NCBI GenBank assembly: GCA_964416435.1
Contig: CAYQEG010000008.1
Location: 7,120-71,119, forward strand
Direction of reading: 5' to 3'
Length of the DNA stretch: 64,000 nucleotides
Origin: an uncultured Rickettsiales bacterium
Lineage (GTDB): Bacteria > Myxococcota_A > UBA796 > UBA9615
In this document: positions 1 to 64,000 of the stretch, one piece after another
How the letters are laid out: each line of letters starts with the position of its first letter
How positions within the stretch are numbered: position 1 is the first letter of the stretch
Position numbers and translations under genes: made by a program
Notes under the pieces: model-generated
What the model was told of the DNA's origin: nothing
Databases searched by the model: none
What the model saw: the letters and a program-made list of their open reading frames with translations, nothing else

Positions 1-2229
1 AGCCATCGCCCGTTGACCCGCACCGGGGACCCGACGGTTCCGGCCCCGCCCGTCAGCTGGCCGCAAGCCTCCGCCCCGATCGCCCGGGCGACCGCACAGC
101 GCACCGCCGCGTCGGCCCCCGTCGCCACGACCCGAGCGCTGACGCGCCAGGCGCGCCCCGAGACCGCCGCCCGGTTCTCGACCCCGCCCGCGTCGAGCGC
201 GATCTTCGCGGCGTCGACCCCGACCGCGTCGCAGGCCGTCGCGTCCCGCCGATCCGCCCCGACTCCGCTGAGCCGGCTGCTCGAGTCCAGCCCGTCGGTC
301 GCCAGCTCCGCGCCGGTCAGCCGCGCGGCGGCGCGCGCGTCCGAGGCGGCTCGTCCCTGGAGCGCACCTGCGTCCACCTCCCCGGTCGCCCGCACGCTCG
401 GTCGCTCGGCCGTGCCGCCGACCGCGCCGACCGCGCGTCGTCGCTTCTCGGGCCCCGGCCCCCTCGAACTGCAGCTGCCCGACGCGCCCCCCAGCTTCGC
501 GACGCCCGTCGCCGAAGCGGCCGTCGAGCCGACCATCGCGCCGACGGCGGCGCCGCCCGCCCCGACCGCGCCCGTCTCCGTGGCCAGCCTCCCGGCGGCC
601 AGCGCACCCCTCGGGGCCGGCGCCTTCGCCGGGCTGACGTCGACCGCCCGCTCCGCCGCCACGCCGGCGTCCCGGCGGGTCTCTCCGGCCAGCCGCGCGC
701 TCCAGCGCTTCGAAGCCCCGGAGTCCACCGCGATCGTGGCCCGGGCGGAAGCCCGCCGGATCACAGGTCCGCCCGCCATGCGACTCGCCGCGCGCCGCGG
801 CCTCGCGTCGGAGCCCGGCGCCGGGTTCGCTCCGACCGCATCCCTGAGCGTCGCGGCCGGCCTCGGCCGCCAGGTCGGCGTACGGCAGGCCCGACGCGGC
901 GCCTTCGACGCGCCGCTCCCGTCGATGTCGCCCGAGTGGTTCGCCCCGACGGTCGAGGCGGCAGCGCAGCAAGCCGCGCCGGCGGTCGAGGCGCCCGCCG
1001 CACCGGCGACCGCGACCCCGGTCCCGCCCGTCACCTTCCCCGCCCCGTCGGCCCCGGTCGCGCGCACGATCGCGCGGGCGTTCGAGCCGTCGGACGGCCC
1101 CTCCGCCACGCCCGCGGCCCGACGTACCGCCACCGCCTCGCCGCTGAGCCGTGCCTTCGAGCGCGCCGGTCTGCCGAGCGCGAGCGCCCCGATCGCCCGC
1201 GCCGGTGGCGGCCTCCCGCAGCCGTCCGCGACGGTCGCGGTGAGCGCCCGAGCGCTCGCCCGAACGGCCTCCGCGAAGCGCTCCGTCGCGCGCGCCCGGC
1301 CGCTCACCGGTCGGTTCGACCCGGTGCTGCCGTCGATTCCGCCCCAGGCGGTCGCCCGCGCCGAGGTCCAGGCCACCCCGGAGGCCTTCGCGGCTCGGCC
1401 CGTCACCGACGACGCCCCCGCCGCTGCTCCTTCGGCCCTCCCGGGGTCGAGCGCGCTGCGCGCCGCGGCCGCCGGCCCGGCCGCTCGCTCGACCGCCACC
1501 GTCGCCACGTCGTCGGTCGCCCGGGCGCTCGCCCGCGCGTCCACGCCCGCGGCTCAGCCCGGTTGGGACCCGTGGACCGGCGCCCCCGTCGCGACGCCCG
1601 TCGCCGGGCTGCCGTGGGCCGGTGCCCCGACGGCCGCGACCGGGTCGTCGCCGTACGTCGGCGCTTCGCTGTCCCGGACGGCGTCCCACCCGCTGACCGG
1701 CGCCCCCTCGGCCGTCGCCCGCAGCGGTGGCTGGACGGGCGCGTCGACGGCCGACCCGGCCTACCGCTCGGTCCCCGGCGCTGCCCGGGCCGACGCCAGC
1801 TACTCCGCCTGGCAGGGCGCCCCCGCCGCCCGGCGGACCGGCTTCCGCCGCGCCGCTTCGATGGAGCTGGTCAGCTTCGCGGGCCTGCCTCCCGCGGTCG
1901 CGCAGCCCGACGTCGCTCCGGTGGCCGCCTGGGCCGCGCGGTCCGTCGACCCCGCCACGGGAGCGGTCATCACGACGCCGACCGGCCCCGCCGGCTCGAC
2001 GGCCACGCGCGCGGCCGCCCGCTCCGCCGACGGCCGGCCCCCCTCCGCCGCGGCCCGACGGTCGGCCAGCCTGCCGCTCCCGACGGCCAGCGCGCCCCTC
2101 GCTCGAGGCGCCGTCCGTAGCGTCGCCGGGTCGGCCCCCCGCGGCCTCGCCCGCGCGCTGCAGCGTGACGCCGAGACGCCTTCGCGGCTCGAGCCGCGAT
2201 CGCCGGTGGGGAGCTCCCCACGGCCCTGA
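1..2229 (+). CDS. Ala/Pro/Arg/Ser-rich low-complexity protein, 5'-partial (frame open to window start)
   Basis: ORF 13..2229 begins at a TTG and its frame stays open back to nt 1. The third-codon position is very GC-rich, consistent with coding. The translation is low-complexity with recurring S/A-P-x-x-R-A motifs. No recognisable domain. Confidence 0.4.
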   Translation, partial: SHRPLTRTGDPTVPAPPVSWPQASAPIARATAQRTAASAPVATTRALTRQARPETAARFSTPPASSAIFAASTPTASQAVASRRSAPTPLSRLLESSPSVASSAPVSRAAARASEAARPWSAPASTSPVARTLGRSAVPPTAPTARRRFSGPGPLELQLPDAPPSFATPVAEAAVEPTIAPTAAPPAPTAPVSVASLPAASAPLGAGAFAGLTSTARSAATPASRRVSPASRALQRFEAPESTAIVARAEARRITGPPAMRLAARRGLASEPGAGFAPTASLSVAAGLGRQVGVRQARRGAFDAPLPSMSPEWFAPTVEAAAQQAAPAVEAPAAPATATPVPPVTFPAPSAPVARTIARAFEPSDGPSATPAARRTATASPLSRAFERAGLPSASAPIARAGGGLPQPSATVAVSARALARTASAKRSVARARPLTGRFDPVLPSIPPQAVARAEVQATPEAFAARPVTDDAPAAAPSALPGSSALRAAAAGPAARSTATVATSSVARALARASTPAAQPGWDPWTGAPVATPVAGLPWAGAPTAATGSSPYVGASLSRTASHPLTGAPSAVARSGGWTGASTADPAYRSVPGAARADASYSAWQGAPAARRTGFRRAASMELVSFAGLPPAVAQPDVAPVAAWAARSVDPATGAVITTPTGPAGSTATRAAARSADGRPPSAAARRSASLPLPTASAPLARGAVRSVAGSAPRGLARALQRDAETPSRLEPRSPVGSSPRP

Positions 2230-2240
2230 TCCCGGCGCTG

Positions 2241-2885
2241 ATGCGCGACGTGGACGACGACGGCGCCGCCGCCATCCTGGGCCGGGCCGGTGAAGCCGCC
2301 GCCCGACGACTCGGAGCGCCCACGGCGACCGGCGCCCTTCCGGGCGTCGCTTCGACCGCCACGGTCGCCCGCCAGGCCAAGCGCCGACCGATGACGTCGA
2401 GCACGCTCGCGTCGCTCAAGGGGCTGCGCGCCGGCGACCCGGCGCCGGCCGACTTCTCGGCCTCCGCGTCCCCGGCGGACCAGCCGCTCGCGGACGGCTC
2501 CCGGCTCGTGCGCACGGCCGCCCGGCGACTCTCTGCGACCACCGAAGCGGTGCGCACCGCCGACGTCGCCCGGGCAGCCGAGACGCTCGCCCGCGCCCCG
2601 CAGTCCCAGGGTCCGAAGATCAGCCGCCGCGACGTGCGCGAGCTGGTCCGCAAGGAGGTCGCCGACCTGACGACGATCTCCGCCCCGGCGCCGGTCGTGC
2701 ACCGCTCCGACATCCAGCGGCAGGTCGCCGCCGCCGCCGCCGACGGCGTGGCCCGGGAGGCCAGCCCCTCGACCCAGGCCGGAGGTGCTGCGGCCGCCGC
2801 GCGCGACCTCCAGGACTTCATGAAGCGCATCGTGCGCCGCATGGAGAAGCTGGATCGGATCCGGTCGGAGCGCGAAGTCGGCTGA
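2241..2885 (+). CDS. hypothetical protein (214 aa)
   Basis: ATG ORF with high GC3 and non-repetitive C-terminal half (..DLQDFMKRIVRRMEKLDRIRSEREVG). No recognisable motif. Confidence 0.5.
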   Translation: MRDVDDDGAAAILGRAGEAAARRLGAPTATGALPGVASTATVARQAKRRPMTSSTLASLKGLRAGDPAPADFSASASPADQPLADGSRLVRTAARRLSATTEAVRTADVARAAETLARAPQSQGPKISRRDVRELVRKEVADLTTISAPAPVVHRSDIQRQVAAAAADGVAREASPSTQAGGAAAAARDLQDFMKRIVRRMEKLDRIRSEREVG

Positions 2886-2887
2886 CG

Positions 2888-2914
2888 CGCGAGGCCGCCC
2901 GAAGAGGCCTCGCG
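2888..2914. terminator. bidirectional terminator-like hairpin between convergent genes
   Basis: Perfect inverted repeat CGCGAGGCC-(9 nt loop)-GGCCTCGCG, immediately after the stop of 2241..2885 and before the stop of the convergent minus-strand gene at 2916. No T-run follows. Confidence 0.3.
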
Positions 2915-2915
2915 G

Positions 2916-5816
2916 CTACTGGCAGCGGCCCCCGGAGAGCCCGTAGAGCTTGCTCAGTTCGGGGGCCTTGGCCTGGAAGCCGAGGTCGTCGACGAACACC
3001 GTGATGGCGTAGCAGCCCGCGGCGCGGCCCTTGAACTTCGCGCCGATCGTGTACTTCTGGACCACGCCCTTGGACGGCAGCCCATCGCTGCCCTCGTAGA
3101 CGAACTGCAGCAGGCTGTCCCCCTTGACCGTCGCCGCGGACCAGCGGCCGGTGGCGCCTCCGTCAGCGCACTCGCCCTTGTCGCCCTTGGCCGGATCGAA
3201 CGTCGGGCGCATCGGCGCGTCACCGACCCGGGCGCGACCCTCGAGCTTGGCGCCCTCGGGGTTGGCGATCATCACGCAGATCTTGTGCTCGGTGCTGACC
3301 GAGGCCGCGACGGTGCCGGTCAGGCTGACCGCCACGACGAGCTTGCTCCCGGTGGGCGGCTGGACCTCGACGTAGACCCGGTCGCCGGACGCCTGGGCCT
3401 GCAGCGCCTCGACCACCGCCGGCTCGCGCATGAGGCTCGTCACGTGGCGGGTCAGGTCCGCGGTCACCCCGGCGTCGATCGGCAGCGTCGCGACGATGGC
3501 GCCGCGGCGGCTCTGCCGGAACCGGAGGGTCCAGGTGCCGTCGGTGCTGCTCCCGCCGGAGATCTCCAGGGGGTTGGCGAACGCGTTCCGACCGGTGTCG
3601 AACGTCGCCTGTTCCACCACCTTGCCCGAGTGCCAGCGCCAACTGCCGGCCGCCGGCGGGCTGGTCGTCCCCCCGCGATCGGGCGTCGGCTCCCCACCCG
3701 GCGCGAGGTTCTCGGGCTCCTCCTCCAGGGGCGTCGGGGCCACGATCCGCAGCGACTCCGAGCGGCGCAGGAAGCTCAGCTCGTCGTCGATGAACAGCTC
3801 CGCTCCCTGCGGCAGGATGATGATGTCCGCGTCGACGACCTCACCGGGGGCTCCCCACAGCCGGTCCCAGTTCCCGCCCTGACGCTGCACTGAGAAGGTG
3901 TACACCCCGTCGCCGCCCGAGCTGCGGTCGAGCCGCTGGCGCTTCAGCCCCTCCTCCGCGATGAGCCACACCTCGATCGGCTGGATGGTCGACTCGGCGT
4001 AGGCGTCCCTCTTCTGGAGCCGCAGGAGCGCCGCGGACTCCGACTCGGCGTCGGAGAACGGGACGCAGGCGATGCCCGGGTTCCAGCCCGCGCCGCAGCC
4101 GGTGAACGTGTAGGCGTAGGGCTCGCCCAGCGCGAGCACGTCGGCCCCCGGGCCGCCGTCCCCGCCCGACTGGGTGGGGTCAGCGTCCTGGCGCGCCTGG
4201 AGCATGTTGAGCACAGCCAACCCCGCCACCAGCGCGGCGAGGGCGGCGAGCAGGAGGCCGACCAGCACGAGGCCCCGGCGGTCGCTGGCGGGAGCCTCCT
4301 CGTCTTCCTCTTCCCCCTCCTCGGCCATCGCGCCCCAGTCGATTCCGGATCCGGTCCCCTCGGGCGCCGGCGCCGACGCCCGGGCCGGGGCCGGCATCGG
4401 CTCCTCGTCGTCGAACGTCTGGGCGAGCTCCTTCATGCGCGCCGACTGGGCCGACGTGCCGATCTGGGAGGGCGGCACGGGGCTCGGAGGCAGCAAGCAG
4501 GGCTCGCGCTCGACGGTGAACACCGGCTCCGCGATCGGTTCCCAGCGGTCGTTGGGGCGCAGCGACGGCGGGGCGATCGCCTGGAGCGACATGAGCGGCA
4601 CCGGCCGGCTCATCTTGTTCTGGGCGAACACCTGGAACAGCAGCGTGTCCTCTTCGATGCCCGGGTAGAGCACCAGCCCGACCTGGAACGGCACCTCGTC
4701 GAGGTCGTACCCGACCTCCCCGAGGAACAGCGCGATGCGGATGTTGTGCTCGACCGGGTCGTAGGTGTCCCCCTCGCTGAACCGGTGGGGGGAGACGATC
4801 CGGACGACCCCCAGGATCTTCTGCTCCCCGGTGGCGGGGAACGTGGCGGCCATGAAGCGCAGCGCGCCGACCAGGTCCTGGCGCTCCTTGTCGGGGTCTT
4901 CGCCCAGGTGGCCCAGGAACCGGACGCGCTTGATCGTGACGTGGTTGCCGGTCTTGGCGCCGAGCAGGACGCCGATCCGGTCCTGGTGCGTCTCGACGAC
5001 CGCGCTGGCCATACCTTCGAGGATGGAGGCGACCGGCCCCTCGGCGCGGTCCTGCCCCAACGTCAGCCAGTCCGGCGCCTCCTTGCGGACCATGCCGACC
5101 TGGTGCAGGACCGGCGTGTCGTCCTGGGCGTCGTCGTCGTCGCCGTCCCCTTCACCCTCCTCGACCCCCTCAGCCTCTACGACTTGAAACTTCCAGGGGA
5201 GCGCCGCCGTCACCTCCCTCCGGCTCTTGGCTCCGAAGAGGTGCAGCCCCGGGAGCAGCGGCGTACCCCCGCCCCGGTTGACGAAGTAGCCGACGGACGT
5301 GTCCGCAGTGCCCAGCTTGGGCGCGAGCACCAGGGCGAACTGGTAGGGCCGGTGGAAGTCGCGGTGGGTACGGAGGTCGTACCGGGACAGGAACACCGAC
5401 ATGTTGGGGTGGGTGTGGTACCAGCCCAGGAGCAGCAGCTCCTCTCCTGCTTCCTTGGAGAGGTTCTCCATCTGGTCGATGAGGTCGTCCCAGACGGAGT
5501 ACGTGAACTTGAAGTGCACCGGCGAGCTGTCTTCGTCGCGGGCGACCGCGATGTGGCTCACCTTGATGAGCGAGTTGTCCTCGCTGGTGGTGCCCAGGAG
5601 GATCCCGGCGACCTCCTTGTCGATCTGGATCGAGCGCTGGGACTCGAACTGGAGCCGGCGCGCGACCTCCCAATCGAGGTAGAGCGTGGGCATCTCCGCG
5701 TCGATGTTCTCTTCCGCGACAGCCCCGACATACAGCGTTTTCGCAGGCACGGCGAACCGGACCGACGAGTCGCCGGTCTCCTCTTCCATGAAGATCGGTT
5801 CATCCACCGAGGTCAT
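2916..5816 (-). CDS. membrane protein with N-terminal tandem MPN+/MPN- (JAMM metalloprotease) domains and large C-terminal extracytoplasmic Cys-containing domain
   Basis: Translation from MTSVDEPIFMEEE contains the JAMM motif E...HTHPNMSVFLSRYD (HxHx7Sx2D). A second MPN-like domain without HxH follows. Then one TM segment (GLVLVGLLLAALAALVAGLAVLNML) and about 500 aa of Cys-containing domain. The ORF-track N-terminal extension to 7838 is antisense to the FHA-SLT gene and was rejected. Start ATG at 5816. Confidence 0.8.
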   Translation of the reverse strand: MTSVDEPIFMEEETGDSSVRFAVPAKTLYVGAVAEENIDAEMPTLYLDWEVARRLQFESQRSIQIDKEVAGILLGTTSEDNSLIKVSHIAVARDEDSSPVHFKFTYSVWDDLIDQMENLSKEAGEELLLLGWYHTHPNMSVFLSRYDLRTHRDFHRPYQFALVLAPKLGTADTSVGYFVNRGGGTPLLPGLHLFGAKSRREVTAALPWKFQVVEAEGVEEGEGDGDDDDAQDDTPVLHQVGMVRKEAPDWLTLGQDRAEGPVASILEGMASAVVETHQDRIGVLLGAKTGNHVTIKRVRFLGHLGEDPDKERQDLVGALRFMAATFPATGEQKILGVVRIVSPHRFSEGDTYDPVEHNIRIALFLGEVGYDLDEVPFQVGLVLYPGIEEDTLLFQVFAQNKMSRPVPLMSLQAIAPPSLRPNDRWEPIAEPVFTVEREPCLLPPSPVPPSQIGTSAQSARMKELAQTFDDEEPMPAPARASAPAPEGTGSGIDWGAMAEEGEEEDEEAPASDRRGLVLVGLLLAALAALVAGLAVLNMLQARQDADPTQSGGDGGPGADVLALGEPYAYTFTGCGAGWNPGIACVPFSDAESESAALLRLQKRDAYAESTIQPIEVWLIAEEGLKRQRLDRSSGGDGVYTFSVQRQGGNWDRLWGAPGEVVDADIIILPQGAELFIDDELSFLRRSESLRIVAPTPLEEEPENLAPGGEPTPDRGGTTSPPAAGSWRWHSGKVVEQATFDTGRNAFANPLEISGGSSTDGTWTLRFRQSRRGAIVATLPIDAGVTADLTRHVTSLMREPAVVEALQAQASGDRVYVEVQPPTGSKLVVAVSLTGTVAASVSTEHKICVMIANPEGAKLEGRARVGDAPMRPTFDPAKGDKGECADGGATGRWSAATVKGDSLLQFVYEGSDGLPSKGVVQKYTIGAKFKGRAAGCYAITVFVDDLGFQAKAPELSKLYGLSGGRCQ

Positions 5817-5957
5817 GCGCGCCGCTCTGGGGTGGGCGTTCGGCCGAAATTGACAAGCAACACGGCCTCTTACAGACTTCCGATTGATATCACGGGGGGT
5901 CGGTGTGCCACAAGACGGGCGCCCCGCTGGCCCACCCCCCCGAAGAACGCTGGGACC
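5817..5957. promoter_or_regulatory. divergent intergenic promoter region (JAMM gene / FHA-SLT gene)
   Basis: 141-bp gap between divergently oriented starts at 5816 (-) and 5958 (+). Confidence 0.3.
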
Positions 5958-7676
5958 ATGCCAGACCGGATCCGCTTCACCCTCATCGAGGACGGCGAAG
6001 ACGTACGCCCGTACGACTTCGATACCCAGACCGTTCAGATCGGTGCGGATCCCGATCGCGGTGACAACCTCCTGATCCCGCTGCCGCCCCGGCTGCGCCA
6101 CGTGCGCGCCAAGATCCTCCGCCAGGCCGACTACGTCGAACTCGAGGTCAAGGGCGGCCCCATCTGGGTCCAGGGCTCCCGGCTGGAGGAGGGCGACGCC
6201 GTCGAGCTGAACGTCGGCGACCTGCTCGTCTTCGGCACCCGCAAGCCCCGCGGCGTCCGCCTCCGGTTCGAGTACGCCACCGAAGCCGCGATCGTGATCG
6301 ACGACGTGGCGGACTGGACCGCCTCCGCCGCCCCCAAGAAGAAGCGAGGTTCGGCGGCCGAGGACGACGCGTTCGCGTTCGAGGAGGAGGTCGACCCGAC
6401 CGCGGGGATGAACCCGTACCAGAAGGCCCTGTTCTGGTACCGGAAGCAGTACGCGAAGTTCGCCAAGTGGCGCAAGAAGGCGGCCCGGGTCAGCTACTGG
6501 GTCAGCACGATCGGGATCGTCTGGTCCAAGGTCGGCAAGGTCGTCACCCTGGTCGGCGGCGTGGCGATCCTCGGAGGCGGCTGGTTCATGGAGAGCAAGG
6601 ACCGCAAGGAGGCCGAAGAGGCGGAGGAGGTGGCCGTCACCGACGAAGCGGCCGCCGTCCGGGCGGAGCGGGAGGCGTTCCTCGCCCAGACCGAGATCCA
6701 GCGCCAGATGCGCGAGTGCAACTGCCCCGGCTCCCCGGGCGTCGACCAGGTCGAGCTCGACGGCGCTGAGGCGCTGCTGACGGCGTTCGCGTCGGACGAG
6801 ACGTTCGCCCCCCAGCGCCGCATCCCGATGCCCGGCGGCGAATCCCAGAGCCTCGCCGGCCTGGTCGGCGGCTACATCGTGACCGCCTCGCGCAGCAAGA
6901 CGACCATTCGCGCGACGCGCGACCGCATCTGCAGCTCCCTGGACGGTCGGCGCATGCAGACGGTCGACACCGAGCGCCAGAACCTCGGGCTCGACCCCGT
7001 GTACAGCTACCTGCCGTTCGTCGAGTCGAACTGGTGCAGCCTGTCGGTCGATATCTACGGTCGTCGGGGGATGATGCAGCTGACGCCCTCTTCGGCGCGT
7101 CGGGCGTTCGAGCTCGTCGACGGCATGACCCCGGACATCCCGAAGGTCGACGTCGAAGAGCACATGGCCTGGCTGGAGGAGAAGGGCGGCCGCTACGGCG
7201 GCCCCTACGGCCTGCTCGCCAAGTGCCCCCAGGGCGCCCGGGACGAGTACTCGCAGACCTTCTACGAGGGGGTGAAGCACCCCGACCACCCCGAGCGCAT
7301 CGACCCGGAGGACCCCCGGACCGACTGGCAGGCGTCGATGAAGGCGGGGCTGCTGCTGCTGCAAGAGATCGACGAGGGCTACCGGGAGCGCGGTTTCCGC
7401 CCCGTCGACAGCGTGCTGCTGACCCTCGCCGCCTACGACATGGGCCACGACGGGGTCGAGGCCTGGATCAAGGCGGCGGCCAAGGGCTACAAGATCGAGG
7501 ACCGCGCCGCGCTGTCCTACACCCACGTGTACGGCGGCGCGATCGCGGTCGCCGCCAAGGAGGACGACCCCGACCGGGCCGCGCGCATCCTCGAGGGCGC
7601 CAAGGCGCCGGCGAAGGCGATGGCCTTCTTCCTGGTCGCGCAGACCAACCCCGAAATGCTGGCTTGCGAGGACTGA
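5958..7676 (+). CDS. bitopic protein: N-terminal FHA-like domain, TM helix, C-terminal lytic transglycosylase (SLT) domain (paralog 1)
   Basis: MPDRIRFTLIEDGEDVRPYDFDTQTVQIGADPDRGDNLLI..VGDLLVFG..LRFEY has an FHA-like pattern. TM segment WVSTIGIVWSKVGKVVTLVGGVAILGGGWF. SLT motifs FVESNWCSL..GRRGMMQLT and AAYDMGHDGV. 60-70% identical to the next gene. Confidence 0.8.
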   Translation: MPDRIRFTLIEDGEDVRPYDFDTQTVQIGADPDRGDNLLIPLPPRLRHVRAKILRQADYVELEVKGGPIWVQGSRLEEGDAVELNVGDLLVFGTRKPRGVRLRFEYATEAAIVIDDVADWTASAAPKKKRGSAAEDDAFAFEEEVDPTAGMNPYQKALFWYRKQYAKFAKWRKKAARVSYWVSTIGIVWSKVGKVVTLVGGVAILGGGWFMESKDRKEAEEAEEVAVTDEAAAVRAEREAFLAQTEIQRQMRECNCPGSPGVDQVELDGAEALLTAFASDETFAPQRRIPMPGGESQSLAGLVGGYIVTASRSKTTIRATRDRICSSLDGRRMQTVDTERQNLGLDPVYSYLPFVESNWCSLSVDIYGRRGMMQLTPSSARRAFELVDGMTPDIPKVDVEEHMAWLEEKGGRYGGPYGLLAKCPQGARDEYSQTFYEGVKHPDHPERIDPEDPRTDWQASMKAGLLLLQEIDEGYRERGFRPVDSVLLTLAAYDMGHDGVEAWIKAAAKGYKIEDRAALSYTHVYGGAIAVAAKEDDPDRAARILEGAKAPAKAMAFFLVAQTNPEMLACED

Positions 7677-7683
7677 CGCGACC

Positions 7684-9393
7684 ATGCCCAGGCTGATCCG
7701 GTTCACGCTGATCGAAGACGAGCAGGACGTGCGTCCGTACGACTTCGACACGCAGACCGTGCAGATCGGCGCCGACCCCGATCGCGGCGACAACCTGCTG
7801 ATCGACCTGCCGCCCCGGCTCAAGCACGTGCGCGCCAAGGTCTTCCGCCAGGAGGACTACGTCGAGATGGAGGTCAAGGGCGGCCCCATCTGGGTGGGCG
7901 GCAGCAAGCTCGAGGACGGCGACGTCGTCGAGCTCAACGTCGGCGACCTGCTGATCTTCGGCACCAAGAAGCCTCGCGGCGTGCGCCTGCGGTTCGAGTA
8001 CGCCACCGAAGCGTCGATCTTCATCGACGACGTGGCCGACTGGAGCGCATCGGCGGCGCCCAAGAAGAAGCGCGGGAAGTCGGCCGAGGACGACCTCACC
8101 TTCGACGAGGAGAAGGACCCCACCGAGGGGATGAACCCCTACCAGAAGGGCGTCTACTTCTACCGTCAGCAGTACGCGAAGTTCGCGAAGTTCCGCAAGA
8201 AGGCGTCACAGCTCGGCTACTGGACCAGCCTCGCCGCGGTCCTGATGAGCAAGGCCCGGGGCATCCTGATGCTCGGGGCCGGCCTCGGCGCCCTCGGATT
8301 CGGCTGGTACAACGCCCACCTGGGGGCCGAGAAGGCCGGGGACGAGCAGGTCATCGCGGAGTCCCGCACCCAGCAGGCCATTCTCGCGCGGGACGAGGCG
8401 CTGCAGGCCCGGGCCGAGCTCGAGGGGCTGCAGGCGGAGTGCGGCTGCGGCCCGGGTGACGAAGGCGGCTCGGCGGTCGCCGCCACCGAGGCGCTCACCA
8501 CCTACTTCGACGACGACAACGGCAACTTCGCTCCCGAGCGCGCCGTCGCCATGCCCGACCGCCAGATGCGCAGCATGGGCGGGCTGGTGGGCCGCTACAT
8601 GACGGTCGCGAGCCGGAACAACCGGCTGATCAACACGACCATCGACCGGGTCTGCGGCGGCGACAAGGACCGCATGGAGGTGGTGCAGCGGGCGCTGGGC
8701 ACATACGACCTGCACGAGGTCTACAGCTTCATCCCGTTCGTCGAGTCCCAGTGGTGTGAGCTCGCCATCTCGTTCACCGGGCCGCGCGGGATGATGCAGT
8801 TCACCCGCGCCACGGCGAAGGAGGCGTTCGGGAAGATCGACCCGACCCAGGCCAACATCCCCAACTTCCCGTTCAAGTCCCACTACGACTGGATGCTTTC
8901 CAAGAGCGGCAAGTACGGCGGCTACTACTCCATGCTCGCCCAGTGCCCCGCCACGGTCCGCGCCGACTACGTCCGCACCTTCTACGACGGGCAGACCAAC
9001 CCCGACTATCCGCGCCGCACCGACCCCCGCGACCCCCGCACCGACTGGGAGTGGGCGTCCAAGGCGGCGTTCAGCTGGCTGGAGACGCTGGACAGCTACT
9101 ACAAGGGCAAGGGCTACGGGGAGACCGACTCGGCGATGCTCGCGATGGCCGCCTACAACCAGGGGCGTTCGATGGTCCAGCGCTGGATCGACAAGGCCGA
9201 GGAGGGCTACCCCGACCAGGCCGACAGCCTGACCTACACGCACATCTACGGCGGCGGCATGAAGCTGCTGATGGAAGAGAAGGACGCGGAACAGAAGCGC
9301 CGCATCAAGGAGGGGATGGAGTACCCCCTCAAGACGTTCGGCTACTACCTGGTGACCGCGCCGAAGCTGGACGCGAAGCGCTGCCGGGACTGA
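7684..9393 (+). CDS. FHA-like / TM / lytic transglycosylase (SLT) protein (paralog 2)
   Basis: MPRLIRFTLIEDEQDVRPYDFDTQTVQIGADPDRGDNLLI.. FHA-like N-terminus. TM WTSLAAVLMSKARGILMLGAGLGALGFGWY. SLT catalytic motifs FVESQWCELAISFTGPRGMMQFT and AAYNQGRSMV, YTHIYGG. Confidence 0.85.
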   Translation: MPRLIRFTLIEDEQDVRPYDFDTQTVQIGADPDRGDNLLIDLPPRLKHVRAKVFRQEDYVEMEVKGGPIWVGGSKLEDGDVVELNVGDLLIFGTKKPRGVRLRFEYATEASIFIDDVADWSASAAPKKKRGKSAEDDLTFDEEKDPTEGMNPYQKGVYFYRQQYAKFAKFRKKASQLGYWTSLAAVLMSKARGILMLGAGLGALGFGWYNAHLGAEKAGDEQVIAESRTQQAILARDEALQARAELEGLQAECGCGPGDEGGSAVAATEALTTYFDDDNGNFAPERAVAMPDRQMRSMGGLVGRYMTVASRNNRLINTTIDRVCGGDKDRMEVVQRALGTYDLHEVYSFIPFVESQWCELAISFTGPRGMMQFTRATAKEAFGKIDPTQANIPNFPFKSHYDWMLSKSGKYGGYYSMLAQCPATVRADYVRTFYDGQTNPDYPRRTDPRDPRTDWEWASKAAFSWLETLDSYYKGKGYGETDSAMLAMAAYNQGRSMVQRWIDKAEEGYPDQADSLTYTHIYGGGMKLLMEEKDAEQKRRIKEGMEYPLKTFGYYLVTAPKLDAKRCRD

Positions 9394-9413
9394 GCGCCCC
9401 GACGGGGCCGCGC

Positions 9414-10268
9414 TCAGCCTCCGTTGACGAACTGCAGGAACTCGTCCTCGCTGCAGTCGACCAGCTGAACGCCCATGCCCGAGTCGACGCCCTTGGACGC
9501 CTTGCGGGTCCATCGGACCTCCGCCTGCAGGGCGAACTCGCGGCCCGTGACCGGGTGCACGATGAACAGGGACAGCATGTCCCCCTTGGGGAGCGGCTTG
9601 GGGTGCGCGATGAACATGCCGCCGCGGCTGACGTTCTGCGTGTAGAAGTCGCGCAGCGAACCTTCGGTGCGCATGCGGACGCGAAAGCGTCCGAGCTTAC
9701 GGGGGCCACCTCGGCGGGTCAGCTTGACCATCTGCTCCTCGGGCAGATGCTCGCGGCGCTCGGGATCCGGCGGGGCGGGCAGCGTGCCGGTCGACAGCTG
9801 CTGCAGGTACATCGCCCACTTCGCCTTCAGCGTGGAGTCCATCAGGAAGAACCGCAGCCCCATGCCGGGCATGCCGCCGCAGAAGGCGGCCTCGCCGGGG
9901 GAGACGACGCGCTCGACGGTGCACAGCCCGCGCAGCACCGGTCCACCGGGGAGCACCGAGACGATCTGGATGAGCTCGCCCACCGGCACGTGGTCGGGCG
10001 ACTCCACGAAGATGCCCTCGACGCTGACGTCGACGGCCGTGCGGCGCCGGTCCCGTCCGGCCCATCGGAGCGTGACGTGCAGGTCCACCGGGTAGCGCTC
10101 GCAGGGCACCACGCCGTTCCCCGGGGCCACCTGGAGGTGGTACGGCTCGTCCCCCGACGCGCCGGATCGTCCCAGCTCCGGGGCGTCCTGCGCTGTCTCC
10201 TCGTTCGCGACCTCGGGGGTCGGCTCGGGGGCGGTGACCGGTTCGATCCGGGCAGCAGTCGCGTGCAT
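9414..10268 (-). CDS. tandem PilZ-domain protein (c-di-GMP receptor-like)
   Basis: Two PilZ signatures: ..RDRRRTAVDVSVEG.. and ..RFRVRMRTEG..QNVSRGGMFI.. (RxxxR ... D/NxSxxG). Confidence 0.7.
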   Translation of the reverse strand: MHATAARIEPVTAPEPTPEVANEETAQDAPELGRSGASGDEPYHLQVAPGNGVVPCERYPVDLHVTLRWAGRDRRRTAVDVSVEGIFVESPDHVPVGELIQIVSVLPGGPVLRGLCTVERVVSPGEAAFCGGMPGMGLRFFLMDSTLKAKWAMYLQQLSTGTLPAPPDPERREHLPEEQMVKLTRRGGPRKLGRFRVRMRTEGSLRDFYTQNVSRGGMFIAHPKPLPKGDMLSLFIVHPVTGREFALQAEVRWTRKASKGVDSGMGVQLVDCSEDEFLQFVNGG

Positions 10269-10419
10269 GGGGCATCTCCCGCGCGGGTACGGAACAACGA
10301 ACCCGCTCCAGGAGTCCTATCGGCGGCCGCTCACCCGACTTGACCCGGGAGCCGCAGATGTCTACACCCTGGGCCGTCCGGGGGCGCCCGCACGCACACG
10401 CGAGGGAACGAATTTGGCC

Positions 10420-11370
10420 ATGATCCAGGTGAGATCGCTGACCCGAAGGTACGGCTCGCTGGTCGCCGTCGGGGACGTCTCGTTCGAGGTCGCCGACGGC
10501 GAAGTGCTCGGCTTCCTCGGCCCCAACGGGGCGGGCAAGACCACGACGATGCGCATCCTGACCGGCTCGCTCGGCGCGACGACCGGCGAGGTGTTCGTCG
10601 CGGGGCACGACATGCGCACCGCGTCACGCCAGGCGCGAGGGGAGATCGGCTACCTGCCCGAGTCCCCTCCCCTGTACCGCCAGATGACGGTCCGCAGCTA
10701 CATCGACTTCGCCGCCCGCATCCGGGGCATCGGCGGTCGAGACCGCCGGGCCAAGGTCGACCGGGCCATCGAGCGCGCCGGGCTGACCGACGTCTCGGGT
10801 CGCCTCATCGACCACCTGAGCAAGGGCTTCCGGCAGCGGGTCGGCCTCGCCCAGGCGCTGGTCCACGAACCCAGGCTGCTGATCCTCGACGAGCCGACCT
10901 CGGGGCTGGACCCTGCCCAGGTCGCCGAGATCCGGGACCTCATCCACGAGCTCCGAGGCGACCACACGATCGTGCTGTCGACCCACATCCTGTCCGAGGT
11001 GCGAGCCACCTGCGACCGGGTGCTGATCATCAACAAGGGTCGACACATCGCCGGCCCCGCGACCGAAGACGAGCTGCGGGAGCAGCTGGGCGCGGCGCGC
11101 ACCATCCGGTTGGAGCTGGCCCGCGCCGACGACGGCACCGCCGACGCGCTGGCCGCGGTGACGGGCGTCGAGGCGGTCGAAGACGTGGGCGACGGCGCGT
11201 TCGACGTCACGACCGGCAGCGAGGACGCCCGCGAGGCGGTCAACGCGGCCGCGACGGCGTTCGGGCTGCTGGAGAGCCGCTCCCGCGGCGGACTGGAGGA
11301 GCTGTACCTCCGGGCCGTGAGCGAAGACCCGCCCGACGCCGACGGCGAGGACGAGGAGGCGGTCGCATGA
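10420..11370 (+). CDS. ABC transporter ATP-binding protein (GldA-like)
   Basis: MIQVRSLTRRYG.. Walker A GPNGAGKTT, signature LSKGFRQRVGLA, Walker B LLILDEPTSGLD. RBS GAGGGAA upstream. The ORF-track start at 10234 was rejected as an upstream extension. Confidence 0.85.
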   Translation: MIQVRSLTRRYGSLVAVGDVSFEVADGEVLGFLGPNGAGKTTTMRILTGSLGATTGEVFVAGHDMRTASRQARGEIGYLPESPPLYRQMTVRSYIDFAARIRGIGGRDRRAKVDRAIERAGLTDVSGRLIDHLSKGFRQRVGLAQALVHEPRLLILDEPTSGLDPAQVAEIRDLIHELRGDHTIVLSTHILSEVRATCDRVLIINKGRHIAGPATEDELREQLGAARTIRLELARADDGTADALAAVTGVEAVEDVGDGAFDVTTGSEDAREAVNAAATAFGLLESRSRGGLEELYLRAVSEDPPDADGEDEEAVA

Positions 11371-12125
11371 TGACCTGGCACATCGCCCGTCGGGAGCTCA
11401 TCGCCTACCTGACCTCCCCGTTCGCGTGGGTCGTGAGCGCCGCGTTCCTGTTCATGAACGGCTTCTTCTTCGCGATCTACGTCGGCTCGTACGCCGCCTA
11501 CTCGGCCGAGGCCGCCGCCTACGGGCAGGAGGTGTCGGTCGCGGTGGAGGTGGTGCAGGCCTTCGTCGGCACCTGCGGCCTGCTGCTGGTGCTCTTCGCC
11601 CCGCTGCTGACCATGCGCTCGCTCGCCACCGAGCAGCGGGACGGCTCGCTGGCGCTGCTCCTCAGCTCGCCGGTCAGCTCGTGGGAGATCGTGCTCGGCA
11701 AGCTCGCCGGGCTGGTCGGCTTCTGGCTGGCCCTGTTCGTCGTCGGCATGGGCTACGTCCCGCTGCTGCTCTCCTGGTACGGCGGCCTGCAGGCCGGTCC
11801 GCTCTTCTCGGCGACCCTCGGCATGGTGCTGCTGGCGACGTTCGCCTCGGCCGTCGGGCTGGCCGCCAGCTCGCTGAGCGGCAGCCAGATGATGGCCGCG
11901 GTCGTCTCCTGGGCGGTCCTGCTGTTCCTGTGGATCGTCGGCTTCCTGGCCGAGTTCGACGTCCCGATCATCAAGACGATCGGCGAGTGGCTCGGCATGG
12001 CCAGCCACTACGACGAGATGGCCAAGGGGCTCATCACGGTGACCGACCTGTCCGCCTTCGTGCTGCTCGGTTTCGTCTTCTTGTTCGTCGCGCATCAGCG
12101 CGTCGAGTCCCACCGGTGGAAGTAG
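11367..12125 (+). CDS. ABC-2 family permease (GldF-like)
   Basis: ATGA overlap with the ATPase gene. Six predicted hydrophobic segments. N-terminus MMTWHIARRELIAYLTSPFAWVV is typical of ABC-2/GldF permeases. Confidence 0.8.
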   Translation: MMTWHIARRELIAYLTSPFAWVVSAAFLFMNGFFFAIYVGSYAAYSAEAAAYGQEVSVAVEVVQAFVGTCGLLLVLFAPLLTMRSLATEQRDGSLALLLSSPVSSWEIVLGKLAGLVGFWLALFVVGMGYVPLLLSWYGGLQAGPLFSATLGMVLLATFASAVGLAASSLSGSQMMAAVVSWAVLLFLWIVGFLAEFDVPIIKTIGEWLGMASHYDEMAKGLITVTDLSAFVLLGFVFLFVAHQRVESHRWK

Positions 12126-12135
12126 GGGCCGGGCC

Positions 12136-13710
12136 ATGATCGCGACCGTCGTCGGACGAATCCTTGGCGCGCTGGGCCTGATGGCCGCGTGCCTCTATTT
12201 CCTGGTCGGCTACTTCCTGCCCGAGGTCTCGGGGGTCGCCTGGATCGGCGCCACCGCGGCGATCGGGATCGCCGCCTGGGTCTACCTGGACTGGGACGCC
12301 CTGGCCCGCTTCTTCGGCTCGCGGGGGGGCCGCGAGCAGATCATGTCCTGGGTCCTCGTGATCGTGGTCGCCGGCATCTGCATGCTCCTGATGAGCATCG
12401 CCGAGCGCACCGACAAGCGTTGGGACCTGACCGAGGGCCGGATCCACTCGTTGGACGAGCGCACGGTCGGGGTGCTCGGTGACGTCCCCGACGGCATCGA
12501 GGTCAGCGTGCAGGCCTTCTACGTCGCCTCGTTCGACCAGATGGAGGACCGCAAGCGGCGCGAATTCCAGCGCCTGCTGGAGGCCGCGGAGGCGACCGGC
12601 ACGTCCGTCGAGTTCGACCTCGTCGACCCGGAGTTGGACCCGCTGGTCGCGTCCCGGGCGGAGGTCAACAGCAACGGCACGGTGATCGTGACCGCCCGCC
12701 CATCGGCCGGCGGGGAGCCGCGCACTGAGCGGCTGTACAGCCCCGACGAGCAGGAGCTGACCAACGCGCTGGTCCGGGTGATGAGCGCCCGGCGCAGCAA
12801 GATCGTGTTCGTCAGCGGCCACGGCGAGCGGGAGCCGTCCACCCCGGGCGAGCGCGGGCTCAGCCAGCTGGCGCAGCACCTGCGCAGCCTCGGGTTCGAG
12901 ACCGGCACCTGGAACACGGCGACCGAGCCGGACCTGCCGGGGGACGCCGACGTGCTGATCGTCGCCGGCCCGACGCTCCCCCTGGAGAGCCGCGAGGCCG
13001 GCCAGATCCGGCAATGGGTGGAGGACGGCGGCGCCCTGGCGCTGCTCGCCGAGCCGCCGATGCCCGGTCAGGGCGACGGCCGCACGGGCCTGGAGGGGGC
13101 GCTCCTCAGCTGGGGGCTCAAGCTCCGGGACGACATCGTGCTCGACGAGCTCGGCGCGCGGATCACCAACGACCCGTCGGCTCCCATCGCCGACACGTTC
13201 GGATTCCACGAGACGACCCAGGGCTTCGACCTGCCGGTGATCTTCTCGGTCGCCCGCTCGATCGAGGAGGCCAACGCGCTGCCGGAGCAGGTGACGGTGT
13301 TCCACCTCGCCAAGACGGGCAGCCGCGCCTGGGGCGAGACGGACCTCGAGGCGGACGAGGTCTCGTTCGACGAGGACGAGGACGTCGAGGGGCCGCTGAC
13401 CCTGATCGCGGTCGCCGAGCTGCACCGGGAGAAGGGCGCCAGCGGGCGCGTGCTGGTGGCCGGCGACGTCGACTGGCTCACCGACGGGCTGGTCGTGACC
13501 CGGGGCAACCTGGACTTCGCGGCGCGGACCATCGGCTGGCTCGGCCAGGCCGACGACGTCATCCAGCTGCCCCCGCGCGAAGGCGGCGGCGAAGGGCTGG
13601 ACCTGTCGCCCCTGCAGATGCTGCTGACGGTGTTCATCAGCGTCTTCGCGGTGCCCGGCGCCGCGGCGGCGGCCGGGGTGATCGTCTGGATCTGGCGGCG
13701 CGGGCTCTGA
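12136..13710 (+). CDS. GldG-like ABC-transport auxiliary protein
   Basis: Follows the ATPase and permease. N-terminal and C-terminal TM helices flank a large soluble domain, the GldG-family architecture. Confidence 0.7.
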   Translation: MIATVVGRILGALGLMAACLYFLVGYFLPEVSGVAWIGATAAIGIAAWVYLDWDALARFFGSRGGREQIMSWVLVIVVAGICMLLMSIAERTDKRWDLTEGRIHSLDERTVGVLGDVPDGIEVSVQAFYVASFDQMEDRKRREFQRLLEAAEATGTSVEFDLVDPELDPLVASRAEVNSNGTVIVTARPSAGGEPRTERLYSPDEQELTNALVRVMSARRSKIVFVSGHGEREPSTPGERGLSQLAQHLRSLGFETGTWNTATEPDLPGDADVLIVAGPTLPLESREAGQIRQWVEDGGALALLAEPPMPGQGDGRTGLEGALLSWGLKLRDDIVLDELGARITNDPSAPIADTFGFHETTQGFDLPVIFSVARSIEEANALPEQVTVFHLAKTGSRAWGETDLEADEVSFDEDEDVEGPLTLIAVAELHREKGASGRVLVAGDVDWLTDGLVVTRGNLDFAARTIGWLGQADDVIQLPPREGGGEGLDLSPLQMLLTVFISVFAVPGAAAAAGVIVWIWRRGL

Positions 13711-13725
13711 GCACCGAGGGCGCGG

Positions 13726-13977
13726 TCAGCCGTTGCAGCGGGCGTCGACGTACCGGGACCAGGCGACCGACATCGGCGCGCGCTGGTCGCCCTGGATGCT
13801 CCACGCCATCGTGCAGCCGTCGGGGAACTCGAGCTCCTCCAGCTGCAGGGGGTCCAGGACCCCCGGCTCGCTGGTGAACGTCGGGTCGCCGTCCGCGCGG
13901 CTCGGCGTGAGCATCAGCGCGATGCAGAGGAACAGCCCGGTCAGGGCTCCGATGGTGGCGGCTTCGTACCTGGTCAT
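13726..13977 (-). CDS. small secreted protein (signal peptide, 2 Cys)
   Basis: Internal start MTRYEAATIGALTGLFLCIALMLTPSRA preceded by RBS AGGAGGG. The longer ORF-track N-terminus was rejected. Confidence 0.45.
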   Translation of the reverse strand: MTRYEAATIGALTGLFLCIALMLTPSRADGDPTFTSEPGVLDPLQLEELEFPDGCTMAWSIQGDQRAPMSVAWSRYVDARCNG

Positions 13978-14112
13978 GGCGTTACCCTCCTGACGAGGGA
14001 AGGGAGCAACGGCCGTGCCAGGATCCGCGATCGACGGACATCGCGGCTGTCGGGCGATCTCGAGGCGCTCGTCGGGGGGTGTCCGGACGTCCGCGGACAC
14101 GTCGTCGGACGG

Positions 14113-14808
14113 TCAGTCGGGGAGGAACTCCCAGTTGAACGCCACGTTCCCCGACTCGCCGGACTCGTCGTAGTAGTCCGTCACCTGCATCTTCAGGCAC
14201 CGCCCGTCGTGGGTCTCGACGACGTAGACGTGGCCGTAGGGGAACACCTCGTGGCCGCTGAAGCTGTACTCGAACCAGAAGGTGAGCGACGGGTTGTAGT
14301 CGATCTCCGCGAACGGGCCGGCCCCGTCGGGGTCGTCGAGCAGGTCGGGCACCCAGCCGTCATCGACGGTCGGCGTGCTGCCGCCGCAGCTGAGCACCCC
14401 GGTGTTGTCGGTGCCGTCGGCCTCGTCGAAGTCGCCGCAGCGGGCGGTGAAGTCGGCGAGGTCGGCCCACTCCTCGACCAGCCCCTCGACCGCGAGGATG
14501 GCCCCCCGGCCGACCGAGTCGGAGGACGCCGCGGTACCCGAGTTGGTGGCGATCACCCACTGGGAGATCGCCAGGTCCCAGCCCTCGTGCTGGGAGGGGT
14601 CGTCGGTGACGATCTCCTCTCCCGCGTCGTCCAGGAGCACCGCGTCCTCGTCGAAGGAGTAGAGCTTCCAGCTGCCCCGCTCCTGGCTGACCACGGTGAC
14701 CGCGCCGTCCACGACGCCGTCCCCCTTGCCGCACCCAGGCGTGGCCTGCAGTCCGAGCAGCGAGACGGCGACGACGGTGGCGGGCAGGAGGCTGCGGGCT
14801 CGGGTCAC
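14113..14808 (-). CDS. secreted lipoprotein, tentatively HmuY-like
   Basis: Signal plus lipobox-like LLGLQATPGCG. GWDLAISQWVIATNSG and a C-terminal ..CLKMQVTDYYDESG segment are reminiscent of the HmuY family. Weak assignment. Confidence 0.45.
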   Translation of the reverse strand: MTRARSLLPATVVAVSLLGLQATPGCGKGDGVVDGAVTVVSQERGSWKLYSFDEDAVLLDDAGEEIVTDDPSQHEGWDLAISQWVIATNSGTAASSDSVGRGAILAVEGLVEEWADLADFTARCGDFDEADGTDNTGVLSCGGSTPTVDDGWVPDLLDDPDGAGPFAEIDYNPSLTFWFEYSFSGHEVFPYGHVYVVETHDGRCLKMQVTDYYDESGESGNVAFNWEFLPD

Positions 14809-15650
14809 CGACGGGCCCGAGGCTTGGTGGGGGCGTCACCCCGGCGGTGGTCCGCTCCGTCGACCTGCACGAACTCGCACATCGAGCAGAGCCGGCTGTA
14901 GATCCGCTCCCCGATGCGCTCCACGAGCGACGGCATCTTGCTGCCGGCGGCGCCGGTCTTGCGGGAGTCGTAGCCGGGGTGATAGCCGCCGCCGTGGGAC
15001 GCCGCGGCGGTGTCGTGGGGGTCGAAGTTGGTGGTGCAGAGGGTGACCTTGCCGGCGTTGTAGCGGCGGCTCACCAGGTCATCGAGCACGGTCTCTTCCC
15101 ACTCGGTGCCCCGGCCCTTGCCGAGCTCGTCGATGACGAGCAGCTCGACGTCCACCAGGGGCATCATCAGGGCTGCGTCACCGCTGCCCGAGGAGAAGCT
15201 GCGCTTGAGGTCGGCGAGCAGGTTGCCGTAGTCGACGAAGCGGCAGCCGACCCCCTTGCGCAGCGTCAGCTCCCGGAAGATCGACACCGCGAGGTGCGTC
15301 TTGCCGGTGCCCACGGGGCCCCAGAACAGCAACCCCCGGTCGACCTTGGGGTAGCTCAGGGCGAACTCCTCGGCCCGGCGCTGGGCCATCTGCTGGGTCT
15401 TGGTGCGCGGCTTGAAGGAGCCGAGGGTGGCGCCCGCGAAGCGCTTGCCGATCTGCGCCTGGTTGAACATCTCGAGCCGCCGGCGGGCCTTGCGGCAGGG
15501 GCACGGGGCGAACACCTCGTACTCGCCGTCGAGGTGGTAGCGGCCTCCGGCGTCGTCACACTCGGGGCACCGCCAGTCCGGCGGATCGAACTCGGCCCGG
15601 CAGATGGCGCCGTCGGCGACGACGACGGGGGGCGGGGGGCGGAACGTCAC
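14805..15650 (-). CDS. DnaC/DnaI/IstB-like AAA+ helicase-loader ATPase with N-terminal zinc ribbon
   Basis: Walker A FWGPVGTGKTHLAVSIF, Walker B LLVIDELGKG. N-terminal CRAEF..CPEC..CPC zinc-binding region. GTG start at 15650 overlaps the upstream stop as GTGA, with GGAAGGA RBS. The ORF-track extension to 15851 was rejected. Confidence 0.7.
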   Translation of the reverse strand: MTFRPPPPVVVADGAICRAEFDPPDWRCPECDDAGGRYHLDGEYEVFAPCPCRKARRRLEMFNQAQIGKRFAGATLGSFKPRTKTQQMAQRRAEEFALSYPKVDRGLLFWGPVGTGKTHLAVSIFRELTLRKGVGCRFVDYGNLLADLKRSFSSGSGDAALMMPLVDVELLVIDELGKGRGTEWEETVLDDLVSRRYNAGKVTLCTTNFDPHDTAAASHGGGYHPGYDSRKTGAAGSKMPSLVERIGERIYSRLCSMCEFVQVDGADHRRGDAPTKPRARR

Positions 15651-16324
15651 GGGGCCAGTCCTTCCAGGCGATCGGGGTCGAGCACGGGGTCGTGCTCGCG
15701 CAGCCGCCGGCGCATCAGCTCGGCGACGGTCTGCTCCATCGCGTCGGGGTCCATCGCGTCGGCCGCCTCGCCCAGATCTGCGAGCACGGCGTCTCGCAGT
15801 GCGGACCGCTCGGCAACGGACAGCGCCCCGGCGCGATCGTCGTAGTAGCACCGGGAGGCCGCCAACAACAGGCAGAACGCCTCGTCTTCGTCGACCGACT
15901 CGGCCGCATCCTGCAGCGTCTGCCTCGCCCGCTCCAGGGCAGCGGCGCGGGCGCCCGTCGCCCCCTCCTGCGCGCCGAGCACGGAGGCGACGGCGAGGGC
16001 CAGCAGCCCCACCTCGGCCGGCGCCGGCTCGGTCGGCGACTCGCGGCTCCCCACCCCCCGCAGCCGCGCCCGCTCACCGGCCTTGGCGACGGCCGCCTTC
16101 ATCGACGACAGCGGCAGCCCCCGCGGCGGGTTCTTGCGCTTCTTGAGCTGCTCCCCCTTGCGCCGGAGCTCGGCGAGCACGGCGCCGAGGGGGTACCCGG
16201 CGTCGAACCACCGCTCGATCCAGTGCTGGTCCATGGGCGACAGGATGTGCCCCTCGTCCCGCAGATAGAGCACCAGCTCGGCGATCGCCGAGGCGTAGCG
16301 GTCGAGTCCGTCCAGCGCATCCAT
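15647..16324 (-). CDS. hypothetical protein translationally coupled to the DnaC/DnaI-like gene (possible loader partner)
   Basis: 225 aa. Its stop is fused to the downstream start as GTGA. High GC3. No clear motif. A DnaD/DnaB-like role is a guess from context only. Confidence 0.5.
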   Translation of the reverse strand: MDALDGLDRYASAIAELVLYLRDEGHILSPMDQHWIERWFDAGYPLGAVLAELRRKGEQLKKRKNPPRGLPLSSMKAAVAKAGERARLRGVGSRESPTEPAPAEVGLLALAVASVLGAQEGATGARAAALERARQTLQDAAESVDEDEAFCLLLAASRCYYDDRAGALSVAERSALRDAVLADLGEAADAMDPDAMEQTVAELMRRRLREHDPVLDPDRLEGLAP

Positions 16325-16449
16325 GGAGCCGCGGACCCTAGCAAGCCCGGACCACGAATTGCCCCCCCTTCGCCCCTCCGTTAGAGTCCCGCAATTGCGC
16401 GCCTCCGCGTTTCCGCGTCTTCGCGCCCCCTTCGTCTCCCGGAGACCGA

Positions 16450-17466
16450 ATGCTCCGCCTCCTGCTCCTGCTCCTCGCCTCCCTCCTCGCCTTCCCCGCG
16501 GCGGCCCTCGCCCAGGACGACGACGACTTCGAGGAGGACGAGGACTTCGAGGAAGAGCCGGGCGACGACCGGGACACGTACGAAGCCTTCAAGAAGGACA
16601 TCAAGGGTGAGTCGGCGGCCGAGGAGATCGACGCCTGGTACCGCTACCTGGACGCCTACCCCGACTCCCAGTTCCGGCTGGAGATCGAGGGCCGGATCGA
16701 AGCGCTGGAGGAGGCGGCCTTCGAGGAGCTGATGCGCGAGCGGAGCGACTCGGACGCGGACGACGGCCGGACCGACGCCAAGCGGGCCGAGATGGACGTG
16801 CTGGAGCCGGCCCTGATCGGCATGAGCGCCAACACGCGGCGGCGCTTCGAGTTCGGCCTGCTGTGGGGCTTCGCCGACTACATCAACTACGACCTGACGT
16901 TCGAGTGGGCGTTCGCCCGCAAGTTCAGCGTCTTCGGCGGCGTGCGGCACGAGGGCCGCGCCTTCGGCGGCACCTTCCAGGCCGGCGCCAAGTACGCCCT
17001 GGTCAAGGACGTGCGCACCGGCGTGGTGCTGACCGGGGCGGTGTCGGTCAAGGTCGGCTACAGCAGCCTGGATCGCCTCAGCTTCATCGTGGAGCCGTGG
17101 GTCGGCTTCGCGTGGCTACCGTCGGACCGGTTCCAGCTGCAGACGAGCCTGGCGATGGACATCCGCCTGGACCGGCTCCGCACGTGGGTCGTCTGGGACA
17201 TCATGGCCGTCGTGCGGCCCACCGACGTGGTCGGCATCTACATCGAGAGCAAGCAGAAGCACTCGCTGCAGGGCATCGACGGCCTCGGCACCCAGTACCT
17301 GGCCTTCTACCAGGCGGGCGCTGGCGTGAAGGTCAAGCCCGCCCCCCTCATCGAGCTGACCGTCGGCGCGAACGTGCCGTACTTCTGGCGGCTGTGGAAG
17401 GACTACCAGTACTTCGGCGTGCACGCCGACGTGGTCTTCCACTTCGCGAGCAAGCCGAAGCGGTAG
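16450..17466 (+). CDS. secreted protein with signal peptide and acidic N-terminal stretch
   Basis: MLRLLLLLLASLLAFPAAALAQ signal, then DDDDFEEDEDFEEEPGDD. Rest is rich in alternating aromatic/hydrophobic residues (possible beta-rich fold). Confidence 0.6.
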   Translation: MLRLLLLLLASLLAFPAAALAQDDDDFEEDEDFEEEPGDDRDTYEAFKKDIKGESAAEEIDAWYRYLDAYPDSQFRLEIEGRIEALEEAAFEELMRERSDSDADDGRTDAKRAEMDVLEPALIGMSANTRRRFEFGLLWGFADYINYDLTFEWAFARKFSVFGGVRHEGRAFGGTFQAGAKYALVKDVRTGVVLTGAVSVKVGYSSLDRLSFIVEPWVGFAWLPSDRFQLQTSLAMDIRLDRLRTWVVWDIMAVVRPTDVVGIYIESKQKHSLQGIDGLGTQYLAFYQAGAGVKVKPAPLIELTVGANVPYFWRLWKDYQYFGVHADVVFHFASKPKR

Positions 17467-17503
17467 GAAGCGGCGGCAACCCCGGGGCTCGGCCCCCGCG
17501 GCG

Positions 17504-18109
17504 CTACTCCATCTCGAAGGCCATGCCTCCGTCGTCGTAGTAGTACTTCCGGAACGAGTCGATCTCGTCGGGGTGGTTGTACGCCCAGCCGGCCGCGTCC
17601 GGGTTCAGGTAGTCGCCGATCTCGACCCGACGGTAGAAGTCGTCGGGGTTCTCGTGGATGTCCTGCCAGGAGAGCACGCCCAGGAGCATGTCGGCGATGT
17701 CCGCGAGGTGCACCTCGAGCGTGTAGGTGCTGTCGTTGACGTAGCAGACGAACCCGTCCTTGGGGCTGATGTTGGGGTGCCAGACGTCGGAGACCGCGTA
17801 GATCTCGGGCTTGACCACCGGGTACGCCTCGGACAGGTAGATGTCGAAGCTGACCGTGTCCTTGATCGGGAAGTGGGCCAGCGGGAAGCCCTTGAGCTGG
17901 AACTTGCCCGAGGGGCGGCCCAGCGTCGGCTTGGTGAAGGTGTAGCGGTACTTGTACGGCAGGGCCTCTTCGCCCCACGTGAAGTCGAGTGGCTCCACCG
18001 CCACCACGGACTGCTCCACCATGAAGTTCTGCAGGATGTCCCACTCCGTCTGGAGCCGGCCCATCACGAACTTCGCGTCGCCCGACGGCTTGGTCTTCCC
18101 TCCGGCCAT
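17504..18109 (-). CDS. UBC-fold E2-like ubiquitin-conjugating enzyme homolog
   Basis: N-terminal helix RLQTEWDILQ, then canonical E2 active site VWHPNISPKDGFVCY (HPN + catalytic Cys) in UBC-like spacing. Last gene of the baseplate-E1 operon. Confidence 0.8.
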   Translation of the reverse strand: MAGGKTKPSGDAKFVMGRLQTEWDILQNFMVEQSVVAVEPLDFTWGEEALPYKYRYTFTKPTLGRPSGKFQLKGFPLAHFPIKDTVSFDIYLSEAYPVVKPEIYAVSDVWHPNISPKDGFVCYVNDSTYTLEVHLADIADMLLGVLSWQDIHENPDDFYRRVEIGDYLNPDAAGWAYNHPDEIDSFRKYYYDDGGMAFEME

Positions 18110-18128
18110 GACCTGTCTCCTGGTCCCG

Positions 18129-18422
18129 CTAGGCGGGGATGTGCTCCATCACGAGGCGGATCTCGTCGCCCTCTTCCACCCCGGCGTCGCCGAGCGACTC
18201 GTTGGGCTGGAGGATGTAGTGCTTGCGACCGCCGCTGCGACGATCGGGCACGGAGATCTTGAACGAGCGGGGATTCCCCTGCTCGTCGGTCATGTTCATC
18301 TTCAGGTTGCGAGCCAGAAACGGCGCCAGCTTGCTCGCAGGCACGTCGCTGCTGATCTTGACCGTTCGATTCGTTCCGCCGGTGGGCTCCTTGAGCCGCA
18401 CCTTCACCACATTGTCGCTCAT
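18129..18422 (-). CDS. small beta-grasp (ubiquitin-like) protein lacking C-terminal Gly-Gly
   Basis: 97 aa. VKVRLKEPTGG..RTVKISSDV..ASKLAPFLARNL..SFKISV..EGDEIRLV fits a beta-grasp pattern. Ends ..MEHIPA. Sits between the membrane zinc-ribbon gene and the E2. Confidence 0.55.
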   Translation of the reverse strand: MSDNVVKVRLKEPTGGTNRTVKISSDVPASKLAPFLARNLKMNMTDEQGNPRSFKISVPDRRSGGRKHYILQPNESLGDAGVEEGDEIRLVMEHIPA

Positions 18423-18541
18423 CCTGATCCTCCGCCGCCGCCAGAGGCCCTCTTGTCCAGAGGGAAGCAGGCCGCGGGATCGCCCGATAGGGCGCTGATC
18501 CTATACCACACAGCCGGCTCGTCGGCCCCTGACCACCGCCG

Positions 18542-19216
18542 CTAGCGCCGTCCCATTCCCTTGAGATCACGCTCCCGAAGCTGCTGGTAGCAGCGCCGGC
18601 AGCGCCCATCGAGCAGGTGCACGTAGTCCTTGAGATAGACCGCGTGACACACCGAAGTGATGTTCAGCCGGTTGTGGCAGACCACGTACTGGTCGTGCTC
18701 TCGGTTGACGACCTGGTTGGTCAGCAGACAGACCAGGTCCTCCGGCTCCGTGGAGTAGTCGATGTCCTCCTCTTCGGACTCCTGCAGGTCCTCGTCCTCG
18801 TCGATGTCTTCCTGCTCGGTCTGCACGTAGTGCTTCAGGCTCAGCGCGCCGAGCAGGGCGCCGAACACGCCGCCCACCAGGCCCAGCGCGAGCGGCAGCA
18901 CGTCCAGCTTGAAGTCACCCTCCCCCGGCACCGTCACCATGCCGGTGACCGTAGCGAGCCCGAACATCACCGCGAACACGACCGTGCCGATCGCGAAGGT
19001 CAGGAACATCCCGCCCATCTGGCGGCCCAGCAGCATCCGCACCGACGCCGACGACAGCGCGCCGATCGCCAGCGGGGGCGCCAGCGCCAGCCCGATCCAG
19101 GGGGTCCCGTCCCGGTACTGCACCACGCCCCAGGCGATGGTGAACAGCACGAGCACGAACAACGTGGGCAGGACGTCGCCGATGCTGCCCATGCCCTCTT
19201 CGTCGGACTTAGCCAC
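18542..19216 (-). CDS. 4-TM membrane protein with acidic linker and C-terminal Cys/His zinc-ribbon-like domain
   Basis: Four hydrophobic helices. DEDEDLQESEEEDIDYS linker. C-terminal C..CHNR..CH..C..C cluster. Overlaps the E1 gene stop by 8 nt. Confidence 0.6.
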   Translation of the reverse strand: MAKSDEEGMGSIGDVLPTLFVLVLFTIAWGVVQYRDGTPWIGLALAPPLAIGALSSASVRMLLGRQMGGMFLTFAIGTVVFAVMFGLATVTGMVTVPGEGDFKLDVLPLALGLVGGVFGALLGALSLKHYVQTEQEDIDEDEDLQESEEEDIDYSTEPEDLVCLLTNQVVNREHDQYVVCHNRLNITSVCHAVYLKDYVHLLDGRCRRCYQQLRERDLKGMGRR

Positions 19217-20564
19217 CCATCACCTCTGCTTCATCGCCCGTCAGCTCGACCGCGACGCGCCCCTTGCCCCCGTACAGCAGGAAGATCTGCAGCTTCGGGA
19301 AGCCCAGTTCGCTCAACGGCCGGTCGATCAGCTTCTTGTCGAACACCCGCAGCGCCCGCTTGTAGTCGGGACGCGCTTCATTGTCGCAGTTGCGACAGGA
19401 GAGGTCCAAGTCGCGGGACCGCTGAGGCTTGAAGTACTCCTCGCGGTGGCCGCACTGGTGGCAGTACAGCTCCGTCACCAGGTCGTAGCCGATGCGCAGC
19501 GACACCTTGTTGACGTCGACCTCGAGCAGCTCGGCGCCTTTCTCGAGCAGCTGGCGCAGCGTGGTGCCGTCCGCCGTGAACTCCGGGACCTCCGCCACCT
19601 CGCCCCAGTGGTCGTGCCCCTCGCAGCCGTCGGTCCGGTTGCGGACCTGGGCCTCGAGGTAGGGCGAGCCGCCGCCGAAGTAGTACTGCACGCCGTGGGG
19701 CATCTCGAGCTGCGCGGGGGGCTCGTCCATGTGGACGTCGTGCAGCAGCTTGAGCGCCTCCTGGGCCATCATCGCGCCGCTCATCGCCGCCGCCAGCGGC
19801 GACGTCGGCTGACGCTGCATCTCGCGGATCGCCTCCGCGAGCGGAGCGCAGGACGGCGCGTACGGCAGGTGCTGCTGGTAGCGCATCGCCGCGTCCATCG
19901 TGCACTCGAAGCAGGCGCCCCCCGGCGGATCCCAGCAGGTCACGCGCCAGCTCAGCTCGCCGATGCCGGCGTCCAGCCAGGGCTTGCCCAGCGCCGCCGC
20001 GATCCGGTTGAAGCCGACCCGGGCGTCGATGCTGTCGACAACGCTGCAGAGCACGTCCATGCGCCGGAACACGCCCATGCCGATCTCGAACCGCACGTCC
20101 GCCGACATCGGACGCAGGTCCAGGTCGGGATCCATGTCCGCGAGCCGCTCCGCCGCCACCTCGACCTTCGCGCGGCCGATGTCCCGCGGGCGGAACAGGA
20201 CCGACTTGGCGAGGTTGCTGCGGTCGATGTCGTCGAAGTCGGCGAACCACAGGTGGCCCACGCCGAGCAGCGTCAGGTTCTTGAGCACCTCGTTGCCGAG
20301 GGCGCCCGCGCCGGCGCAGAAGACCCGCCCGTTGCGCACGATGTCCTCGCGGAAGTGCGCCATCAGCTTGTAGATCGCGAACCGGTCGGAGCTGTCGTAC
20401 TCCATGCGGCGACGCTGACGTTCGCCGAACGTCATGTCGGCGACGCCGTCCTCGTCCACCGACAGGTCGGCGAGGGGGTCGTCCTCGTCGGGGAGCTCGT
20501 TGCCGTCCTCGTCGTACGCGACGATGAAGACCTCGACCTCCTCTTCGTTCTCGGGCGTGCTCAC
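19209..20564 (-). CDS. E1-like (ThiF/MoeB/HesA family) adenylating enzyme with C-terminal zinc ribbon and Gly-Gly terminus
   Basis: Rossmann motif VFCAGAGALGNEVLKNL, then ..FADFDDIDRSNLAKS. CFEC and CHQC..CRNC Cys pairs. Final residues ..LTGDEAEVMGG. Confidence 0.85.
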   Translation of the reverse strand: MSTPENEEEVEVFIVAYDEDGNELPDEDDPLADLSVDEDGVADMTFGERQRRRMEYDSSDRFAIYKLMAHFREDIVRNGRVFCAGAGALGNEVLKNLTLLGVGHLWFADFDDIDRSNLAKSVLFRPRDIGRAKVEVAAERLADMDPDLDLRPMSADVRFEIGMGVFRRMDVLCSVVDSIDARVGFNRIAAALGKPWLDAGIGELSWRVTCWDPPGGACFECTMDAAMRYQQHLPYAPSCAPLAEAIREMQRQPTSPLAAAMSGAMMAQEALKLLHDVHMDEPPAQLEMPHGVQYYFGGGSPYLEAQVRNRTDGCEGHDHWGEVAEVPEFTADGTTLRQLLEKGAELLEVDVNKVSLRIGYDLVTELYCHQCGHREEYFKPQRSRDLDLSCRNCDNEARPDYKRALRVFDKKLIDRPLSELGFPKLQIFLLYGGKGRVAVELTGDEAEVMGG

Positions 20565-20573
20565 CGGTCTCTC

Positions 20574-21533
20574 CTACTCGGCGTCCAGCTCCTCGTAGTA
20601 GATGCCGCGGATGTTCTCACGGTCCTTGCCGGCGGCCTTGATGACGCCCTGGAGCGCCTTGCTCATCCAGTTGAGCCGCAGGTCGAACTTGTCCGACTTC
20701 GGGCGGTTCTCCTGGATCTTCTTGACCGCCTGCCAGCTGGTCTTGAAGTGCGGGAACAGCCCCTTGCGCACGCCCTCCTTGCGGAGCCCCACCAGGAAGC
20801 GCTGCTCGCGCTCCATCAGGCGGGTGAACATGTCGCAGAGCGCCTCCTCGCTGACGCCGGCGCTCAGCAGGTTCGCCTCGGTGCCGATCAGCGTCTGCAG
20901 GAACAGGTGCGCCCGCACGTCGGCGACCGGCTTCTGCTCGACCAGGTAGGCCTTCATCGTCAGCTCGATCGACGCGTCGACGTACTCGCTGAGCTGGCGG
21001 CGCAGGTTGCCCAGGTCCTCCGGCTCGGGACGACGGGCGAGCTGCACGTAGCGCAGGTCGACGCCGCCGGTGACCTTCTGGCCGTCGGCGACCCGGATCC
21101 GGCCGATCTCGACGCCCGCCCGGATCTCCTTGTCGTTGAAGGAGATCTCGAACGACTCGACCGTGCGGGTCTCCTGCCGTTCGGTGCTGTTGTAGGCCTG
21201 ACGCTTGCTGTCGGAGTCGTCGAACTCCTTGTACGTCAGGAAGATCATGTACTTGCCGGGGGTGTCCGGCACCGGCGCCGAGCGCGCCCCCTCGGGCACC
21301 ACCACGTCGTTGCCGTTGGGGTCGATGGCGTACCCCTCGGTCACCTCGATGCAGTCGCCCTGGGCCGTCTGCACGACGTCCGGCTTGAGCCCGAACACCA
21401 CCCCCGAGCCCGCGACGAACTGGTTGCTCAGCCGCCGCTTCCACAGGAAGTAGGACTGCTCGTCCCGCAGGTCGACGTCCGACAGGCACATCCCCTCGAA
21501 GGGGCGGAGCCGCTTGTTTTGAATCGCTTCCAT
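20574..21533 (-). CDS. hypothetical protein in baseplate operon (319 aa)
   Basis: Between the P2-I-like gene and the E1 gene with 9-16 nt gaps. No recognised motif. Possibly a wedge/fiber-attachment component by position. Confidence 0.5.
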   Translation of the reverse strand: MEAIQNKRLRPFEGMCLSDVDLRDEQSYFLWKRRLSNQFVAGSGVVFGLKPDVVQTAQGDCIEVTEGYAIDPNGNDVVVPEGARSAPVPDTPGKYMIFLTYKEFDDSDSKRQAYNSTERQETRTVESFEISFNDKEIRAGVEIGRIRVADGQKVTGGVDLRYVQLARRPEPEDLGNLRRQLSEYVDASIELTMKAYLVEQKPVADVRAHLFLQTLIGTEANLLSAGVSEEALCDMFTRLMEREQRFLVGLRKEGVRKGLFPHFKTSWQAVKKIQENRPKSDKFDLRLNWMSKALQGVIKAAGKDRENIRGIYYEELDAE

Positions 21534-21549
21534 CAGGTTCCCCGTTCGC

Positions 21550-22602
21550 TCAGGCCAGCAGCACGGCTCGGCCGAGCGCCGCGTTCGGGCTGAGCTGCGC
21601 CGGATCGCACAGCACCAGTCCGTTGTGAATCACTTCTTCGTCCTTGAAGCAGATCACGAAGTCCAGGTGGGCCGGACGCTCGTTCTGCGCGACGCGCGCT
21701 ACGCGCTCGAGCAGCTCGGCGAGCCGGTCCCGGTACCGGGAGACCAGGGCCTCCCGGTCGTCCAGGACGATCGTGAAGTACTCCTCCCGCGAGAAACGCG
21801 GAGAGGTCAGCAGGTGCTCCCCTGCGTGGGTCACGTACGGCAGCGATCCGAGGGCCTTCTCGTCCTCGTCGTCGATCTCGCCGTCCTCCGTCGGAGGCCG
21901 TGACAGCGCGCAGTTGCCCAGCTCCATCGGCTGGGGGCCACGCCGGAGCACGATGTGCGTGTCCAGCCCGGTCAGCGTCTTGATCATCTCCGAGAGGCCG
22001 CGGGTCGTGCCGCGCCACCGGAACAGCTCGGTCGCCCGGCGCAGGAAGATGCGTCGGCGGGTGACCGGGATGCGCTCGTCGAGCGTGAAGTCCAGCCACG
22101 ACGCGAGCCACGGCAGGAACTTCGGGTCCATCTTGACCGGGTCGACGATCGCCGACCGGTCGGCCACCGCCGAGTCGGTCCGGTGGGCGAGCGTCTGGAA
22201 CACCAGCAGGTAGCGCCGAAGGAACTCCGCCTGGCCGACGCCGGCGCCGCCCTCGCGCTGGATGCCGCGGCTGTACAGCTGCGGCAGGTACTGCCCGTAG
22301 CCGGACGTGGCGACCAGCAGGCTCACCCGGTCGCGGGCCTCCAGCTGGGCGTAGTGCACCGCCTGGCCTTCCCGCTCGAAGCGGACCTCCCCCGTCTCGG
22401 GGGCGAGCTTGAGGATCGTCGGCGCGGTCAGCCCGCGGGGCCGGATCTTGACCCCGATGACCCGCCCTTCGAGGAGCCGTCGGACCTCCGGCACGTACTC
22501 GACGTCGCACTGGTTGCCCAGCGCGTGACGCACGATCGCCACCCCGGCCTGCGCGGGCAGGCCTTCGCGGAGGATCCGCTCCAGGGTGGCGAGCTGCTGC
22601 AT
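21550..22602 (-). CDS. phage tail protein I-like (gp7-like baseplate wedge) protein, tentative
   Basis: Directly abuts the Baseplate_J gene (stop/start adjacent). Size and position match P2 gpI/Afp12-like genes. Assignment rests on synteny rather than strong motifs. Confidence 0.45.
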   Translation of the reverse strand: MQQLATLERILREGLPAQAGVAIVRHALGNQCDVEYVPEVRRLLEGRVIGVKIRPRGLTAPTILKLAPETGEVRFEREGQAVHYAQLEARDRVSLLVATSGYGQYLPQLYSRGIQREGGAGVGQAEFLRRYLLVFQTLAHRTDSAVADRSAIVDPVKMDPKFLPWLASWLDFTLDERIPVTRRRIFLRRATELFRWRGTTRGLSEMIKTLTGLDTHIVLRRGPQPMELGNCALSRPPTEDGEIDDEDEKALGSLPYVTHAGEHLLTSPRFSREEYFTIVLDDREALVSRYRDRLAELLERVARVAQNERPAHLDFVICFKDEEVIHNGLVLCDPAQLSPNAALGRAVLLA

Positions 22603-25600
22603 CTAGTCGCTGTCCAGGTCCACGGCGCACTCGGGCCGCTCGCGGGTTCCGGCGAGCACGAACAGCTGTCCGGGTCGACCGTGACGCGGGAGGTCTCGGA
22701 CGTAGCCGGCCGGTGCACCCGGAGGCGGCGCCCGCATCACGCGGCACTCTTCGACGTGCCGGATCTCCGGGATCTCCTTGAGGATGTGCTGCAGGTCCTG
22801 CGCCCGCGGCACCTCGCCGAAGGGCCAGCCGGCGCCGTCGACGCCGCCGGTGAACGGATCCAGGAACCGCGCGATCCAGGCCTCCGCCCGCTCACGCACG
22901 CCCGAGGGGTTCGTGCGCGGGATGAGCAGGCAGCGCATGTCGACCGTCACCGGCACGAGCTGCGCCATCTGCACCCGCACCTCGGTGTTGATCAGCGCCC
23001 GCTCCTGCACGTACTCCTGCACGACGCGGAGCAGGCCGATCTCCTCGGCGTCGGGGATCTCGCCCGTCTTCTGGTCGCGCTTGGGCAGCACCGTCAGCCG
23101 CACCACCCACGGGTCGTCGCCCGGGTCCTTGTAGGCGTGGCAGCGCGCCAGGGTGCCCGACGCCTCCTTGGCGATGACCTCGAAGTCCTCGGTGGTCACC
23201 GCGCGGGTGCGCCCGGTCAGGGCCTTGGGGGCCCGCTTGATCAGGTCGTCGATCGACTCGACGTCCCGCCCGCCGGTGGACGCGAACGGGTTGCTCACGC
23301 GGACCTGGGAGCCGTACGTCGGGCACACCGCGATGGTCGTCGCCGGCACGTTGCCGGCCGACCCGTCGGTGGTGAAGTAGTGACCCACGACCAGGTTGTG
23401 GGTGCCCGCCTTCGGGATCGCGCCGTGCACGCCGTCCCCGAACCGGACCACCCCGCGGACCGGGTCCACCGCGTAGACGCGGTCGTTGCGATCGGCGTCG
23501 CGCAGGTCGTCGTCCAGGCTGAACTCCCAGATCCTCTGGGAGTCACCCTCGCTGACGTCCACCTCGACGAACGACTCCTTGTGGAGGTCCTCCGGAAGCG
23601 ACGCCAGCAGGTCGGCCGACGGAACCACCGCCGGCTGGTGCAGCAGCTGCACCTCCTGGTTGGGGATGCCGTAGGCGCTGAACTTCTCCAGCTCGCGCCG
23701 CTGCAGGTTGCTCACCTCGGCCGCGTTGAGCAGGACGTGGGTCAGCCGCGGGTAGCGGATGGGTCCCCAGGTGCCGTCAGCCCGCTTGACCGCGTCCGGC
23801 AGCTTGCACCGCAGCCAGCGCACGTTGCCGCCGCGCCCCTCGCCTCGCGCCGGGATCACGACGCGCAGGAAGCCCGAGCCGCGGAAGTCGAACGTCGTCG
23901 GGAGCGACCGCAGCTGCAGCCAGCGCTCACCGTCCAGGTACTCCCAGGTCGCGTTGCGCTCCGCCCCCTTGAGCGGCTCACCGGTCATCCGGAAGTAGAT
24001 CGACACCTCCTCGCCCACCGGCAGCGGCCGGTCGACGCACAGGTAGATCGAGCGCCCGGAGCGGTTGGTCTCCACCGGAGCGATCCAGGGGAAGCGCGTC
24101 GCCTTCTTGGAGGTCAGCGAGCGGCTGACGAGCGGGCGGATCGAGGTGAACCGCGGGTTGTTGCGGTTCAGGTTGACCCCGAGGGCCTCGAAGTCGTGCA
24201 GGACGTGGCGGTACCAGTCCTCGCCCTCGACGACCTTCTTGCGGCGCTTGCCGCCGCCCCGGTGCTGGATCCGGATGCCGAAGATCTGGGGGTGGTAGTG
24301 CAGGTCGCGCTTCACGAAGATCCCGGTCGCGCCCGGGGTCTTCGGCTTCGCCCCCTTCTTGGTCTCCTCAGGCGGCGCCTCGCGCGTCTCACCGACGTTG
24401 ACCTCGACCTGGTCGGTCAGGTCGCAGTTCACCAGCACCAGCCGCAGCCAGTACGTCTCGGTGCCCTGGAGCGCCACCTGGGCGATCCCCTTGAACTGCT
24501 TGGCCGGCTGCAGGCTCATGCGCACCGTGAAGAACTGGTCCTCCTCGCTGAACGATGGCTGCATGTGGGAGAAGCAGAACTCGGTGAACGCCTTGCCCTC
24601 GTCGTCCTCGAGCTTGACGTCACGCCAGCGGGACTTGGCGCGGTACTGCAGCTTGAAGCTGTACCGGTCGAGGTCGTCCTCGAGTCCCCACTCGCCCGCG
24701 CGCGGGAACTTGTAGTTCTTGAAGAAGTAGCTGAACTCGACGCCGATGCGCTCGACCGTGTCCTCGAACACGTCGGCGCCCAGGTACAGCGCGTGGTTCT
24801 CCGCCGGGGCGATGCTGAACTCGCTGTTGGAGTACGGCTCGACCGGCGGGCTCTCCAGGCTGGTCCGCTCCAGCCGGTTGATGTCCGGCCCCTTGAGCAG
24901 GTCGACGCGGATCTGCCGCTCCAGCGACACCACCAGCTCGCCTTCGTCGGTCAGCGCGGCGATGTCGACGGCGCGGATGCGGGTCGTCTGGAAGCGGGCC
25001 GGGGTGGCGCAGTCGGCGGGCAGCGGCCCGTGGATCCAGGCGTCGAGGCCGCGGATCTGCAGGTTGCGCTCGGGCAGCTCGGCCCAGCGGCCGTCCTCTG
25101 TGAAGTAGAACCACTGCTGGCCCGGCACGTAGGTCGGCGCGACGCGCAGCGACAGGCGCGGGAAGCGGATGATGAACGCTTCCTTGCGGCCGGGGCGGAT
25201 CGGCTCGCTGAACCGGAACTCCATGGTGTTCGGCCCGGTGGCCGAGACCAGCAGCTCCATCGGGTGGCTGTCGCCGCGGCGGGGGCGGAAGCGGCCCTTG
25301 GGGTGCTCGCGGATCAGCTCCAGGTAGTACTTCTCGAACTCCAGCGCGCCGCGGACCCAGTACTTCGCCAGGTTGCGGCCGCCGTCGGTGACCAGCTCGG
25401 TCTCCTTGTCGTCCCAGTCGGCGATGGGGGCCTGCGGCTCCAGGCCCGCCGCGAGCAGGTTGCGGCTGTCCGGCCAGGCGACCCACTCGTCTCCCACCCG
25501 GTGCTCCCAGCGGAAGAACTTCTGCAGGTCGAACAGCTTCCCCTGCTCGTTCCCCTTGAGCTCCACGTGCAGCGTCACCTGGTCGTCGGTGTGCAGCCGC

Positions 25601-26226
25601 TCGATCAGGTTGTGACCCAGGTACAGGAACTGGTCGTAGATGTTGGCGGACAGGTTGTTCCGGTCGGGATCCGGCTCCAGCAGCGGCACGCCGGCCGTCT
25701 CCCCCGCCGCCTCGCCCAGCTCGTAGACCGGGGGATGCTCGGGGTCGTCGTCGATGATCCGCTCGATCGCCAGGACCTCGCGGTTGTCCTCGGACTCGCC
25801 CTCGATCTTCAGGCCGATGATCCGCTCCAGGCGGGGCCCGCAGACCGTCAGGTCACGCACGGTGATGAAGCGGACCTCGTCGACGTCCTCGGTCTGCTGG
25901 GTCGCCACCTCGGTCAGCTTGGGCACCCGCACCGGTCCCGAGGAGTCGTTGATCTTCTGGAACGAGACCAACGTCGAGCTGGGCAGGGCCGAGCCCTGGC
26001 GCTCGCCGATGAAGTTGAGGAAGTGGATGTAGGTCGCGTCGGGGACGCGGTTGAGCCGGTAGATGACCATCTCGGTCATCCACGCGAACAGCTGGACCAG
26101 GGTGATGCCCGGGTCTGAGTCGTTGAAGTTGGTCCACTCGGGGCAGTAGACCGGGATCAGCTGCTTGGCGCGTTCGACGATCTCGGCGTAGCTGAGGTCG
26201 TCCAGGTTGGGCGCATCAATCGGCAC
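22603..26226 (-). CDS. Baseplate_J (P2 gpJ / T4 gp6-like) baseplate wedge protein, extended 1207 aa
   Basis: N-terminal signature ..YAEIVERAKQLIPVYCPEWTNFNDSDPGITLVQLFAWMTEMVIYRLNRVPD is characteristic of the Baseplate_J family in P2-like phages, Afp and PVC-type contractile systems. Overlaps the gp25 gene by 11 nt. Confidence 0.85.
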   Translation of the reverse strand: MPIDAPNLDDLSYAEIVERAKQLIPVYCPEWTNFNDSDPGITLVQLFAWMTEMVIYRLNRVPDATYIHFLNFIGERQGSALPSSTLVSFQKINDSSGPVRVPKLTEVATQQTEDVDEVRFITVRDLTVCGPRLERIIGLKIEGESEDNREVLAIERIIDDDPEHPPVYELGEAAGETAGVPLLEPDPDRNNLSANIYDQFLYLGHNLIERLHTDDQVTLHVELKGNEQGKLFDLQKFFRWEHRVGDEWVAWPDSRNLLAAGLEPQAPIADWDDKETELVTDGGRNLAKYWVRGALEFEKYYLELIREHPKGRFRPRRGDSHPMELLVSATGPNTMEFRFSEPIRPGRKEAFIIRFPRLSLRVAPTYVPGQQWFYFTEDGRWAELPERNLQIRGLDAWIHGPLPADCATPARFQTTRIRAVDIAALTDEGELVVSLERQIRVDLLKGPDINRLERTSLESPPVEPYSNSEFSIAPAENHALYLGADVFEDTVERIGVEFSYFFKNYKFPRAGEWGLEDDLDRYSFKLQYRAKSRWRDVKLEDDEGKAFTEFCFSHMQPSFSEEDQFFTVRMSLQPAKQFKGIAQVALQGTETYWLRLVLVNCDLTDQVEVNVGETREAPPEETKKGAKPKTPGATGIFVKRDLHYHPQIFGIRIQHRGGGKRRKKVVEGEDWYRHVLHDFEALGVNLNRNNPRFTSIRPLVSRSLTSKKATRFPWIAPVETNRSGRSIYLCVDRPLPVGEEVSIYFRMTGEPLKGAERNATWEYLDGERWLQLRSLPTTFDFRGSGFLRVVIPARGEGRGGNVRWLRCKLPDAVKRADGTWGPIRYPRLTHVLLNAAEVSNLQRRELEKFSAYGIPNQEVQLLHQPAVVPSADLLASLPEDLHKESFVEVDVSEGDSQRIWEFSLDDDLRDADRNDRVYAVDPVRGVVRFGDGVHGAIPKAGTHNLVVGHYFTTDGSAGNVPATTIAVCPTYGSQVRVSNPFASTGGRDVESIDDLIKRAPKALTGRTRAVTTEDFEVIAKEASGTLARCHAYKDPGDDPWVVRLTVLPKRDQKTGEIPDAEEIGLLRVVQEYVQERALINTEVRVQMAQLVPVTVDMRCLLIPRTNPSGVRERAEAWIARFLDPFTGGVDGAGWPFGEVPRAQDLQHILKEIPEIRHVEECRVMRAPPPGAPAGYVRDLPRHGRPGQLFVLAGTRERPECAVDLDSD

Positions 26227-26623
26227 CGATGAACTCCTGCAGCTGGACCAGGTGGACCAGGTTCTGGTGGTTGTTCGACTTGCGGACCGTGTAGCCGATG
26301 TGGAGGCGAATCTGGTTCGGGTTGTCCCGATCCGGCCTGGCGACCACTTCGTCGACGTCGATCCGCGGCTCCCACTTGGCCAGCGCCGCCCGAACCATCG
26401 ATTCGGACTGGTGACGCGTGCCGGCGGAGTTGGTGGAGAAGATCAGGTCCTGCAACGGACAGCCGAACTCGGGGAGCATCTGCCGCTCGCCCGGCTGGGT
26501 GTTGAGGATGATGTGGATGCACTCCGCGATGTTCCGCTCGTACTCGGACAGGTAGACACCACCCCCGTCGTCACGCGGACGAACAGGAAACGACCACCCT
26601 CGGCCGAGGTACTCGCGACTCAC
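26216..26623 (-). CDS. GPW/gp25-like baseplate wedge protein
   Basis: MSREYLGRGWSFPVRP..SEYERNIAECIHIILNTQPGERQMLPEFGCPLQDLIF is the gp25/GPW family signature. Confidence 0.85.
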   Translation of the reverse strand: MSREYLGRGWSFPVRPRDDGGGVYLSEYERNIAECIHIILNTQPGERQMLPEFGCPLQDLIFSTNSAGTRHQSESMVRAALAKWEPRIDVDEVVARPDRDNPNQIRLHIGYTVRKSNNHQNLVHLVQLQEFIGAD

Positions 26624-26889
26624 AGACCCCCTCCATTCGAGGCCCTATTTGGCCCCTCGCCCGTCCAGGACTCGGGGTGATTCAGCGGATGCAACCGATG
26701 GAGCGGATGGGGGTCCGTCCAGGACCCCCAGGTGCTGTTCCGGCGTCGCCGGTCGAGCGCCCCTCCGTCCTCCCCCGCGCACGGGGATGGGGATTCTCCG
26801 TCATGCGGCCATCGGGTGCAAGCCGACCGAAGCGACCGCTGAGTGGCACAGGGCGTGCAAGCCCCGCAGGCACAGGTCAGGGAGCCCCG
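26624..26889. promoter_or_regulatory. divergent promoter region between baseplate-Ubl operon and hemerythrin-like gene
   Basis: 266-bp gap between the first gene of the minus-strand operon (gp25) and the plus-strand hemerythrin-like gene. Confidence 0.3.
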
Positions 26890-27312
26890 ATGCACATCAA
26901 CTCGACCAGTCCCCCGAGCGAAGAGCGCTCCGCCCGAGAGCGGATCGCAGCCGACCACCGCGAGGTGCTGGGCTTGCTCAAGCAGCTGGAGACCCACACC
27001 CAGCCGTCCGGGATTCGGGAGATCGCCTACGAGTTGACCACCCTGCTCGACCGCCACTTCAAGGACGAAGAAGGCGTGTACGGCGTATTCGCCCAGATCG
27101 AAGAGGCCCGGCCGGACCTGCAGGGGCAGGTCTCCCGCCTGCGGGATCAACACCGGGCGATCGAGGAGTTGATCGGCACCATCCGCTTCGACGACGACGC
27201 CCACGCGCTCAGCGATCGGGACCGCGTCGTGCAGATGATCCGTGAACACGAGGCGGCTGAGACCGAGCTGCTCACCGAGGCCATCTACGAAGACCTGGGC
27301 GTCGGCGACTGA
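26890..27312 (+). CDS. hemerythrin-like (HHE cation-binding) domain protein
   Basis: MHINSTSPP.. preceded by RBS GGGAG. Four H/E-containing helices (DHREVLGLL, LDRHFKDEE, LRDQHRAIEEL, REHEAAETELL) typical of the hemerythrin HHE domain. The ORF-track start at 26677 was rejected. Confidence 0.6.
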   Translation: MHINSTSPPSEERSARERIAADHREVLGLLKQLETHTQPSGIREIAYELTTLLDRHFKDEEGVYGVFAQIEEARPDLQGQVSRLRDQHRAIEELIGTIRFDDDAHALSDRDRVVQMIREHEAAETELLTEAIYEDLGVGD

Positions 27313-27388
27313 CCCAGCGAGGCTGTGTGAAATCGCACAGTCCGTGCCGGATCCCACACGAACGAACAGACCAGGACCGGAGGAGTTT

Positions 27389-29278
27389 GTGGAGCAAGCC
27401 ATCCACTCGCAGAAGACCAACCCGAGCGCGCCGGTGAAGCAGGTGCGGCAGCAGATCGTCGAGGTCGTCAGCGACTCCGGCGAGGGCGCTCAGACGGCTG
27501 GCCAGCTGTTCGGGAGCGTGTGCGCCAAGAGCGGCGCGGGCGTCTGGACCGTCGAGATCATCCCCGCCGAGATCGAGCCCCCGGCCCGGTCCCGCGCCGG
27601 GGCCAGCGGGATCCGCATCCGGTTCGGCACCGAAGAGATCACCAACATGGGTGACACCGCCGACCTGGTCGTCGCGTTCAACGAGCAGGTGCTCTACAGC
27701 CGGATCGATCAGGGCGCCCTGCGCGAGGGCACGATCCTGGTGCTCGACCGGGTCTGGGCGTCGCACGCGGACGAGCAGATTCGCAGCGCCTACGCCGCCG
27801 CGGTCGAAGACTTCCGGTCCCGGGGGTACGACATCCGCGAGCTGCCCCTCGAGGAGGAGGTGCTCAAGCACGTCGACAACCCGCGTCGCGGCAAGAACAC
27901 CTGGGTCGTCGGCATGATGGCCGCCTGGTACTCGATGGACATCCAGCCGTTCCTCGACGAGGTGCAGCTGCTGTTCGAGCGCAAGCGCAAGGGGCCCAAG
28001 GTCGTCGAGTCCAACCACCGGCTGCTGCGCGCCGGCTACCAGTGGGGGCTGGACAACCTGCCGGACCGGATGAGCGTGCCGCTCGTCCCCAGCGAGCAGG
28101 CCAAGGTCGTCATGAACGGCAACACCGCGGTCGCCCTGGGCTGCATGGCCGCCGGGATCGAGCTCTGCTCGATGTACCCCATCACCCCGGCCACCTCGGC
28201 GTCGCACTACCTGGCCTCGGTCTTCGACAAGGCGGGCGGGTTCGTGCACCAGGCGGAAGACGAGATCGCGGCGGTCGGCTTCGCCATCGGCGCGTCGTAC
28301 GCCGGCAAGACGGCGGTCACGATCACGTCGGGCCCCGGCATGGCGCTGAAGACCGAGCTCATCGGCCTGGCGGTCATGGCGGAGATTCCGCTCGTCATCG
28401 TGGACGTCCAGCGCGGCGGACCGAGCACCGGCCTGCCGACGAAGGTCGAGCAGGGAGACCTGCTGCACGCCCTGTGGGGGCACCCGGGCGACGCGCCGAA
28501 GGTGGTCATGGCTCCCTCGACCATCGGGGAGTGCTTCCACTTCATGGTCACCGCGCGGAAGCTCGCCGAGACCTTCCGCACCCCGGTCATCGTGCTGACG
28601 GACGCCAACCTGGCGACCGGCCAGGCGCCCTTCCCCTACCCCGAGCTCTCCGAGGACTGGCTCAGCCCGCCGGTCGACCAGTCGCCCTGGGTGGTCGGCA
28701 CGCGACCGTACGAGTGGGACGCCGAGACCGGACTGTCGCCGCGCCCGATCCCCGGACAGCGGGGAGGCGAGTACGTGCTCACGGGCCTGGCTCACGACCA
28801 GGAGAGCCACATCGCCTACGAGTCGGCGATCAACCAGCACAGCAGCGAGATGCGCAGCCGCAAGATGGCGGCGCTCCGCTCGACGCTGCGCCCGCCTGAG
28901 GTGTTCGGCGACGCTGAAGGAGACCTCCTGGTGGTCGGCTGGGGGAGCACCCGCGGCGCCATCGAGGAGGCGGTCGAGACCTGCCGGGCCGAGGGCCTCG
29001 CGGTGTCGTCCACCCACCTGCGGTTCATCGCTCCGATGGAGCCGGGGCTGACCGAGATCTTCGCCGGCTTCGAGAACGTGATGACGGTCGAGATCAACTA
29101 CAGCGACGAGGGCAACAGCTTCATCGACGAGGAGGGGCGCAGACGGTCCCAGCTCGCGGTGGTGTTGCGCTCGGCAACCCTCAAGGACGTCGACAGCTGG
29201 TCCCGGGTCCCCGGCGCGCCGCTGCCCCCGATGATCATCGCCGAGGCCATCCGCGCCCGGCTGGGCGAGGTGAAGTGA
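27389..29278 (+). CDS. korA: 2-oxoacid:ferredoxin oxidoreductase alpha subunit (fused gamma-alpha, KorA-like)
   Basis: GTG start with GGAGGAG RBS. N-terminal gamma-like VVSDSGEGAQTAGQLFG, then a TPP/transketolase-like alpha domain (GPGMALKTELIG..GGPSTGLPTKVEQGDL). Confidence 0.8.
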   Translation: MEQAIHSQKTNPSAPVKQVRQQIVEVVSDSGEGAQTAGQLFGSVCAKSGAGVWTVEIIPAEIEPPARSRAGASGIRIRFGTEEITNMGDTADLVVAFNEQVLYSRIDQGALREGTILVLDRVWASHADEQIRSAYAAAVEDFRSRGYDIRELPLEEEVLKHVDNPRRGKNTWVVGMMAAWYSMDIQPFLDEVQLLFERKRKGPKVVESNHRLLRAGYQWGLDNLPDRMSVPLVPSEQAKVVMNGNTAVALGCMAAGIELCSMYPITPATSASHYLASVFDKAGGFVHQAEDEIAAVGFAIGASYAGKTAVTITSGPGMALKTELIGLAVMAEIPLVIVDVQRGGPSTGLPTKVEQGDLLHALWGHPGDAPKVVMAPSTIGECFHFMVTARKLAETFRTPVIVLTDANLATGQAPFPYPELSEDWLSPPVDQSPWVVGTRPYEWDAETGLSPRPIPGQRGGEYVLTGLAHDQESHIAYESAINQHSSEMRSRKMAALRSTLRPPEVFGDAEGDLLVVGWGSTRGAIEEAVETCRAEGLAVSSTHLRFIAPMEPGLTEIFAGFENVMTVEINYSDEGNSFIDEEGRRRSQLAVVLRSATLKDVDSWSRVPGAPLPPMIIAEAIRARLGEVK

Positions 29279-30231
29279 TGTACGGAGTCAAGACCGACTG
29301 GTTCGACGCCCCTCCCGGCTGCCACTACGAGCTCGAGGACTACGAGGGGGCCACGGCCCGCTGGTGCCCGGGCTGCGGCGACCACGCGGTGCTCACCGCC
29401 ATCCAGCGCCTCTGCCGCGACGAGCAGCTGCCGCCCGAGAAGACCGTGATGGTGTCCGGAATCGGCTGCAGCAGCCGCTTCCCGCACTACATGAAGACGT
29501 TCGGGTTCCACGGCCTGCACGGCCGCGCGCTGCCCCTGGCCGAGGGGATCGTGTCCCGCCGGCCGGACCTGCACGTCTTCGTGTCCACCGGGGACGGCGA
29601 CTGCTGCTCCATCGGCGCAGGGCACTGGATCCACTCGATCCGATACAACATGAACATGACCGTGATGTTGTTCGACAACAACGTCTACGGCCTGACCAAG
29701 AACCAGACGTCGCCGACGTCGACGCGAGGCCAGGCGACCAACACGCACCCGCGCGGCGCGTGGCTCGATCCCATCAACCCGATCCAGACCACGCTCGGGG
29801 TGACGAACTGCTCGTTCGTCGCGCAGACCATCGACTGGAACCCGGCCCACCTGATGGCGACGCTCCAGGCGGCCCACCGCCACAAGGGCATGTCGTTCGT
29901 CCGCATCCTGCAGCGGTGCCCGCACTACACCGACGGGATCTTCGACTTCGCTCGGAACGACCCGAGCAACCTGCTGTTCATGGCCCACGCCGACGGCATC
30001 GACCTGGAGGGTCCCGCGGGCAAGTTGTTCACCAACCGCGTCGAGCACGACCCCGCCGACATCCACAAGGCACGCGAGTACGCCTCGGGCGAGCACGGCC
30101 TGCCGATCGGCCTCTTCTATCGGAACCCGAACGCGCAGCGATACGACGAGTTCTGCACCGAGGGGCTCGCCACCCCGCGGGCGGACAAGGTCGCCGCGCT
30201 CCGCTCGGTACTCGACAGCTACCGGATCTGA
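29275..30231 (+). CDS. korB: 2-oxoacid:ferredoxin oxidoreductase beta subunit (TPP-binding, KorB-like)
   Basis: ATGA overlap with the alpha subunit. Zn/Cys motif WCPGCGDH. TPP-binding GDGD..IG..H..IRYNMN. Confidence 0.85.
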   Translation: MMYGVKTDWFDAPPGCHYELEDYEGATARWCPGCGDHAVLTAIQRLCRDEQLPPEKTVMVSGIGCSSRFPHYMKTFGFHGLHGRALPLAEGIVSRRPDLHVFVSTGDGDCCSIGAGHWIHSIRYNMNMTVMLFDNNVYGLTKNQTSPTSTRGQATNTHPRGAWLDPINPIQTTLGVTNCSFVAQTIDWNPAHLMATLQAAHRHKGMSFVRILQRCPHYTDGIFDFARNDPSNLLFMAHADGIDLEGPAGKLFTNRVEHDPADIHKAREYASGEHGLPIGLFYRNPNAQRYDEFCTEGLATPRADKVAALRSVLDSYRI

Positions 30232-30232
30232 C

Positions 30233-33200
30233 ATGCCCGACCCCGCGTCCACCGTCAGCACGCTGGTGCTCGGCGGCGCCGAAGCCCTCAGCCGCCTGGA
30301 AGAGGCCGTGTGCGGGCTGCCGCCCGTCGCGAGCCCGGCTCGGGCCGAAGGGCTCGCCGCCGCTGGCGCGCACGCGTCCAGCCTGGGCCGCACCCCCTGC
30401 GTCCTGCCGATCCCGACCGAGATCAACGCCACCTGCGTACACCACGCGCTGTCCGACACGCAGCCTCCCCGGGGCACCGCCTGCGCGTTCGCGCCGGGCG
30501 ACGGCCAGGAGGCCCTCGACCTGGCGATCGCCGCGCGGCTGGTCTCCGGGGTCATGGGCCGCCCCGTGCTCTGCCTGCACGGCGCCTACAGCCGGGAGAC
30601 GGCTCGCCTGACGCTGCCCCTGCCGGTCGGCTGGAGCGAGCGCCCCGAAGACGACGACGCCGAGCCGCTGGCTGCCGCCGCGGCCGAGACGGTCGCGGCC
30701 GCCACCGGCCGTTCTGTGACCACGGTGCGCCGCGCGGGGCCCGAAGGGGCTCCGTTCGCGATCGTCGGTGCGGGCGTCGCGGGCCGCGCCGCCGAGCGCC
30801 TCGCCGCCGCCATCCGCGACGCCGGTCAGCCGTGCTCCAGCGTCTCGGTGACGCTGGTCCGTCCGGCCCCCATCGACGCGCTGGGGGAAGCCCTCGCGGG
30901 GGCGAAGCACTCCGTCCTCCTCATCGACTTCGACGACGGCGACCTCCTGCAGCTCGCGGCCCTGCGCGAAGCGGCCCCCGACGCCGCCTCCACCTCCGTC
31001 ACGGTGCCGGCGACGGCGCCCGTCGTCGGGCTGCTCGCCGCCGTCGGCGCGCACCTCCCCTTCGCCCCGCCGGTGGTCAAGGCCGAACCCGCGGAGACGA
31101 CCTTCCAGGTGACCGTCGTGCCCCACAGCGACTGGGCCATCGACGTGGCCCGCGGGATCGCCGGCCGCCTCATGCCACCCGGCCACTCGGTGGCGGTCTC
31201 GTCCCGCGGCCCTGGCGGCGGCGGCGCTGTGCTCATCGGGCCGGCCCACCAGTCGACCCGTCGGGTGCTCGTCGCAGCGGACGCCCGCAACCTCACCGGA
31301 GCGGTCGTCGACACCCTGCAAGACGACGACGTCGTCGTCGTGCACGGGCGGGGAGACGGTGACATCGACCGCATCGACGCCGCCGCCCGGAGCAAGCTCT
31401 CCGCTCGCGGCATCGCCGTCCGGATCGTGTACGCCGAGCCCGACGAGGGCGCGGCCTGGAGCGCCGGCCGGCTGATCGACGCCGCCGCCGCGGCCGCCGC
31501 GGACGCGGACCACGACGCCCTCCAGGAGGTCGCTGCGGCGGCCCTGGCCGGCGAAGACGAGACCCCCGAAGTGGACTTCCGATCCGCTCCGGGCGGCCCC
31601 GCCGGACCGACGACCGAGCCGGCCCTGGAGCACTCGCCGGGCTGGCTCCGCCAGTTCCACCTCGGCCGCGCGGGCCGCCGCCCTCCCGGCCCGCCGCTCG
31701 CGCCCGCGGCCGTCGGCGCCCTGGCCCGATCCGAGGCCCGGCGCTGGCCAGCCGTGCTGACCCGGGACGACGGCGTCCTGGCCGTCGGCACGCTCGCTGA
31801 CGCCGTCGCCTCGGCGCTCCCCCGAGCGGACGTACACCAGCTCGCTCGGGTGGAGCACCAGCTCCGCGCGCAGTTGAAGGAGAACGACGCCACCGTCGCC
31901 AACCTGCGCGAGCTGGCCGGCCAGGCGGCGCCCGCGGCCTGGCTCGAGGGCGACGGGCTGGAGGCCATCCCGGCCGACGCCCGCGCCGTCTGCCTGCATG
32001 ACGCGGTCGCCTTGGAGCTGGCCATCGAGGTTCTCCAGGAGCGCGCCGCCGAGGCCCGAGCACGCCTGGACGACCGCCTCGGCGCCCTCCGCGAGCGGCT
32101 GGCCGACCTGCTGGACCTCGACCGGATGCGCTCGAGCGCCGGGCGATCCGCCGACGCGCTCGGGAGCGCCCTGGGCGGCATGCCCCTCGTCGACCCCAGC
32201 AAGCTCGCCGCGACGCTCCCCGAACCGGAGCCGTCGAGCCTGCTCCCGGAGCTGCGCCGGCGACGCCTGGAGGGCGTGGCGGAGGTGCTGGACGCCTTCT
32301 CGCCGTCCGCGTCGCTGCCCCCGTCGACCCTGGTCGTGCCCCGCGACTCCGGGGTGGAGCTCCCCCCCACGCCCGGACACCTCGTCACCCACGAGATGCC
32401 GCTACAGGCCGCCCTCGGCCTGTTCGACGGCTTCGCCAACGTGCTCGCGGACGTCGTGCGGGCCGCCCGGACCGCCGAGCTCGAGCTCGACGACGCCTGG
32501 CGCGCCGACGTGCACGGCCCCGCGCTGGAAGATCTCGACTGGGAGGGGTTCACCCCGGACGAGCTCGCCGCCCTCCCCCAGATCGTCGTCGCCGTACCGG
32601 CGTCGCACGTCCGGGGGACCGGCGCGGCCGCCCTGCAGGGGGTGCTGCGCTCGGGTCGCCCGATCCGCGTGCTCGTGGTCGACGACGGCCTGGACTCGCC
32701 CGACGAGTACCACGCGCGCCCCGCCTGGCAGGCGATCGCGCACCGCGAGGCGTTCGTGGTCGGCGGCTCGGCCGCCCGGCCCGACCGCTGGGTCGAAGGG
32801 GTCTCCCGAGCCGCCGGCTCGGTCCGCCCCGCCCTGCTCGAGTTCTGGCTGCCCGACCCCGGTCCGAGCGACTGGCGGGAGCTGAGGGCCGCCGCTGCGG
32901 TGGCCGGTCGCACCTGCCCGGACCTCGTCTACGATCCCGACGGTGGCGCCGACCAGGCCGACCGCCTGGACGCCAGCGGCAACGCAGCCCCGGGTCAGGC
33001 CTGGCCGTCCTTCGAGGTCGCGGTCGCCGAGGGCGACCCCATCCAGGTCCCGCTGACCCACGCCGACGCGCTGTCGCTCGACCCGCGCTGGCGCGACTCC
33101 TTCCGCCTGCTCGATCCCGAGGACGAGGCGGCCGACCAGCTGCCCATCGACGCCTGGATCGACCAGCTCGATCCGTCCTCCCCGCAGCCCTGGCTGCCCT

Positions 33201-33871
33201 ACCTGTCGGTGGTCCACGCCGGCGCGATCCGCCGCGCAGTGCCGACCCGCGAGCTGGCCATGGCCTGCGCCGACCGGCTGCGCGGCTGGCACGCCGTGCA
33301 GGAGGCGGCGGGCTTCGACAACGCCTGGGCCCACCGGGCCGCCGAGGCCGCCTTCGAGCAGGCCAACGTGGCCGCCGCGACCGAGATCGCCGCGCTCCGG
33401 GCGGAGCACGTCTCGGAGCTGGAGCAGGTGCGCGCCACCGCCGCCCGGGAGGCCCTGTCCCGGGTCGCCCAGGCCCTGCTCGACGCCGGCTCGGGAGCGC
33501 TCGTGATCGGGGGTGGCGGCGCCGCACCCGAACCGATCGACGCCCCCGACAACGGCGCCCCGGAGCCGATCGCGGCCGTCGCCCCCCCCGCCGAGGAGCC
33601 GGAGGAGGACGACGCCCCGATCGTCGAGGAGGCCTACATCGACACCGTGCTGTGCACCACCTGCAACGAGTGCACGAACATGAACGGCCGGATGTTCAAG
33701 TACGACGGGAACAAGCAGGCGTTCATCGCGGACATCGAGGCGGGCACGTTCGCCGAGCTGGTGAAGGCGGCCGAGCTCTGCCCCGCCGCCTGCATCCACC
33801 CGGGGCCACCCCGCTCCGGCGACGGGACCGTGACGGACGACCTCGTCGCCCGCGCGGCCGCGTTCAACTAG
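30233..33871 (+). CDS. giant (1212 aa) Ala-rich protein with C-terminal 4Fe-4S ferredoxin-like domain, possibly PFOR-related
   Basis: Starts 2 nt after korB. C-terminus CTTCNECTNMNG..AELCPAACIHPG is a ferredoxin-type Cys cluster. Remainder has no confident domain match. Confidence 0.55.
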   Translation: MPDPASTVSTLVLGGAEALSRLEEAVCGLPPVASPARAEGLAAAGAHASSLGRTPCVLPIPTEINATCVHHALSDTQPPRGTACAFAPGDGQEALDLAIAARLVSGVMGRPVLCLHGAYSRETARLTLPLPVGWSERPEDDDAEPLAAAAAETVAAATGRSVTTVRRAGPEGAPFAIVGAGVAGRAAERLAAAIRDAGQPCSSVSVTLVRPAPIDALGEALAGAKHSVLLIDFDDGDLLQLAALREAAPDAASTSVTVPATAPVVGLLAAVGAHLPFAPPVVKAEPAETTFQVTVVPHSDWAIDVARGIAGRLMPPGHSVAVSSRGPGGGGAVLIGPAHQSTRRVLVAADARNLTGAVVDTLQDDDVVVVHGRGDGDIDRIDAAARSKLSARGIAVRIVYAEPDEGAAWSAGRLIDAAAAAAADADHDALQEVAAAALAGEDETPEVDFRSAPGGPAGPTTEPALEHSPGWLRQFHLGRAGRRPPGPPLAPAAVGALARSEARRWPAVLTRDDGVLAVGTLADAVASALPRADVHQLARVEHQLRAQLKENDATVANLRELAGQAAPAAWLEGDGLEAIPADARAVCLHDAVALELAIEVLQERAAEARARLDDRLGALRERLADLLDLDRMRSSAGRSADALGSALGGMPLVDPSKLAATLPEPEPSSLLPELRRRRLEGVAEVLDAFSPSASLPPSTLVVPRDSGVELPPTPGHLVTHEMPLQAALGLFDGFANVLADVVRAARTAELELDDAWRADVHGPALEDLDWEGFTPDELAALPQIVVAVPASHVRGTGAAALQGVLRSGRPIRVLVVDDGLDSPDEYHARPAWQAIAHREAFVVGGSAARPDRWVEGVSRAAGSVRPALLEFWLPDPGPSDWRELRAAAAVAGRTCPDLVYDPDGGADQADRLDASGNAAPGQAWPSFEVAVAEGDPIQVPLTHADALSLDPRWRDSFRLLDPEDEAADQLPIDAWIDQLDPSSPQPWLPYLSVVHAGAIRRAVPTRELAMACADRLRGWHAVQEAAGFDNAWAHRAAEAAFEQANVAAATEIAALRAEHVSELEQVRATAAREALSRVAQALLDAGSGALVIGGGGAAPEPIDAPDNGAPEPIAAVAPPAEEPEEDDAPIVEEAYIDTVLCTTCNECTNMNGRMFKYDGNKQAFIADIEAGTFAELVKAAELCPAACIHPGPPRSGDGTVTDDLVARAAAFN

Positions 33872-33880
33872 GAGCGCAGC

Positions 33881-34735
33881 GTGGAAGCGGTCGCGACTGC
33901 GGTCGGCATCATGACGGGCCTCGGCCTGTTCTTCGCCACCGTGCTCGCGGTCGCCTACCGGTTCTTGAGGGTGGAGGAGGACCCCCGCCTCGAGCAGGTC
34001 ACCGACATGCTGCCCGGCACCAACTGCGGCGCCTGCGGTGAGCCGGGCTGCGGAGCGTTCGCCAAGGCGCTGATCCTGAGCAAGGTCGGCCCCGCCGAGT
34101 GCACGGTCTCCAGCGCCGCCGACCGGACGGACATCGCCGAGGTGCTCGGCGTCGACGTCGGGGAGGCCGTCACCCGGGTCGCGAGGCTCAAGTGCGCGGG
34201 CGCCGAAGGGCTGGTCGGGAAGCTGGCCTCCTACCAGGGGCGGGGCTCCTGCCGAGCAGCGGCGGTCGTGGACGGAGGCGGTCGCGCCTGCCCCTGGGGC
34301 TGCCTGGGGCTCGGGGACTGCGAGGAGTCCTGCGACTTCGACGCGATCGCGATGGGCGCCGACGGGCTGCCCCACGTCTCGATCTCCGCCTGCGTCGCCT
34401 GCAACGACTGCGTCGACGTCTGTCCGCTGGACCTGTTCGTGCTCGCCCCGCTGGAGCACAAGCTGTTCGTCCAGTGCAACTCCCCCCTGGCCGGGGACGA
34501 GGCCCGCGCGCTCTGCGCCGTCGCGTGTGACGCCTGCGGCCGGTGCGCCGCCGACGCCCCCGCGCAGACCGTGACCATGCAGGGCGGGCTGCCGGTCATC
34601 GACTTCAGCACCGACTTCGAGCCCGGCCCCGAAGCCACCTTCCGTTGTCCCACCAGCGCCATCGTCTGGCTGGAGGGAGCCCAGTTCGAGGCGCCCGAGG
34701 AGGACTGGGAGTTCGAGGGCCGCCGCCGTGCCTGA
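33881..34735 (+). CDS. rnfB: Rnf electron transport complex subunit B
   Basis: N-terminal TM helix, GTNCGACGEPGCGAFA cluster motif, then two 4Fe-4S ferredoxin motifs (CVACNDCVDVCP, CDACGRC). Confidence 0.8.
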   Translation: MEAVATAVGIMTGLGLFFATVLAVAYRFLRVEEDPRLEQVTDMLPGTNCGACGEPGCGAFAKALILSKVGPAECTVSSAADRTDIAEVLGVDVGEAVTRVARLKCAGAEGLVGKLASYQGRGSCRAAAVVDGGGRACPWGCLGLGDCEESCDFDAIAMGADGLPHVSISACVACNDCVDVCPLDLFVLAPLEHKLFVQCNSPLAGDEARALCAVACDACGRCAADAPAQTVTMQGGLPVIDFSTDFEPGPEATFRCPTSAIVWLEGAQFEAPEEDWEFEGRRRA

Positions 34736-37700
34736 TGGAGACCGCCATGCATAAGTGGTTCGAGCTGCTACGTGGCGGCCCCAACGCGCCCGACCCCGAG
34801 CACCCCGGGACCGAGGCGGAGCGGTCGACGTCGGCCGCGATCCGCCAACTGGAGCGGCGAGCCGGCGTCGACGTGGTCGAGCAGGGCGCCGCCTCGGAGC
34901 GCCTCTCCATCGCCCTCGGCCGCACCCTCGCGGGCGACCGGGCCGCCGCCGTCGTCGCCCCCGGGGCGCTGCCCGAGCTGCACGGCGCCCTGCGCGCCGC
35001 CACCGAGCGCCTCGCGCCGGTGCTCGTACACGCGGTGCGCACCGCCGGCACCAGCTGGGGCTCCGGCCCCGACGCGGTGCTCGGCACCGGCGGCTTCGTC
35101 GCCGCCTCCCGGTCCGCCGCGCACGCGGTCAACCTGACCCTGTTCGCCCGCGCCCTCGCCGAGCGGGCGCTGGTGCCGGCCGTGCTCCTGCACGAGCAGA
35201 TGCCCAAGCCCGAGCCGGTCGTCGAGCCGGCCGACGCGACGCTCCGCGAGCTCCTCGGAGCCGCCGACGGCGACCTCGCCAGCCCGACCGAAGCCCAGCG
35301 GGCGCTGTTCGGCGCCGACCGTCGCCGGCTCGTCCGGTGGTTCGACCCGGACCACCCGGCCGCCGTCGGTGGCGGACGGGACGGCGTCGCCGCGGCGGCC
35401 GCCGAGCTGGGACGACACCTGTTCGTGGCCGACTCCGTCGACGAGATCGCGGCGCAGGTCGCGGCCGAGCAGCTGAAGCTGACCGGACGATCCATCGCCG
35501 CCCTGGACACCTGGGGCCTCGACGGCGCCGACGTCGTGGTCGTCGGGTGGGGCGAGCCCGCCGCGATCAGCGAGATGGTGGCCGAACGACTGCGAGGCGA
35601 ACGCGGACCGAAGGTCGGCGTGATCTCGCTGACCTTCCTGCGCCCGTTCCCGGCCGCCGAGCTCGCTCGGCTGCTCGCCGGCAAGCGCGCGATCGCTGTC
35701 CTCGAACCCACCGCAGACCCCCTGGCGGGGCTGCCTCCGCTGGCCCGGGACGTCGCGGCTGCCGCGCCGGCCGTCGCCGACCGGTTGATGCCGGTCTCCT
35801 GCTCCCTGGCGACCCACGCCAAGCAGGTCGCCGCGATGATGCGCGTGCTCATGGGCAAGACTCGGCCCCCGCGCCTCGCCCTGGACGTCCCCGCCCCCGC
35901 GGCGCAGACCGGCTTCCCCCGCCGCGACGCGCTGCTCGGCGGCCTGCGGGCGCAGTACGACCGGCTCGACGCCGAGCTGCTGCCCGCGCCCGAGACCCCG
36001 GCCCTGGCCCTGCCGAGCCAGGTGCCCCCGGTCCTCGCCCGGATCGCCGGAGACCGCCGCGCCCCGGACAGCCTGCCCCGCTTCTGGGGTGAGGTCGTGC
36101 AGCCGACCCTCGGCGGCAGCCCGCCATCGCCCGACCCCGTCGCCGCCGCAGGCGTGGTGCCGGCCGGAGCGACCGCGCTCCAGCCCGGTCCCGACCACGC
36201 CGACGCCCCGCTCCCCGCGCTCGACTCCGCCGCCTGCACCGCCTGCGGCGACTGCTGGACGGCGTGCCCTCAGGGGGCGATCGGCGCGGTGCTCCCCGGC
36301 GCCCAGGCCCTGCTCACCGAGGCCAGCCACCTCGCCGGCACGGCCGGCAAGCCGGCCGACTCGCTGCGCCGGGCGTACAAGCACGCCGCGGGGCGGATGA
36401 TCTCCCTCTCCGGCGACGGCGCCGTCGACGCCGACGTCCTCGAGCGGACCTGGGCCTGGCTCAGCGGCAAGGTGTCGATCCCCGACGACGACTACGACGC
36501 CTGGAAGGACGCCTGGAGCGCGACCGCCGCGCAGGTCACCGCGCTCGCCCCGGCCGTCGCGACGGCGGTGCCCGGCGAAGCGACCGAGCTGCTGCTCTGG
36601 TCGGTCGACGCGGCGGCGTGCGACGGCTGCGGCGCCTGCGTGAGCAGCTGCGATGAAGAGGCCCTCACCGCTCCCGAGCGCACCCCCGACCTCGTGGCCG
36701 CCGCGAGCGCTCGGCGCGCCGCCTGGGACGCGCTGCCCGACACCCCCGGCGAGGCGCTCAGCCGCGCCAGCGACGGGATCGGCTCGATGGCCGCGACCCT
36801 GTTGGCCCGCGGCCCCGCCGACGCCCAGCTCCCCGGTGACCCGGCCGGCGCGCCCGCCGGCGTGCGGCTCGGCCTGCGACTGCTGACCGCGGTGACCGAG
36901 GCCCACGGCCAGCGCAGGCTCGCCGAGCGGCTCGGACAGCTGGGCGCCGCCGGCGCGGCGGTCGAGGACCGCATCCGGACGGTCGTCACCAACAGCGTGG
37001 TCGGCGCCGACGCCGCCAAGCTGGCCGAGGCGGTCGCCCGCTCCGGCCAGGTGCGCGTCCCCCTGGGCGAGCTCGTCGGCCACCTCGAAGAGCTCGACGT
37101 ACCGCTCGCGCTGGACCGCAAGGACCTGCTCTCCGCCGCGCGCACGTCCACCGCCGTCTCGAACGCCGTCGAGCGGCTGAAGACCGGCGCCGACGGCCTG
37201 GGCCGCGCCCGCTTCGCGGTGCTCGCGACCCGCTCGGGGCCGGCCGCCCCGCTGCTGCGCCACCCCCTGCACCCCTGGTTCGCCCCCGCCGCGGTCGTCG
37301 ACGAGTCGGACGCCGCGGCCACCGCCCTGGGGCTCGCCCGGGCGCTCACGGCGGAGCACACCGCCCTGGTGCGGCTCGCCCGTCGGGCCGAGCTGCTCGC
37401 CCGGCCCCCGTCGGACCTCCCGGCCCGGCTGGACGCGATCGCTCGCCTGGGCTGGTCGGACCTGGAGCCGGCCGACCGGGCGGACTGCCCCCCGCTGCTG
37501 CTCATCGCCACCCGCGACGGCCACCTGCCAGCCCTGCTGGACCTGCAGGCGAGCGACCTGCCGATCGTCGTCGTGGTGCTCGACCACGAAGCCGGCGGCC
37601 CCGGCTCGGCGGTGGTGCTGGAGGCGCTGACCCGCACCGGCGCGTCGGTGGTCTCCGCCTCCGTGGGCGACCCGGATCACCTCGCTGCGTCGCTGACCGC

Positions 37701-38076
37701 CGCGCTGAGCCTCGGCGCCCCCGCCGTCCTGCACGTGCATGCCCCGGACGCGGAGCCGTCGGAGCTGCGCGACGCGGCCCGGGCGGCGGTGGAGGCGGGC
37801 GAGCACGTGCTCCTCCGCTACACCCCGGACGACGGGCTCGACCTGTCCGGCAACCCCGACCCGGCGACCGCGCTGCGGGGTCCGCTCGTCGATCGGCTCC
37901 AGGACCGGCTCGTCGCCGACGCCGCGGCCGAGCAGGCCGCCGCCGTGCAGGCGAAGGAGGCCGAGCACGCCGCCGCCCTCGCGGACGCCGCCGCCGGCGC
38001 CCGCGCCGAGCACGTGCGGGTGCTCACCGATCGCCTGATGGAGTTGGCCGGCTACGGCGCGGCGGGAGGCGGCTGA
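34735..38076 (+). CDS. giant (1113 aa) PFOR-like / ferredoxin-domain protein inserted between rnfB and rnfC
   Basis: ATGA overlap with rnfB. Region ..VISLTFLRPFPAAELARLLAGKRAIAVLE resembles PFOR domain II. CTACGDCWTACP and CDGCGACVSSC ferredoxin-like motifs. Ala-rich. High GC3. Confidence 0.55.
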   Translation: METAMHKWFELLRGGPNAPDPEHPGTEAERSTSAAIRQLERRAGVDVVEQGAASERLSIALGRTLAGDRAAAVVAPGALPELHGALRAATERLAPVLVHAVRTAGTSWGSGPDAVLGTGGFVAASRSAAHAVNLTLFARALAERALVPAVLLHEQMPKPEPVVEPADATLRELLGAADGDLASPTEAQRALFGADRRRLVRWFDPDHPAAVGGGRDGVAAAAAELGRHLFVADSVDEIAAQVAAEQLKLTGRSIAALDTWGLDGADVVVVGWGEPAAISEMVAERLRGERGPKVGVISLTFLRPFPAAELARLLAGKRAIAVLEPTADPLAGLPPLARDVAAAAPAVADRLMPVSCSLATHAKQVAAMMRVLMGKTRPPRLALDVPAPAAQTGFPRRDALLGGLRAQYDRLDAELLPAPETPALALPSQVPPVLARIAGDRRAPDSLPRFWGEVVQPTLGGSPPSPDPVAAAGVVPAGATALQPGPDHADAPLPALDSAACTACGDCWTACPQGAIGAVLPGAQALLTEASHLAGTAGKPADSLRRAYKHAAGRMISLSGDGAVDADVLERTWAWLSGKVSIPDDDYDAWKDAWSATAAQVTALAPAVATAVPGEATELLLWSVDAAACDGCGACVSSCDEEALTAPERTPDLVAAASARRAAWDALPDTPGEALSRASDGIGSMAATLLARGPADAQLPGDPAGAPAGVRLGLRLLTAVTEAHGQRRLAERLGQLGAAGAAVEDRIRTVVTNSVVGADAAKLAEAVARSGQVRVPLGELVGHLEELDVPLALDRKDLLSAARTSTAVSNAVERLKTGADGLGRARFAVLATRSGPAAPLLRHPLHPWFAPAAVVDESDAAATALGLARALTAEHTALVRLARRAELLARPPSDLPARLDAIARLGWSDLEPADRADCPPLLLIATRDGHLPALLDLQASDLPIVVVVLDHEAGGPGSAVVLEALTRTGASVVSASVGDPDHLAASLTAALSLGAPAVLHVHAPDAEPSELRDAARAAVEAGEHVLLRYTPDDGLDLSGNPDPATALRGPLVDRLQDRLVADAAAEQAAAVQAKEAEHAAALADAAAGARAEHVRVLTDRLMELAGYGAAGGG

Positions 38077-39435
38077 GTGCTGAACCTGCTCCGACGCGGC
38101 CGGACCTTCCGGCACGGCATCCACCCGCCCGAGCACAAGGAGCGGACGGACGCGCTCGCGATCGAGCAGGCCCCCTTCGTGGACGAGTACGTGCTGCCGC
38201 TGTCGCAGCACATCGGCGCCCCCAGCAAGGCGGTCGTGGCCGTCGGCGACGCGGTCGAGCGGGGCCAGAAGCTGGCCGACCCCGGCGGGTTCGTGTCGGT
38301 CGCCCTGCACGCCCCGGTCGCCGGCAAGGTGACCGCGATCGAGCTGCGGCTGCACCCCAACGGGCGCATGGTCCCGTCGATCGTGCTCCAGCGGGACCCC
38401 TGGTCGAGCCAGCAGCTCGCCGGCGAGCCCGTCGACCCGGCGAGCCTCGACGTCAAGGAGGCGCTGTCCCACATCCAGAACGCCGGCATGGTCGGCCTGG
38501 GCGGCGCCGCGTTCCCCAGCCACGTCAAGCTGGCGGTGCCCGAGGGGAAGCGGATCGACGACGTGGTCATCAACGGCTGCGAGTGCGAGCCGTACCTGAC
38601 GTGCGACCACCGGGTCATGGTCGAGCAGGCCGACGCGGTGGTGCGGGGCACGGAGATCCTGCGGCACCTCCTGGGCGGCCAGCGCTCCTGGATCGGCGTC
38701 GAGCTCAACAAGCCCGACGCGATCGCCGCGCTCGAGGCGGCGGCGAGCCCTCCGGTGGAGGTCGTCGGGCTCGAGGTCAAGTACCCCCAGGGCGCCGAGA
38801 AGATGCTGATGTACGCCATCTTCGGGCAGGAGGTGCCCGCCGGCGGGCTGCCCCTGGACCTGGGGATGCTGACCAACAACGTCGGCACCACCGCCGCCAT
38901 CGCGGACCTCTTCGACCGCGGCCTCCCCCTCATCGAGCGCGTCGTGACGGTCACCGGGGTCGGCGTCGACCGCCCGCGCAACCTCAAGGTGCCGATCGGC
39001 ACCCCGGTGCGGACCATCCTGGAGCACTGCGGGCTGAGCCCCCGGGCCGACCGCGTGATCCTGGGGGGCCCGATGATGGGCGCCCCCCAGAAGAGCCTGG
39101 ACGTGCCGGTGCTCAAGGGCACCTCGGGCCTGCTCTGCCTGGACGGCGCGCCGGAGCCGGCCGAGTTCCCGTGCATCCGCTGCGGCCGCTGCGTCGAGGC
39201 TTGCCCCATGTTCCTGAACCCGGCCCGGCTGGCCCGCCTGGTCCGGGCCGAGCGCCCCGGCGAGGCGGCCGACATCCACCTGATGAGCTGCTTCGAGTGC
39301 GCCTCGTGCAGCTATGTCTGCCCCTCCGGCATCCCGCTGGTCCAGTGGATGCGGGTCGGCAAGCAGACCCTGCGCGCCGAGCAGGCGAAGGCCCGCGCCG
39401 AGGCGGCGAAGGCCGAAGCGGAGGCCGGATCGTGA
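38077..39435 (+). CDS. rnfC: Rnf complex subunit C
   Basis: GTG start right after the upstream stop, with GGGAGGCGG RBS. GGAAFPSHVK, a CIRCGRCVEACP / CFECASCSYVCP 4Fe-4S pair. Confidence 0.85.
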   Translation: MLNLLRRGRTFRHGIHPPEHKERTDALAIEQAPFVDEYVLPLSQHIGAPSKAVVAVGDAVERGQKLADPGGFVSVALHAPVAGKVTAIELRLHPNGRMVPSIVLQRDPWSSQQLAGEPVDPASLDVKEALSHIQNAGMVGLGGAAFPSHVKLAVPEGKRIDDVVINGCECEPYLTCDHRVMVEQADAVVRGTEILRHLLGGQRSWIGVELNKPDAIAALEAAASPPVEVVGLEVKYPQGAEKMLMYAIFGQEVPAGGLPLDLGMLTNNVGTTAAIADLFDRGLPLIERVVTVTGVGVDRPRNLKVPIGTPVRTILEHCGLSPRADRVILGGPMMGAPQKSLDVPVLKGTSGLLCLDGAPEPAEFPCIRCGRCVEACPMFLNPARLARLVRAERPGEAADIHLMSCFECASCSYVCPSGIPLVQWMRVGKQTLRAEQAKARAEAAKAEAEAGS

Positions 39436-40448
39436 GCGACCGCCCCGCCGGCCTGGTGATCTCGAGCTCGCCGTACGTCAAGGACGCGACGACGACGCCC
39501 ACGATCATGCGGGACGTCACGCTGGCGGCCTGCGTCGTGCTGGCCGCGGCGACCTGGCACTTCGGGGTCGGCTCGCTGCTCGTGGCGGGCGCCTGCGTGC
39601 TCGGCGCCGTCGTCACCGAGTGGGCGTTCACCCGCGACAAGGCCCCCTCCCCCATCCGGGACTGGTCCGCCGCGCTGACCGGGCTGCTGCTCGGGCTGAC
39701 GCTGCCTCCGGCGATGCCCCTGTGGATGGCGTTCCTGGGCGGGGTGGCGGGCATCGGCCTCGGCAAGCTGATCTGGGGCGGGCTGGGGCAGAACCTGTTC
39801 AACCCGGCGCTCGTCGGGCGAGCGTTCCTGCAGGCGGCGTTCCCGACGTCGATCACCACCTGGAGCGTCACCGCGGCCGAGGCCGGCTCCCACACCCAGA
39901 TCCCGAACACCGTCTTCGCGGCCCCCCTGATGCACGTCGAGCTGGACGCGATGAGCGGGGCGACGCCGCTGGGGCTGGCGAAGTTCCAGGACCAGTCGAC
40001 CGAGGTGATGGACCTGCTGACCGGGGTCTCGGCCGGGTCGCTGGGCGAGACCAACGCGATCGTCCTGATCCTGTGCGGCGTCTTCCTGTGGTGGCGGCGC
40101 GCGTTCGACTGGCGGCTGCCGGTCTCCACGCTGGCGACGGTGGCGGTGCTGGCGGCGGCGCTCCACGCGTTCCGGCCCGACGACTGCCCGGGGGCCGCCT
40201 TCTACCTGCTGTCCGGCGGCCTGATGCTGGGCGCGATCTTCATGGTGACGGACCCGGTGACCACGCCGACGACGAAGAAGGGGGCCTGGCTCTTCGGCAT
40301 CGGCGTCGGCTTCCTCGTCGTCCTCATCCGCGCCTACGGGGGCCTCCCCGAGGGGGTGATGTACGCGATCCTGCTGATGAACGCGGTCACCCCCCACATC
40401 GAGAAGTACACGCAGCCCCGACCGTTCGGAGGTTCCCGTGGCGGCTGA
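39432..40448 (+). CDS. rnfD: Rnf complex subunit D (NqrB-like membrane subunit)
   Basis: GTGA overlap with rnfC. Multiple TM helices. Conserved ..GATPLG.. and FMVTDPVTTP motifs. Confidence 0.85.
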   Translation: MSDRPAGLVISSSPYVKDATTTPTIMRDVTLAACVVLAAATWHFGVGSLLVAGACVLGAVVTEWAFTRDKAPSPIRDWSAALTGLLLGLTLPPAMPLWMAFLGGVAGIGLGKLIWGGLGQNLFNPALVGRAFLQAAFPTSITTWSVTAAEAGSHTQIPNTVFAAPLMHVELDAMSGATPLGLAKFQDQSTEVMDLLTGVSAGSLGETNAIVLILCGVFLWWRRAFDWRLPVSTLATVAVLAAALHAFRPDDCPGAAFYLLSGGLMLGAIFMVTDPVTTPTTKKGAWLFGIGVGFLVVLIRAYGGLPEGVMYAILLMNAVTPHIEKYTQPRPFGGSRGG

Positions 40449-41055
40449 AGTCAGCAGCTTCAAGATGCTCCTGACGCTGGGCCTCGCCGGGATGATCTCC
40501 GGGGGGGTGCTCGTGGGGATCTACGAGGCGACGGCGCCCCGCATCGAGCGGAACCGGGCCGAGGCGCTGGAGCGCGCGATCTACGAAGTGCTGCCCGGCG
40601 CGGTCTCCAAGGAGGCGTGGGTGGCCGACGGGGACGGCCTGAAGCGGCCCGAGGTCGAGCCCAAGCCGGGCGCCGACGCGGTGTACGCGGGGTACGACGC
40701 CGACGGCAACCGCCTCGGCTTCGCCATCCCCGCCGCCGGCGCCGGGTTCCAGGACACGATCGCGCTGATCTACGGGATCGACCCGGCGCGGCGCAGGATC
40801 GTCGGCATGCGGGTGCTGGAGAGCCGCGAGACGCCGGGCCTGGGGGACAAGATCATCAAGGACGACCACTTCGTGGCCGAGTTCGACGACCTCGCGGTCG
40901 ACCCGGAGATCGTCGCGCTGCCCAAGGGCACGACCACCGGCGAGCACGAGATCGACGCGATCTCGGGCGCGACGATCAGCAGCGTCGCGATCTGCAACAT
41001 CCTCAACGAGAGCAACTCGCGCTGGCTGGGCAGGTTGCCCACCGGGGAGCAGTAA
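40438..41055 (+). CDS. rnfG: Rnf complex subunit G (FMN-binding)
   Basis: N-terminal TM anchor, then FMN-binding region ..ISGATISS... Confidence 0.8.
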   Translation: MAAEVSSFKMLLTLGLAGMISGGVLVGIYEATAPRIERNRAEALERAIYEVLPGAVSKEAWVADGDGLKRPEVEPKPGADAVYAGYDADGNRLGFAIPAAGAGFQDTIALIYGIDPARRRIVGMRVLESRETPGLGDKIIKDDHFVAEFDDLAVDPEIVALPKGTTTGEHEIDAISGATISSVAICNILNESNSRWLGRLPTGEQ

Positions 41056-41056
41056 G

Positions 41057-41686
41057 TTGGCGACGCAGGCCGAAGCCTACGACGAGCTGGTCAAGGGACT
41101 CTGGAAGGAGAACCCGGTCTTCGTGCAGCTGCTGGGGCTCTGCCCGGCGCTCGCGGTCACCAACTCGGCGATCAACGCCATCGCGATGAGCGCGGCGACG
41201 ACGTTCGTGCTCGTCGGCAGCTCGATCCTGGTCAGCTCCGTCCGCAACCTGATCCCGAAGCAGGTCCGCATCACGACGTTCATCATCGTCATCGCGACCT
41301 TCGTGACGGTGGCCGACTTCACGCTGATGGCGCTGCTCCCGGACGTGCACAAGGAGCTCGGGGCGTTCATCGCGCTGATCGTCGCCAACTGCCTGATCCT
41401 CGGCCGCCAGGAAGCGTTCGCGTCGCGCAACACGGTGGGCAAGGCGTTCGCCGACGCGGCGGGCATGTCGATCGGCTTCTCGGTCGCCCTCATCATGCTG
41501 GGCTCGATCCGCGAGATCCTCGGCAGCGGCAGCCTCCTGGGCGTCTCCCTGTTCGGCCCGAACTTCGAGCCCTGGGTGATCATGATCCTGCCGCCGGGCG
41601 GCTTCCTGACCCTCGGCCTGCTGCTCGCCCTGTTCGCCTGGTGGGGCAAGCGCAAGCGGCGCGCGGAAGCCGGGGGGGCGGCCTGA
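41057..41686 (+). CDS. rnfE: Rnf complex subunit E
   Basis: ..GLWKENPVFVQLLGLCPALAVTNSAINA.. is the hallmark RnfE/NqrD N-terminus. TTG start per ORF track. Confidence 0.85.
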   Translation: MATQAEAYDELVKGLWKENPVFVQLLGLCPALAVTNSAINAIAMSAATTFVLVGSSILVSSVRNLIPKQVRITTFIIVIATFVTVADFTLMALLPDVHKELGAFIALIVANCLILGRQEAFASRNTVGKAFADAAGMSIGFSVALIMLGSIREILGSGSLLGVSLFGPNFEPWVIMILPPGGFLTLGLLLALFAWWGKRKRRAEAGGAA

Positions 41687-42276
41687 TGTTCGACTTCGGA
41701 GACCTCGTCTGGATCTTCGTCGCCGCCGCGGTGGTGAACAACTTCACGCTCGCGTGGTTCCTGGGCCTGTGCCCGTTCCTGGGCGTCAGCGGCCGGCTCG
41801 ACACGGCGCTGCGGATGGGGCTGGCCAACATCTTCGTGATGCTCGTGACCGCGGTCTGCGCGTGGTTCCTGAACACGTTCGTGCTGGTCCACGCGCCGTA
41901 CCTGCGGCTGATCGCGTTCATCGTGGTCATCGCGTCGACCGTGCAGTTCGTGGAGATGGCGATCAAGAAGCTCTCGCCCGCGCTGTTCGAGGCGCTGGGC
42001 ATCTTCCTGCCGCTGATCACGACCAACTGCGCGATCCTCGGCCTGGCGCTGTTCCAGACCAACCGCGGCTACGGGTTCGTCGAGTCGATGTCGTTCGCCC
42101 TGGGCGCCGGGGTCGGCCTGACGCTGGCGCTGGTGCTGATGGCCGGCGTGCGGCAGGAGAATGACCTGCGCGACATTCCGGACGTGCTCCAGGGCGCTGC
42201 GATGAGCTTCCTGATCGCCGGCATCCTCAGCATGGCGTTCATGGGCTTCGCGGGCCTGTTCAGCGGAACGGCGTAG
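41686..42276 (+). CDS. rnfA: Rnf complex subunit A
   Basis: Internal ATG (MFDFGDLVWIFVAAAVVNNFTLAWFLGLCPFLGVS) overlapping the rnfE stop (TGATG), RnfA/NqrE signature. The ORF-track N-terminal extension was rejected. Confidence 0.85.
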   Translation: MFDFGDLVWIFVAAAVVNNFTLAWFLGLCPFLGVSGRLDTALRMGLANIFVMLVTAVCAWFLNTFVLVHAPYLRLIAFIVVIASTVQFVEMAIKKLSPALFEALGIFLPLITTNCAILGLALFQTNRGYGFVESMSFALGAGVGLTLALVLMAGVRQENDLRDIPDVLQGAAMSFLIAGILSMAFMGFAGLFSGTA

Positions 42277-42283
42277 CCGGCCG

Positions 42284-42466
42284 ATGACGCACCTGCTCGC
42301 GATCGTAGGCCTCGGGCTGGCGTGCGCCGGCTGGTACCTGGTGCAGCGCTGGACGGGCGCGCTGGACACCTACAACGGCAACGACGAGGCCGCCGGCTGC
42401 GGGACCTGCACGGTCGACGACTGCGGACAGCGCCCAGACCCCCTCGATCCGTCCCCAAACCTCTGA
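42284..42466 (+). CDS. small membrane protein with Cys-rich tail (60 aa)
   Basis: TM helix LLAIVGLGLACAGWYLV, then GCGTCTVDDC. High GC3. 8 nt downstream of rnfA. Confidence 0.45.
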   Translation: MTHLLAIVGLGLACAGWYLVQRWTGALDTYNGNDEAAGCGTCTVDDCGQRPDPLDPSPNL

Positions 42467-42476
42467 TCCACTAGGG

Positions 42477-42503
42477 GAAACCCCCAATCACCGGGGTTTC
42501 TTT
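42477..42503 (+). terminator. rho-independent terminator-like hairpin after rnf operon
   Basis: GAAACCCC-(8 nt loop)-GGGGTTTC perfect inverted repeat followed by TTTG. Confidence 0.4.
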
Positions 42504-42563
42504 GACCCGATCCGCGACCCGTCCCATGATCACAAGGAGGGATAGAGGAGGGGCGCGATTGGA

Positions 42564-42806
42564 GTGCGCCCGATGGTTCGTACCGCTGTGCTGGGCTTGA
42601 TGATCTCGCTCCTCCCGGTCTTCGCCGGGTTGGCCTGGCCGGAACCGGCCGACGCGCTGGACCTCGCCGCCTCCGACGCCACCCAGGACTGGAACGCCCC
42701 CGCCTACGACGGCCTCTGGATCACCCTGTCCCGGGCCGAAGACCCCAACGTCTCGATCAACGACCTGCTCGTCGCCGCCGATCGGCCCCTGCGCTACGCC
42801 CGATGA
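42564..42806 (+). CDS. small secreted protein (80 aa)
   Basis: AGGAGGG..GAGGAGGGG RBS upstream. Signal-like AVLGLMISLLPVFAGLAWP. Confidence 0.35.
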   Translation: MRPMVRTAVLGLMISLLPVFAGLAWPEPADALDLAASDATQDWNAPAYDGLWITLSRAEDPNVSINDLLVAADRPLRYAR

Positions 42807-43111
42807 AGCTCGGCACCACCGGCTGGCTCATCGGCTTCCTCGGGCTGGCGCTCCTGGGGGCGACCCCTCTCGCCTTCGAGATCGCCATGGCGGAGCCGGA
42901 CTGCGCCCCGGTGGAGCAGCGGATCCTGCCGACGGAGACCGATCGCGCCGCGCGGCTGTCCGACGCGATCCTCCGCAGCTCCGTCGACGCCGACTGCGAG
43001 CTCGCGCGCCGCGGCATGAGCCGCGCCGACTACATCGAGTTGATGGACGACATCGCGGCGGATCGGCGGCTCGCGACCGCCTACGCGGCCGCTCGCCGCG
43101 TCTCTCGCTGA
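42803..43111 (+). CDS. small secreted protein (102 aa, 2 Cys)
   Basis: ATGA overlap with the previous small gene. Signal peptide MKLGTTGWLIGFLGLALLGATPLAFE. Confidence 0.4.
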   Translation: MKLGTTGWLIGFLGLALLGATPLAFEIAMAEPDCAPVEQRILPTETDRAARLSDAILRSSVDADCELARRGMSRADYIELMDDIAADRRLATAYAAARRVSR

Positions 43112-43302
43112 CTGTGCCGCCCAGGCTTTCTGACCACGCCTCCTCCGTCCCGCGGCCCGATCCCAGCGTCGCTCGTCGGTCACATGGACTCGACATGCTC
43201 CGCTCCTCGCTCCTTGACCTCGGACCGCGGGCCTGTCGGATCCGTGGTCACACAACCTGGGCGGCACAGTGAGATCGGAGGCGCCGGGCGGCCCCTCGGC
43301 GA

Positions 43303-44571
43303 TCACTCCGCCGGCTGGTGGTACCCATCGGCGACGGCTCGCAGCTCCTCGGCTGGCTTGACCAGCGCGCCGCCGCCGTCGGAGTGGCAGCGCTCGCACG
43401 CGTACTCGAGGGTCAGGAACGGGCTCATGAACTCGTCGCCGTCGTCCTCGTAGAACTGCGCGGCGTCGGGATCGGTGTTGATCGCGAACAGGTGGGTCGC
43501 GACGTCCCCTTCCAGGCCTTCGCTGACCGCGGACTTGCTCGCCGGCGGCATGTGGCACTCCACGCACGAGAAGCCGGCCATGGCGACCGTGTCCATGTTG
43601 GCCGCCTCCACGAAGTGGCAGCTCTCGCAGTCGCTGATGATTCCGCGATCGGGGTTCCAGGTGGGGTCGGTGTAGACCGCGCTGGCGTGGGGGTCGTGGC
43701 AGTCGACGCAGTCCAGGGCCCGGTGCTTGCTGTTGGCCAGCTCGTTCCATTGCTGGGCGTTGTGGCCGAACCCGCCCGACGCCGGGATGCGTGCCTCGGG
43801 GCCGTGTCCGTGACAGGCCCCGCACGCCTCCGAGTCGCGGTCGATCCGCATGGGCACCTCCAGCGGGTTGTCCGGGTGGCCGCCGGCCGCGCCGTGGCAC
43901 TCCTCGCAGGTCACGCCGGGCTCGCTCCAGGTGCCGACCACGCCGGGCAGGTCGTCCTGGTGCCCGTCGATGCTCCAGCCGGTGGAGTGGCAGGGACCGC
44001 AGTCCATCTCGAACGTGCCGGCCGCGCTGCCCTCTTCGTAGTTCACCCACGAGCCGTCCTCGACGTTGAACTGGGTCGCGGTGTACGGCGGTGCGGCGCC
44101 GCTGGTGACGACGTAGCCGTTGTTGTCCATGAAGCGAACGCGCCAGCCCCAGCCGCCGATCAGGTAGCTGATGTCCGACCACGCGTAGCCGTCGGGCGGT
44201 GCGGACGGGTAGTCCCCCTCGAACTCCGGCGGGGGGAGGGGCGCGACGCCGCCGGTCGGCACCATCACGTAGGGGTGACCCGACCGAATCATCTTGTTGT
44301 ACTGCTCTTCGTGGCAGGCGCCGCAGGTGTCCGAGCCGATGAAGCCGGGGATCGTGAAGTCCTCCCCGTCCTGTCCGTCCTGGCCGTCATCGCCGTCCGC
44401 CCCGTCCGCCCCGTCGACGCCGTCCGAGCCGTCGAGCCCGGCGGGTCCCCGGGCCCCGGTCTCACCCACCGGCCCCTGCGGACCCTCGGGACCGGTGCAG
44501 CCCGCGAGCAGCAGCGCGGCGAGCAACGGGACCAGCGTGGTGAGCGGCACAGCGAGGTGGGGTGGGCGCAT
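43303..44571 (-). CDS. octaheme c-type cytochrome lipoprotein with N-terminal collagen-like (GXY)15 repeat
   Basis: Start MRPPHLAV.. with GAGGAG RBS. Lipobox LLAGCTG. GPEGPQGPVGETGARGPAGLDGSDG..DGQDGED repeat. 8 CXXCH. Confidence 0.85.
   Translation of the reverse strand: MRPPHLAVPLTTLVPLLAALLLAGCTGPEGPQGPVGETGARGPAGLDGSDGVDGADGADGDDGQDGQDGEDFTIPGFIGSDTCGACHEEQYNKMIRSGHPYVMVPTGGVAPLPPPEFEGDYPSAPPDGYAWSDISYLIGGWGWRVRFMDNNGYVVTSGAAPPYTATQFNVEDGSWVNYEEGSAAGTFEMDCGPCHSTGWSIDGHQDDLPGVVGTWSEPGVTCEECHGAAGGHPDNPLEVPMRIDRDSEACGACHGHGPEARIPASGGFGHNAQQWNELANSKHRALDCVDCHDPHASAVYTDPTWNPDRGIISDCESCHFVEAANMDTVAMAGFSCVECHMPPASKSAVSEGLEGDVATHLFAINTDPDAAQFYEDDGDEFMSPFLTLEYACERCHSDGGGALVKPAEELRAVADGYHQPAE
44359..44493 (-). 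repeat. collagen-like GXY x15 coding repeat inside cytochrome gene
   Basis: The DNA shows a GCCGTC/GTCCTG periodicity encoding G-X-Y triplets. Confidence 0.7.
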
Positions 44572-44600
44572 CGACAGCTCCTCGGTGGGCGGGCGCCGGC

Positions 44601-45410
44601 TCAAGGAGCCGACGCGTGGCACGTAGCGCCGCAGGTTACCGGCACGTCACCCGCACCGTCGCCGGCCTCGTGGCACAGCAGACAGGGCGCCTCGCCGGTC
44701 GGGTCGACGGCGACCGGGTGTTCGACCCGCCAGTCGGCGGCGTGAGGATAGGCCGGGTGACAGGAGCCGCACGAGGGCGCCCAGGCGCCGCCGCCGGACC
44801 CGTCGCCATGGCAGGTGCCGCAGCCGGCGTCGGCGTACGCCTCGCCGTGCACGTCCCCGGCCGACCAACCGTCGGCGTGGGGGTAGTCGGCGTGGCAGTC
44901 GCCGCAGCCGGGGGTGGTGGCGTCCTCACCCTGCGGCTCGGTCAGGTGGCAGCCCAGGCAGGCGTCGAGCGTGTCGCGGTCGGCGAGGAACGCGGCGTGG
45001 GTGACGCCCACCCTCCAGCCCGCGGGGTGGGGCCAGGAGGCGTGGCAGGAGTCGCACGCGACCCCCGAGTCCCCGCCCGCCAGGTCGTCCCCATGGCAGG
45101 AAGCGCAGGTCGAGCGCACCTCCAGGTCGTGCCACAGGGGTCCGTGGCCATCCAGGAAGTCCGTCGCGTGGGGATAGTCGGTGTGGCAGGCCTGGCAGCC
45201 GGCCGCGCCGGACTCGGAGGTGCTCGACGGGTCGTGGCAGGCGACGCAGACCTCGGCGTCGTCTCCGAGGTAGAGCTGGCCGTGCTGCCCGGCCTCCCCG
45301 AAGCCGTCTTCGTGGGGGAACAGCTCGTTTTCGATGGGGCCGTCGGGCTCCACCGCGGGCACGGAGCAGGCGGTCAGCGACAGCGCCGCGAACAGGGTCA
45401 GGAGACGCAT
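44601..45410 (-). CDS. multiheme c-type cytochrome lipoprotein (about 9-10 hemes)
   Basis: Signal + Cys, LSLTACS. 9 CXXCH plus one CX3CH in 269 aa. Confidence 0.85.
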   Translation of the reverse strand: MRLLTLFAALSLTACSVPAVEPDGPIENELFPHEDGFGEAGQHGQLYLGDDAEVCVACHDPSSTSESGAAGCQACHTDYPHATDFLDGHGPLWHDLEVRSTCASCHGDDLAGGDSGVACDSCHASWPHPAGWRVGVTHAAFLADRDTLDACLGCHLTEPQGEDATTPGCGDCHADYPHADGWSAGDVHGEAYADAGCGTCHGDGSGGGAWAPSCGSCHPAYPHAADWRVEHPVAVDPTGEAPCLLCHEAGDGAGDVPVTCGATCHASAP

Positions 45411-47521
45411 CAGTCAGCCTCCCCGTACAGGTAGTCGAACACCGCGGACAGCGTGACGTAGGTGGTGCGGAGCGTCGGCTCCCCCGCCGGGCCGATGAAG
45501 TGCGAGCCGACCGCCTCGTACTCGATGTCCGCCCAGCGGTGGCAGGTCAGACAGGCGTTCGGCGGCACGTCGTCCAGGGCCAGCTGCGATGCGCCGGCGG
45601 CGTCGAACGCGGCGAGCGAGTCGGCCGGGTCCTGGATCGTGAGCACGTGCGACGGCAGCCGGCCGCCGCCGGTGACCTCGCTGCGCCCGCTCCGGGACGC
45701 GGTGGCGGGCATGTGGCAGCCGGTGCACCGCCCCGACGCGTAGGAGCCGGCGGGGTCGTAGCCGGAGTGCCGCGTGTGTTCGGCGGCCGCCGCCTCGTCC
45801 GCGAAGTGGAGCGAGGTGTGGCAACCCAGGCACAGGGAGTTGTCGTCGGGGTCGGCGTTGAGCTGGTACGGCAGGTCGCCCGACGGCCCATGGTTGAGGT
45901 GGCACTCGGTGCAATGGAGCGCGTACAGCCCGCTGCCGCCGTGGGGGGAGGCGCGCAGGTCGTCCGCCTGCTGGTTGGGGCCGGCCGCCGCCCCGCCGGG
46001 CCAGGTCTCGGGGGCCGAGTCCAGCCACGTCGCCAGCGCTCCCCCGGCGCGCCAGGCGCCGTCGTCCTCGGAGTACGGGAACGCGACGGCGGTCTCGAGA
46101 TCCTCCGACGCGGTCGCGAGGCCTGCGCTGTGGCAGGCGGCGCAGACGTCGAGCGCCCGCTCCGGATCGAGGCGACCGGGGTGCACGATCCGCTCGACGC
46201 CGCCGTCCTCGTCGTCGCCGGCGGCGACATGCTCGGAGCCCGGACCGTGGCAGGCCTCGCAGCCGACGCCCCGCTCCAGCGCGACGCCGTCGCCGCCGAG
46301 CGCGGTCGAGGTCACGACGCCGCCGTGCTCGTCCAGCTCGAAGCCGAGCGCGTGGCAGCCGACGCAGGCGGCCGCCTCGGAGCGCTCGGGGGCAGGGCCG
46401 TGGGTGTCGTCGTGGTCCAGGAAGCCGCCGAACTCGTCGAACCAGGCCTCCGGCTCGAACGGCGCGAGGCCCGGCTCGAAGGCGGGGCTGGCGAGGTCAC
46501 CCGCCCCTTCGGGACGCCAGAGCACCGGCGCCGGCGCCGGCCCACCCGGGTGGTCGAGGATCGGCACCACGCCGGTAGCGCCGTACCAGCCGAGCACGTC
46601 GTAGACCTCGAAGCCGTCCGCGCCGAACAGCCAGGCGCGGGTGCCGTCGCCGGAGGCCGCCAGCCGCGCCGAGACCGAGGACAGGGCCAGCGGCAGGGTC
46701 ACCTCCACCCCGACCAGCAGGTCGGCGGCCAGGGCCGACGGGGGTGTCGCGGACCAGGTGGCTGCGTGCTTCGAGCTCGCCCAGGCCGCGTGCTCGTGCC
46801 CGTGACACTCGAGGCAGGCGTCCGAGCCGGCCCAGGTGGCCGCGTCGCTCGGCGCGCCCGAGAGGGTCAGCTGCAGGAGCGTGGTCGCCCCCTCCTCGAA
46901 GCTGAGCGCGGCCGACCAGGCTGCCCCCGGGGCGTCGTCGCCGGGCACGATCGCGACCTGCAGGTCGCCCGTCGGCAGCTCGCCGAGCTCGACGGTGCCG
47001 TCGTCCCGGGTGATCGCCTCGGCGACCCCGTCGCCGACCGTCACGGTCGCCCCCGCCAGGGGGCGGCCCGCCGCGGTGCTCGCTTCGACGCGGAGCGCAG
47101 GGGTGCCCGTCGCCGCTTCCCGCAGCGCCAGCTCCAGCTCGGAGGACTCCCCCGCCACCACGTCCACCGCCTCGACGATCACGGTCTCGAAGCCGACGGC
47201 GGCCACGGTCAAGCGATAGGCGCCCGCGGGCAGCGCGGCGAAGGCGGCCAGGCCGCCGTCGTCGCTCGTCGCCTCGGCCCCGAGCGGGCCGACGGTGGCG
47301 AACGCGCCGGCCAGCGGCGCCTCCTCGGCGTCGAGCACCTCGACGAGGAGAGCGCCATGGGTCGGGGCGACGTCCGGATCGGGCTCGTCCGGCTCATCCG
47401 CCGTGGGACAGCCGACGAGGATCACGGCGCCGGCGAGGGCCAGCGCGCAGGTCCGCCAGGAGCGGGGGAGAGCGCGACAGGATCGATGGGCCAGGTCCAC
47501 GGGCGCTTCCGTCACCGTCAC
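45410..47521 (-). CDS. multiheme c-type cytochrome with N-terminal Ig/carboxypeptidase-regulatory-like beta domains
   Basis: Lipoprotein-like LALAGAVILVGCP. About 200 aa of beta-rich A/V/G/T region. 8 CXXCH. Stop overlaps the downstream start (TGATG). Confidence 0.8.
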   Translation of the reverse strand: MTVTEAPVDLAHRSCRALPRSWRTCALALAGAVILVGCPTADEPDEPDPDVAPTHGALLVEVLDAEEAPLAGAFATVGPLGAEATSDDGGLAAFAALPAGAYRLTVAAVGFETVIVEAVDVVAGESSELELALREAATGTPALRVEASTAAGRPLAGATVTVGDGVAEAITRDDGTVELGELPTGDLQVAIVPGDDAPGAAWSAALSFEEGATTLLQLTLSGAPSDAATWAGSDACLECHGHEHAAWASSKHAATWSATPPSALAADLLVGVEVTLPLALSSVSARLAASGDGTRAWLFGADGFEVYDVLGWYGATGVVPILDHPGGPAPAPVLWRPEGAGDLASPAFEPGLAPFEPEAWFDEFGGFLDHDDTHGPAPERSEAAACVGCHALGFELDEHGGVVTSTALGGDGVALERGVGCEACHGPGSEHVAAGDDEDGGVERIVHPGRLDPERALDVCAACHSAGLATASEDLETAVAFPYSEDDGAWRAGGALATWLDSAPETWPGGAAAGPNQQADDLRASPHGGSGLYALHCTECHLNHGPSGDLPYQLNADPDDNSLCLGCHTSLHFADEAAAAEHTRHSGYDPAGSYASGRCTGCHMPATASRSGRSEVTGGGRLPSHVLTIQDPADSLAAFDAAGASQLALDDVPPNACLTCHRWADIEYEAVGSHFIGPAGEPTLRTTYVTLSAVFDYLYGEAD

Positions 47522-48516
47522 TTCCTCCTTCGCCGCTTCTCCGTGTCATCCGGAGTGTGACACGTTCCGCACAGCGCGTTTCCGCGGAGGGGTTTGCGCA
47601 TGTAGTCCGGCTCGAAGGTCCACGGCATGGGATCGGTATCCAGGGTCGCCGCTCTGCCTTGCAAGATCGGCTCCATCACCGACCACAACCAGGGGTCATC
47701 GAAGAGCGGCGTACCAGCCCACTCGGCCCGGTCCATCGCGGTCCGCTTGCTACCCGGCGGGTGGGGGTCGTGGCAGGTCCCGCAGAACACCTGGCCTTCG
47801 GGCGTCAGCGGCAACCCGCCGGCGTCGGCCCGGGCTCGCATGTCGTCGTCGAGGATCTGCAGGTGCTCGGCGCTCCCGGTGTGCCGGGTGTCCTCGTGGC
47901 AGCCGTAGCAGATCTGTACCCGGTCGACCTTGAGACGCTCCAGGTCGGGCTCGCCGTCCACGAGGTCGTGACAGAACTCGCAGATCGCGGTCGTGTCCCG
48001 CTTCTCTTCCATCGCGAGGTGTGGGTTGAAGCGCACCTCTTCAGCCGCCCCGTGACAGTTTTCGCACAGGTCGCCGAGGCTGGCGTAGGGACCGCCGCGG
48101 AAGAACCGGGGGTTCGCGGGATCCTGGCCGCCACCCGAGCACGCGGGCTCGTCGTGGCAGGTCAGGCAGGCCAGCTGACCGTCCGGCAGCGGGAACCCCG
48201 GGGGCACCCGGGCGAGGTCGCGCGGCACATCGGGCGCGGTCGCCCCCCGCCGATGCGCGTCGATGTCGACCTCGTGAGGGGCGCTGTCGTGGCACGAGCG
48301 GCAGGTGTCGTTGGCGGTGCCGGCGGCCCACGGGATGACCTCGGAGGTCGCGCCCGGCGAGGCCTCGGCGTGACAGGAGACGCATCGGTCCACCGCGAAG
48401 TGCGGATTGAGGCGGACCTCCCCCTGCTCGGGGGTGTCCGTCACGCCGGGCGACTGGGCCAGGGCGACGCCCGCGCACAGCATCGCGGCGAGGGCTCCGA
48501 GCGCGCGGCCGGTCAC
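47518..48516 (-). CDS. octaheme c-type cytochrome (paralog family A)
   Basis: GTG start overlapping the upstream stop (GTGA). Signal VTGRALGALAAMLCAGVALAQS. 8 CXXCH. Paralogous to 51495..52487 and 56724..57680 (shared ..TCH.EPAC..GGPY..C..CH block). The ORF-track extension to 49014 was rejected. Confidence 0.8.
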   Translation of the reverse strand: MTGRALGALAAMLCAGVALAQSPGVTDTPEQGEVRLNPHFAVDRCVSCHAEASPGATSEVIPWAAGTANDTCRSCHDSAPHEVDIDAHRRGATAPDVPRDLARVPPGFPLPDGQLACLTCHDEPACSGGGQDPANPRFFRGGPYASLGDLCENCHGAAEEVRFNPHLAMEEKRDTTAICEFCHDLVDGEPDLERLKVDRVQICYGCHEDTRHTGSAEHLQILDDDMRARADAGGLPLTPEGQVFCGTCHDPHPPGSKRTAMDRAEWAGTPLFDDPWLWSVMEPILQGRAATLDTDPMPWTFEPDYMRKPLRGNALCGTCHTPDDTEKRRRRK

Positions 48517-48821
48517 GGCGCCACCCCGTTGTCGCCGTGGCAGCGGGCGCATGTCTCGTACTCGCCATCCTCCGCCTCTTCGCGGATCGCCTCCAGGTCG
48601 AGGTCCGGCTCCAACGTGCAGTTGACCTGGTGGGTCGACTCCAGCGAGTGGCATTGCGTGCAGGCGTCGTTCCCCCAGCCCGCCTCGTGCTCCGACCGGG
48701 TCAGCTCCGCGCCACCGGGCCCGGCCAGCACGTCGTCGACCCCCGCGCAGGGATCGATGGCACAGCCGGGCATCGCCAGGACGACGATCACGCCGCAGAC
48801 GGCGATCGCGCGGCCTACCAT
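48513..48821 (-). CDS. small diheme c-type cytochrome lipoprotein (paralog family B)
   Basis: GGGAGG RBS. MVGRAIAVCGVIVVLAMPGC signal. CTQCH and CARCH. Paralog of 51193..51498. Confidence 0.7.
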   Translation of the reverse strand: MVGRAIAVCGVIVVLAMPGCAIDPCAGVDDVLAGPGGAELTRSEHEAGWGNDACTQCHSLESTHQVNCTLEPDLDLEAIREEAEDGEYETCARCHGDNGVAP

Positions 48822-49444
48822 CCTTGCCTCCCAGCCGGATCCGTGTGGCATTGGCGACAGGTGTCGCCCTGGTGGCAGTCCTCGCAGGAGACCGGGTCGG
48901 TGCGCGCGGCCATGCCGTGCAGGCTGAGCCAGTTCCCGTCATGCACGCCCGAGCCGAGGTCGTCCCGCCGGCTGTGACACCCGGCACACATCCAGCCGGT
49001 GTGGCATCCCGCACAGTGCTCCGGCTGGAGCACCGCCTCCCGCGCGTGGTCTCGCTTCCAGGCGAAGTGGTGACTGTCCGGGGGCGGCAGGTTCTCCGTC
49101 TCGTGGCAGGTTCGACACGGGCTCGGAGCCCCCAGCGGGTTGTCCTGCTGGTGGCACGTGTGACAGATCTCCTGCGTCGGGAGCAGCACGGAGTTCGCCG
49201 GATCGGTGAACGTCGGCCGGATCTCCCCTCCCGGAACCTCCGGCTCCTTCGTCGCGCCGATCGTGTGGCAGGGCAAGCAGATCCACCCCACTTCGTCCAT
49301 CACCGGCATGTGCACCCGGTGATCGAAGCGGTCGAAGATCTCGGGCAGTCGGTACTCGGGCTGCTCCGTCGTCAGCCGGCGCTGGGCCGAAGCGCAGGAG
49401 AGGAGGACCAGGGCGCCCACGAGCGTCCAACGGAGGCGGCTCAT
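48815..49444 (-). CDS. heptaheme c3-like cytochrome (paralog family C)
   Basis: Strong RBS GGAGGAAGGGAG before ATG MSRLRWTLVGALVLLSCASA. 7 CXXCH. C-terminal block ..GNWLSLHGMAARTDPVSCEDCH.. shared with 56014..56652. Confidence 0.8.
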   Translation of the reverse strand: MSRLRWTLVGALVLLSCASAQRRLTTEQPEYRLPEIFDRFDHRVHMPVMDEVGWICLPCHTIGATKEPEVPGGEIRPTFTDPANSVLLPTQEICHTCHQQDNPLGAPSPCRTCHETENLPPPDSHHFAWKRDHAREAVLQPEHCAGCHTGWMCAGCHSRRDDLGSGVHDGNWLSLHGMAARTDPVSCEDCHQGDTCRQCHTDPAGRQGW

Positions 49445-49939
49445 GCTCCCTTCCTCCACGCGACGACGTGCACCACCAGCCGGGCGTTGACCCGGAGGTC
49501 GTGTTGCAGCAGCGCGCTGCTGCGGTACTCGGCGCCGACCGCGATCTCGATCTGCCTCGCGGGCCGGATCGCCGCCTCGCCGAGCAGCCAGCCGGCGAGA
49601 CGCCAGGGTCTGCTGAGCTTGCGGTAGGGCACCACCTGGCCGACCAGGCGCAATCCGATGACGCGGTGGGGCACCCAGCCGAGCCGGCCGCCCACGGCGT
49701 GGAAGGTCCCGCCGTACGACGACGATCATGAAATCCCCCGGAATCCCTCATCGAGTGTGACCGTGATCATGTTGCGGGCCAGAATCGGGCGGGCCGCGCC
49801 CGAAGCTGACCTGGGTCATCGGCATCGCCGGGTCAGTCGTCACCGGTTCGGGCATGATCTCCGGCAGACGATGCTCCCATTTGGGACGATCGTCGTCGGG
49901 ACACCCCGCCGGCTCTTCGAGGGCCGGCACGGAGACCGA
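49445..49939. promoter_or_regulatory. divergent promoter region between two cytochrome operons
   Basis: About 495 bp between divergent starts at 49444 (-) and 49940 (+). Confidence 0.3.
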
Positions 49940-51196
49940 GTGAAGGTGCGCCAGGTTCTCCTCGCCGTCGCGGTCGGCCTGGTCGCGGCGATCGCGCAGC
50001 CGTCGCCGGCGTACGCCGATACGTTCCTCTATGGCCGCTCCACGACCAGCATCCAGCTCCGCGAGGACCTGGACGGGGTGGTCCGGGCGCCCCTGTACGA
50101 GACCTTCCACGGCGGCCTGAGCTACGACCTGGGCGCCGATCTGCAGCTCTCCAGCCTGGCCCTCGTCAAGCTGGGGACGGTGCTCGGGCACCCCGGCGGC
50201 ACGGTCGACCTGTACCTGCTCAACGTCGGCCTGCACCGCTACCGCGGGCGGCTTCGCCTGGTCGGCGGACGGCAGCTGCTGCGCACCGCCCGCGGGGTCC
50301 GGATCGTCGACGGCGTCTCCTTCCGGCTGCACCCGGCGGCGGCGATCTGGATCGACGCCGCGGCCGGCTGGCTGCGCGACATGGAGCTCGACGACTTCTC
50401 GGGCGGCTCGATGCTCTTGCAGGGCGGCGCCGGCCTGTCGCTGCTCCGCGGCACGCTGCTCGGCGCGCACGTCGGCTTCCGCGCCGGGCCGACGACCACG
50501 CCCCGGCTCGACGCCCGGCTGTCGGCCGAGGCGGTGCTCCCCGCCCCCTGGGCCCCCAAGCCGTGGATCGACGCGTCCTTCCGGCTGGACGCCGGCGGGC
50601 TGCGCAACGTCCGCGGCGGCGTCGTGCTCACGCCGATCCACCTCGTCGAGCTCGAGGTCCGCGGCCGGGTCGACCAGGTCGTCGACCACGACGGCACGCT
50701 GGCCCGCCGGATCCTCGCCGACCTGACCGACTCGCCGGTCGCCAGCCTGCAGGGGATCGCCACGCTCAAGGTGCGGGGCGGGTTCAGCGCGACCGCCAGC
50801 TACCAGGCGTCGCACTACCGGGTCGGGGCCGACCTGCCGAACCACGGCCACGGCGCGGACGTCGATGTCCGGCTGCACCGCAGCGGCTTCGGCGTCAGCG
50901 GCGGGTACGTGTTCCGCAGCTCCTACGGGGGGCTCTATCACTCCCTGGGCCTGGACGCGTACCTCCAACCGCACCGCGCGGTTCGGCTGGAGGCAGTCGC
51001 GCGCGCGATCCCGTTCCGCAAGGTGATCGGCCCCTGGGGGCTCGCTCAGTGGTACATGGCGCAGGTGTCGGTACATCCCAACGAGCACCTGCAGATCGTC
51101 GTCGGGGGGGAGTACCGCGCCGGAGCCACGCTCCAGCACGACCTCCGCCTCAACGCGTCGGTGACCCTCGTGGGCCGCCTGAGGAAGCGCGGATGA
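49940..51196 (+). CDS. secreted beta-rich protein, candidate outer-membrane porin-like component (paralog family D)
   Basis: GTG start with GGAG RBS. Signal VKVRQVLLAVAVGLVAAIAQPSPAYA. Alternating hydrophobic/Gly/Arg pattern. Paralog of the partial gene at 63174. Confidence 0.6.
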   Translation: MKVRQVLLAVAVGLVAAIAQPSPAYADTFLYGRSTTSIQLREDLDGVVRAPLYETFHGGLSYDLGADLQLSSLALVKLGTVLGHPGGTVDLYLLNVGLHRYRGRLRLVGGRQLLRTARGVRIVDGVSFRLHPAAAIWIDAAAGWLRDMELDDFSGGSMLLQGGAGLSLLRGTLLGAHVGFRAGPTTTPRLDARLSAEAVLPAPWAPKPWIDASFRLDAGGLRNVRGGVVLTPIHLVELEVRGRVDQVVDHDGTLARRILADLTDSPVASLQGIATLKVRGGFSATASYQASHYRVGADLPNHGHGADVDVRLHRSGFGVSGGYVFRSSYGGLYHSLGLDAYLQPHRAVRLEAVARAIPFRKVIGPWGLAQWYMAQVSVHPNEHLQIVVGGEYRAGATLQHDLRLNASVTLVGRLRKRG

Positions 51197-51498
51197 GGGC
51201 GCTCACCATCGCCGCCCTCCTGGCCCTGGCTTGCACCCTCGCGGCGTGCAGCTCCGATCCCTGCGCCGGACGCGGGGACATGATGGAGAGCCCCGGCGCG
51301 CTGGAGGTCACCGAGGACGAGCACCCCGCCGGGTGGGGCAGCGATCAGTGTCTGCAGTGCCACTCCCTGGAGACCACCCACCGGGTCCGCTGCAGCTCCT
51401 TCGAAGACCTCGACATCGCCGCCGTCCGCGAGCAGGCGGCGCCGGGGAACGACGCCTGCGGCGATTGCCACGGGACCAACGGTCTGGAGGGCGCGTGA
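51193..51498 (+). CDS. small diheme c-type cytochrome lipoprotein (paralog family B)
   Basis: ATGA overlap with the upstream gene. MRALTIAALLALACTLAACSS. CLQCH, CGDCH. Confidence 0.7.
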   Translation: MRALTIAALLALACTLAACSSDPCAGRGDMMESPGALEVTEDEHPAGWGSDQCLQCHSLETTHRVRCSSFEDLDIAAVREQAAPGNDACGDCHGTNGLEGA

Positions 51499-52487
51499 TC
51501 GTTCGACCGACCGGCGTCCTGCTCATCGCGTGCGGCCTGGCGATCGCGATCGCCCTGGCGTCCCCCACGCGGGGCGCCGCCCAGGACGACGCCGCCGAAG
51601 AGGTCCACGGCGCCACCGAGGGGGTGGACAACCCCCACGGGCGCGCCGACGCCTGCTCCTCGTGTCACGAAGCGACCGACGCCGCCGACGTCACCACCCC
51701 GGCCTCCCTGGAGGCCGCCGTCTGCCGCGACTGCCACCCCCGCGACCGCATGTACCTCGGCTGCCTCGAAGAGAAGGCCCACCCCATCGGCCAGGAGCTG
51801 AAGACGGCGACGGTCCCGGCGGACTGGCCGCTGCTCGACGGGACGATCACGTGCGCCACGTGCCACGCCGAGCCGGCGTGCGACAGCGACCGCAACCCCG
51901 AGCCGCCGTACCACCGCGACGGCCCCTACCTCGTCGAGTTCTCGCTCTGCTGGCAATGCCACGAGGCCGACACCGTCGAGCGCAGCAATCCCCACCGCCC
52001 CGACGAGTGGCGCAAGGCGGACCGGAGCTGCACCGCGTGCCACAGCGGGTTGCCCGACCCGGGCGTGCCCCCGGCCCAGTCGCGGCTCCGCGGCCCCGAG
52101 GCGGAGGTCTGCGCGACCTGCCACCCGGTGCCGCTGCACCTGGGATCGGCGGCCCACCTCGGCAAGCAGGTGGAGGACTTCGACCCGACCTTCGCGGCCG
52201 GCCTGATCGCGCTGGACGAGGAGGGCCGGATCTGGTGCTGGACCTGCCACGAGGTGCACGGCGACGGCGATCGCATCCCGCCGGACCTGCCGCCCCCGCC
52301 GGTGGCCGAGCAGCGCGAGCTGCGGAGCGGCTACCGGAGCCTCCCGGGCCCCGACGTGCTGGGGGAGCTGCGCCAGGACCGGGTGCTCGACCCACCCGAG
52401 CCCGGCCCGGACTACCAGCCCCTGCTCGCCCTGCCCGCGGACGACGGTTCCCTGTGTCGCGCCTGCCACGGGGAGGGACCCCGATGA
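51495..52487 (+). CDS. octaheme c-type cytochrome (paralog family A)
   Basis: GTGA overlap. VIVRPTGVLLIACGLAIAIALA signal. 8 CXXCH. Confidence 0.8.
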   Translation: MIVRPTGVLLIACGLAIAIALASPTRGAAQDDAAEEVHGATEGVDNPHGRADACSSCHEATDAADVTTPASLEAAVCRDCHPRDRMYLGCLEEKAHPIGQELKTATVPADWPLLDGTITCATCHAEPACDSDRNPEPPYHRDGPYLVEFSLCWQCHEADTVERSNPHRPDEWRKADRSCTACHSGLPDPGVPPAQSRLRGPEAEVCATCHPVPLHLGSAAHLGKQVEDFDPTFAAGLIALDEEGRIWCWTCHEVHGDGDRIPPDLPPPPVAEQRELRSGYRSLPGPDVLGELRQDRVLDPPEPGPDYQPLLALPADDGSLCRACHGEGPR

Positions 52488-55018
52488 CGCGCGCGGCCCG
52501 CCTCGCCGTCGTCGCCCTCGGGCTGGCCCTCGCCGGCTGCCCCTGGGGCCCGGAGCCGCTCCCCGAGCTCCGGGACGGCGCCCCCACGGTGGACGCGGCC
52601 CGCCTCACCCGCGTCAACCTGGACACCGTCTTCGCCAGTGACCTGGTCGCGCTGCCCGGGGGGCGCTTCGCGGTGCTCGACGGCAAGCAGCTGCGGCTCC
52701 ACGTCGGGGCCGAGGAGGGGGCCCTCGAGCAGATCGACGGCGACCCGGCGTGGGGCGCGCCCCTGAGGATCGCGAAGTCCGCCGACGGCTGGCTGCTGCT
52801 CGACGCCGGCGACCGGGAGCGCCTCTCCGCCTTGACCTGGGTCGGCCAGGACTGGACGACCGCAGAGCTGCTCGGCCCGGACCCCGACGGAGCGTTGGAC
52901 CCGCCGCTCAGCCCCACCTGCGGCCTGGACCTGGGGGACCAGGTGGTCATCGGTGATCGGTTCGGCCGGATCGTTTGGGTCAACCGGGCCGACGGCTCGG
53001 TCACCCGGATCGTCGCGCTCGATCGCGACGACGAGCCGATGGGCTCGATCACCGACATCATCGCGCTCCCCGGCGGCGGCTGGGCGGCGGTCGACAGCCT
53101 CGGCCCCTACGTGCACCTGCTCGACGCCGAGGGACGCCCGACGGGCCGCTTCGGACGGTACGGGCTGTGGGCCGGCACGATGAAGAAGCCGAAGTCGATC
53201 GCGCTGTACGGTGACGACATCTTCGTGGTCGCCGACTCGGCCCTCGGGGTGGTCCAGCTGTTCACGGCCGAAGGGGAGTTCGTCGGGCTCGTCGCGGTCG
53301 ACGGAGAGCCGCTCCGGCTGGGGCACCCCCTCGCGGTGCGCCGCGCGCCGGACCAGCCCCACCTGTACTACGCGCTCGACGCCGATGGAGGCAGCGTCGT
53401 GCGTTTCTGGCTTCCCCGCGAGACGGTCGACGCGGCGGTCGACCTGCTCGGCACCCGCTACCTGCGGATGCCGCTGGTGGACGCCGAGCGCGACACCGTC
53501 GGAGTCGGCGGACACAACTGCAAGCAGTGCCACGACGGGTTCCTGTCCAGCGTCTGGAGTGGCTGGGACCTGGGTCGTGAGTCGCACCCGGTCGACATCG
53601 CCCCGGAGAAGGCGGTGCCGCCCTTCTTCCCGCTGCGCGACGGCGAGATCACCTGCGACACCTGCCACAGCCCCCACGGCACGGTCGGCCTCGACGCCGC
53701 GATCCGCTTGGAGCACGGCGACGACGCGCTGGAACTCGAACGGGCCCACCCGGCGGACACCTTCACGCGCATCTCCGCGGAGAACTCCGATATCTGCATC
53801 GCCTGCCACTCGGACAACGCCCACCAGGCCCAGGTGGAGCGAGCCGGTGGCGGCGACGGGAGCGCTCACCCGACGGGCCGGGAGCTGCTCGCCGCGCTCG
53901 ACACCGTGGTCGGCGAGGCGACGTCGGGGGACACCGCCACGGATTGCCTGTCCTGCCACACCCCCCACGGGGGCACGACGGAGCCGCTGCTCCGGTCACT
54001 GGACGACGGTGCGCTGTGCGCTTCGTGCCACGAGCGGCAGGCCCGCACGCGGACCAACCACCCCCTCGGCCAGCGCCCCGGCGACGACGTCCCGCGGCCG
54101 GACCGGCACGCCAAGTTGACCCTCGCCCGGGGCGGCGGCGTGCTCTGCCGCACCTGCCACCAGCTCGTCGGCGGCACGGGCGACGCGCTGCTGCGTGAGC
54201 CGGCGAACGGCACGATGCTGTGCCTCGCCTGCCACGACGACCGCAAGGGCGTGCCGACGTCGCGTCACGGTCGGGTCCGCGGGGCTCAGGGCATCCCCTG
54301 CCTGGGCTGCCACGACGTGCATGGAGGCCACGCGGACCAGGAGATGCTGCGCACCCGGAAGCACGCCAGCGACGGAGATCCCGACGGCTGCCTGGGCTGC
54401 CACGGTCCCGACGGCCGGAATCGCTCCCGGACCGCCCGCCCGGGCGAACGAGGTCACGCGGTGCCCGTGAGCGCCGCGGGCATGGATCCGGTCGAGGACT
54501 GCGGGACCTGCCACGACGCCCACCTCGCCGACATCCCCAAGGTGGACGCGTGTGGCGACTGCCACGCCGACCAGCAGGTCGAGCAGGACCGCGGGGGCCA
54601 CGGTCGCGCGGTGTGCGTCGACTGCCACCCGGCCCACGAGGACGCCCCGCGCGCGCGCAACATCAAGGCGAACCCGATCTCCCAGCGCTGCCTCGGCTGC
54701 CACGCGACGATCGTTGACGCCGGCCCCGAGACCCCTCGGGTCTCGTCCTACGAGCATCCCGCCCCGGTGTTCGCGCCGGACGGCGAGCGCTGGAAGCCGC
54801 TGGGCAAGCTGCCGCTGTTCGCTCCCGACGGCTCGTTGGTCCCCCCGGGGACCAACGGCGACCTGACCTGCGCGACCTGCCACCGGGTGCACGGCCCGGA
54901 TCCGGACGAGGCGCTGACGGGCCTTCGGCGACCGGAGTGGCGGGAGCCCTGCACCGCCTGCCACGGGGCCGAGGCGATGCCCTTCTACCTCTACTTCCAC
55001 GAGCCGGACCGACGATGA
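52484..55018 (+). CDS. NHL-repeat beta-propeller fused to multiheme (about 15 CXXCH) c-type cytochrome (paralog family E)
   Basis: ATGA overlap. Lipoprotein signal LGLALAGCP. NHL-like repeats (..IVWVNRADGSV.., ..IFVVADSALGVVQLF..) in the N-terminal 330 aa, then dense CXXCH. Confidence 0.8.
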   Translation: MTRAARLAVVALGLALAGCPWGPEPLPELRDGAPTVDAARLTRVNLDTVFASDLVALPGGRFAVLDGKQLRLHVGAEEGALEQIDGDPAWGAPLRIAKSADGWLLLDAGDRERLSALTWVGQDWTTAELLGPDPDGALDPPLSPTCGLDLGDQVVIGDRFGRIVWVNRADGSVTRIVALDRDDEPMGSITDIIALPGGGWAAVDSLGPYVHLLDAEGRPTGRFGRYGLWAGTMKKPKSIALYGDDIFVVADSALGVVQLFTAEGEFVGLVAVDGEPLRLGHPLAVRRAPDQPHLYYALDADGGSVVRFWLPRETVDAAVDLLGTRYLRMPLVDAERDTVGVGGHNCKQCHDGFLSSVWSGWDLGRESHPVDIAPEKAVPPFFPLRDGEITCDTCHSPHGTVGLDAAIRLEHGDDALELERAHPADTFTRISAENSDICIACHSDNAHQAQVERAGGGDGSAHPTGRELLAALDTVVGEATSGDTATDCLSCHTPHGGTTEPLLRSLDDGALCASCHERQARTRTNHPLGQRPGDDVPRPDRHAKLTLARGGGVLCRTCHQLVGGTGDALLREPANGTMLCLACHDDRKGVPTSRHGRVRGAQGIPCLGCHDVHGGHADQEMLRTRKHASDGDPDGCLGCHGPDGRNRSRTARPGERGHAVPVSAAGMDPVEDCGTCHDAHLADIPKVDACGDCHADQQVEQDRGGHGRAVCVDCHPAHEDAPRARNIKANPISQRCLGCHATIVDAGPETPRVSSYEHPAPVFAPDGERWKPLGKLPLFAPDGSLVPPGTNGDLTCATCHRVHGPDPDEALTGLRRPEWREPCTACHGAEAMPFYLYFHEPDRR

Positions 55019-55128
55019 AGACGTTCCGAATCGCCCTGTTCGCCTTCCTGGTCGGCTTCCTGCTGGTCGCGATCGGCCTGTCCCAGACGATGTTCCTCTG
55101 GAACGCCTGGCACCACGGGGGGTTCTGA
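55015..55128 (+). CDS. small hydrophobic membrane peptide (37 aa)
   Basis: ATGA overlap with the upstream gene. MKTFRIALFAFLVGFLLVAIGLSQTMFLWNAWHHGGF. The downstream GTG start lies 2 nt after its stop. Confidence 0.35.
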   Translation: MKTFRIALFAFLVGFLLVAIGLSQTMFLWNAWHHGGF

Positions 55129-55129
55129 C

Positions 55130-56017
55130 GTGCGGCGACTGTTCCGCTGGCTCCTGGAGCAGGCGAGGGAGACCTGGACCTACCTGCTGGAGCGCCCCGC
55201 CCGACTCGGGGTCGTGTTGATCGCGCTGGCCCTGGGCAGCCTCGCGGGCATGCCGGTCGGCCAGGAGGTGTTCCGCTACACGTGGTCGGACGCCCGCTTC
55301 TGCGACGACTGCCACACCCACGACTACGCCAACGAGGCGTGGTCCCGGTCGGTGCACGCCAAGCTCACGACCTGCCACGACTGCCACCGGGTCCCGATCC
55401 GTCACTACCCGAAGAACCTGTGGGTCACCGTCGTCCGCAAGCCCAGGAGCCAGGACGACATCCACCGCCCCGACGTCGCCACGGTCATCTGCGAGCAATG
55501 CCACGCCGAGTCCGGGGCGGACGAACCGTTGACGGGGCCGCTGCCGAGCGAGCTTCGAGGGCAGGTCGTCAAGATCGACCACAGCCCCCTGCACAAGGTC
55601 CACCTCGAGGCGGACAGCCGCGAGCCGGGGAGCTACCGCGGAGGCGGGCACGGCGACGAGCCCCCGGAGGGTGGAGCCCACGGCGAGGAGCCCGGCGAAG
55701 CCGAAGCCCCCGGGGGAGAGCACGGCGAGGAGCCCGAAGGGTCGGGCCACGCCCCCGACGAGCAGGGGGGCGGGCACGGCGCGGGACACGGCGACGGCCA
55801 CTTCACGGGCCCGATCACCTGCATGGACTGCCACGGCTCGGACGACAACCGCGCCCACCAGTTCCAGGCGAGCCGAGCGAACTGCCTGGAGTGCCACCCC
55901 GATCAGGCGCTCGTGGGGGAGCGGATGCAGGTCCTGTCGTGCCGTGAGTGCCACTTCGCCGGCTTCCTGAGCCGAGATGCCCACGCTGGTCCTCCTCTCG
56001 CCGGGGGGCACCCTTGA
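55130..56017 (+). CDS. NapC/NirT/NrfH-like membrane-anchored multiheme cytochrome (6 CXXCH) with His/Glu/Gly-rich linker
   Basis: N-terminal TM helix GVVLIALALGSLAG, then CDDCH, CHDCH, CEQCH, CMDCH, CLECH, CRECH. Confidence 0.7.
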   Translation: MRRLFRWLLEQARETWTYLLERPARLGVVLIALALGSLAGMPVGQEVFRYTWSDARFCDDCHTHDYANEAWSRSVHAKLTTCHDCHRVPIRHYPKNLWVTVVRKPRSQDDIHRPDVATVICEQCHAESGADEPLTGPLPSELRGQVVKIDHSPLHKVHLEADSREPGSYRGGGHGDEPPEGGAHGEEPGEAEAPGGEHGEEPEGSGHAPDEQGGGHGAGHGDGHFTGPITCMDCHGSDDNRAHQFQASRANCLECHPDQALVGERMQVLSCRECHFAGFLSRDAHAGPPLAGGHP

Positions 56018-56652
56018 GACTCCGCCTCCCCCGGGCGCTCCCGGCGCTGCTCCTCGTGCTCGCCGTCGCTGGTGGCTGCGCCGCCCTGCAGCGCCAGCCG
56101 GCCACGGTGGACGACGACACCCGCCTGAACCGGATCTTCTCGCGGTTCGAGCACGCCCGGCACGACGCCGCCCTGGAGGTCGCCGGCTGGCAATGCAGCG
56201 ACTGTCACTACGTCGGCGCGGTGATCGAGGGGGAGCCGGACGAGACGCTGGAGGTCGAGCTCGACCGGGTGCTCCTCCGGCCTCCCGCCAGGACCTGCCA
56301 CTCCTGTCACGAGCGCTCGGAGGCGACCCAGCTCGCCACCGCGACCCGGTGCCGCCTCTGCCACGAGGAGGGCGACCTGCCGCTCCCCGAGACCCACACC
56401 GCCAGCTGGGTCATCCAGCATCAGCGCGACGCCATGCTCGAGCCGGAGAGCTGCTACGACTGCCACGAAGGGCACCGCTGCGTCCAGTGCCACGTCTACC
56501 GGGACCAGGTCTCCCACGACACCCACGACGGCGCCTGGCTCAGCGTGCACGGCATCGCCGCGCGCACCGACCCGGTCTCCTGCGACCGCTGCCACGAGGG
56601 CCAGTCCTGCCAGGACTGCCACTCCAGCTCGCTGGGGCGCGACGGCTGGTAG
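56014..56652 (+). CDS. heptaheme c3-like cytochrome lipoprotein (paralog family C)
   Basis: Putative TTG start overlapping the upstream TGA. Lipobox LLLVLAVAGGCAA. 7 CXXCH. C-terminal block shared with 48815..49444. Confidence 0.7.
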   Translation: MRLRLPRALPALLLVLAVAGGCAALQRQPATVDDDTRLNRIFSRFEHARHDAALEVAGWQCSDCHYVGAVIEGEPDETLEVELDRVLLRPPARTCHSCHERSEATQLATATRCRLCHEEGDLPLPETHTASWVIQHQRDAMLEPESCYDCHEGHRCVQCHVYRDQVSHDTHDGAWLSVHGIAARTDPVSCDRCHEGQSCQDCHSSSLGRDGW

Positions 56653-56723
56653 AGAACCCCCGAACCTGACCGTCGCCACGGTCCCTCGGGGAGCACGGCA
56701 CGAATCTGGCACACCTCGGCCCT

Positions 56724-57680
56724 GTGCGGCCTTTTCCCTCCGCCAGACCTTCCCCGGCGCTCGCCAGAGCTGCGGTTCTCGCGACGGGAATCCTCCTCGT
56801 CGCTGTCAATCGCCCCGTAGACGCGTCCGCCGACGGAGCAGGTGCTGCAGCCGAGCAGCAGCGTGAGAACCCCCACGACCGTCCGGACGGATGTGCGCTG
56901 TGCCACATGCCCTCCGAGTACGCCGACGAGCCGGTCGGAGCCCCGCTTCCGACGGCCGAGAGCTGCGGCGACTGCCACGAAGAGGCGGACATGCACCCCA
57001 CCCATGTTCCGGTGGTGATCGCGACGGTGCCGGACGACTTCCCGCTCGAAGACGGCCTGATCACCTGCTCGACCTGCCACGCAGAACCGGCCTGCAACGG
57101 CAACCGGAGCCGGGTCGCCCCCTGGCGACGCGGTGGACCGTACCCCCACGCCATGTCGTTCTGCTGGCGCTGCCACCCGGCCGAGGAGTACGGCCGCAAC
57201 GATCCCCACCACCCCGCAGAGCGGCGGGCCGACGACGACCCCACGTGCGCCTACTGCCATACGACGCTGCCGGAGTCCGGCGCGCCGATCGCCGAAGCGC
57301 GCCTGCGCACCGACTCGGTCAAGGTCTGCGACACCTGCCACCTCGGTGACGTGCACTACGGCACCGCCACTCACGCCGGGGTGGCGATCGAGGAGGCCGA
57401 CCGCGCCTCCCTCGACCCGAAGATCGAGCTGGACGAGGGCAGCGTCGTGCGGTGCTGGAGCTGCCACGAGGTCCACGGCGACGGCGAAAGACCGCGACCG
57501 GCGGCGACCGACGACGACCGCCCCTCGACCACCGCCCTCCTGCCCGGCCCCGACGCCCTGTGGGTCGACGAGGCGCCCCCGGCCCGGATCCGCCCGACCG
57601 ATCCCGCCCACCCCTCGCTGCTCGTGCTGCCCGCCGATGACGGACAGCTCTGCCGCGCCTGCCACGGAGTCGGCCCGTGA
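56724..57680 (+). CDS. octaheme c-type cytochrome (paralog family A)
   Basis: 8 CXXCH. Shares the ..CSTCHAEPACNGN..GGPYPHAMSFCWRCH block with the other family-A paralogs. Confidence 0.8.
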   Translation: MRPFPSARPSPALARAAVLATGILLVAVNRPVDASADGAGAAAEQQRENPHDRPDGCALCHMPSEYADEPVGAPLPTAESCGDCHEEADMHPTHVPVVIATVPDDFPLEDGLITCSTCHAEPACNGNRSRVAPWRRGGPYPHAMSFCWRCHPAEEYGRNDPHHPAERRADDDPTCAYCHTTLPESGAPIAEARLRTDSVKVCDTCHLGDVHYGTATHAGVAIEEADRASLDPKIELDEGSVVRCWSCHEVHGDGERPRPAATDDDRPSTTALLPGPDALWVDEAPPARIRPTDPAHPSLLVLPADDGQLCRACHGVGP

Positions 57681-60600
57681 GAGAACTCCACCCGCCCCCC
57701 CGCCTCCTCCCCGGGGCGCTGCTGCTGACGCTGGTGTTGTCGCTGCTCGCGGCGACGGCGCTCGGCCAGGAGGCCGTGGCGGATCCCGCTCCGGAGCCCG
57801 ACGCGCCCCTCCCCGAGGCCCTCGCTCCGGCGGACGCCGAAGACTGCCTCGCCTGTCACCGCTTCCGCGGCCTCGCCCGGCTCGACCATGAGACCGGCGA
57901 GCTGCGCCTGTTCTTCTGCAGCGACCGTCACTACGCCCGCCAGGAGGGGCCTCACTCCCGCCTCGCCTGCACCGACTGCCACGAGCGCGAGCCCCTGAGC
58001 GCCGTGCCCCACGAGGATCCGGAGCCGGTCGACTGCTCTCGGAGCTGCCACCTGGCCGGGCCCGGGGGGCTGGAGCTGGAGTTCAGCCACGAGGCGATCG
58101 CCGAGAAGATCGAGCGCAGCGTGCACGCCAGCGAGGCGCTGGCCGACCTGGTGGCCGACGACTCCCCGCTGCGTGAGGGACAGTCCGCCTGCCTCTTCTG
58201 CCACGACGAGCCGGTGTTCCGGGAGGCTGGCGCGGCGGATCCCGCGCACCGCGGCGAGATCATCACGGCGCGCTGCGACAGCTGCCACACCGAAGAGCTG
58301 CCGGTCGACGTCGAGTACTTCCTACGCCACACGGCGGGCCGGCTGCAGAGCGCCCGACCCATCGAGCGGACCGCGGAGGTCTGCGCCGCGTGCCACAGCG
58401 ACCACGCCCTGTCCGACAAGATGGAGCTGCACGACGCCGTCACGAGCTACTTCCACAGCTTCCACGGCAAGGCGAGCCTGCTCGGCAACGCTCTCACCGC
58501 CACCTGCGTCGACTGCCACCGGACCGAGGAGGGCGATGTCCACCTGATGCTCTCGGCCGAGGACCCGGAGTCCCGGACCCACGAGGCCAACCTCGAGACC
58601 ACCTGCCGCACCGCGAACTGCCATCCCAACGCGGTGCCCCAGCTGTCCGCCGCCGGCGTACACCTGTCGATCGATCCGGACGCGCGCACGCCCGAGTTCT
58701 ACGTCATGGCCGCCTTCGTGGTGCTCACGGTCGGCGTGATGACGATCTACTTCCTGCTCGTGCTGCTCGAGCTGCTCAACGCGGCGCTCCGCCCCCACAG
58801 CGAAGAGCACAAGCGCAGGGTCGCCGTCGCCGAAGCCCTGATGCGCACCAAGGAGGGGGGCAGGCGGCTGCTGCGGCTGACGGTCCACCAGCGCTGGCAG
58901 CACTGGGCCCTCGTCCTCAACTTCTTCGTCCTGGTGCTCAGCGGGATGCCGCTGAAGTTCGCGACGAAGCCCGGCATGGCGGCGATCGCCACCCTCTTCG
59001 GCGGCATCGACGGAGCCCGCCTCGCTCACCGCGTGGCGGGTGTGCTCCTGATCCTCGCGTTCCTGTACCACGTGGGCTACGTCGCCTGGCACGCGAAGCG
59101 GGACTGGGCGCGGCGCCGCGAGGAGCAGCCGGAGCGGCCCGCCCGCAAGCGGCTGTTCGACCTCGTCATGGAGTCACCGATGATGGTGACGCCCCGGGAC
59201 CTGGTGCACTTCGGGCAGCTGTTCCTGTACCTGGTAGGGCTGCGCCGGGACCGCCCGATGCACGGCCGCTACCACTTCAGCCAGAAGTTCGAGTACTGGG
59301 CGGTCTTCTGGGGCATGGCGATCATCGGCACGAGCGGGGCGATGCTGTGGGCCTCGGGCTGGGTGACGCAGGTGACCGGCGGACGCTCGCTCAACTTCGC
59401 GTTCATCGTGCACTCCGACGAGGCGTTCCTGGCGCTGATCTACATCTCCGTCGTGCACTTCTTCGCGGTGATCTTCTCGCCGTCGGTGTTCCCCCTCAAC
59501 CTGGGCTCGCTGACCGGCGTGATGCCGCCGGAGGAGCTCGCCGAGCAGCACACCGGTCACCTGCTCACGGTCGCCGAGGAGCTCGGCCTCGACGTCGAGC
59601 GCGCAGCTCCCCACAACGGCACCAGCCTCGGGCTCAACCTCATGCGGCGGGGCTACGCCCTGCTGCTCGCGCTCTTCGTCGCGACGCTGGGGTTCTTCTC
59701 GCTGCGCATGCTGGTCGAGGAGCTGGTCGCCGGACACTCGGTCGTCGAGGTCGAGGAGATCCCGCTGCGGCTCGACGAACGCTCCCTCGCCGCCGCGGAG
59801 GGGGATCACGAGCAGCGCTCCCTGCGGACCGAGCAGTACGCGCGGGGACCGATGTCGCACTACCACGTCATCCCGACCTGGTTCCGACCCGACCCGGGCA
59901 ACGGCTGCTCGTCGTCGGGCTGCCACCAGGCGCTGCCCCACGGCGAACGCAAGGAGGACCGCGCGTTCCTGAACATGCACAGCACGTTCGTGGACTGCCT
60001 GGTCTGCCACCTGGACGAGCCGATGGGGATCGACGACCTGTCCTGGGTCGCGCTGGAGGACCGGGCCGGACGCCCGGCGCCGGCCGTGCTGCGGCTCGCC
60101 GAGGTGCTGCGTCGGCCCTTCCCCGAGGATTCCACCCGCCAGCCCGACGCCGCCGCCGAGCTGCTCGCCCTGACGACGGAGGCCGTCGCCGACACCCTGG
60201 GTGACGACGAGCTGGAACGTTGGCGGCTCGAGCTGGAGACGGCGCGGATCGGCGGTCCTCGCTACCTGCACGTCTACGGAGAGATGCAGCGCTGGATCGG
60301 GCTGCACGGCCACGGCGAGTACGGCGCGAAGGTCGGCCTTCCGGGCCGCGTCTGGACCCCGGACGCCGAGCAGGCCGCCGCCGCGGACGCCCTCGCCGAC
60401 GGCATCGACGACGAGGCGGAGCGCCAGCTTCAGGTCGACATCGTGCACCGCGGGGTGGTCCGACCCGAGGTCCGGTGCACCCGCTGCCACACCGAGAACC
60501 CCACGGTCGTCGACTTCGAGACGCTCGGCTACGCCCAGGAGCGGGCCCACGAGCTGCAGACCCAGGCGGTGGCCCGCCAGTCCGAGGCGATCGAGCAGGG

Positions 60601-60709
60601 CGAGGTCTTCTACCTGCCGTCGGTGCTCGACGGCACCCCGGGCCGGTACGACTCGCCGCTCTGGCAGCACCCCGAGGACGAACTCCCCCCGGAGGACTCC
60701 ACTCCGTGA
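57677..60709 (+). CDS. CbcL-like fusion: periplasmic multiheme c domain + diheme cytochrome b (HydC/FdnI-like, 4-5 TM) membrane domain + C-terminal c-heme domain
   Basis: GTGA overlap. Signal. About 8 CXXCH/CX3-4CH N-terminally. Central TM block with conserved His (..LTVHQRWQHWALVLNFFVLVLSGMPLKF.., ..RLAHRVAGVLLILAFLYHVGY..) typical of Ni/Fe-hydrogenase or formate dehydrogenase b-type subunits. C-terminal CLVCH, CTRCH. Confidence 0.75.
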   Translation: MRELHPPPRLLPGALLLTLVLSLLAATALGQEAVADPAPEPDAPLPEALAPADAEDCLACHRFRGLARLDHETGELRLFFCSDRHYARQEGPHSRLACTDCHEREPLSAVPHEDPEPVDCSRSCHLAGPGGLELEFSHEAIAEKIERSVHASEALADLVADDSPLREGQSACLFCHDEPVFREAGAADPAHRGEIITARCDSCHTEELPVDVEYFLRHTAGRLQSARPIERTAEVCAACHSDHALSDKMELHDAVTSYFHSFHGKASLLGNALTATCVDCHRTEEGDVHLMLSAEDPESRTHEANLETTCRTANCHPNAVPQLSAAGVHLSIDPDARTPEFYVMAAFVVLTVGVMTIYFLLVLLELLNAALRPHSEEHKRRVAVAEALMRTKEGGRRLLRLTVHQRWQHWALVLNFFVLVLSGMPLKFATKPGMAAIATLFGGIDGARLAHRVAGVLLILAFLYHVGYVAWHAKRDWARRREEQPERPARKRLFDLVMESPMMVTPRDLVHFGQLFLYLVGLRRDRPMHGRYHFSQKFEYWAVFWGMAIIGTSGAMLWASGWVTQVTGGRSLNFAFIVHSDEAFLALIYISVVHFFAVIFSPSVFPLNLGSLTGVMPPEELAEQHTGHLLTVAEELGLDVERAAPHNGTSLGLNLMRRGYALLLALFVATLGFFSLRMLVEELVAGHSVVEVEEIPLRLDERSLAAAEGDHEQRSLRTEQYARGPMSHYHVIPTWFRPDPGNGCSSSGCHQALPHGERKEDRAFLNMHSTFVDCLVCHLDEPMGIDDLSWVALEDRAGRPAPAVLRLAEVLRRPFPEDSTRQPDAAAELLALTTEAVADTLGDDELERWRLELETARIGGPRYLHVYGEMQRWIGLHGHGEYGAKVGLPGRVWTPDAEQAAAADALADGIDDEAERQLQVDIVHRGVVRPEVRCTRCHTENPTVVDFETLGYAQERAHELQTQAVARQSEAIEQGEVFYLPSVLDGTPGRYDSPLWQHPEDELPPEDSTP

Positions 60710-63174
60710 GACGGCTCGGCTGGATCGCGGCGCTCGGCCTGGCGGCGATGATGCTGCCGGCGTCGGGCGTGCGTGGCGACGCCGGGCAGATGCTCGTGGC
60801 GCACGACGTGCGCACGTTCGAGGTGACCGACGGGGCGCCGCTGGTGCTGCCGACGTCGGTGGCGGTCACCGACTCGGGCACGGTCTGGGTCGCCGACGGC
60901 GTCAACGACCGGGTCGTCGGGTTCACCCCCGACGGGGCCGTCGCGGAGGTCGTCGACAGCATCGATGGCCGCCCCCTCTCCTCCCCCGGGGCCGTGGAGA
61001 CCCGCGGCGAGGACCTGTGGGTCGCGGACACCGGGGGACGCCGGATCGCCGTGCGCGGGGCCGACGGCGCCGAGCGCTCGATCGAAGTCGCCCCACCGTG
61101 GGGCGAGACGCTCGACGTGACGGACCTGGCGGTCTCGTCGGACGGGCGATGGCTGTGGCTGGTCGACAACGACCACCACCGGGTCATCCGGGGGGATCTC
61201 GACGACGGCACGTGGGCCGCGCTCGGCCGCCTCGGGGCGGGTACGGGGCGCCTGCGCTACCCGTTCACCCTCGCGCTCGCAGACGACGGCGACGTCTACG
61301 TCGGGGACGCGCTCAACGGCCGGCTGAGCGTCTTTACGGCCGCCGGCCGGGCCGGCCGCCCGATCGGCGGCTACGGCGTCTCGGCGGGCCAGCTGTACCG
61401 GCCCAAGGGGATCGCGGCCCAGGACGGGCTGCTCTGGGTGGCCGACGGCACCCTGGGCGTGATCCAGGCGTTCGACCGCGCCGGACCGCTCGTGGACGTG
61501 CTGCGGGAGCCCGACGGGGAGCTGCTGCGCCTCGCCAACCCGGCCGGACTGGACGTGGTCGGCGACCGCATCTTCGTGGTCGAGATGGACGAGGGGCGCG
61601 TCCGCGAGCTCCGGTTCGAGGCCGCCCCCGGGCTGCCCAGGACGCAATCGCGCCCGGGACGCGCCGCGCGGGGCCGGGAGTGCACGGTCTGCCACCTGGA
61701 GCTCGTCCCGGAGCTCGAGCGCGGTGATGAGCGGGCGTTGATCCCGCCGCCGCCGAACCACGAGCAGCAGCCGTGGGTCAGCCGGCCCGAGAACTGCCAG
61801 TCCTGCCACGACGGCACGATCATGGACTCCAGGAAGCGGGTCTGGGCGATGCCCGGTCACCCGAGGGACCAGGAGCCCGAAGAGCCGATGGTCGTGCCCG
61901 ACCAGCTCCCGCTGACGGACGGCATGGTGACCTGCCGGACCTGCCACTCGGCCCACACCCTGGCCGGCTCGGGCAAGGCCCACCGCGACGCCCTCCTGCT
62001 GCGCGTCGACGACCGCCCGTCGGAGCTCTGCGTCGCGTGCCACGGCGAGCCCTTCGAGGACCAGCCCCCGGGCACGAGCCACCCGACCGGAGAGCTCGAG
62101 ACCGCCGACGGAGGGCTGAGCCGCGTCGAGTGCCTGGACTGCCACGGCGCCCACGGCACCACCGACGAGGAGCGGCTGGTCGAGGACGAGCGGGGGGACG
62201 CCTGCCTGGATTGCCACGAGGAGATGCGGACCCGGGCCCCCGGGGAGCACTCTCGAGGCAAGAAGGTCCAGGAGCCCGCCGCGGACCGCACCCTGGCGAA
62301 GCGCGGGCTGCTCCTCCCCGAGGGTCGGGTCGCCTGCCTCAGCTGCCACAAGGCCCACGGCGAAGTGGACGCCGCGGCGCTCTGCGTCACCTGCCACGGC
62401 GGTCACCAGGCCGGCTCCGGGCGCGTCCACAGCTCCGCCAGCTGCCTGGACTGCCACGCGGTGCACGTCGTTCGGCGGGACCGCGTCGTGCAGCGCAAGC
62501 CGTCGCCCGGGGACCCCACCGGCTGCCTCGCCTGCCACGGCCCCGGCACCAAGGCCGAGCCCGACCTCGCCCGCCCCGGGACCGAGGGGCACCCGCTGCT
62601 GGACCAGCCCGGCGGACGGGAGCAGACCGATCCGCCGCTGACCGGCTGCCCCTCCTGCCACGACCCCCATGGCCACTCCGCCGGCGACGCGTCGCTGTGC
62701 GAGCGGTGCCACGACGAGCGGGAGGCCGAGATGGACCGGGGCGGCCACGGCGACGCCACCTGCATCGAGTGCCACCCGGCCCACAACGAGCCGGTCCTCG
62801 CCCACATCGGCGATGAGGTCAACCTGGCCTCCCGGCGGTGCCTCGCCTGTCACGCCGAGGGCTCGGAGGTGGAGCACGACACGCCCCAGGTGGACGCCTA
62901 CCAGCACCCGTCGATGGTGTTCCTGCCCGACGGCACGTCGTGGACGCCCGAGGGCGCGCTGCCGCTGTATGGCTCCGACGGCCGGGAGCTGCCCGCCGGG
63001 CGCAACGGCGACCTGGTGTGCAGCAGCTGCCACCTGACCCACGGCCCGTCGGCCCAGCGGGAAGCGACGGCCCGTCGCCGCGCCGGCTGGGAGGGCGAGT
63101 GCACGCCGTGCCACGGCCCGACGGCGCTGTCCCTCTACCTGTACTTCCACAAGCCCGATCGGCGGGAGGAGTGA
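60706..63174 (+). CDS. NHL-repeat beta-propeller fused to about 16-heme c-type cytochrome (paralog family E)
   Basis: GTGA overlap. Signal VRRLGWIAALGLAAMMLPASG. NHL-like repeats (TVWVADGVNDRVVGF, LWVADTGGRRIAV, VYVGDALNGRLSVF, LWVADGTLGVIQAF). 16 CXXCH. Confidence 0.8.
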   Translation: MRRLGWIAALGLAAMMLPASGVRGDAGQMLVAHDVRTFEVTDGAPLVLPTSVAVTDSGTVWVADGVNDRVVGFTPDGAVAEVVDSIDGRPLSSPGAVETRGEDLWVADTGGRRIAVRGADGAERSIEVAPPWGETLDVTDLAVSSDGRWLWLVDNDHHRVIRGDLDDGTWAALGRLGAGTGRLRYPFTLALADDGDVYVGDALNGRLSVFTAAGRAGRPIGGYGVSAGQLYRPKGIAAQDGLLWVADGTLGVIQAFDRAGPLVDVLREPDGELLRLANPAGLDVVGDRIFVVEMDEGRVRELRFEAAPGLPRTQSRPGRAARGRECTVCHLELVPELERGDERALIPPPPNHEQQPWVSRPENCQSCHDGTIMDSRKRVWAMPGHPRDQEPEEPMVVPDQLPLTDGMVTCRTCHSAHTLAGSGKAHRDALLLRVDDRPSELCVACHGEPFEDQPPGTSHPTGELETADGGLSRVECLDCHGAHGTTDEERLVEDERGDACLDCHEEMRTRAPGEHSRGKKVQEPAADRTLAKRGLLLPEGRVACLSCHKAHGEVDAAALCVTCHGGHQAGSGRVHSSASCLDCHAVHVVRRDRVVQRKPSPGDPTGCLACHGPGTKAEPDLARPGTEGHPLLDQPGGREQTDPPLTGCPSCHDPHGHSAGDASLCERCHDEREAEMDRGGHGDATCIECHPAHNEPVLAHIGDEVNLASRRCLACHAEGSEVEHDTPQVDAYQHPSMVFLPDGTSWTPEGALPLYGSDGRELPAGRNGDLVCSSCHLTHGPSAQREATARRRAGWEGECTPCHGPTALSLYLYFHKPDRREE

Positions 63175-64000
63175 TGCGGCTGCACCTCGTCGCCGTCGTG
63201 ATCCTCGTCGCGGGGCTGCTCGCTCCGACGCCCGCCGTGGCCGACCCGGTCGTCGAGCTCGGCTCGGTGACGAGCATCCAGCTCCGCCAGGACCTGGACC
63301 GCGTGCTTCGCCTGCCGCTGTACGAGGATGTCAGCGCGCGGGTCACGGCCGATCTGCCGGGGACCTGGAGGCTGAGGGCGTCCGCGCTGCTGCGCCTGGA
63401 CACCGTGATCCGCGCTCCCGGAGGCGACGTCGACCTGTACCTGGGGTCGATCCAGCTGCGCCGCGCCCGTCGCGCCGTCCGCTTCGAGATCGGTCGCCAC
63501 CTGCTGCGCACCCCGGCCGGCCTCCGGATGGCCGACGGCGTGAGCGTGACCGCGAGGCCCGCCCGGGCGGTGCGGGTGCAGGGCGCCGCGGCGTGGCTGC
63601 GCGACTGGGAGTTCGACGACTTCGGGTACGGCGGCGAGGTGCTCGTGCAGGGCGGCGTGACGGTCGAGCCGATCCGGGGCCTCTTCGCGTCCGGGCTGCT
63701 CGCGATGCGGGTCGGGCCACAGACGTCCCTCCGCATGGATGCGCAGTTCACCGCCGACGCGGTCCTCCCCGCCCGCTGGGCGCCGCACCCCTGGATCGAC
63801 GGCTCCTTCCGTGTCGACTCGGGCGCGCTGCGCCGCCTGCGCGGCGGCCTGGAGCTGACGCCGAGCGCGCGCACCCGCCTGGAGGTGTTCGGCAGCGTGG
63901 TGAACGTGGCCGATCCCGACGGCACGATGGCCCAGCGCATCCTCCAGCAGATGACCTCGGCGCCGACCGGGTCGGGCGGCCTGCGCGGCTCGATGCGCTT
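63174..64000 (+). CDS. porin-like secreted beta-rich protein, 3'-partial (paralog family D)
   Basis: TGATG overlap. Signal MRLHLVAVVILVAGLLAPTPAVA. Collinear similarity to 49940..51196 (TSIQLRQDLD..PLYE.., GGDVDLYL, AAWLRDWEFDDF). Frame open to window end. Confidence 0.55.
   Translation, partial: MRLHLVAVVILVAGLLAPTPAVADPVVELGSVTSIQLRQDLDRVLRLPLYEDVSARVTADLPGTWRLRASALLRLDTVIRAPGGDVDLYLGSIQLRRARRAVRFEIGRHLLRTPAGLRMADGVSVTARPARAVRVQGAAAWLRDWEFDDFGYGGEVLVQGGVTVEPIRGLFASGLLAMRVGPQTSLRMDAQFTADAVLPARWAPHPWIDGSFRVDSGALRRLRGGLELTPSARTRLEVFGSVVNVADPDGTMAQRILQQMTSAPTGSGGLRGSMR

Follow-up and report, generated by a model that had tools for sequence, protein, structure and literature searches.

Eukaryote-type E2s with an HPN-Cys site are very rare in bacteria, where a 2024 survey recorded single instances in four phyla (PMC11354881). 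The locus described here raises the question of whether a bacterial open reading frame with such a site encodes a real E2 and, if so, in what kind of system the protein would work. The ORF lies at positions 17504–18109, on the minus strand, of the window, by which we mean the whole 64-kb stretch of DNA that was analysed; it encodes 201 amino acids and carries VWHPNISPKDGFVCY. An earlier note on this DNA had pointed to the HPN triad and the spacing of the catalytic Cys, to a UBC-like N-terminal helix, to an adjacent E1 and Ubl, and to the rarity of bacterial UBC-fold E2s, and had taken such proteins as almost always marking conflict systems.

The active-site motif HPNISPKDGFVC (17744–17779, minus strand) includes His111-Pro112-Asn113 and Cys122, and is the single match to HPN-x(6-10)-C in six frames of the 64-kb window. 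Across 22 homologues there is no variation at H111, P112, N113 or C122, nor in the flanking EAYPVVKPEIYA or a downstream NPDD-like motif; the stretch SDVWHPNISPKDGFVCYVND is also present in the protein. The distance from HPN to Cys equals that of human UBE2K, and HPNISPKDGFVC aligns residue for residue with UBE2K HPNISSVTGAIC, in full agreement with the triad and spacing described in the earlier note. The layout consists of an N-terminal helix, four beta-strands, a 27-residue insert (about residues 59–85), HPN at 111–113, Cys122 and a C-terminal helical extension. In the AF2 model (pLDDT 81.4, pTM 0.79), the helix proposed at the N-terminus is predicted at residues 12–32, together with four strands and helices at residues 135–190.

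A UBC-fold match, which the earlier note had suggested seeking with Pfam UQ_con, was found by three approaches that agree. UQ_con (PF00179) matched the E2 with an E-value of 1.5e-5 and 25 bits, just under the 27-bit gathering cut-off and over profile positions 48–96 only; a phmmer search of the PDB matched E2s only; and nearly all of the best 50 Foldseek matches of the model in the PDB were UBC-fold proteins, overwhelmingly eukaryotic E2s, with a probability of 1.0, E-values down to 5.5e-6 and TM-scores (target) mostly of 0.5–0.7. A precomputed PF00179 match is present in 22 of the 27 homologous protein clusters that make up the E2 family, and the more distant matches in an exhaustive search of 1.84 billion proteins were all UQ_con proteins.

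High-GC DNA yields many long false ORFs, and antisense ORFs overlap this region, such that the motif might be a chance match or the ORF spurious. However, the ATG start codon is preceded, 6 nt upstream, by the Shine-Dalgarno sequence AGGAGA; GC3 is 0.98, as in neighbouring genes, and GC2 is low, as is typical of real genes. The 27 clusters of homologues, with 73–87% identity across loci and invariant motifs, the confident fold prediction and the uniqueness of the motif in six frames are equally at odds with a chance origin. Coding, homology and fold data have already refuted this reading, to which we attach a negligible probability. We conclude, from sequence and structural modelling, that this bacterial ORF is confirmed as encoding a predicted E2 of the UBC fold, and that its HPN...Cys active site is canonical.

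The E2 gene is the last of a four-gene cassette, in which E1, a transmembrane (TM) protein, Ubl and E2 follow one another in an order that is fixed in all loci but one; the E1 and Ubl genes reported to adjoin the E2 are indeed present. The E1 (19209–20564, minus strand) is a 451-aa ThiF-family adenylating enzyme with one adenylation domain (Pfam ThiF, E 1.1e-39). Against the PDB, the E1 family profile scored best on UBA7 (9e-40), UBA1 (about 1e-32), SAE2 (6e-29) and UBA3 (5e-28), and lower on structures of ThiF (3e-23) and MoeB (6e-21). Cys239, which presumably lies in the crossover loop, is invariant and is kept even in the 32%-identical homologue from L042, a distant, soil-type cassette; GxGxxG and the Mg-binding Asp motif do not vary either. 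In the SNLxRQ motif, Lys replaces the canonical Arg. An invariant cluster of four Cys residues (C368, C371, C390 and C393) is followed by a conserved C-terminal domain of ~45 aa, possibly a UFD. A fusion of E1 with a Ubl, with the E1 ending in ...EVMGG, was considered and rejected; the ends of orthologues vary (GGQG, RGR, RVV).

The Ubl (18129–18422, minus strand) is a 97-aa YukD-like beta-grasp protein that scores 27.4 bits against Pfam YukD (cut-off 27) and ends in ...IRLVMEHIPA. The C-terminal ...HIPA is invariant in 14 orthologues, and no extension follows the Pro-Ala. The last four residues occupy the position of the LRGG tail of ubiquitin, with the same tail length, and the terminal Ala sits where distant relatives have Gly; the ends of these relatives are ...TVAG plus an extension, ...ING (stop) and ...AAGG plus an extension. 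The canonical Gly-Gly is absent, and a PDB sequence search with the Ubl gave no ubiquitin match even at an E-value of 10. The spacer that separates the Ubl gene from the TM gene (18423–18541, minus strand) contains a conserved TG-n-TATA(G/T)A motif (about 18501–18509), a short hairpin of a C-run and a G-run (about 18448–18464) and a GGAGGA Shine-Dalgarno sequence, and possibly serves as an internal promoter and 5′ UTR for Ubl and E2. Consensus folding of this spacer was weak (-4 kcal/mol), with compensatory changes in three of eight pairs, and an Rfam search of the cassette region returned sub-threshold miRNA noise only, and no family.

Between E1 and Ubl lies the gene for a 224-aa membrane protein (18542–19216, minus strand). 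It comprises four TM helices and, beyond an acidic linker, a C-terminal Cys/His domain, in which C163, C180, H181, C190, H191, C206 and C209 are invariant. The charge distribution, as read from the sequence, places this domain in the cytoplasm. We regard the protein as a putative membrane-anchored RING/U-box-like E3. The AF2 model has a pLDDT of 74, and its best Foldseek match, at E 0.41, is not significant; RING, U-box and PHD proteins account for about half of the best 50 of these weak matches. A Pfam scan of 40 homologues at E-values up to 10 detected no RING, U-box or zf family, and a PDB sequence search with the protein found nothing meaningful. The same position in L042 is taken by a TM protein with a CxxC...CxxC zinc domain, for which there was only a weak LIM match; hhalign detected no similarity between the TM-protein family and this positional counterpart.

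A candidate deconjugating enzyme is encoded outside the operon (2916–5816, minus strand). This 966-aa membrane protein has an N-terminal MPN+/JAMM domain (E...HTHPNMSVFLSRYD), a TM helix in mid-protein and a large extracytoplasmic C-terminal region, and matches Pfam JAB at 3.9e-15. Its best match in the PDB is the Caldiarchaeum Rpn11-like protein 6fjv (4e-8), followed by AMSH, Rpn11, BRCC36 and CSN5, and it is likely to be the eraser of Ubl conjugates. The gene lies 11.7 kb from that of the E2, with about ten unrelated genes in between, and is syntenic wherever the flank is visible; its linkage to the cassette cannot be separated from general synteny. Taken together, E1, E2 and JAB are closer to eukaryotic and Caldiarchaeum proteins than to ThiF and MoeB structures or to the PADLOC models tested (E1-E2, BilD and JAB).

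Consistent with the rarity claimed for bacterial UBC-fold E2s, the E2 family amounts to a single cluster at 50% identity in a set of 1.84 billion representatives and occurs in one marine MAG lineage only. Within that lineage, the cassette is part of a stable synteny block at about 20 distinct loci. Identity across loci is 87–97% for Ubl, 73–87% for E2 and 68–85% for E1, as compared with 41–79% for flanking genes, such that the cassette proteins are more conserved than their housekeeping-like neighbours. The genes around the cassette (PFOR/Rnf, ABC transporter, PilZ, cytochromes) are not defence genes. The L042 cassette has the same four-gene order, with an E1 33% identical over 396 aa and an E2 29% identical. 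Profile scans detected no relatives of E2 or E1 in IMG/VR, and tblastn detected none of E2 in plasmids or phages. Given the stable synteny and the absence from viral, plasmid and phage collections, we read the cassette as vertically inherited rather than mobile.

Upstream of the cassette is a set of baseplate genes of the contractile injection system (CIS) type. The first gene of the operon encodes a 135-aa gp25/TssE-like baseplate wedge protein (26216–26623, minus strand; Pfam GPW_gp25, 1.3e-27, 95.8 bits against a cut-off of 27.2; PHROG baseplate wedge). It is followed by genes for a 1207-aa baseplate J/gp6/Cis11-like protein (22603–26226, minus strand; Pfam Baseplate_J, 1.4e-13; TIGR02243, 254.6 bits against a cut-off of 155.8; PHROG baseplate wedge) and a 350-aa P2 gpI/CIS12-like baseplate wedge protein (21550–22602, minus strand; Pfam Tail_P2_I, 2.7e-7; NCBIfam CIS12, 4.6e-17; TIGR02242, 62 bits against a cut-off of 51.9). 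The last gene of the set encodes a 319-aa Cis13-like protein (20574–21533, minus strand), the N-terminal 140 residues of which match the tail-fibre-like CIS13 family (NCBIfam NF053767) at E 5e-13, below the curated cut-off. This protein belongs to a narrow family of 19 clusters, a PDB sequence search with it found nothing meaningful, and its gene ends 9 nt upstream of the E1 start; in the window, the intergenic gaps that link the baseplate module to the cassette are 0–16 nt. A divergent hemerythrin/PFOR cluster lies upstream of gp25.

Among the coding ORFs scanned in the 64-kb window, we detected no sheath, tube, spike, tape-measure, ATPase or cap genes, and none of these was found upstream of gp25 in four other contexts (including L013, L021 and L022). 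The baseplate module is found upstream of the cassette, on the same strand, at 16 of 21 distinct loci, being directly adjacent at 14 and within 6.5 kb at two. Insertions of ~6.5 kb separate the modules in L004 and L022. At the other five loci (including L001, L007, L009 and L019), there is no baseplate module upstream of E1 and the cassette is equally conserved; hence, baseplate proteins supplied in cis cannot be indispensable to the cassette. Two further candidates were rejected: in L001, a ~400-aa gene upstream of E1 was considered as a replacement for the Cis13-like gene, but its product is unrelated and of secreted or lipoprotein-like type; and the divergent baseplate locus L021 does not end in an E1 gene. 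Literature searches found no link between baseplate or contractile-injection proteins and E1, E2 or Ubl.

We consider it reasonably probable that the ORF encodes a genuine cysteine-dependent E2 and that the cassette it completes forms a membrane-tethered Ubl-conjugation cascade. What the data show are the fold, the conserved motifs, the order of the genes, the statistics of their linkage and the affinity to eukaryotic proteins; each chemical step set out below is a proposal, as are the E3 role, the link to JAB and the targets. E1 would adenylate the free C-terminal carboxylate of the Ubl (Ala97), which should need no processing because it already ends where relatives have Gly. The Ubl would pass to Cys239 of the E1 crossover loop and then to Cys122 of the E2, which may dock on the conserved C-terminal domain of E1, and Asn113 of the HPN triad would stabilise the oxyanion during aminolysis. 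The four-TM protein would keep its Cys/His zinc domain at the inner membrane, on the cytoplasmic side, where the domain may act as an E3-like adaptor that steers E2~Ubl to lysines near the membrane. The Rpn11-like JAB protein, also membrane-anchored and encoded 11.7 kb away, would be the eraser; as possible substrates or partners, the orphan gp25, J, Cis12-like and Cis13-like proteins, which are co-transcribed, suggest themselves first. A more specific proposal, which we regard as possible but doubtful, is that the cascade is dedicated to a host-domesticated CIS fragment, and tags or assembles the orphan baseplate complex at the inner membrane by means of a membrane-anchored E3 and a YukD-type modifier activated at its C-terminal Ala. 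If this holds, it would provide the first example of a machine derived from a phage tail being controlled through Ubl modification from within the genome of the host itself, as well as the first YukD-type Ubl that is conjugated.

The conflict system envisaged in the earlier note could be of the Bil kind, in which case the Ubl would, on infection, be put on phage tail or baseplate proteins, spoiling virion assembly, and the host baseplate proteins would be decoys, sensors or targeting scaffolds. Characterised bacterial E1/E2/Ubl pathways are tied to phage defence (type II CBASS and Bil, and Bub by genomic context), a phage tail protein is the target of Bil (bioRxiv 10.1101/2023.09.04.556158), operons with E2, E3 and JAB have been proposed by Aravind and colleagues to be mobile selfish or conflict elements (PMC3417536), and phage-tail-like genes adjoin the cassette here. 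However, the distribution of the cassette is stable and syntenic, not patchy or mobile, and purifying selection is very strong, with Ubls up to 97% identical. PADLOC gave no system-specific match, detecting only generic similarity to E1 and JAB domains and scoring the E2 at E 0.0025; there is no JAB in the operon, there are no defence genes nearby, and no relatives were detected in the viral, plasmid and phage collections; and the single-domain E1 is unlike the IAD-AAD-CYS arrangement of BilD. We conclude that a defence role for the cassette is unsupported, and we consider a conflict system unlikely; on this point the data do not support the earlier note. The proximity of the baseplate genes might, alternatively, reflect inherited gene order only, with the cassette providing general regulatory or quality-control tagging of membrane proteins unrelated to CIS proteins. 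The five loci that lack the module, with Ubl, E2 and E1 equally conserved, are consistent with this, as are the insertions in L004 and L022, the conserved promoter-like motif upstream of Ubl-E2 and the absence of baseplate genes from the 3.5-kb contig of L042. On the other hand, at 14 loci the Cis13-like gene shares a strand with E1 and its end is separated from the start of E1 by no more than tens of bases; the pairing is kept while genes upstream of gp25 change (hemerythrin, methyltransferase, glycosyltransferase-like); and both modules are confined to the same narrow lineage. We give this explanation a limited but real chance.

It is also conceivable that there is no conjugation, the Ubl being a structural adaptor of a membrane complex, as in type VII secretion, and E1 and E2 being scaffolds or acting on another carboxylate. 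YukD itself has been reported as not conjugated and as associating with membrane machinery (Iyer 2006, PMC1779556); moreover, the Ubl ends in Pro-Ala and the E1 ATP-binding motif has the Arg-to-Lys change. Nevertheless, CBASS provides a proven case of an E1/E2 substrate that ends in Ala (PMC10097602). The invariance of HPN, Cys122, Cys239, GxGxxG and the Mg-binding Asp motif would be unexpected for pseudo-enzymes, the ubiquitin-like length of the Ubl tail is likewise invariant, and, in homologous cassettes, the relatives have either a terminal Gly or a Gly followed by a removable extension. We consider this explanation very improbable.

In 2011, Burroughs, Iyer and Aravind (Mol Biosyst) reportedly predicted prokaryotic E1/E2/RING-E3/JAB systems with YukD-like Ubls. 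We read the cassette, as a membrane-tethered Ubl-conjugation cascade, as a new form of these systems. The features in common with the systems as described are separate E1, E2 and Ubl genes with a Zn-finger protein, a YukD-type Ubl, an E2 whose HPN includes the oxyanion-hole Asn of eukaryotic enzymes, an E1 with a further conserved domain at its C-terminus and a JAB peptidase in the genome neighbourhood. The operons are described as mobile and as usually including the JAB gene, whereas the present cassette is inherited vertically, in a syntenic setting, with JAB 11.7 kb away. The E3 candidate here carries four TM helices in the same protein, and its identity as a RING cannot be demonstrated; the Ubl has a Pro-Ala end, and an orphan CIS baseplate module is attached.

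The E1-E2-srfp(RING)-ubiquitin-Rpn11 operon of Caldiarchaeum subterraneum and Asgard archaea (Hennell James et al. 2017, PMC5654768) shares with the cassette a compact make-up of a eukaryote-like E1, an HPN-type E2, a small zinc-finger E3 candidate and a JAMM peptidase; its Rpn11-like protein is the best PDB match of the JAB in the window, while the E1 and E2 described here score best against eukaryotic enzymes. However, the archaeal modifier is a Gly-Gly pro-protein cleaved by Rpn11, whereas the present Ubl is YukD-like, with neither a precursor nor a Gly-Gly. In addition, the E3 candidate here is membrane-anchored, JAB is a 966-aa membrane protein encoded outside the operon, and the host is bacterial.

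Like the cassette, Bil encodes Ubl, E2 and E1 in separate genes, uses cysteine chemistry and is connected with proteins of the phage-tail type; it differs in having a JAB (BilC) in the operon, an E1 with an IAD-AAD-CYS tandem, no E3 and a Ubl that ends in Gly. The PADLOC BilD model matched the E1 at 4e-6, locally over about 60 residues, and Ubl and E2 matched no Bil model. Bub (6E/DUF6527) and the Cap2 protein of type II CBASS share bacterial E1/E2-type conjugation. Bub forms oxyesters on an E2 Ser and a Tyr of the E1 crossover loop, and has fused proteins, a DUF6527 protease and an E2 without C-terminal helices, whereas here the E2 has Cys122, HPN and C-terminal helices, E1 has Cys239 and all genes are separate; no operon protein matched DUF6527. 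CBASS Cap2 is an E2-E1 fusion that acts on a CD-NTase and works without a Ubl, in contrast to the separate E1 and E2 found here; the scanned ORFs of the window yielded no CD-NTase. As in CIS (Afp/PVC/Cis, with Cis9, Cis11, Cis12 and Cis13), matches to gp25, baseplate J, CIS12 and CIS13 occur in the usual order upstream of E1, but the proteins resembling CIS12 and CIS13 fall well short of the models of those families in length and score far below the cut-offs of those models.

The bacterial pathways studied by experiment (CBASS, Bil and Bub) all differ from the eukaryotic layout. An unfused set of E1, E2, putative E3 and Ubl, in which E1, E2 and JAB are closest to eukaryotic and Caldiarchaeum enzymes, is compact and would thus be a tractable bacterial model for the origin of the three-enzyme cascade and of oxyanion-hole chemistry. 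The cassette also bears on whether YukD-type beta-grasp proteins can be conjugated and whether an E1 natively uses a Pro-Ala terminus. That it is inherited stably, without mobility, and is anchored in the membrane suggests that Ubl tagging in bacteria can serve the cell rather than defence, and its repeated association with an orphan baseplate module hints that phage-tail parts may have a use as yet unexplored.

The minus-strand ORF at 17504–18109, encoding the 201-aa E2, is a real gene. Its ATG start lies six bases past an AGGAGA Shine-Dalgarno sequence, its base composition (GC3 0.98, GC2 0.36) resembles that of the neighbouring genes in this window of 72% GC, and its homologues form 27 protein clusters with 73–87% identity. 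The protein contains the peptide VWHPNISPKDGFVCY, and HPNISPKDGFVC, at 17744–17779, is the sole HPN-x(6-10)-C match in the window when all six frames are scanned. In an alignment of 22 homologues, H111, P112, N113 and C122 are invariant, as is EAYPVVKPEIYA ahead of the HPN, which is equivalent to the ‘YPxxPP’ region of E2s. The earlier note had described an HPN triad with catalytic-Cys spacing, a UBC-like N-terminal helix, and an E1 and Ubl beside the E2. Each of these holds: the HPN-to-Cys spacing is identical to that of UBE2K in the phmmer alignment, residues 12–32 are helical in an AlphaFold2 model, and both partner genes lie immediately upstream on the same strand. Long antisense ORFs are a usual artefact of DNA with 72% GC; those at 17573–18262 (+), 18909–21593 (+) and 21955–26118 (+), up to 1387 aa, fail the GC3 test and were rejected as such.

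Searches for a UBC fold, which the note had proposed as a check, all point to E2s. Pfam UQ_con matches residues 87–134 (E 1.5e-5) with 25 bits, just short of the gathering score of 27 bits, and a PF00179 match is precomputed for 22 of the 27 homologue clusters. A phmmer search of all PDB chains returned E2 enzymes only, with UBE2K at the top (E 1.4e-3). The AlphaFold2 model, built from the family alignment (pLDDT 81.4, pTM 0.79), has an N-terminal helix followed by four strands and C-terminal helices. Foldseek found 245 PDB matches below 1e-3 for this model, and the best 50 are nearly all UBC-fold with probability 1.0, overwhelmingly eukaryotic E2s (among them UBE2S, UBE2K, UbcH5, Ubc7 and Rad6). 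When 1.84 billion representatives were searched exhaustively with an HMM, the next-best matches beyond the family (E about 1e-5) were all UQ_con proteins. On this evidence, we assign the predicted protein to the UBC-fold E2s with a canonical active site, and it is very probably a genuine catalytic E2. The family is very isolated by this search, which yielded one full-length cluster, in keeping with the earlier claim of rarity.

The E2 gene is the eighth and last of a tightly packed minus-strand run in which intergenic gaps are 0–16 nt, save for one 119-nt spacer. Immediately upstream lie genes for a 97-aa YukD-like Ubl (18129–18422; Pfam 27.4 bits against a cut-off of 27), a 224-aa TM protein in which an acidic linker connects four TM helices to a C-terminal Cys/His domain (18542–19216), and a 451-aa E1 of the ThiF family (19209–20564; 1.1e-39), all on the minus strand. 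This E1-TM-Ubl-E2 order is constant in every locus examined among the genomes of 13 GTDB species, 18 metagenome contigs and other assemblies, with the sole exception of L017, where the TM gene has no Ubl or E2 downstream. In L017 (1–1699), the TM protein, preceded by an E1, is the most divergent homologue, at 44% identity, and an opposite-strand protein kinase/FGE-sulfatase gene stands where Ubl-E2 would be expected. The TM-Ubl spacer (18423–18541, minus strand) ranges from 72 to 218 nt across 27 distinct loci but keeps a TG-n-TATA(G/T)A motif (about 18501–18509) that resembles an extended -10 element. After this motif, just 5′ of a GGAGGA Shine-Dalgarno sequence, comes a short C-run/G-run hairpin (about 18448–18464). 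RNAalifold support for the hairpin is weak, and Rfam gave no match. The spacer may contain an internal promoter and a structured leader for Ubl-E2.

The E1 family profile matches UBA7 (9e-40), UBA1 (about 1e-32), SAE2 (6e-29) and UBA3 (5e-28) in the PDB ahead of ThiF (3e-23) and MoeB (6e-21). Cys239, in the stretch past a CxEC motif, is invariant; the same holds for a cluster of four Cys and for an ...ELTGD domain at the C-terminus. Residue 120 is Lys (SNLAKSVLFR) in place of the Arg conserved in the SNLxRQ ATP-binding motif of E1/ThiF/MoeB enzymes; this Lys is fixed across the marine lineage, whereas the Arg is retained in the distant E1 homologue on L042, a 3.5-kb JGI contig. The genes of that contig (43–3168) are ordered as in the window: first an E1 (33% identity across 396 aa; E 3e-60), next a TM protein of 231 aa whose C-terminal zinc domain has the pattern CxxC...CxxC, then a YukD-type Ubl and finally an E2 (P0033; 29% identity over 161 aa, pairwise E 8e-14). 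This contig shows that the predicted four-gene architecture extends beyond the marine lineage. On a further contig, L046 (142–2913), which has low GC, a YukD-like Ubl and an HPN-Cys E2 form a single fusion protein (P0041), and genes for a JAMM-motif protein and possibly an AAA-type ATPase come next; this layout is reminiscent of type I Bub, except that the E2 is of the cysteine type.

The Ubl is 87–97% identical across loci and always ends in ...IRLVMEHIPA, with a tail of four residues past the last strand, the same as in ubiquitin (LVLRLRGG). The L042 Ubl reads ...HLVRKTVAG and then continues for 30 residues, which points to a processing peptidase in that system; of two more distant relatives, one ends in ...RVSTRVING* and the other in ...FLYETAAGG plus 12 residues. 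Given these three ends, the terminal Ala of the window Ubl occupies the exact position of its relatives’ activating Gly. Type II CBASS provides a documented case of an E1/E2 substrate that ends in Ala (PMC10097602). This precedent and the Ala-for-Gly position support the prediction that the Ubl is a conjugatable, already mature modifier.

In the Cys/His domain of the TM protein, C163, C180, H181, C190, H191, C206 and C209 (numbered on the full-length protein) are invariant, and loop charge distribution places the domain on the cytoplasmic side. A Pfam scan of 40 members found no zinc-finger family, hhalign detected no similarity to the positional counterpart in L042, and Foldseek with an AlphaFold2 model of the domain (pLDDT 74) gave no significant PDB neighbour (best E 0.41). 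About half of the best 50 weak fold matches are nevertheless RING, U-box or PHD domains, including TRAF6, Ring1b/Bmi1, RNF4, AvrPtoB, LubX, Bre1 and Ufd2. From gene position, architecture and ligand pattern rather than demonstrated homology, we infer that the TM protein is a putative E3.

Upstream of E1, on the same strand, are a gp25-like gene (95.8 bits), a 1207-aa baseplate J/TIGR02243 gene (254.6 bits against a cut-off of 155.8), a CIS12/P2 gpI-like gene, and a CIS13-like gene whose family match is limited to the N-terminus. No sheath, tube, spike or ATPase gene was found among the coding ORFs scanned across the 64-kb window, and the genes upstream of gp25 vary by locus (hemerythrin/PFOR in the window, methyltransferases in L021 and L022, a membrane protein in L013); hence, the module is an orphan four-gene unit. 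Among 21 distinct loci with at least 1.3 kb visible upstream of E1, the Cis13-like gene directly adjoins E1 in 14, the module is on the same strand but about 6.5 kb ahead of E1 in two (L004 and L022), and none is visible in five (L001, L005, L007, L009 and L019), where cassette conservation is undiminished. The intervening genes in L004 (982–7505) and L022 (11014–17275) are two independent insertions of unrelated content, one with a PilT-like ATPase and others, the other with GT87 and a 1177-aa protein, and this junction seems to be prone to recombination. The leading candidates for targets of Ubl conjugation, though unproven, are the baseplate proteins of the same operon. Our literature search found no paper in which E1/E2/Ubl genes are tied to a baseplate or to a contractile injection system.

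A possible eraser lies 11.7 kb from the E2. This 966-aa JAB protein (2916–5816, minus strand) carries at its N-terminus an MPN+ domain whose JAMM motif, of eukaryote/archaeal type, is intact (E...HTHPNMSVFLSRYD); it also has a TM helix and an extensive C-terminal region. The long ORF at 2916–7838 overstates the gene, which probably starts at the ATG at 5816. In the PDB, the protein matches the Caldiarchaeum Rpn11-like protein best (6fjv, 4e-8), then AMSH, Rpn11, BRCC36 and CSN5. JAB is syntenic with the cassette wherever the flank is visible, but since every intervening gene is syntenic too, the link is only suggestive.

The note took the E2 to mark a conflict system, and the genomic evidence does not support this. 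The cassette, of native base composition, sits in a block conserved across the lineage (outer-membrane-like protein, DnaC/IstB-like ATPase, HmuY, ABC transporter, PilZ, SLT paralogues, JAB), and its relatives are absent from IMG/VR, PLSDB and INPHARED. PADLOC returned only generic E1 and JAB domain matches, with the E2 at E 0.0025. Nothing favours mobility. The conservation of Ubl, E2 and E1 clearly exceeds that of the flanking genes, a pattern that suits a modifier whose many partners are fixed better than an arms-race element. The cassette could still be a defence system.

Directly downstream of the cassette region (14805–16324, minus strand), genes for an IstB/DnaC-like AAA ATPase and for a partner of 225 aa without a Pfam family are syntenic in nearly all loci, with no sign of an IS21 transposase. 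Tandem paralogues with SLT lytic transglycosylase domains (5931–7676 and 7684–9393, plus strand) recur in related loci as conserved genes. A large PFOR/Rnf-type electron-transport cluster (27242–42276, plus strand) runs divergently from the baseplate operon; it is accompanied by a hemerythrin-domain gene (26677–27312) and includes two very long ORFs with ferredoxin-type domains and high GC1 (30233–33871, 1212 aa; 34543–38076, 1177 aa). Multihaem c-type cytochromes form two clusters (43303–49014, minus strand; 51231–63174, plus strand); one has collagen-like repeats (43303–44622), one NHL repeats (60706–63174), and another carries a cytochrome b561-like membrane domain as a fusion (57677–60709).

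The cassette differs from Bil in its single-domain E1, lack of an operonic JAB, E3 candidate and Ala end; from Bub in having Cys instead of Ser/Tyr, no DUF6527 protein and unfused proteins; and from CBASS Cap2 in having no fusion and no CD-NTase. Burroughs, Iyer and Aravind reportedly predicted bacterial E1/E2/RING/JAB systems with YukD-like Ubls in 2011. Judged by their summary description (PMC3417536), the cassette is also close to these; closest in composition is the Caldiarchaeum/Asgard E1-E2-srfp-Ub-Rpn11 operon (PMC5654768). Four features set it apart from both: an E3 candidate anchored in the membrane, a Ubl that ends in Pro-Ala, inheritance without mobility and with the JAB encoded elsewhere than in the operon, and an orphan baseplate module as partner. 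We conclude that the cassette is a variant of a kind of system already known from computational prediction; its most likely function, somewhat more probable than not, would be that of a membrane-tethered Ubl-conjugation cascade.

What the first reader, a model, noticed from the sequence alone, without database searches (positions are those of the whole stretch)
18129..18422. Operon Ubl lacks the canonical C-terminal Gly-Gly
The beta-grasp-like 97-aa protein between the membrane zinc-ribbon gene and the E2 ends in ..RLVMEHIPA. Its only GG is internal (RRSGGRK). It either needs proteolytic maturation (no JAB gene is in the operon; the only MPN/JAMM protein is 13 kb away at 2916..5816) or acts non-covalently.
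Basis: seen in the sequence. Interest (0 to 1): 0.55.

Follow-up and report, generated by a model that had tools for sequence, protein, structure and literature searches.

The report
Ubiquitin-like protein ending in alanine
A small, very strongly conserved ubiquitin-like protein sits in a bacterial E1–E2 gene cassette and ends in Pro-Ala exactly where its nearest relatives end in Ala-Gly, so it is probably made ready for attachment through a terminal alanine rather than needing to be cut.

Summary
The 97-aa ORF at 18129..18422 (-) is a real gene, folds as a beta-grasp, and ends ...RLVMEHIPA in all ~25 orthologues seen. One correction: it has two internal GG dipeptides (15-16 and 64-65), not one.

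The nearest relatives are Ubls from E1–Ubl–E2–JAB–RING operons, mostly in Chloroflexi. They end ...[VI]TAG* or are fused to the E2 at ...ITAG|x. A profile comparison (97% probability) puts both C-termini in register, so Ala97 occupies the place of the terminal Gly.

The gene therefore encodes an already mature Ubl with a Gly-to-Ala change. Its cassette (E1, membrane Cys/His protein, Ubl, E2) has lost the adjacent JAB peptidase: 0/7 loci versus 31/31 in the sisters. The E1 (ATP motif, Cys239 loop, C-terminal UBA3-like domain) and E2 (HPN…Cys122) remain intact. The Ubl is the most conserved gene locally (93-96% identity against 51-82%).

Bacterial Cap2 is known to conjugate C-terminal Gly or Ala. 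I favour direct conjugation through Ala97 (about 0.55) and give non-covalent use about 0.2. Targets are unknown. Verdict: a new variant of a known kind.

The parts
18129..18422 (-). Ubl gene. 97 aa, beta-grasp, YukD-type Pfam family, ends ...RLVMEHIPA.
   Evidence: ORF and RBS. Pfam YukD 27.4 bits. AF2 beta-grasp model and Foldseek hits to Ubls. 93-96% identical in orthologues. Lowest dN in the cassette.
18132..18149 (-). C-terminal tail MEHIPA (residues 92-97). Ala97 is in register with the terminal Gly of sister Ubls (PEVTAG / ADVTAG).
   Evidence: MAFFT column identity. hhalign 97.3%, Q6-91 = T4-82, leaving 6 residues on each side. Invariant in about 25 sequences. Residues 94-97 have pLDDT < 50.
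18228..18233 (-). Internal G64G65 (RRSGGRK), in the loop of a hairpin next to a 6-residue insertion. Not a maturation site.
   Evidence: Loop between strands 53-59 and 66-71. Aligns to the sisters' SGK/LGR. SGTGR in P0004.
18375..18380 (-). Second internal GG (G15G16), in the b1-b2 loop.
17504..18109 (-). E2 (UBC-like), 201 aa. HPN at 111-113 and catalytic Cys122 (nt 17744-17779).
   Evidence: Pfam UQ_con 25 bits, below the cut-off of 27. PDB alignment to the UBE2K active site. WHPN…GxVC invariant in the own clade and sisters. Coordinates.
18542..19216 (-). Membrane protein. Four hydrophobic segments (nt 18833-19195), an acidic linker, and a C-terminal Cys/His domain (nt 18545-18760) with 9 invariant C/H. 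Candidate membrane-anchored E3 or adaptor by position only.
   Evidence: Hydropathy. Orthologue alignments. Same slot and architecture as the TM-Prok-RING protein of sister type A operons. No profile, Pfam or PDB match.
19209..20564 (-). E1, 451 aa. ThiF adenylation domain (GAGALGN, nt 20295-20312), invariant Cys239 (nt 19848-19850) in a disordered crossover loop, Cys/His clusters, and a C-terminal domain at residues 323-451 (nt 19212-19598).
   Evidence: Pfam ThiF 1e-39. Invariant columns. AF2 pLDDT 86.6. Foldseek top hit is UBA3 over 440 columns. Best PDB sequence hits are UBA7/UBA1/SAE2/UBA3.
18423..18541 (-). 119-nt leader between the membrane-protein gene and the Ubl gene. Holds a conserved TGnTATA-like box and a small C-rich/G-rich hairpin. 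Possible internal promoter or 5' UTR element (weak).
   Evidence: Alignment of 8 loci. RNAalifold -5.2 kcal/mol with 5 covarying pairs. No consensus sigma-70 site in the simple scan. No Rfam hit.
20574..26623 (-). Upstream co-directional baseplate-wedge module: gp25 (26216-26623), Baseplate_J-like 1207 aa (22603-26226), Tail_P2_I-like (21550-22602), and an unknown 319-aa protein (20574-21533). It ends 9 nt before the E1 gene. The association is variable.
   Evidence: Pfam and PHROGs. Present upstream of E1 in the window, L001, L002, L004, L005 and the P0002 contig. Absent in L003 and L011.
2916..5816 (-). Remote JAB/MPN protein, 967 aa. JAB domain at residues 60-157 (nt 5346-5639) with an intact HTHPNMSVFLSRYD motif. 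Possible trans-acting isopeptidase, not part of the cassette.
   Evidence: Pfam JAB 1e-14. Syntenic in L003 and L005. phmmer E about 1e-17 to sister-operon JABs. Coordinates.

Best explanation
The gene encodes a ubiquitin-like modifier that is translated in its mature form, with Ala97 in the position that the terminal Gly holds in its closest relatives.

**Proposed mechanism**
1. The E1 (19209..20564) binds the flexible MEHIPA tail and adenylates the Ala97 carboxylate.
2. The E1 takes the Ubl onto Cys239 of its mobile crossover loop.
3. Its C-terminal domain recruits the E2, and the Ubl passes to E2 Cys122.
4. The Ubl is then transferred to an amine on a target. This probably happens at the inner membrane, with help from the four-helix membrane protein whose cytoplasmic Cys/His domain sits in the slot that a membrane-anchored RING E3 occupies in sister operons.

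Because the gene stops exactly at the conjugation residue and the Ubl is not fused to the E2, no JAB peptidase is needed for maturation, and the operon has none.

**What is shown**
- The beta-grasp fold.
- Homology to Gly-terminated, operon-linked Ubls, with the termini in register.
- Invariance of the tail.
- Intact E1 and E2 catalytic motifs.
- Absence of an adjacent JAB.

**What is inferred**
- Adenylation and thioester transfer of an Ala terminus, by analogy with Cap2/CD-NTase.
- The E3 or adaptor role of the membrane protein.
- The targets, which are unknown. The co-operonic baseplate proteins are only one candidate.
For: 1. **Homology and register.** The own-clade Ubl profile against 16 sister Ubls gives hhalign Prob 97.3%, E 1.6e-11. 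Residues 6-91 match 4-82 of 88, leaving MEHIPA against PEVTAG. MAFFT gives the same final column. phmmer against sister Ubls reaches E down to 2e-9.
2. **Sister termini.** 43 of 50 standalone sister Ubl ORFs end [VI][TV]AG*, and 3 more carry short tails after it. 29 of 30 Ubl-E2 fusions have ITAG+[A/G/S] at the junction (examples).
3. **JAB pattern.** A JAB lies within 3 kb downstream in 23/23 type A loci and 8/8 type B loci, but in 0/7 own-clade loci.
4. **Tail constraint.** The last 18 residues are identical in all 14 additional cluster members, and ...RLVMEHIPA* is identical in every orthologue. The stop codon differs (TAG vs TGA). The Ubl-E2 gap is 16-57 nt in all three frames, so there is no hidden fusion.
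5. **Intact enzymes.**
   - E1: GAGALGN, R125, K133, D177 and C239 are invariant across 118 sequences. The model has pLDDT 86.6 with a disordered C239 loop and a confident C-terminal domain. It resembles UBA3 over its full length.
   - E2: WHPN…C122 is invariant.
6. **Selection.** The Ubl is 93-96% identical where E1 is 73-78%, E2 73-82% and the membrane protein 51-61%. It has the lowest dN and dN/dS in the cassette.
7. **Precedent.** The bacterial E1-E2 Cap2 conjugates CD-NTases whose C-terminal residue is Gly or Ala. E. cloacae uses a natural Ala, and a G-to-A mutant still forms the thioester (PMC10097602).
8. **A second Ala case.** The related Ubl P0009 has Ala at the same aligned position, followed by 2 residues and an adjacent JAB.
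Against: - There are no biochemical data for this or the sister family.
- Every beta-grasp modifier shown to be conjugated so far ends in Gly after processing.
- In Cap2, G-to-A lowers transfer to targets.
- The penultimate Pro has no precedent that I know of.
- Loss of the terminal Gly together with loss of the JAB is also what a switch to non-covalent function would look like.
- The Pfam family it hits (YukD) is named after a non-conjugated protein.
- The membrane protein could not be linked to RING or any known E3.
- The E2's Pfam score is below the curated cut-off (25 vs 27).
Confidence: 0.55

Rival explanations
1. Non-covalent Ubl. The protein has lost its conjugatable Gly and works as a binding or assembly module, as YukD does in type VIIb secretion or Hub1 in splicing. 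It might bind the membrane protein or the baseplate proteins, while E1/E2 act on something else or serve as scaffolds.
For: - Pfam YukD match; YukD and Hub1 are among the structural hits.
- Terminal Gly and operon JAB were lost together.
- Strong conservation of the whole surface also fits a multi-partner binding module.
- YukD acts non-covalently in T7SSb assembly (PMC12637312, title and abstract listed).
Against: - The sister Ubls that hit the same Pfam model end in Gly and sit with E1/E2/JAB, so the Pfam name does not imply non-covalent use.
- The E1 ATP motif and Cys239, and the E2 HPN-Cys122, are invariant in the clade, which is unexpected if no substrate is activated.
- No other cassette protein offers a conserved Gly/Ala C-terminus.
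- The tail ends exactly at the conjugation position and is invariant rather than drifting in length.
Confidence: 0.22
2. Cryptic proteolytic maturation. The remote JAB (2916..5816) or another protease trims the protein to expose a different C-terminus, for example at an internal Gly.
For: - A catalytically intact JAB of the same Rpn11-like type as the sister-operon JABs is conserved in synteny 12-13 kb away in the window, L003 and L005.
- Related Ubls (P0008, P0130, P0009) and Caldiarchaeum pro-ubiquitin carry tails that JABs remove or are placed to remove.
Against: - No residues lie beyond the position homologous to the mature sister terminus.
- Both GGs are in loops inside the beta-grasp core, so cutting there would remove strands.
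- G64G65 is not invariant.
- Pro-peptides normally vary, whereas the last 18 residues here are invariant.
Confidence: 0.06
3. The Ubl is not the activated substrate. The E1 adenylates another C-terminus, for instance its own ...EVMGG tail in trans, and the Ubl is a regulator.
For: About half of the own-clade E1s end in ...EV[MF]xGG or ...RGG, and the window E1 ends VMGG. CBASS shows that non-Ubl proteins can be E1 substrates.
Against: - The E1 tail is not conserved as a terminus. Variants include EVMGVK, EVMGER, EVMRGQV, MFGDH and extensions of up to about 13 residues.
- Sister E1s end in unrelated residues.
- In the model the tail follows a helix at 442-449 of a folded domain.
Confidence: 0.05
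4. Sulfur-carrier role. The Ubl is thiocarboxylated by the E1 like ThiS/MoaD rather than conjugated to proteins.
For: The E1 belongs to the ThiF family, and ThiF and MoeB are among the structural matches.
Against: - An E2 with HPN-Cys is present and conserved.
- The best sequence matches are canonical UBA7/UBA1/SAE2/UBA3, not MoeB/ThiF.
- The E1 has no rhodanese domain, and no sulfur-metabolism genes lie in the cassette.
- Sulfur carriers also end in Gly-Gly.
Confidence: 0.04

Closest known systems
Bacterial E1-Ubl-E2-JAB-Prok-RING operons, mostly Chloroflexi MAGs. Predicted bioinformatically only. From memory these are the systems of Burroughs, Iyer & Aravind 2011, Mol Biosyst 7:2261; that paper could not be opened.
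   Same: - Homologous E1 (33-38% identity, 220-250 bits), Ubl (hhalign 97%) and E2 with the same WHPN…C site.
- Gene order E1 / membrane Cys-His protein / Ubl / E2 parallels sister type A: E1 / TM-RING / Ubl-E2 fusion.
   Different: - The Ubl ends Pro-Ala instead of Ala-Gly and carries a 6-residue hairpin insertion.
- The Ubl and E2 are separate genes.
- There is no second Ubl, no JAB in the operon, and no GntR domain on the E1.
- The membrane protein's Cys/His domain does not match Prok-RING_1.
- The E1 crossover-loop region carries clade-specific changes, PYAPSCAPLAEAIREMQRQ against RY--SCPLLARANILLGK.
Type II CBASS Cap2 (E2-E1 fusion) / Cap3 (JAB) conjugation of CD-NTases
   Same: A bacterial E1-E2 cascade in which the activated C-terminal residue is Gly or Ala, with a natural Ala in E. 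cloacae (PMC10097602). The E1 shows only weak similarity to PADLOC Cap2-type models.
   Different: The CBASS substrate is a nucleotidyltransferase, not a beta-grasp protein. Its E1 and E2 are fused and a Cap3 JAB is present. Here there is no CD-NTase and no effector.
Archaeal (Caldiarchaeum / Asgard) E1/E2/small-RING/ubiquitin operon with Rpn11
   Same: A compact eukaryote-like cascade. Caldiarchaeum ubiquitin is among the top structural matches (6fno_D). In both, the JAB lies outside the operon proper.
   Different: The archaeal ubiquitin is a pro-protein with Gly-Gly plus a 9-residue tail that Rpn11 removes. The Ubl here has no tail and no Gly.
Bil (BilABCD) and Bub (6E/DUF6527) anti-phage ubiquitination-like operons
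   Same: Ubl + E1 + E2 in one bacterial operon. Type I Bub, like sister type A, makes a Ubl-E2 fusion that a JAB cuts after a Gly (PMC11601596).
   Different: - There are no PADLOC hits beyond a weak BilD/E1 match.
- The E2 has Cys, not the Bub serine.
- There is no DUF6527 (BubE) protease and no JAB.
- The Ubl is a single beta-grasp ending in Ala.
YukD (type VIIb secretion) and Hub1: Ubls without a C-terminal Gly that act non-covalently
   Same: Small beta-grasp proteins with no terminal Gly-Gly. The Pfam family is named after YukD, and both appear among the fold matches.
   Different: They are not encoded with an E1 and an E2. No T7SS genes lie here.

Membership tests
Conjugatable ubiquitin-like modifier (Ub/SUMO/NEDD8/SAMP/BilA type) | Beta-grasp fold | tested here: met
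   AF2 pLDDT 75.5 with bb-a-bb-b topology. All top Foldseek PDB hits are Ubl domains, prob 1.00, TM 0.45-0.60.
Conjugatable ubiquitin-like modifier (Ub/SUMO/NEDD8/SAMP/BilA type) | Flexible C-terminal tail ending (after processing) in Gly | tested here: not met
   Ends ...HIPA in all orthologues. The tail is flexible and in register with the sisters' terminal Gly, but the residue is Ala.
Conjugatable ubiquitin-like modifier (Ub/SUMO/NEDD8/SAMP/BilA type) | Encoded with a cognate E1 (ATP motif, catalytic Cys) and E2 (HPN-Cys) | tested here: met
   E1. E2. The cassette is conserved in 8 loci.
Conjugatable ubiquitin-like modifier (Ub/SUMO/NEDD8/SAMP/BilA type) | Forms E1/E2 thioesters and isopeptide conjugates | not testable with these tools
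   Needs biochemistry.
Pfam YukD (PF08817) | Score at or above the gathering threshold | tested here: met
   27.4 bits against a cut-off of 27.0, which is marginal. Several orthologues and sisters carry PF08817 in precomputed tables.
YukD sensu stricto (T7SSb assembly factor) | Encoded in an ESX/T7SS locus (EssC/FtsK ATPase, WXG100, YueB) | tested here: not met
   No such genes in the window regions scanned.
Sister E1-Ubl-E2-JAB-Prok-RING operons | Homologous E1, Ubl and E2 | tested here: met
Sister E1-Ubl-E2-JAB-Prok-RING operons | Ubl ends ...[VI]TAG, or is fused to the E2 at ITAG|x | tested here: not met
   IPA* here, against 43/50 standalone and 29/30 fused sister Ubls.
Sister E1-Ubl-E2-JAB-Prok-RING operons | JAB peptidase gene in the operon | tested here: not met
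   0/7 own-clade loci against 31/31 sister loci. The only JAB is a remote one at 2916..5816.
Sister E1-Ubl-E2-JAB-Prok-RING operons | Prok-RING_1 (PF14446) E3 | tested here: not met
   No Pfam hit even at E <= 10. hhalign against the sister RING alignment gives Prob 2.8%. No PDB hit. Only position and architecture agree.
Bub (6E/DUF6527) | DUF6527 BubE protease, E2 with catalytic Ser, E1 lacking a catalytic Cys | tested here: not met
   E2 has Cys122 and E1 has an invariant Cys239. None of the cassette proteins hit a DUF6527 model. Definitions from PMC11601596.
Bil / type II CBASS | Match to BilA-D or Cap2/Cap3/CD-NTase models | tested here: not met
   PADLOC gives only weak generic E1 matches (best 50 bits to an E1-E2 model, BilD 23.8 bits). 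The Ubl, E2 and membrane protein have no meaningful hits.

The most novel reading that the evidence does not exclude
This would be the first ubiquitin-fold modifier that is natively conjugated through a C-terminal alanine (…Pro-Ala). It would be made without a precursor and without a dedicated peptidase, so tagging would be effectively one-way. A eukaryote-like E1-E2 pair would carry it out at the membrane through a new type of Cys/His-domain partner. In most genomes of the clade the cassette is transcriptionally joined to an orphan phage-like baseplate-wedge module (gp25/J/I), raising the possibility that Ubl tagging controls assembly or turnover of a contractile-injection-type baseplate.
Probability: 0.15. 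Interest if true: 0.8.

Novelty: new variant of a known kind. Interest (0 to 1): 0.55.

Why it matters
Every beta-grasp modifier shown to be conjugated so far ends in Gly after processing. The only proven Ala-terminated substrates of a ubiquitin-type cascade are bacterial CD-NTases, which are not Ubls.

A natural, invariant Pro-Ala terminus on a true Ubl, paired with intact E1 and E2 enzymes and with loss of the JAB peptidase, would show three things:
- The Gly requirement is not intrinsic to the ubiquitin fold or to E1 chemistry.
- It would give a natural system for asking what the terminal residue does for E1, E2 and deubiquitinase specificity. From memory, Ub G76A is conjugated but poorly removed (Hodgins et al. 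1992).
- It would show one way a ubiquitin-like system can shed its protease: by placing the stop codon at the cleavage site.

The Ubl is also far more conserved than its own enzymes, which echoes ubiquitin itself.

If the protein instead turns out to act non-covalently, it documents a conjugation system caught in transition. Either result can be tested directly with four small proteins.

Tried and rejected
- **Internal GG as a cleavage site.** Rejected. There are two GGs, both in hairpin loops of the fold. G64G65 aligns to the sisters' single-Gly loop and is SGTG in one orthologue.
- **Mis-called start or end.** Rejected. The RBS, the conserved start, and identical ends with different stop codons all agree.
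- **Hidden Ubl-E2 fusion by readthrough or frameshift.** Rejected. Gaps are 16-57 nt in all three frames.
- **E1's own C-terminal GG as the substrate.** Unlikely, because it is not conserved as a terminus.
- **Membrane protein as a Prok-RING E3.** Not supported by Pfam at E <= 10, hhalign (2.8%) or a PDB profile search. Kept only as an analogy of position and architecture.
- **Known defence system (PADLOC).** No membership.
- **Phage origin of the Ubl, E2 or membrane protein (PHROGs).** No hits. Only the gp25 and J proteins match clearly; the Tail_P2_I-like protein is marginal (E 0.009).
- **Wider family hunt.**
  - The exhaustive HMM search with the own-clade profile found only 3 distant proteins.
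  - The word-indexed search with ours + P0008 + P0009 added a single protein.
  - PDB sequence searches with the Ubl, the 319-aa protein and the Cys/His domain found nothing.
- **Baseplate genes as obligatory partners.** Rejected. They are absent upstream of the E1 in L003 and L011.
- **Leader element.** No Rfam match, no consensus sigma-70 promoter or terminator, and only a weak conserved hairpin.
- **Excluded or unavailable.** P0006 looks frameshifted and was left out. The Burroughs 2011 paper (PMC5938088) could not be opened.
Full report
**1. What is there**

The window has 72% GC. On the minus strand, eight tightly packed genes run from 26623 to 17504:

| Gene | Coordinates | Note |
|---|---|---|
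| gp25-like | 26216-26623 | |
| Baseplate_J-like | 22603-26226 | 1207 aa |
| Tail_P2_I-like | 21550-22602 | |
| unknown protein | 20574-21533 | 319 aa |
| ThiF-family E1 | 19209-20564 | |
| membrane protein | 18542-19216 | 224 aa |
| Ubl (the ORF in question) | 18129-18422 | 97 aa |
| E2 | 17504-18109 | |

Gaps between genes are 0-19 nt, apart from 119 nt before the 97-aa gene. Upstream of gp25 lies a divergent PFOR/Rnf metabolic cluster.

The 97-aa ORF is a real gene:
- It has a GGAGGA ribosome-binding site and GC3 of 0.88.
- It lies in a 90%-identity cluster of 91 member sequences from many metagenomes.
- It has the lowest dN (0.05-0.08) and dN/dS (0.06-0.14) of the four cassette genes in all seven pairwise comparisons.

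**2. The observation**

The protein ends ...RLVMEHIPA. That ending is identical in:
- the seven orthologous loci recovered from MAGs and one metagenome contig (L011),
- P0001-P0005,
- 14 further cluster members, in which the last 18 residues are invariant.

The stop codon is TAG here and TGA in the other seven loci. The distance to the E2 start varies from 16 to 57 nt in all three frames, so no conserved readthrough or frameshift joins the two genes.

**3. Fold**

- Pfam places the protein in the YukD family at threshold, 27.4 against 27 bits.
- The AlphaFold2 model (pLDDT 75.5) has strands 5-10 and 19-24, helix 29-39, strands 53-59 and 66-71, a short helix at 77-80 and strand 87-94. The tail at 94-97 is disordered.
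- All leading Foldseek matches in the PDB are ubiquitin-like domains: TBCE Ubl, SUMO, Caldiarchaeum ubiquitin, Hub1 and YukD.
- Both GG dipeptides lie in hairpin loops inside this fold.

**4. Relatives**

The family is narrow. An exhaustive HMM search of 1.8 billion representatives found only the own clade plus three distant proteins.

The E1 was the better handle. Below the orthologues (69-84% identity) there is a gap, then a large sister family at about 35-38% identity, mostly from Chloroflexi MAGs.

Gene neighbourhoods and 79 metagenomic loci, analysed with iterated HMMs in the sandbox, show two sister architectures:
- **Type A (58 loci):** GntR-E1 / membrane-anchored Prok-RING protein / Ubl-E2 fusion / 88-aa Ubl / JAB.
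- **Type B (19 loci):** E1 / Ubl / E2 / JAB / JAB / RING / RING.

The sister Ubls also hit Pfam YukD.

**5. The key result**

- 43 of 50 standalone sister Ubl ORFs end exactly at [VI][TV]AG*, and three more have short tails after that motif.
- 29 of 30 Ubl-E2 fusions carry ITAG followed by A, G or S at the junction (examples).
- In a joint MAFFT alignment the window protein's ...HIPA* ends in the same column as ...VTAG*.
- A profile-profile comparison of the own-clade alignment with 16 sister Ubls gives 97.3% probability (E 1.6e-11). It aligns residues 6-91 with 4-82 of 88, leaving six residues on each side: MEHIPA against PEVTAG.

Ala97 is therefore the positional equivalent of the conjugation-site Gly, and Pro96 of the penultimate Ala. 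One orthologue reads SGTGR there.

Nothing is left to cleave, and the internal GG is not a processing site.

**6. The JAB question**

A JAB gene lies within 3 kb downstream of the Ubl/E2 genes in 23/23 type A and 8/8 type B loci that extend far enough, and in 0/7 own-clade loci.

In type A, a JAB is presumably needed to cut the Ubl-E2 fusion. This has been shown experimentally for the analogous BubAB fusion (PMC11601596). In Caldiarchaeum, Rpn11 removes a 9-residue pro-peptide (PMC5654768).

Three distant Ubls behave consistently:
- P0008 and P0130 end ...DMRAG plus four residues and are followed by a JAB.
- P0009 ends ...DMQAA plus RA and is followed by a 557-aa JAB. It is a second case with Ala at the aligned position.

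In the window clade the stop codon sits at the would-be cleavage site and the Ubl is not fused to the E2. Maturation therefore needs no peptidase.

It spans 2916..5816, is 967 aa, has its JAB domain at residues 60-157 and keeps an intact HTHPNMSVFLSRYD motif. It is syntenic in the three loci that reach far enough (window, L003, L005) and resembles sister-operon JABs (phmmer E about 1e-17). It could act in trans as an isopeptidase, but it is separated from the cassette by unrelated genes: an ABC transporter, PilZ, SLT and HmuY.

**7. Are the enzymes alive?**

*E1*
- GAGALGN, R125, K133, D177, C218-x-E-C221, C239 and the Cys/His clusters are invariant across 118 sequences.
- The AF2 model is confident (pLDDT 86.6). 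Residues 236-250, which hold Cys239, are disordered, as expected for a mobile catalytic-Cys crossover loop. The C-terminal domain (323-451) is well defined.
- Foldseek ranks UBA3 first, over 440 columns that include its C-terminal part, followed by ThiF, MccB and UBA5.
- By sequence the best PDB matches are UBA7, UBA1, SAE2 and UBA3, not MoeB or ThiF.

*E2*
- It aligns with UBE2K through YP..P…WHPNIS…G.xC.
- WHPN…Cys122 is invariant in the clade and in both sister types.

Neither enzyme shows the decay expected if conjugation had been abandoned. The crossover-loop region differs systematically from the sisters, with a two-residue insertion before Cys239 and altered flanks. That would fit co-adaptation to a changed tail, but this is inference only.

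**8. The membrane protein**

It has four hydrophobic segments, a strongly acidic linker and a 72-residue C-terminal domain with nine invariant Cys/His: C-x10-H-x5-CH-x8-CH-x8-H-x5-C-x2-C.

It occupies the slot between the E1 and the Ubl/E2 that, in type A operons, holds a multi-pass membrane protein with a C-terminal Prok-RING.

I could not show homology:
- no Pfam hit at E <= 10,
- hhalign probability of 2.8% against the sister RING domains,
- no PDB match.

Its role as an E3 or adaptor is an analogy of position and architecture, not a membership claim.

**9. Context**

The conserved unit is E1 / membrane protein / Ubl / E2, present in all eight orthologous loci.

The baseplate module (gp25, J, I, 319-aa protein) lies directly upstream in the window, L001, L002, L004, L005 and the P0002 contig. 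It is replaced by an ABC transporter in L003 and by a fatty-acid hydroxylase in L011. No sheath or tube genes are nearby. A functional link to the baseplate proteins is therefore possible but not required.

The Ubl is by far the most conserved gene of the neighbourhood:

| Protein | Identity to window (%) |
|---|---|
| Ubl | 93-96 |
| gp25 | 76-79 |
| J | 73-74 |
| I | 63-67 |
| E1 | 73-78 |
| E2 | 73-82 |
| membrane protein | 51-61 |

Nearly all Ubl variants fall into one 90% cluster, while the E1 orthologues listed span 32 such clusters.

**10. Mechanism and likelihoods**

A bacterial E1-E2, Cap2, is known to conjugate proteins whose C-terminal residue is Gly or Ala. E. cloacae uses a natural Ala, and a Gly-to-Ala mutant still forms the Cap2 thioester although transfer is reduced (PMC10097602). 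From memory, Ub G76A is activated and conjugated but poorly removed (Hodgins et al. 1992). The library confirms only that a G76A fusion is cleaved inefficiently (PMC9703124).

| Reading | Likelihood |
|---|---|
| Direct activation and conjugation through Ala97 | ~0.55 |
| Non-covalent use | ~0.22 |
| Cryptic processing | ~0.06 |
| Another E1 substrate, such as the E1's own EVMGG tail (not conserved as a terminus) | ~0.05 |
| Sulfur-carrier role | ~0.04 |

The non-covalent reading explains the joint loss of Gly and JAB, but not the intact enzymes or the fixed tail length. Targets remain unknown.

**11. Comparison and novelty**

The system works like, and descends from the same stock as, the E1-Ubl-E2-JAB-RING operons. 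It fails three of their defining features: the terminal Gly, the operon JAB and the Prok-RING.

It is not a Bil, Bub or CBASS member, and it is not YukD in the strict sense because there is no T7SS context.

I rate it a new variant of a known kind. Interest is moderate (0.55): a specialist would be curious rather than astonished, given the CBASS precedent. The question it poses, whether a true Ubl can be conjugated through Pro-Ala, can be tested directly with four small proteins.

Noticed in passing
window 18129-18422 versus 17504-26623; loci L001-L011: The Ubl is far more conserved than its own enzymes and neighbours: 93-96% identity against 51-82%. Nearly all Ubl variants share one 90% cluster of 91 members, while the E1 orthologues span 32 clusters. 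This is a ubiquitin-like pattern of extreme constraint.
   Followed up: yes
window 19209-19230 (E1 C-terminus); P0010-P0041: Own-clade E1s end in a semi-conserved ...ELTGDEAEV[MF]x[GR]G motif, often terminating in GG (VMGG here) but with variable tails of 0 to about 13 residues. Sister E1s end differently (...QFH, ...GWA, or R[IV]xLx[DE]).
   Followed up: partly
window 18423-18541 (-): The 119-nt leader before the Ubl gene carries a TGnTATA-like box conserved in 8 loci, about 75 nt upstream of the ATG, and a short C-rich/G-rich hairpin with a few compensatory changes. This hints at an internal promoter or 5' UTR element for Ubl+E2. There is no Rfam match and no consensus sigma-70 hit.
   Followed up: partly
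window 20574-26623 (-): An orphan baseplate-wedge module (gp25, a 1207-aa Baseplate_J-like protein, a Tail_P2_I-like protein and an unknown 319-aa protein) has no sheath, tube or spike genes nearby. It is joined to the E1 by a 9-nt gap. The whole module, including the 319-aa gene, is missing upstream of the E1 in L003 and L011.
   Followed up: partly
window 2916-5816 (-); L003 20716-21342; L005 21019-21342: A 967-aa protein has an N-terminal Rpn11-like JAB domain with an intact JAMM motif and about 800 residues with no Pfam match. It is syntenic in three genomes of the clade and resembles the JABs of the sister operons (E about 1e-17). The longest ORF on this strand runs on to 7838 and overlaps a + strand ORF (4746-7676) of similar codon statistics, so the gene model is uncertain.
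   Followed up: partly
window 14805-17466; L001-L011: Downstream of the E2, three genes keep their order in all loci that reach them, even where the upstream side differs: a convergent 338-aa protein (16450-17466, +), a 225-aa protein (15647-16324, -) and an IstB/DnaC-like AAA+ protein with an N-terminal Cys cluster (14805-15851, -). L011 has a PhoD phosphatase inserted directly after the E2.
   Followed up: no
L091 1300-5859; L094; L095: A third, rare operon type runs 160 aa / E1 / E2 / 161 aa / Ubl / 557-aa JAB / 474 aa. Its Ubls carry short tails after ...DM[RQ]A[GA]. One of them (P0009) has Ala at the predicted mature terminus.
   Followed up: partly
P0007 (857 aa): A large protein with two copies of a YukD-like Ubl domain flanking three near-identical helical repeats of about 105 aa. 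It matched the own-clade Ubl profile at E 1e-5.
   Followed up: no
L004 12516-13208; L005 (E2 genes): Two orthologous E2s carry an N-terminal Lys/Arg-rich stretch followed by a poly-Gly run (…KKKRRRKKPPE…GGGGGG…) that is absent from the window E2.
   Followed up: no
sister loci L009, L022 and others (type A): Type A sister E1s are fused to an N-terminal GntR winged-helix domain, suggesting that the E1 doubles as a transcription regulator. Neighbouring genes often include VWA and FHA-like membrane proteins.
   Followed up: no

Follow-up and report, generated by a model that had tools for sequence, protein, structure and literature searches.

What is the role of two giant PFOR-like proteins in an operon that encodes both a 2-oxoacid:ferredoxin oxidoreductase and an Rnf complex, when one of the two is placed between rnfB and rnfC? 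This question is raised by eleven genes in the window, i.e. the whole 64,000-nt stretch of DNA analysed here, all located on the plus strand and found at the positions called by the first-pass annotation. Their order is korA, korB, giant1, rnfB, giant2, rnfC, rnfD, rnfG, rnfE, rnfA and a gene for a small Cys-rich protein. The tight packing reported before was borne out, with intergenic distances from korA onwards of respectively -4, +1, +9, -1, 0, -4, -11, +1, -1 and +7 nt. Each gene assignment is backed by Pfam and NCBIfam, except for the small Cys-rich protein, which has no family match. The run from korA to this last gene can be considered a single putative operon.

Operon ends, KorAB and the Rnf subunits

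The operon probably starts one gene before korA, with a gene for a 140-aa hemerythrin-domain protein (26890..27312, plus strand; PF01814, E 2.3e-11), a homologue of which lies directly upstream of korA in eight other loci (L100, L001, L020, L026, L029, L036, L060 and L088). At the other end, the operon is closed by a terminator-like hairpin (42474..42503, plus strand). The hairpin announced for this position is indeed stable, with a folding energy of -19.5 kcal/mol (z = -2.4, 5 of 200 shuffles being equally good), but its T tail is short and it was not picked up by a scan for consensus terminators.

The korA gene (27389..29278) has a GTG start and a GGAGGA Shine-Dalgarno sequence. According to NCBIfam (TIGR03710, 513 bits versus a cutoff of 482.75) and Pfam (POR and POR_N), KorA is the alpha subunit of a two-subunit 2-oxoacid:ferredoxin oxidoreductase with the domain order III-I-II, and its best PDB match is the Magnetococcus OGOR (6n2n, E 3e-80). 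The beta subunit KorB (29275..30231; Pfam TPP_enzyme_C and PFO_beta_C) has an intact TPP motif (STGDGDC...FDNNVYGLT) and contains the cysteines C31, C34, C65 and C215, which, judging from their spacing, are the putative ligands of one [4Fe-4S] cluster. A Pfam search retrieved no Fer4 domain in KorAB. With the Magnetococcus OGOR as nearest solved relative, KorAB is predicted to be a 2-oxoglutarate:ferredoxin oxidoreductase.

RnfB (33881..34735, 284 aa; Pfam FeS and Fer4) starts with a membrane helix, followed by an Fe-S domain and a polyferredoxin. It aligns end to end with RnfB of C. tetanomorphum (PDB 7zc6_B, residues 7-264 against 7-263, E 1e-46), and its helix and Cys motifs are retained in every orthologue inspected. 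RnfC (38077..39435; Pfam RnfC_N, Complex1_51K, SLBB and Fer4) is the NADH/FMN-binding subunit with two [4Fe-4S] motifs. RnfD (39432..40448; Pfam NQR2_RnfD_RnfE, E 8e-104) and RnfG (40438..41055; Pfam FMN_bind) carry the SGAT motifs DAMSGATPLG and DAISGATISS, respectively; such flavinylation motifs in these two subunits are a defining feature of Rnf. The rnfE gene (41057..41686; Pfam Rnf-Nqr, E 2e-61) is followed by rnfA (41686..42276; Pfam Rnf-Nqr, E 6e-54), the ATG of which overlaps the rnfE stop. With the six subunit families RnfABCDGE encoded together, a complete Rnf complex is predicted. The last gene (42284..42466) encodes a 60-aa Cys-rich membrane protein with a single helix, and homologues adjoin the 3' end of rnfA in at least 12 loci. 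No match was found in Pfam at E <= 10 or in NCBIfam at E <= 0.1, nor any detectable match to the NqrM/FeoB-associated family models in these databases. By analogy, it might be compared to the NqrM/FeoB-associated Cys-rich proteins, as it also combines one helix with a Cys cluster and follows the last structural gene.

Fold and cofactor sites of the giant proteins

Giant2 (34735..38076, 1113 aa) has a PFOR fold based on its AF2 model (pLDDT 83, pTM 0.81) and Foldseek, which matches it to PFOR 6ciq of M. thermoacetica (E 5e-25) and to the alpha subunit of oxalate oxidoreductase (TMt 0.78). Its family profile matches PFOR 6cin with an E of 3e-86, and PFOR domain II is recognized at residues 265-346 (35527..35772; Pfam PFOR_II, E 2.6e-11). 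The two-cluster ferredoxin domain is kept: two CxxCxxCxxxC motifs, C501-C511 (36235..36267) and C629-C639 (36619..36651), align to those of PFOR domain V and are invariant in 22 family members, split by a helical insertion of ~110 residues that is missing from PFOR. The giant2 of the window has no domain III, only one Cys follows residue 639, and domain VI (37192..37854), the former TPP-diphosphate-binding domain, is degenerate based on a column alignment to intact relatives, reading ATR----DGHL...LDHEAGG where these have GGDGAMYDIGFQN...DTQVYSNTGGQ.

Giant1 (30233..33871, 1212 aa) lacks domain V, and its sole Pfam match is a C-terminal Fer4_13 domain (residues 1136-1189). The AF2 model is of moderate confidence only (pLDDT 69, pTM 0.48); its top Foldseek match is the PFOR of M. 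thermoacetica (E 1e-18), while its C-terminus resembles D. africanus ferredoxin I (TMt 0.84). This single-cluster ferredoxin domain (33638..33799) contains C1141, C1144, C1147 and C1183-P, with the four cysteines invariant in the giant1-family alignment, and has its homologue in the C-terminal ferredoxin of the intact PFORs from the single-giant operons described below. In front of it lies an Ala/Pro/Glu-rich disordered linker (aa 1084-1131, 33482..33625; GGGGAAPEPIDAPDNGAPEPIAAVAPPAEEPEEDD), for which the pLDDT is below 50 (model residues 1072-1119, the numbering being offset by 12). The N-terminal region (aa 1-460, 30233..31612) can be read as vestigial PFOR N-terminal domains confined to some lineages. 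Only the window, P0032 and L001 align over this region, which is missing from the ~820-aa gammaproteobacterial orthologues and matches OFOR alpha weakly at residues 153-226. The Foldseek matches of both proteins and their retained Fe-S motifs agree with the earlier description of both giants as ferredoxin-domain proteins and of giant2 as PFOR-like and Fe-S-bearing.

Both giants have the PFOR fold and domain order according to Foldseek and, for giant2, also its family profile. In the homologous columns, the TPP-diphosphate/Mg motif GDG-x(25-30)-(S)N(T)GG is replaced in both, and at the three positions that align with cysteines of the TPP-proximal [4Fe-4S] cluster, located in GDGACxGCxEK and 'SCQPEHG' in intact relatives, both have non-Cys residues. 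This alignment compared giant1 and giant2 of the window, L001, L004, L007 and L016 with intact relatives. The TPP motif is found in none of the 29 complete giant2 orthologues in korB loci and in all four complete giants in loci without korB. Neither giant has a Pfam match to TPP_enzyme_C. Both are predicted to be catalytically dead PFOR relatives that keep only Fe-S relay sites, suggesting that they are relays or scaffolds and not second oxidoreductases.

Conserved gene order and a possible electron relay

The same gene order is present in about 20 other distant loci, with proteins that are 28-57% identical, which places the arrangement far beyond chance. The order korB-giant1-rnfB-giant2-rnfC is found in about 20 loci. 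Of 42 loci, 36 have korB directly upstream of giant1; the gene after rnfB is giant2 in all 27 loci, and the one after giant2 is rnfC in 14 of 15. The linkage survives rearrangement, as in L027 and L028, where korAB-giant1 and rnfB-giant2 are arranged divergently. Giant1-like genes standing alone exist as well. The first-pass annotation called a giant protein between rnfB and rnfC atypical. This holds in comparison with Caldithrix, where the order is rnfBCDGEA (PMC5317091), but the arrangement is not peculiar to this genome, as several labelled lineages and dozens of loci from metagenomes share it. Compared to the related contig L100, where genes of 1216 and 1106 aa were independently called in the same order, dN/dS is 0.40 for giant1 and 0.31 for giant2, versus 0.07-0.22 for the catalytic subunits. 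The giants are under selection, which is relaxed relative to these subunits.

Rnf operons without korAB encode a single, intact PFOR between rnfB and rnfC (L010, L011, L013 and L015, from Calditrichia, Nitrospiraceae and Hydrogenedentota MAGs). This protein matches POR_N (2.5e-44), POR (3e-30), TPP_enzyme_C and Fer4_13, and has a GGDG...SNTGGQ motif. Homology to giant2 extends over its entire length, and homology to giant1 covers the stretch that starts with domain VI and ends with the C-terminal ferredoxin. The single-giant operons share the rnf position, the RnfB type and the small Cys protein after rnfA with the window, but have one giant instead of two, intact catalytic motifs and no korAB. 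They probably represent the ancestral state.

The preferred reading, to which a probability of roughly 60% is given, is that the giants are PFOR-derived pseudoenzymes relaying electrons between KorAB and RnfB, as a dedicated substrate module on Rnf. The dedicated ferredoxin-to-NAD route proposed earlier finds support in the conserved korAB-rnf linkage. KorAB would be the sole catalytically competent 2-oxoacid oxidoreductase of the operon. The giants would be paralogues descended from a full-length PFOR with a C-terminal ferredoxin domain, both having lost TPP binding and the proximal [4Fe-4S] cluster after duplication while keeping distal clusters: two [4Fe-4S] sites in giant2 and one in giant1, on its flexibly tethered ferredoxin. 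Probably paired in a pseudo-heterodimer that imitates the homodimer of PFOR, they would supply the relay that KorAB lacks, connecting the KorB cluster to the polyferredoxin RnfB. The net reaction would be 2-oxoglutarate + CoA + NAD+ <-> succinyl-CoA + CO2 + NADH, coupled to Na+/H+ movement via Rnf, and free ferredoxin would hardly be needed, if at all. Such a relay suggests that electrons pass between 2-oxoglutarate and NAD(H) along a hard-wired path; the physical association, the path and the direction of operation are what we infer here. Counted against the relay are the ~110-residue insertion in giant2, the moderate giant1 model (pLDDT 69), the use of monomer models only, the absence of rnfB directly downstream of giant1 in 22 of 55 giant1 loci, and the tubeworm-symbiont modules without rnfC-A nearby.

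A further-reaching version, towards which the odds are somewhat unfavourable, would assemble KorAB, both giants and Rnf into one membrane supercomplex, an ion-translocating 2-oxoglutarate:NAD+ oxidoreductase needing no free ferredoxin. If true, the tethered ferredoxin of giant1 would be a swinging arm between RnfB and the clusters of KorB and giant2, and the single-giant operons would encode an ancestral form of this machinery that acts on a 2-oxoacid. In the reverse direction, the supercomplex would carboxylate succinyl-CoA at the expense of NADH and the membrane potential.

Alternatively, the giants might be free, oversized ferredoxins shuttling between KorAB and RnfB without a stable complex, the operon reflecting co-regulation only. 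This is compatible with the retained Fe-S motifs, with the tubeworm-symbiont modules located away from rnfCDGEA and with the stand-alone giant1-like genes. However, a simple carrier hardly explains ~1000 residues of non-catalytic PFOR scaffold under purifying selection, and the strict adjacency and overlapping reading frames of rnfB and giant2 suggest stoichiometric assembly, making a free carrier unlikely. Less probable still is a mainly structural or protective function, in which the giants shield, stabilise or assemble the oxygen-sensitive clusters of KorAB and RnfB and their own clusters are accessory. While the recurring hemerythrin gene upstream of korA and the presence of the module in sulfur-oxidising symbionts would fit, the cluster cysteines are invariant in distant members in which most other sequence has diverged, which favours a redox function over a purely structural one.

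It is very improbable that the giants are active 2-oxoacid oxidoreductases, e.g. PFOR, and that the operon merely co-expresses Rnf with two or three enzymes that reduce ferredoxin. Their fold and collinear domains, the labels PFOR or 'por' given to relatives by JGI and in the literature, and the apparently active single-giant relatives are outweighed by the replaced GDG...SNTGG motif and proximal-cluster cysteines in all five loci aligned, the single Cys past residue 639 and missing domain III of the window's giant2, and the lack of a TPP_enzyme_C match. Finally, although the genome has a GC content of 72% and long spurious ORFs are numerous on either strand, the concern raised in the first-pass annotation that the giants are high-GC artefacts or frameshifted shorter genes can practically be set aside, given the GC3 of 0.94 (giant1) and 0.95 (giant2) in the called frames, full-length orthologues that are 57-72% identical and were called independently, dN/dS values below 0.41, the confident giant2 fold and 710 representative relatives at E < 1e-30.

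Comparison with known systems

According to the supplement of Rubin-Blum et al. (2019; PMC6315080), 'rTCA cycle cluster 2' of the Escarpia laminata symbiont consists of korA, korB, por-like, rnfB, por, sucC and sucD, of which the first five are transcribed. These form the same five-gene module as in the window, orthologous to loci L002-L008 and L017, but are not followed by rnfCDGEA. The tubeworm symbiont loci have korAB-giant1-rnfB-giant2 without rnfC-A within 10 kb, which shows that the Rnf core need not be encoded next to the module. The tubeworm-symbiont papers took 'por' for an active PFOR, and the description of this cluster does not mention the link to a whole Rnf operon; a working PFOR is contradicted by orthologues without the TPP and proximal-cluster motifs.

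The six subunits are common to the window and canonical Rnf of Clostridium tetanomorphum (7zc6), Acetobacterium woodii (9eri) and Azotobacter vinelandii (8ahx). Unlike these, the window has a 1113-aa PFOR-like protein between rnfB and rnfC, korAB and a second giant upstream of rnfB, and a small Cys-rich membrane protein after rnfA. A 2025 RNF/NQR review does not mention 2-oxoglutarate, and no intercalated giant, korAB and giant1 before rnfB, or small Cys protein was found in it.

Compared to the single-chain PFORs of M. thermoacetica (6cin) and D. africanus (1b0p), the giants share the fold and domain order, and giant2 keeps the domain V motifs. They differ in the loss of the TPP-diphosphate motif and the proximal [4Fe-4S] ligands from both, in the missing domain III and the ~110-residue insertion between the cluster motifs of the window's giant2, and in the extra tethered C-terminal ferredoxin of giant1. 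KorAB has the same architecture, intact TPP motif and single cluster as the two-subunit OGOR/OFOR of Magnetococcus marinus (6n2n) and Sulfolobus tokodaii (5b46/5b48). Two-subunit OFORs have no domain V, and an external ferredoxin docks where PFOR holds its own (PMC5020499). Whereas these known enzymes use free ferredoxin (PMC5020499), KorAB is encoded here together with predicted ferredoxin-domain pseudo-PFORs and Rnf.

Layout of the operon and reality of the giant genes

Eleven successive plus-strand genes occupy positions 27389-42466, with a spacing of -11 to +9 nt. Based on Pfam/NCBIfam, these are korA (27389-29278), korB (29275-30231), giant1 (30233-33871; 1212 aa), rnfB (33881-34735), giant2 (34735-38076; 1113 aa), rnfC (38077-39435), rnfD (39432-40448), rnfG (40438-41055), rnfE (41057-41686) and rnfA (41686-42276), followed by a plus-strand gene for a 60-aa Cys-rich membrane protein (42284-42466). 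Since the genes, their spacing and their assignments were all confirmed, the coordinates, gene lengths and tight packing reported in the first-pass annotation are correct. The hairpin described there as closing the run is also present, at 42474-42503 (-19.5 kcal/mol, z = -2.4); it was not flagged by a consensus terminator scan, and folding supports it. No internal plus-strand sigma-70-like promoter was found by consensus scan within the run, and scanning the window for Rfam families and tRNAs gave no matches. Past the hairpin, two small plus-strand ORFs (80 and 102 aa; 42564-43111) share 70-74% identity with counterparts in the related loci L100 and L101, and a sigma-70-like site lies beside them at 42502-42530. 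Neither these ORFs nor the 60-aa protein have a Pfam or NCBIfam match.

The window has a GC content of about 72%, and high-GC artefacts had been named at first pass as the case against the giant ORFs. This is ruled out by four observations. GC3 values in the called frames are 0.94 (giant1) and 0.95 (giant2), similar to the neighbouring genes. Public data hold full-length giant proteins, both identical ones and others at 57-72% identity. Independent gene calls on L100, a related 111-kb contig, give a hemerythrin gene, korA, korB, a 1216-aa gene, rnfB, a 1106-aa gene, rnfCDGEA and a 50-aa gene. Finally, dN/dS against L100 is 0.40 (giant1) and 0.31 (giant2), compared to 0.07-0.22 for KorAB, RnfA, RnfB, RnfC, RnfD and RnfE. 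Both giants are thus real genes under purifying selection, relaxed relative to KorAB and RnfA/B/C/D/E.

A hemerythrin-domain gene (26890-27312, plus strand) precedes korA by 76 nt. In 8 other loci a homologue immediately precedes korA as well, so the operon probably begins with this gene; that it senses oxygen or iron, or takes part in Fe-S repair, is conjecture. At the other end, rnfA is immediately followed by the small Cys-rich membrane protein gene, in the window as well as in at least 12 further loci. Both genes are parts of the conserved unit. Between the hemerythrin gene and korA, an inverted repeat CTGTG-N8-CACAG is located at 27323-27340. In the close relative L100 its arms are retained and the spacer is changed, while the region is not alignable in the related loci L001 or L020. 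The repeat may serve as an operator or fold into a small stem-loop.

Just upstream, on the minus strand and divergent, 21550-26623 carries phage-tail-like/contractile-injection baseplate genes (gp25-like, a 1207-aa Baseplate_J and Tail_P2_I), also found in L100. Downstream, the minus-strand region 43303-47521 encodes multihaem c-type cytochromes, a set kept in L100; in one of them, cytochrome c7 and MtrC-like domains occur together with collagen-like repeats. Positions 1-4000, at the left end of the window, reach a GC content of 0.75-0.81 and show a strongly negative GC skew.

Conservation and variants of the operon

The order korA-korB-giant1-rnfB-giant2-rnfC(DGEA) was found again in about 20 loci from genome and metagenome collections, with giant1 identities of 28-48%. 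The placement of giant2 between rnfB and rnfC, considered atypical at first pass, thus recurs in other genomes and metagenomes. Genome records with the korA-to-rnfC order are labelled 'Proteobacteria', 'Deltaproteobacteria' or as a gammaproteobacterial clam symbiont. Gene order was counted around giant1 in 80 metagenome loci: korB lies immediately upstream of giant1 in 36 of 42 cases, rnfB is the next gene after giant1 in 33/55, giant2 follows rnfB in all 27 of 27, and rnfC follows giant2 in 14/15. Loci that depart from this order often still have the two halves side by side, as in L027 and L028, where korAB-giant1 and rnfB-giant2 are divergent yet adjoining. The N-terminal membrane helix and Cys motifs of RnfB are retained in all orthologues inspected.

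Several variants were observed. In the Lamellibrachia and Escarpia tubeworm endosymbionts, korAB-giant1-rnfB-giant2 is followed by sucC, and no rnfC-A was found within 10 kb in these loci. A contig from Endoriftia (L019) also holds giant homologues. In a Sedimenticola MAG (L004, 148-3030 and 14310-15638), a FAD_binding_2 flavoprotein and a NuoF-like NADH flavoprotein (Complex1_51K, SLBB and NADH_4Fe-4S) precede korA, and rnfC alone follows giant2. This layout hints at a module variant that would use NADH without the membrane core. In a Lamellibrachia symbiont locus (L007, 8406-8786), an inserted gene for a 23S rRNA intervening-sequence protein (PF05635) separates giant1 from rnfB.

Word-indexed homologue searches returned only 6 and 9 proteins for giant1. 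The impression of a rare family was overturned by an exhaustive HMMER search, which showed a large family of 1583 representatives, 710 of them at E < 1e-30. Apart from the ferredoxin domain, the core family has no family annotation. Lone giant1-like genes of about 840-880 aa in loci L085 and L092 adjoin DDE transposases, apart from korAB and rnf; their neighbourhoods contain transposases and unrelated genes, giving no functional clue.

Fold and catalytic motifs of the giants

The first-pass description of two ferredoxin-domain giants, of which giant2 is PFOR-like, was borne out by domain and fold analysis, with a PFOR fold and invariant Fe-S cysteines in both. The AlphaFold model of giant2 is confident (pLDDT 83, pTM 0.81), and its best PDB matches are PFORs (6ciq, E 5e-25; oxalate oxidoreductase alpha, TMt 0.78). 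The family profile matches the Moorella thermoacetica PFOR at E 3e-86, and giant2 of the window is collinear with PFOR, without domain III. For giant1, the sole Pfam match is a C-terminal Fer4_13, and the model (pLDDT 69) matches PFOR at E 1e-18 across about 1100 columns. At the C-terminus, giant1 resembles D. africanus ferredoxin I (TMt 0.84), and this ferredoxin domain is attached via a disordered linker, rich in Ala/Pro/Glu and about 48 residues long. Giant1 and giant2 are weakly paralogous. Invariant Fe-S cysteines are C501/504/507/511 and C629/632/635/639 in the giant2 family and C1141/1144/1147/1183 in the giant1 family.

Since a comparison of the giant2 family profile to the KorB profile was uninformative (probability 2.5%), catalytic columns were judged by alignment to intact single-giant relatives. 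A genome scan found these in korAB-less rnf operons of Calditrichia, Nitrospiraceae and Hydrogenedentota MAGs, where only one giant, about 1650 aa long, lies between rnfB and rnfC. It contains POR_N (2.5e-44), POR (3e-30), PFOR_II, TPP_enzyme_C and a C-terminal Fer4_13, the canonical thiamine diphosphate (TPP) motif GGDGAMYDIGFQN...VVDTQVYSNTGGQ, and the cysteines of the TPP-proximal cluster (GDGACxGCxEK and the Cys of SCQPEHG). By these domains and motifs, this protein is an intact PFOR. In giant2 of the window and four orthologues, among them those of tubeworm and clam symbionts, all catalytic columns are substituted: the GDG/SNTGG motif and the cysteines are absent. Both CxxCxxCxxxC motifs of domain V are retained. 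The same TPP and proximal-cluster losses are observed in giant1, whose retained C-terminal ferredoxin is clearly homologous to the domain of the intact enzymes. Among the complete giants of all loci examined, the TPP motif is present in 4/4 from korB-less loci and absent in 29/29 from korB loci. The giants are therefore very probably catalytically dead pseudoenzymes (probability about 0.9), judging from these motifs.

Proposed mechanism and comparison with known systems

KorAB is closest to the Magnetococcus 2-oxoglutarate:ferredoxin oxidoreductase (E 3e-80), with an intact TPP motif, one cluster and no ferredoxin domain. As described for two-subunit oxidoreductases of this type, domain V is missing and an external ferredoxin docks where PFOR has its own (PMC5020499). 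Because the giants keep precisely the parts missing from KorAB, they are proposed to be pseudoenzyme relays for electron transfer between the cluster of KorB and RnfB. This relay role, with its putative association, is reasonably probable; a ferredoxin-free supercomplex is a more tentative suggestion. Giant1 and giant2 would probably form a pseudo-heterodimer imitating the PFOR homodimer, with the tethered ferredoxin of giant1 serving as a movable arm. In that case the operon would encode a dedicated route between 2-oxoglutarate and NAD(H), coupled to the ion gradient, either for energy-conserving 2-oxoglutarate oxidation or for gradient-driven reductive carboxylation. The dedicated ferredoxin-to-NAD route suggested at first pass is supported, and sharpened, by the conserved linkage and the predicted dead giants. 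A likely history is that an intact PFOR in an rnf operon was duplicated, catalysis was lost in both copies and KorAB was recruited as catalyst, which would make a clear case of enzyme-to-scaffold evolution.

Rnf operons with PFOR-derived pseudoenzyme subunits and linked KorAB are widespread and essentially undescribed. No mention of them occurs in the searched text of a 2025 RNF/NQR review, and the literature searched on korAB with rnfBCDGEA, por-like genes with Rnf or inactive OFOR paralogues yielded no account of the operon, save for one supplementary gene list. According to Rubin-Blum et al. (2019; PMC6315080), 'rTCA cycle cluster 2' of the Escarpia symbiont consists of gltA, ferredoxin, frdx*, nuoF*, korA, korB, por-like, rnfB, por, sucC and sucD, all of which are transcribed. 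There, 'por' was read as a functional PFOR, which the motif analysis contradicts: 'por' in the second TCA cluster of the symbionts lacks motifs required of PFOR. Published rTCA reconstructions are affected by this. In a 2024 Endoriftia study, a 'PFOR-like' gene and dimeric korAB drop together under sulfide limitation (PMC11636981), which would fit a co-regulated module. That this gene is a giant orthologue is plausible, because the Endoriftia contig holds giant homologues.

If true, direct wiring to the Rnf pump would explain how a ferredoxin-dependent 2-oxoglutarate synthase/oxidase is supplied with, or drained of, very low-potential electrons, in organisms including chemosynthetic tubeworm symbionts. 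Such wiring further points to a module for NADH-driven CO2 fixation that needs no ferredoxin, open to testing and engineering. In addition, new putative Rnf accessory subunits and a new Rnf operon type are defined. The 60-aa protein has a single membrane helix, marked by the motif W-Y/F-LVQ-R/Q-W, and a CxxC..C cluster at its C-terminal end. By analogy only, it may be compared to NqrM, the maturation factor of Na+-NQR, to which it is similar in position and make-up.
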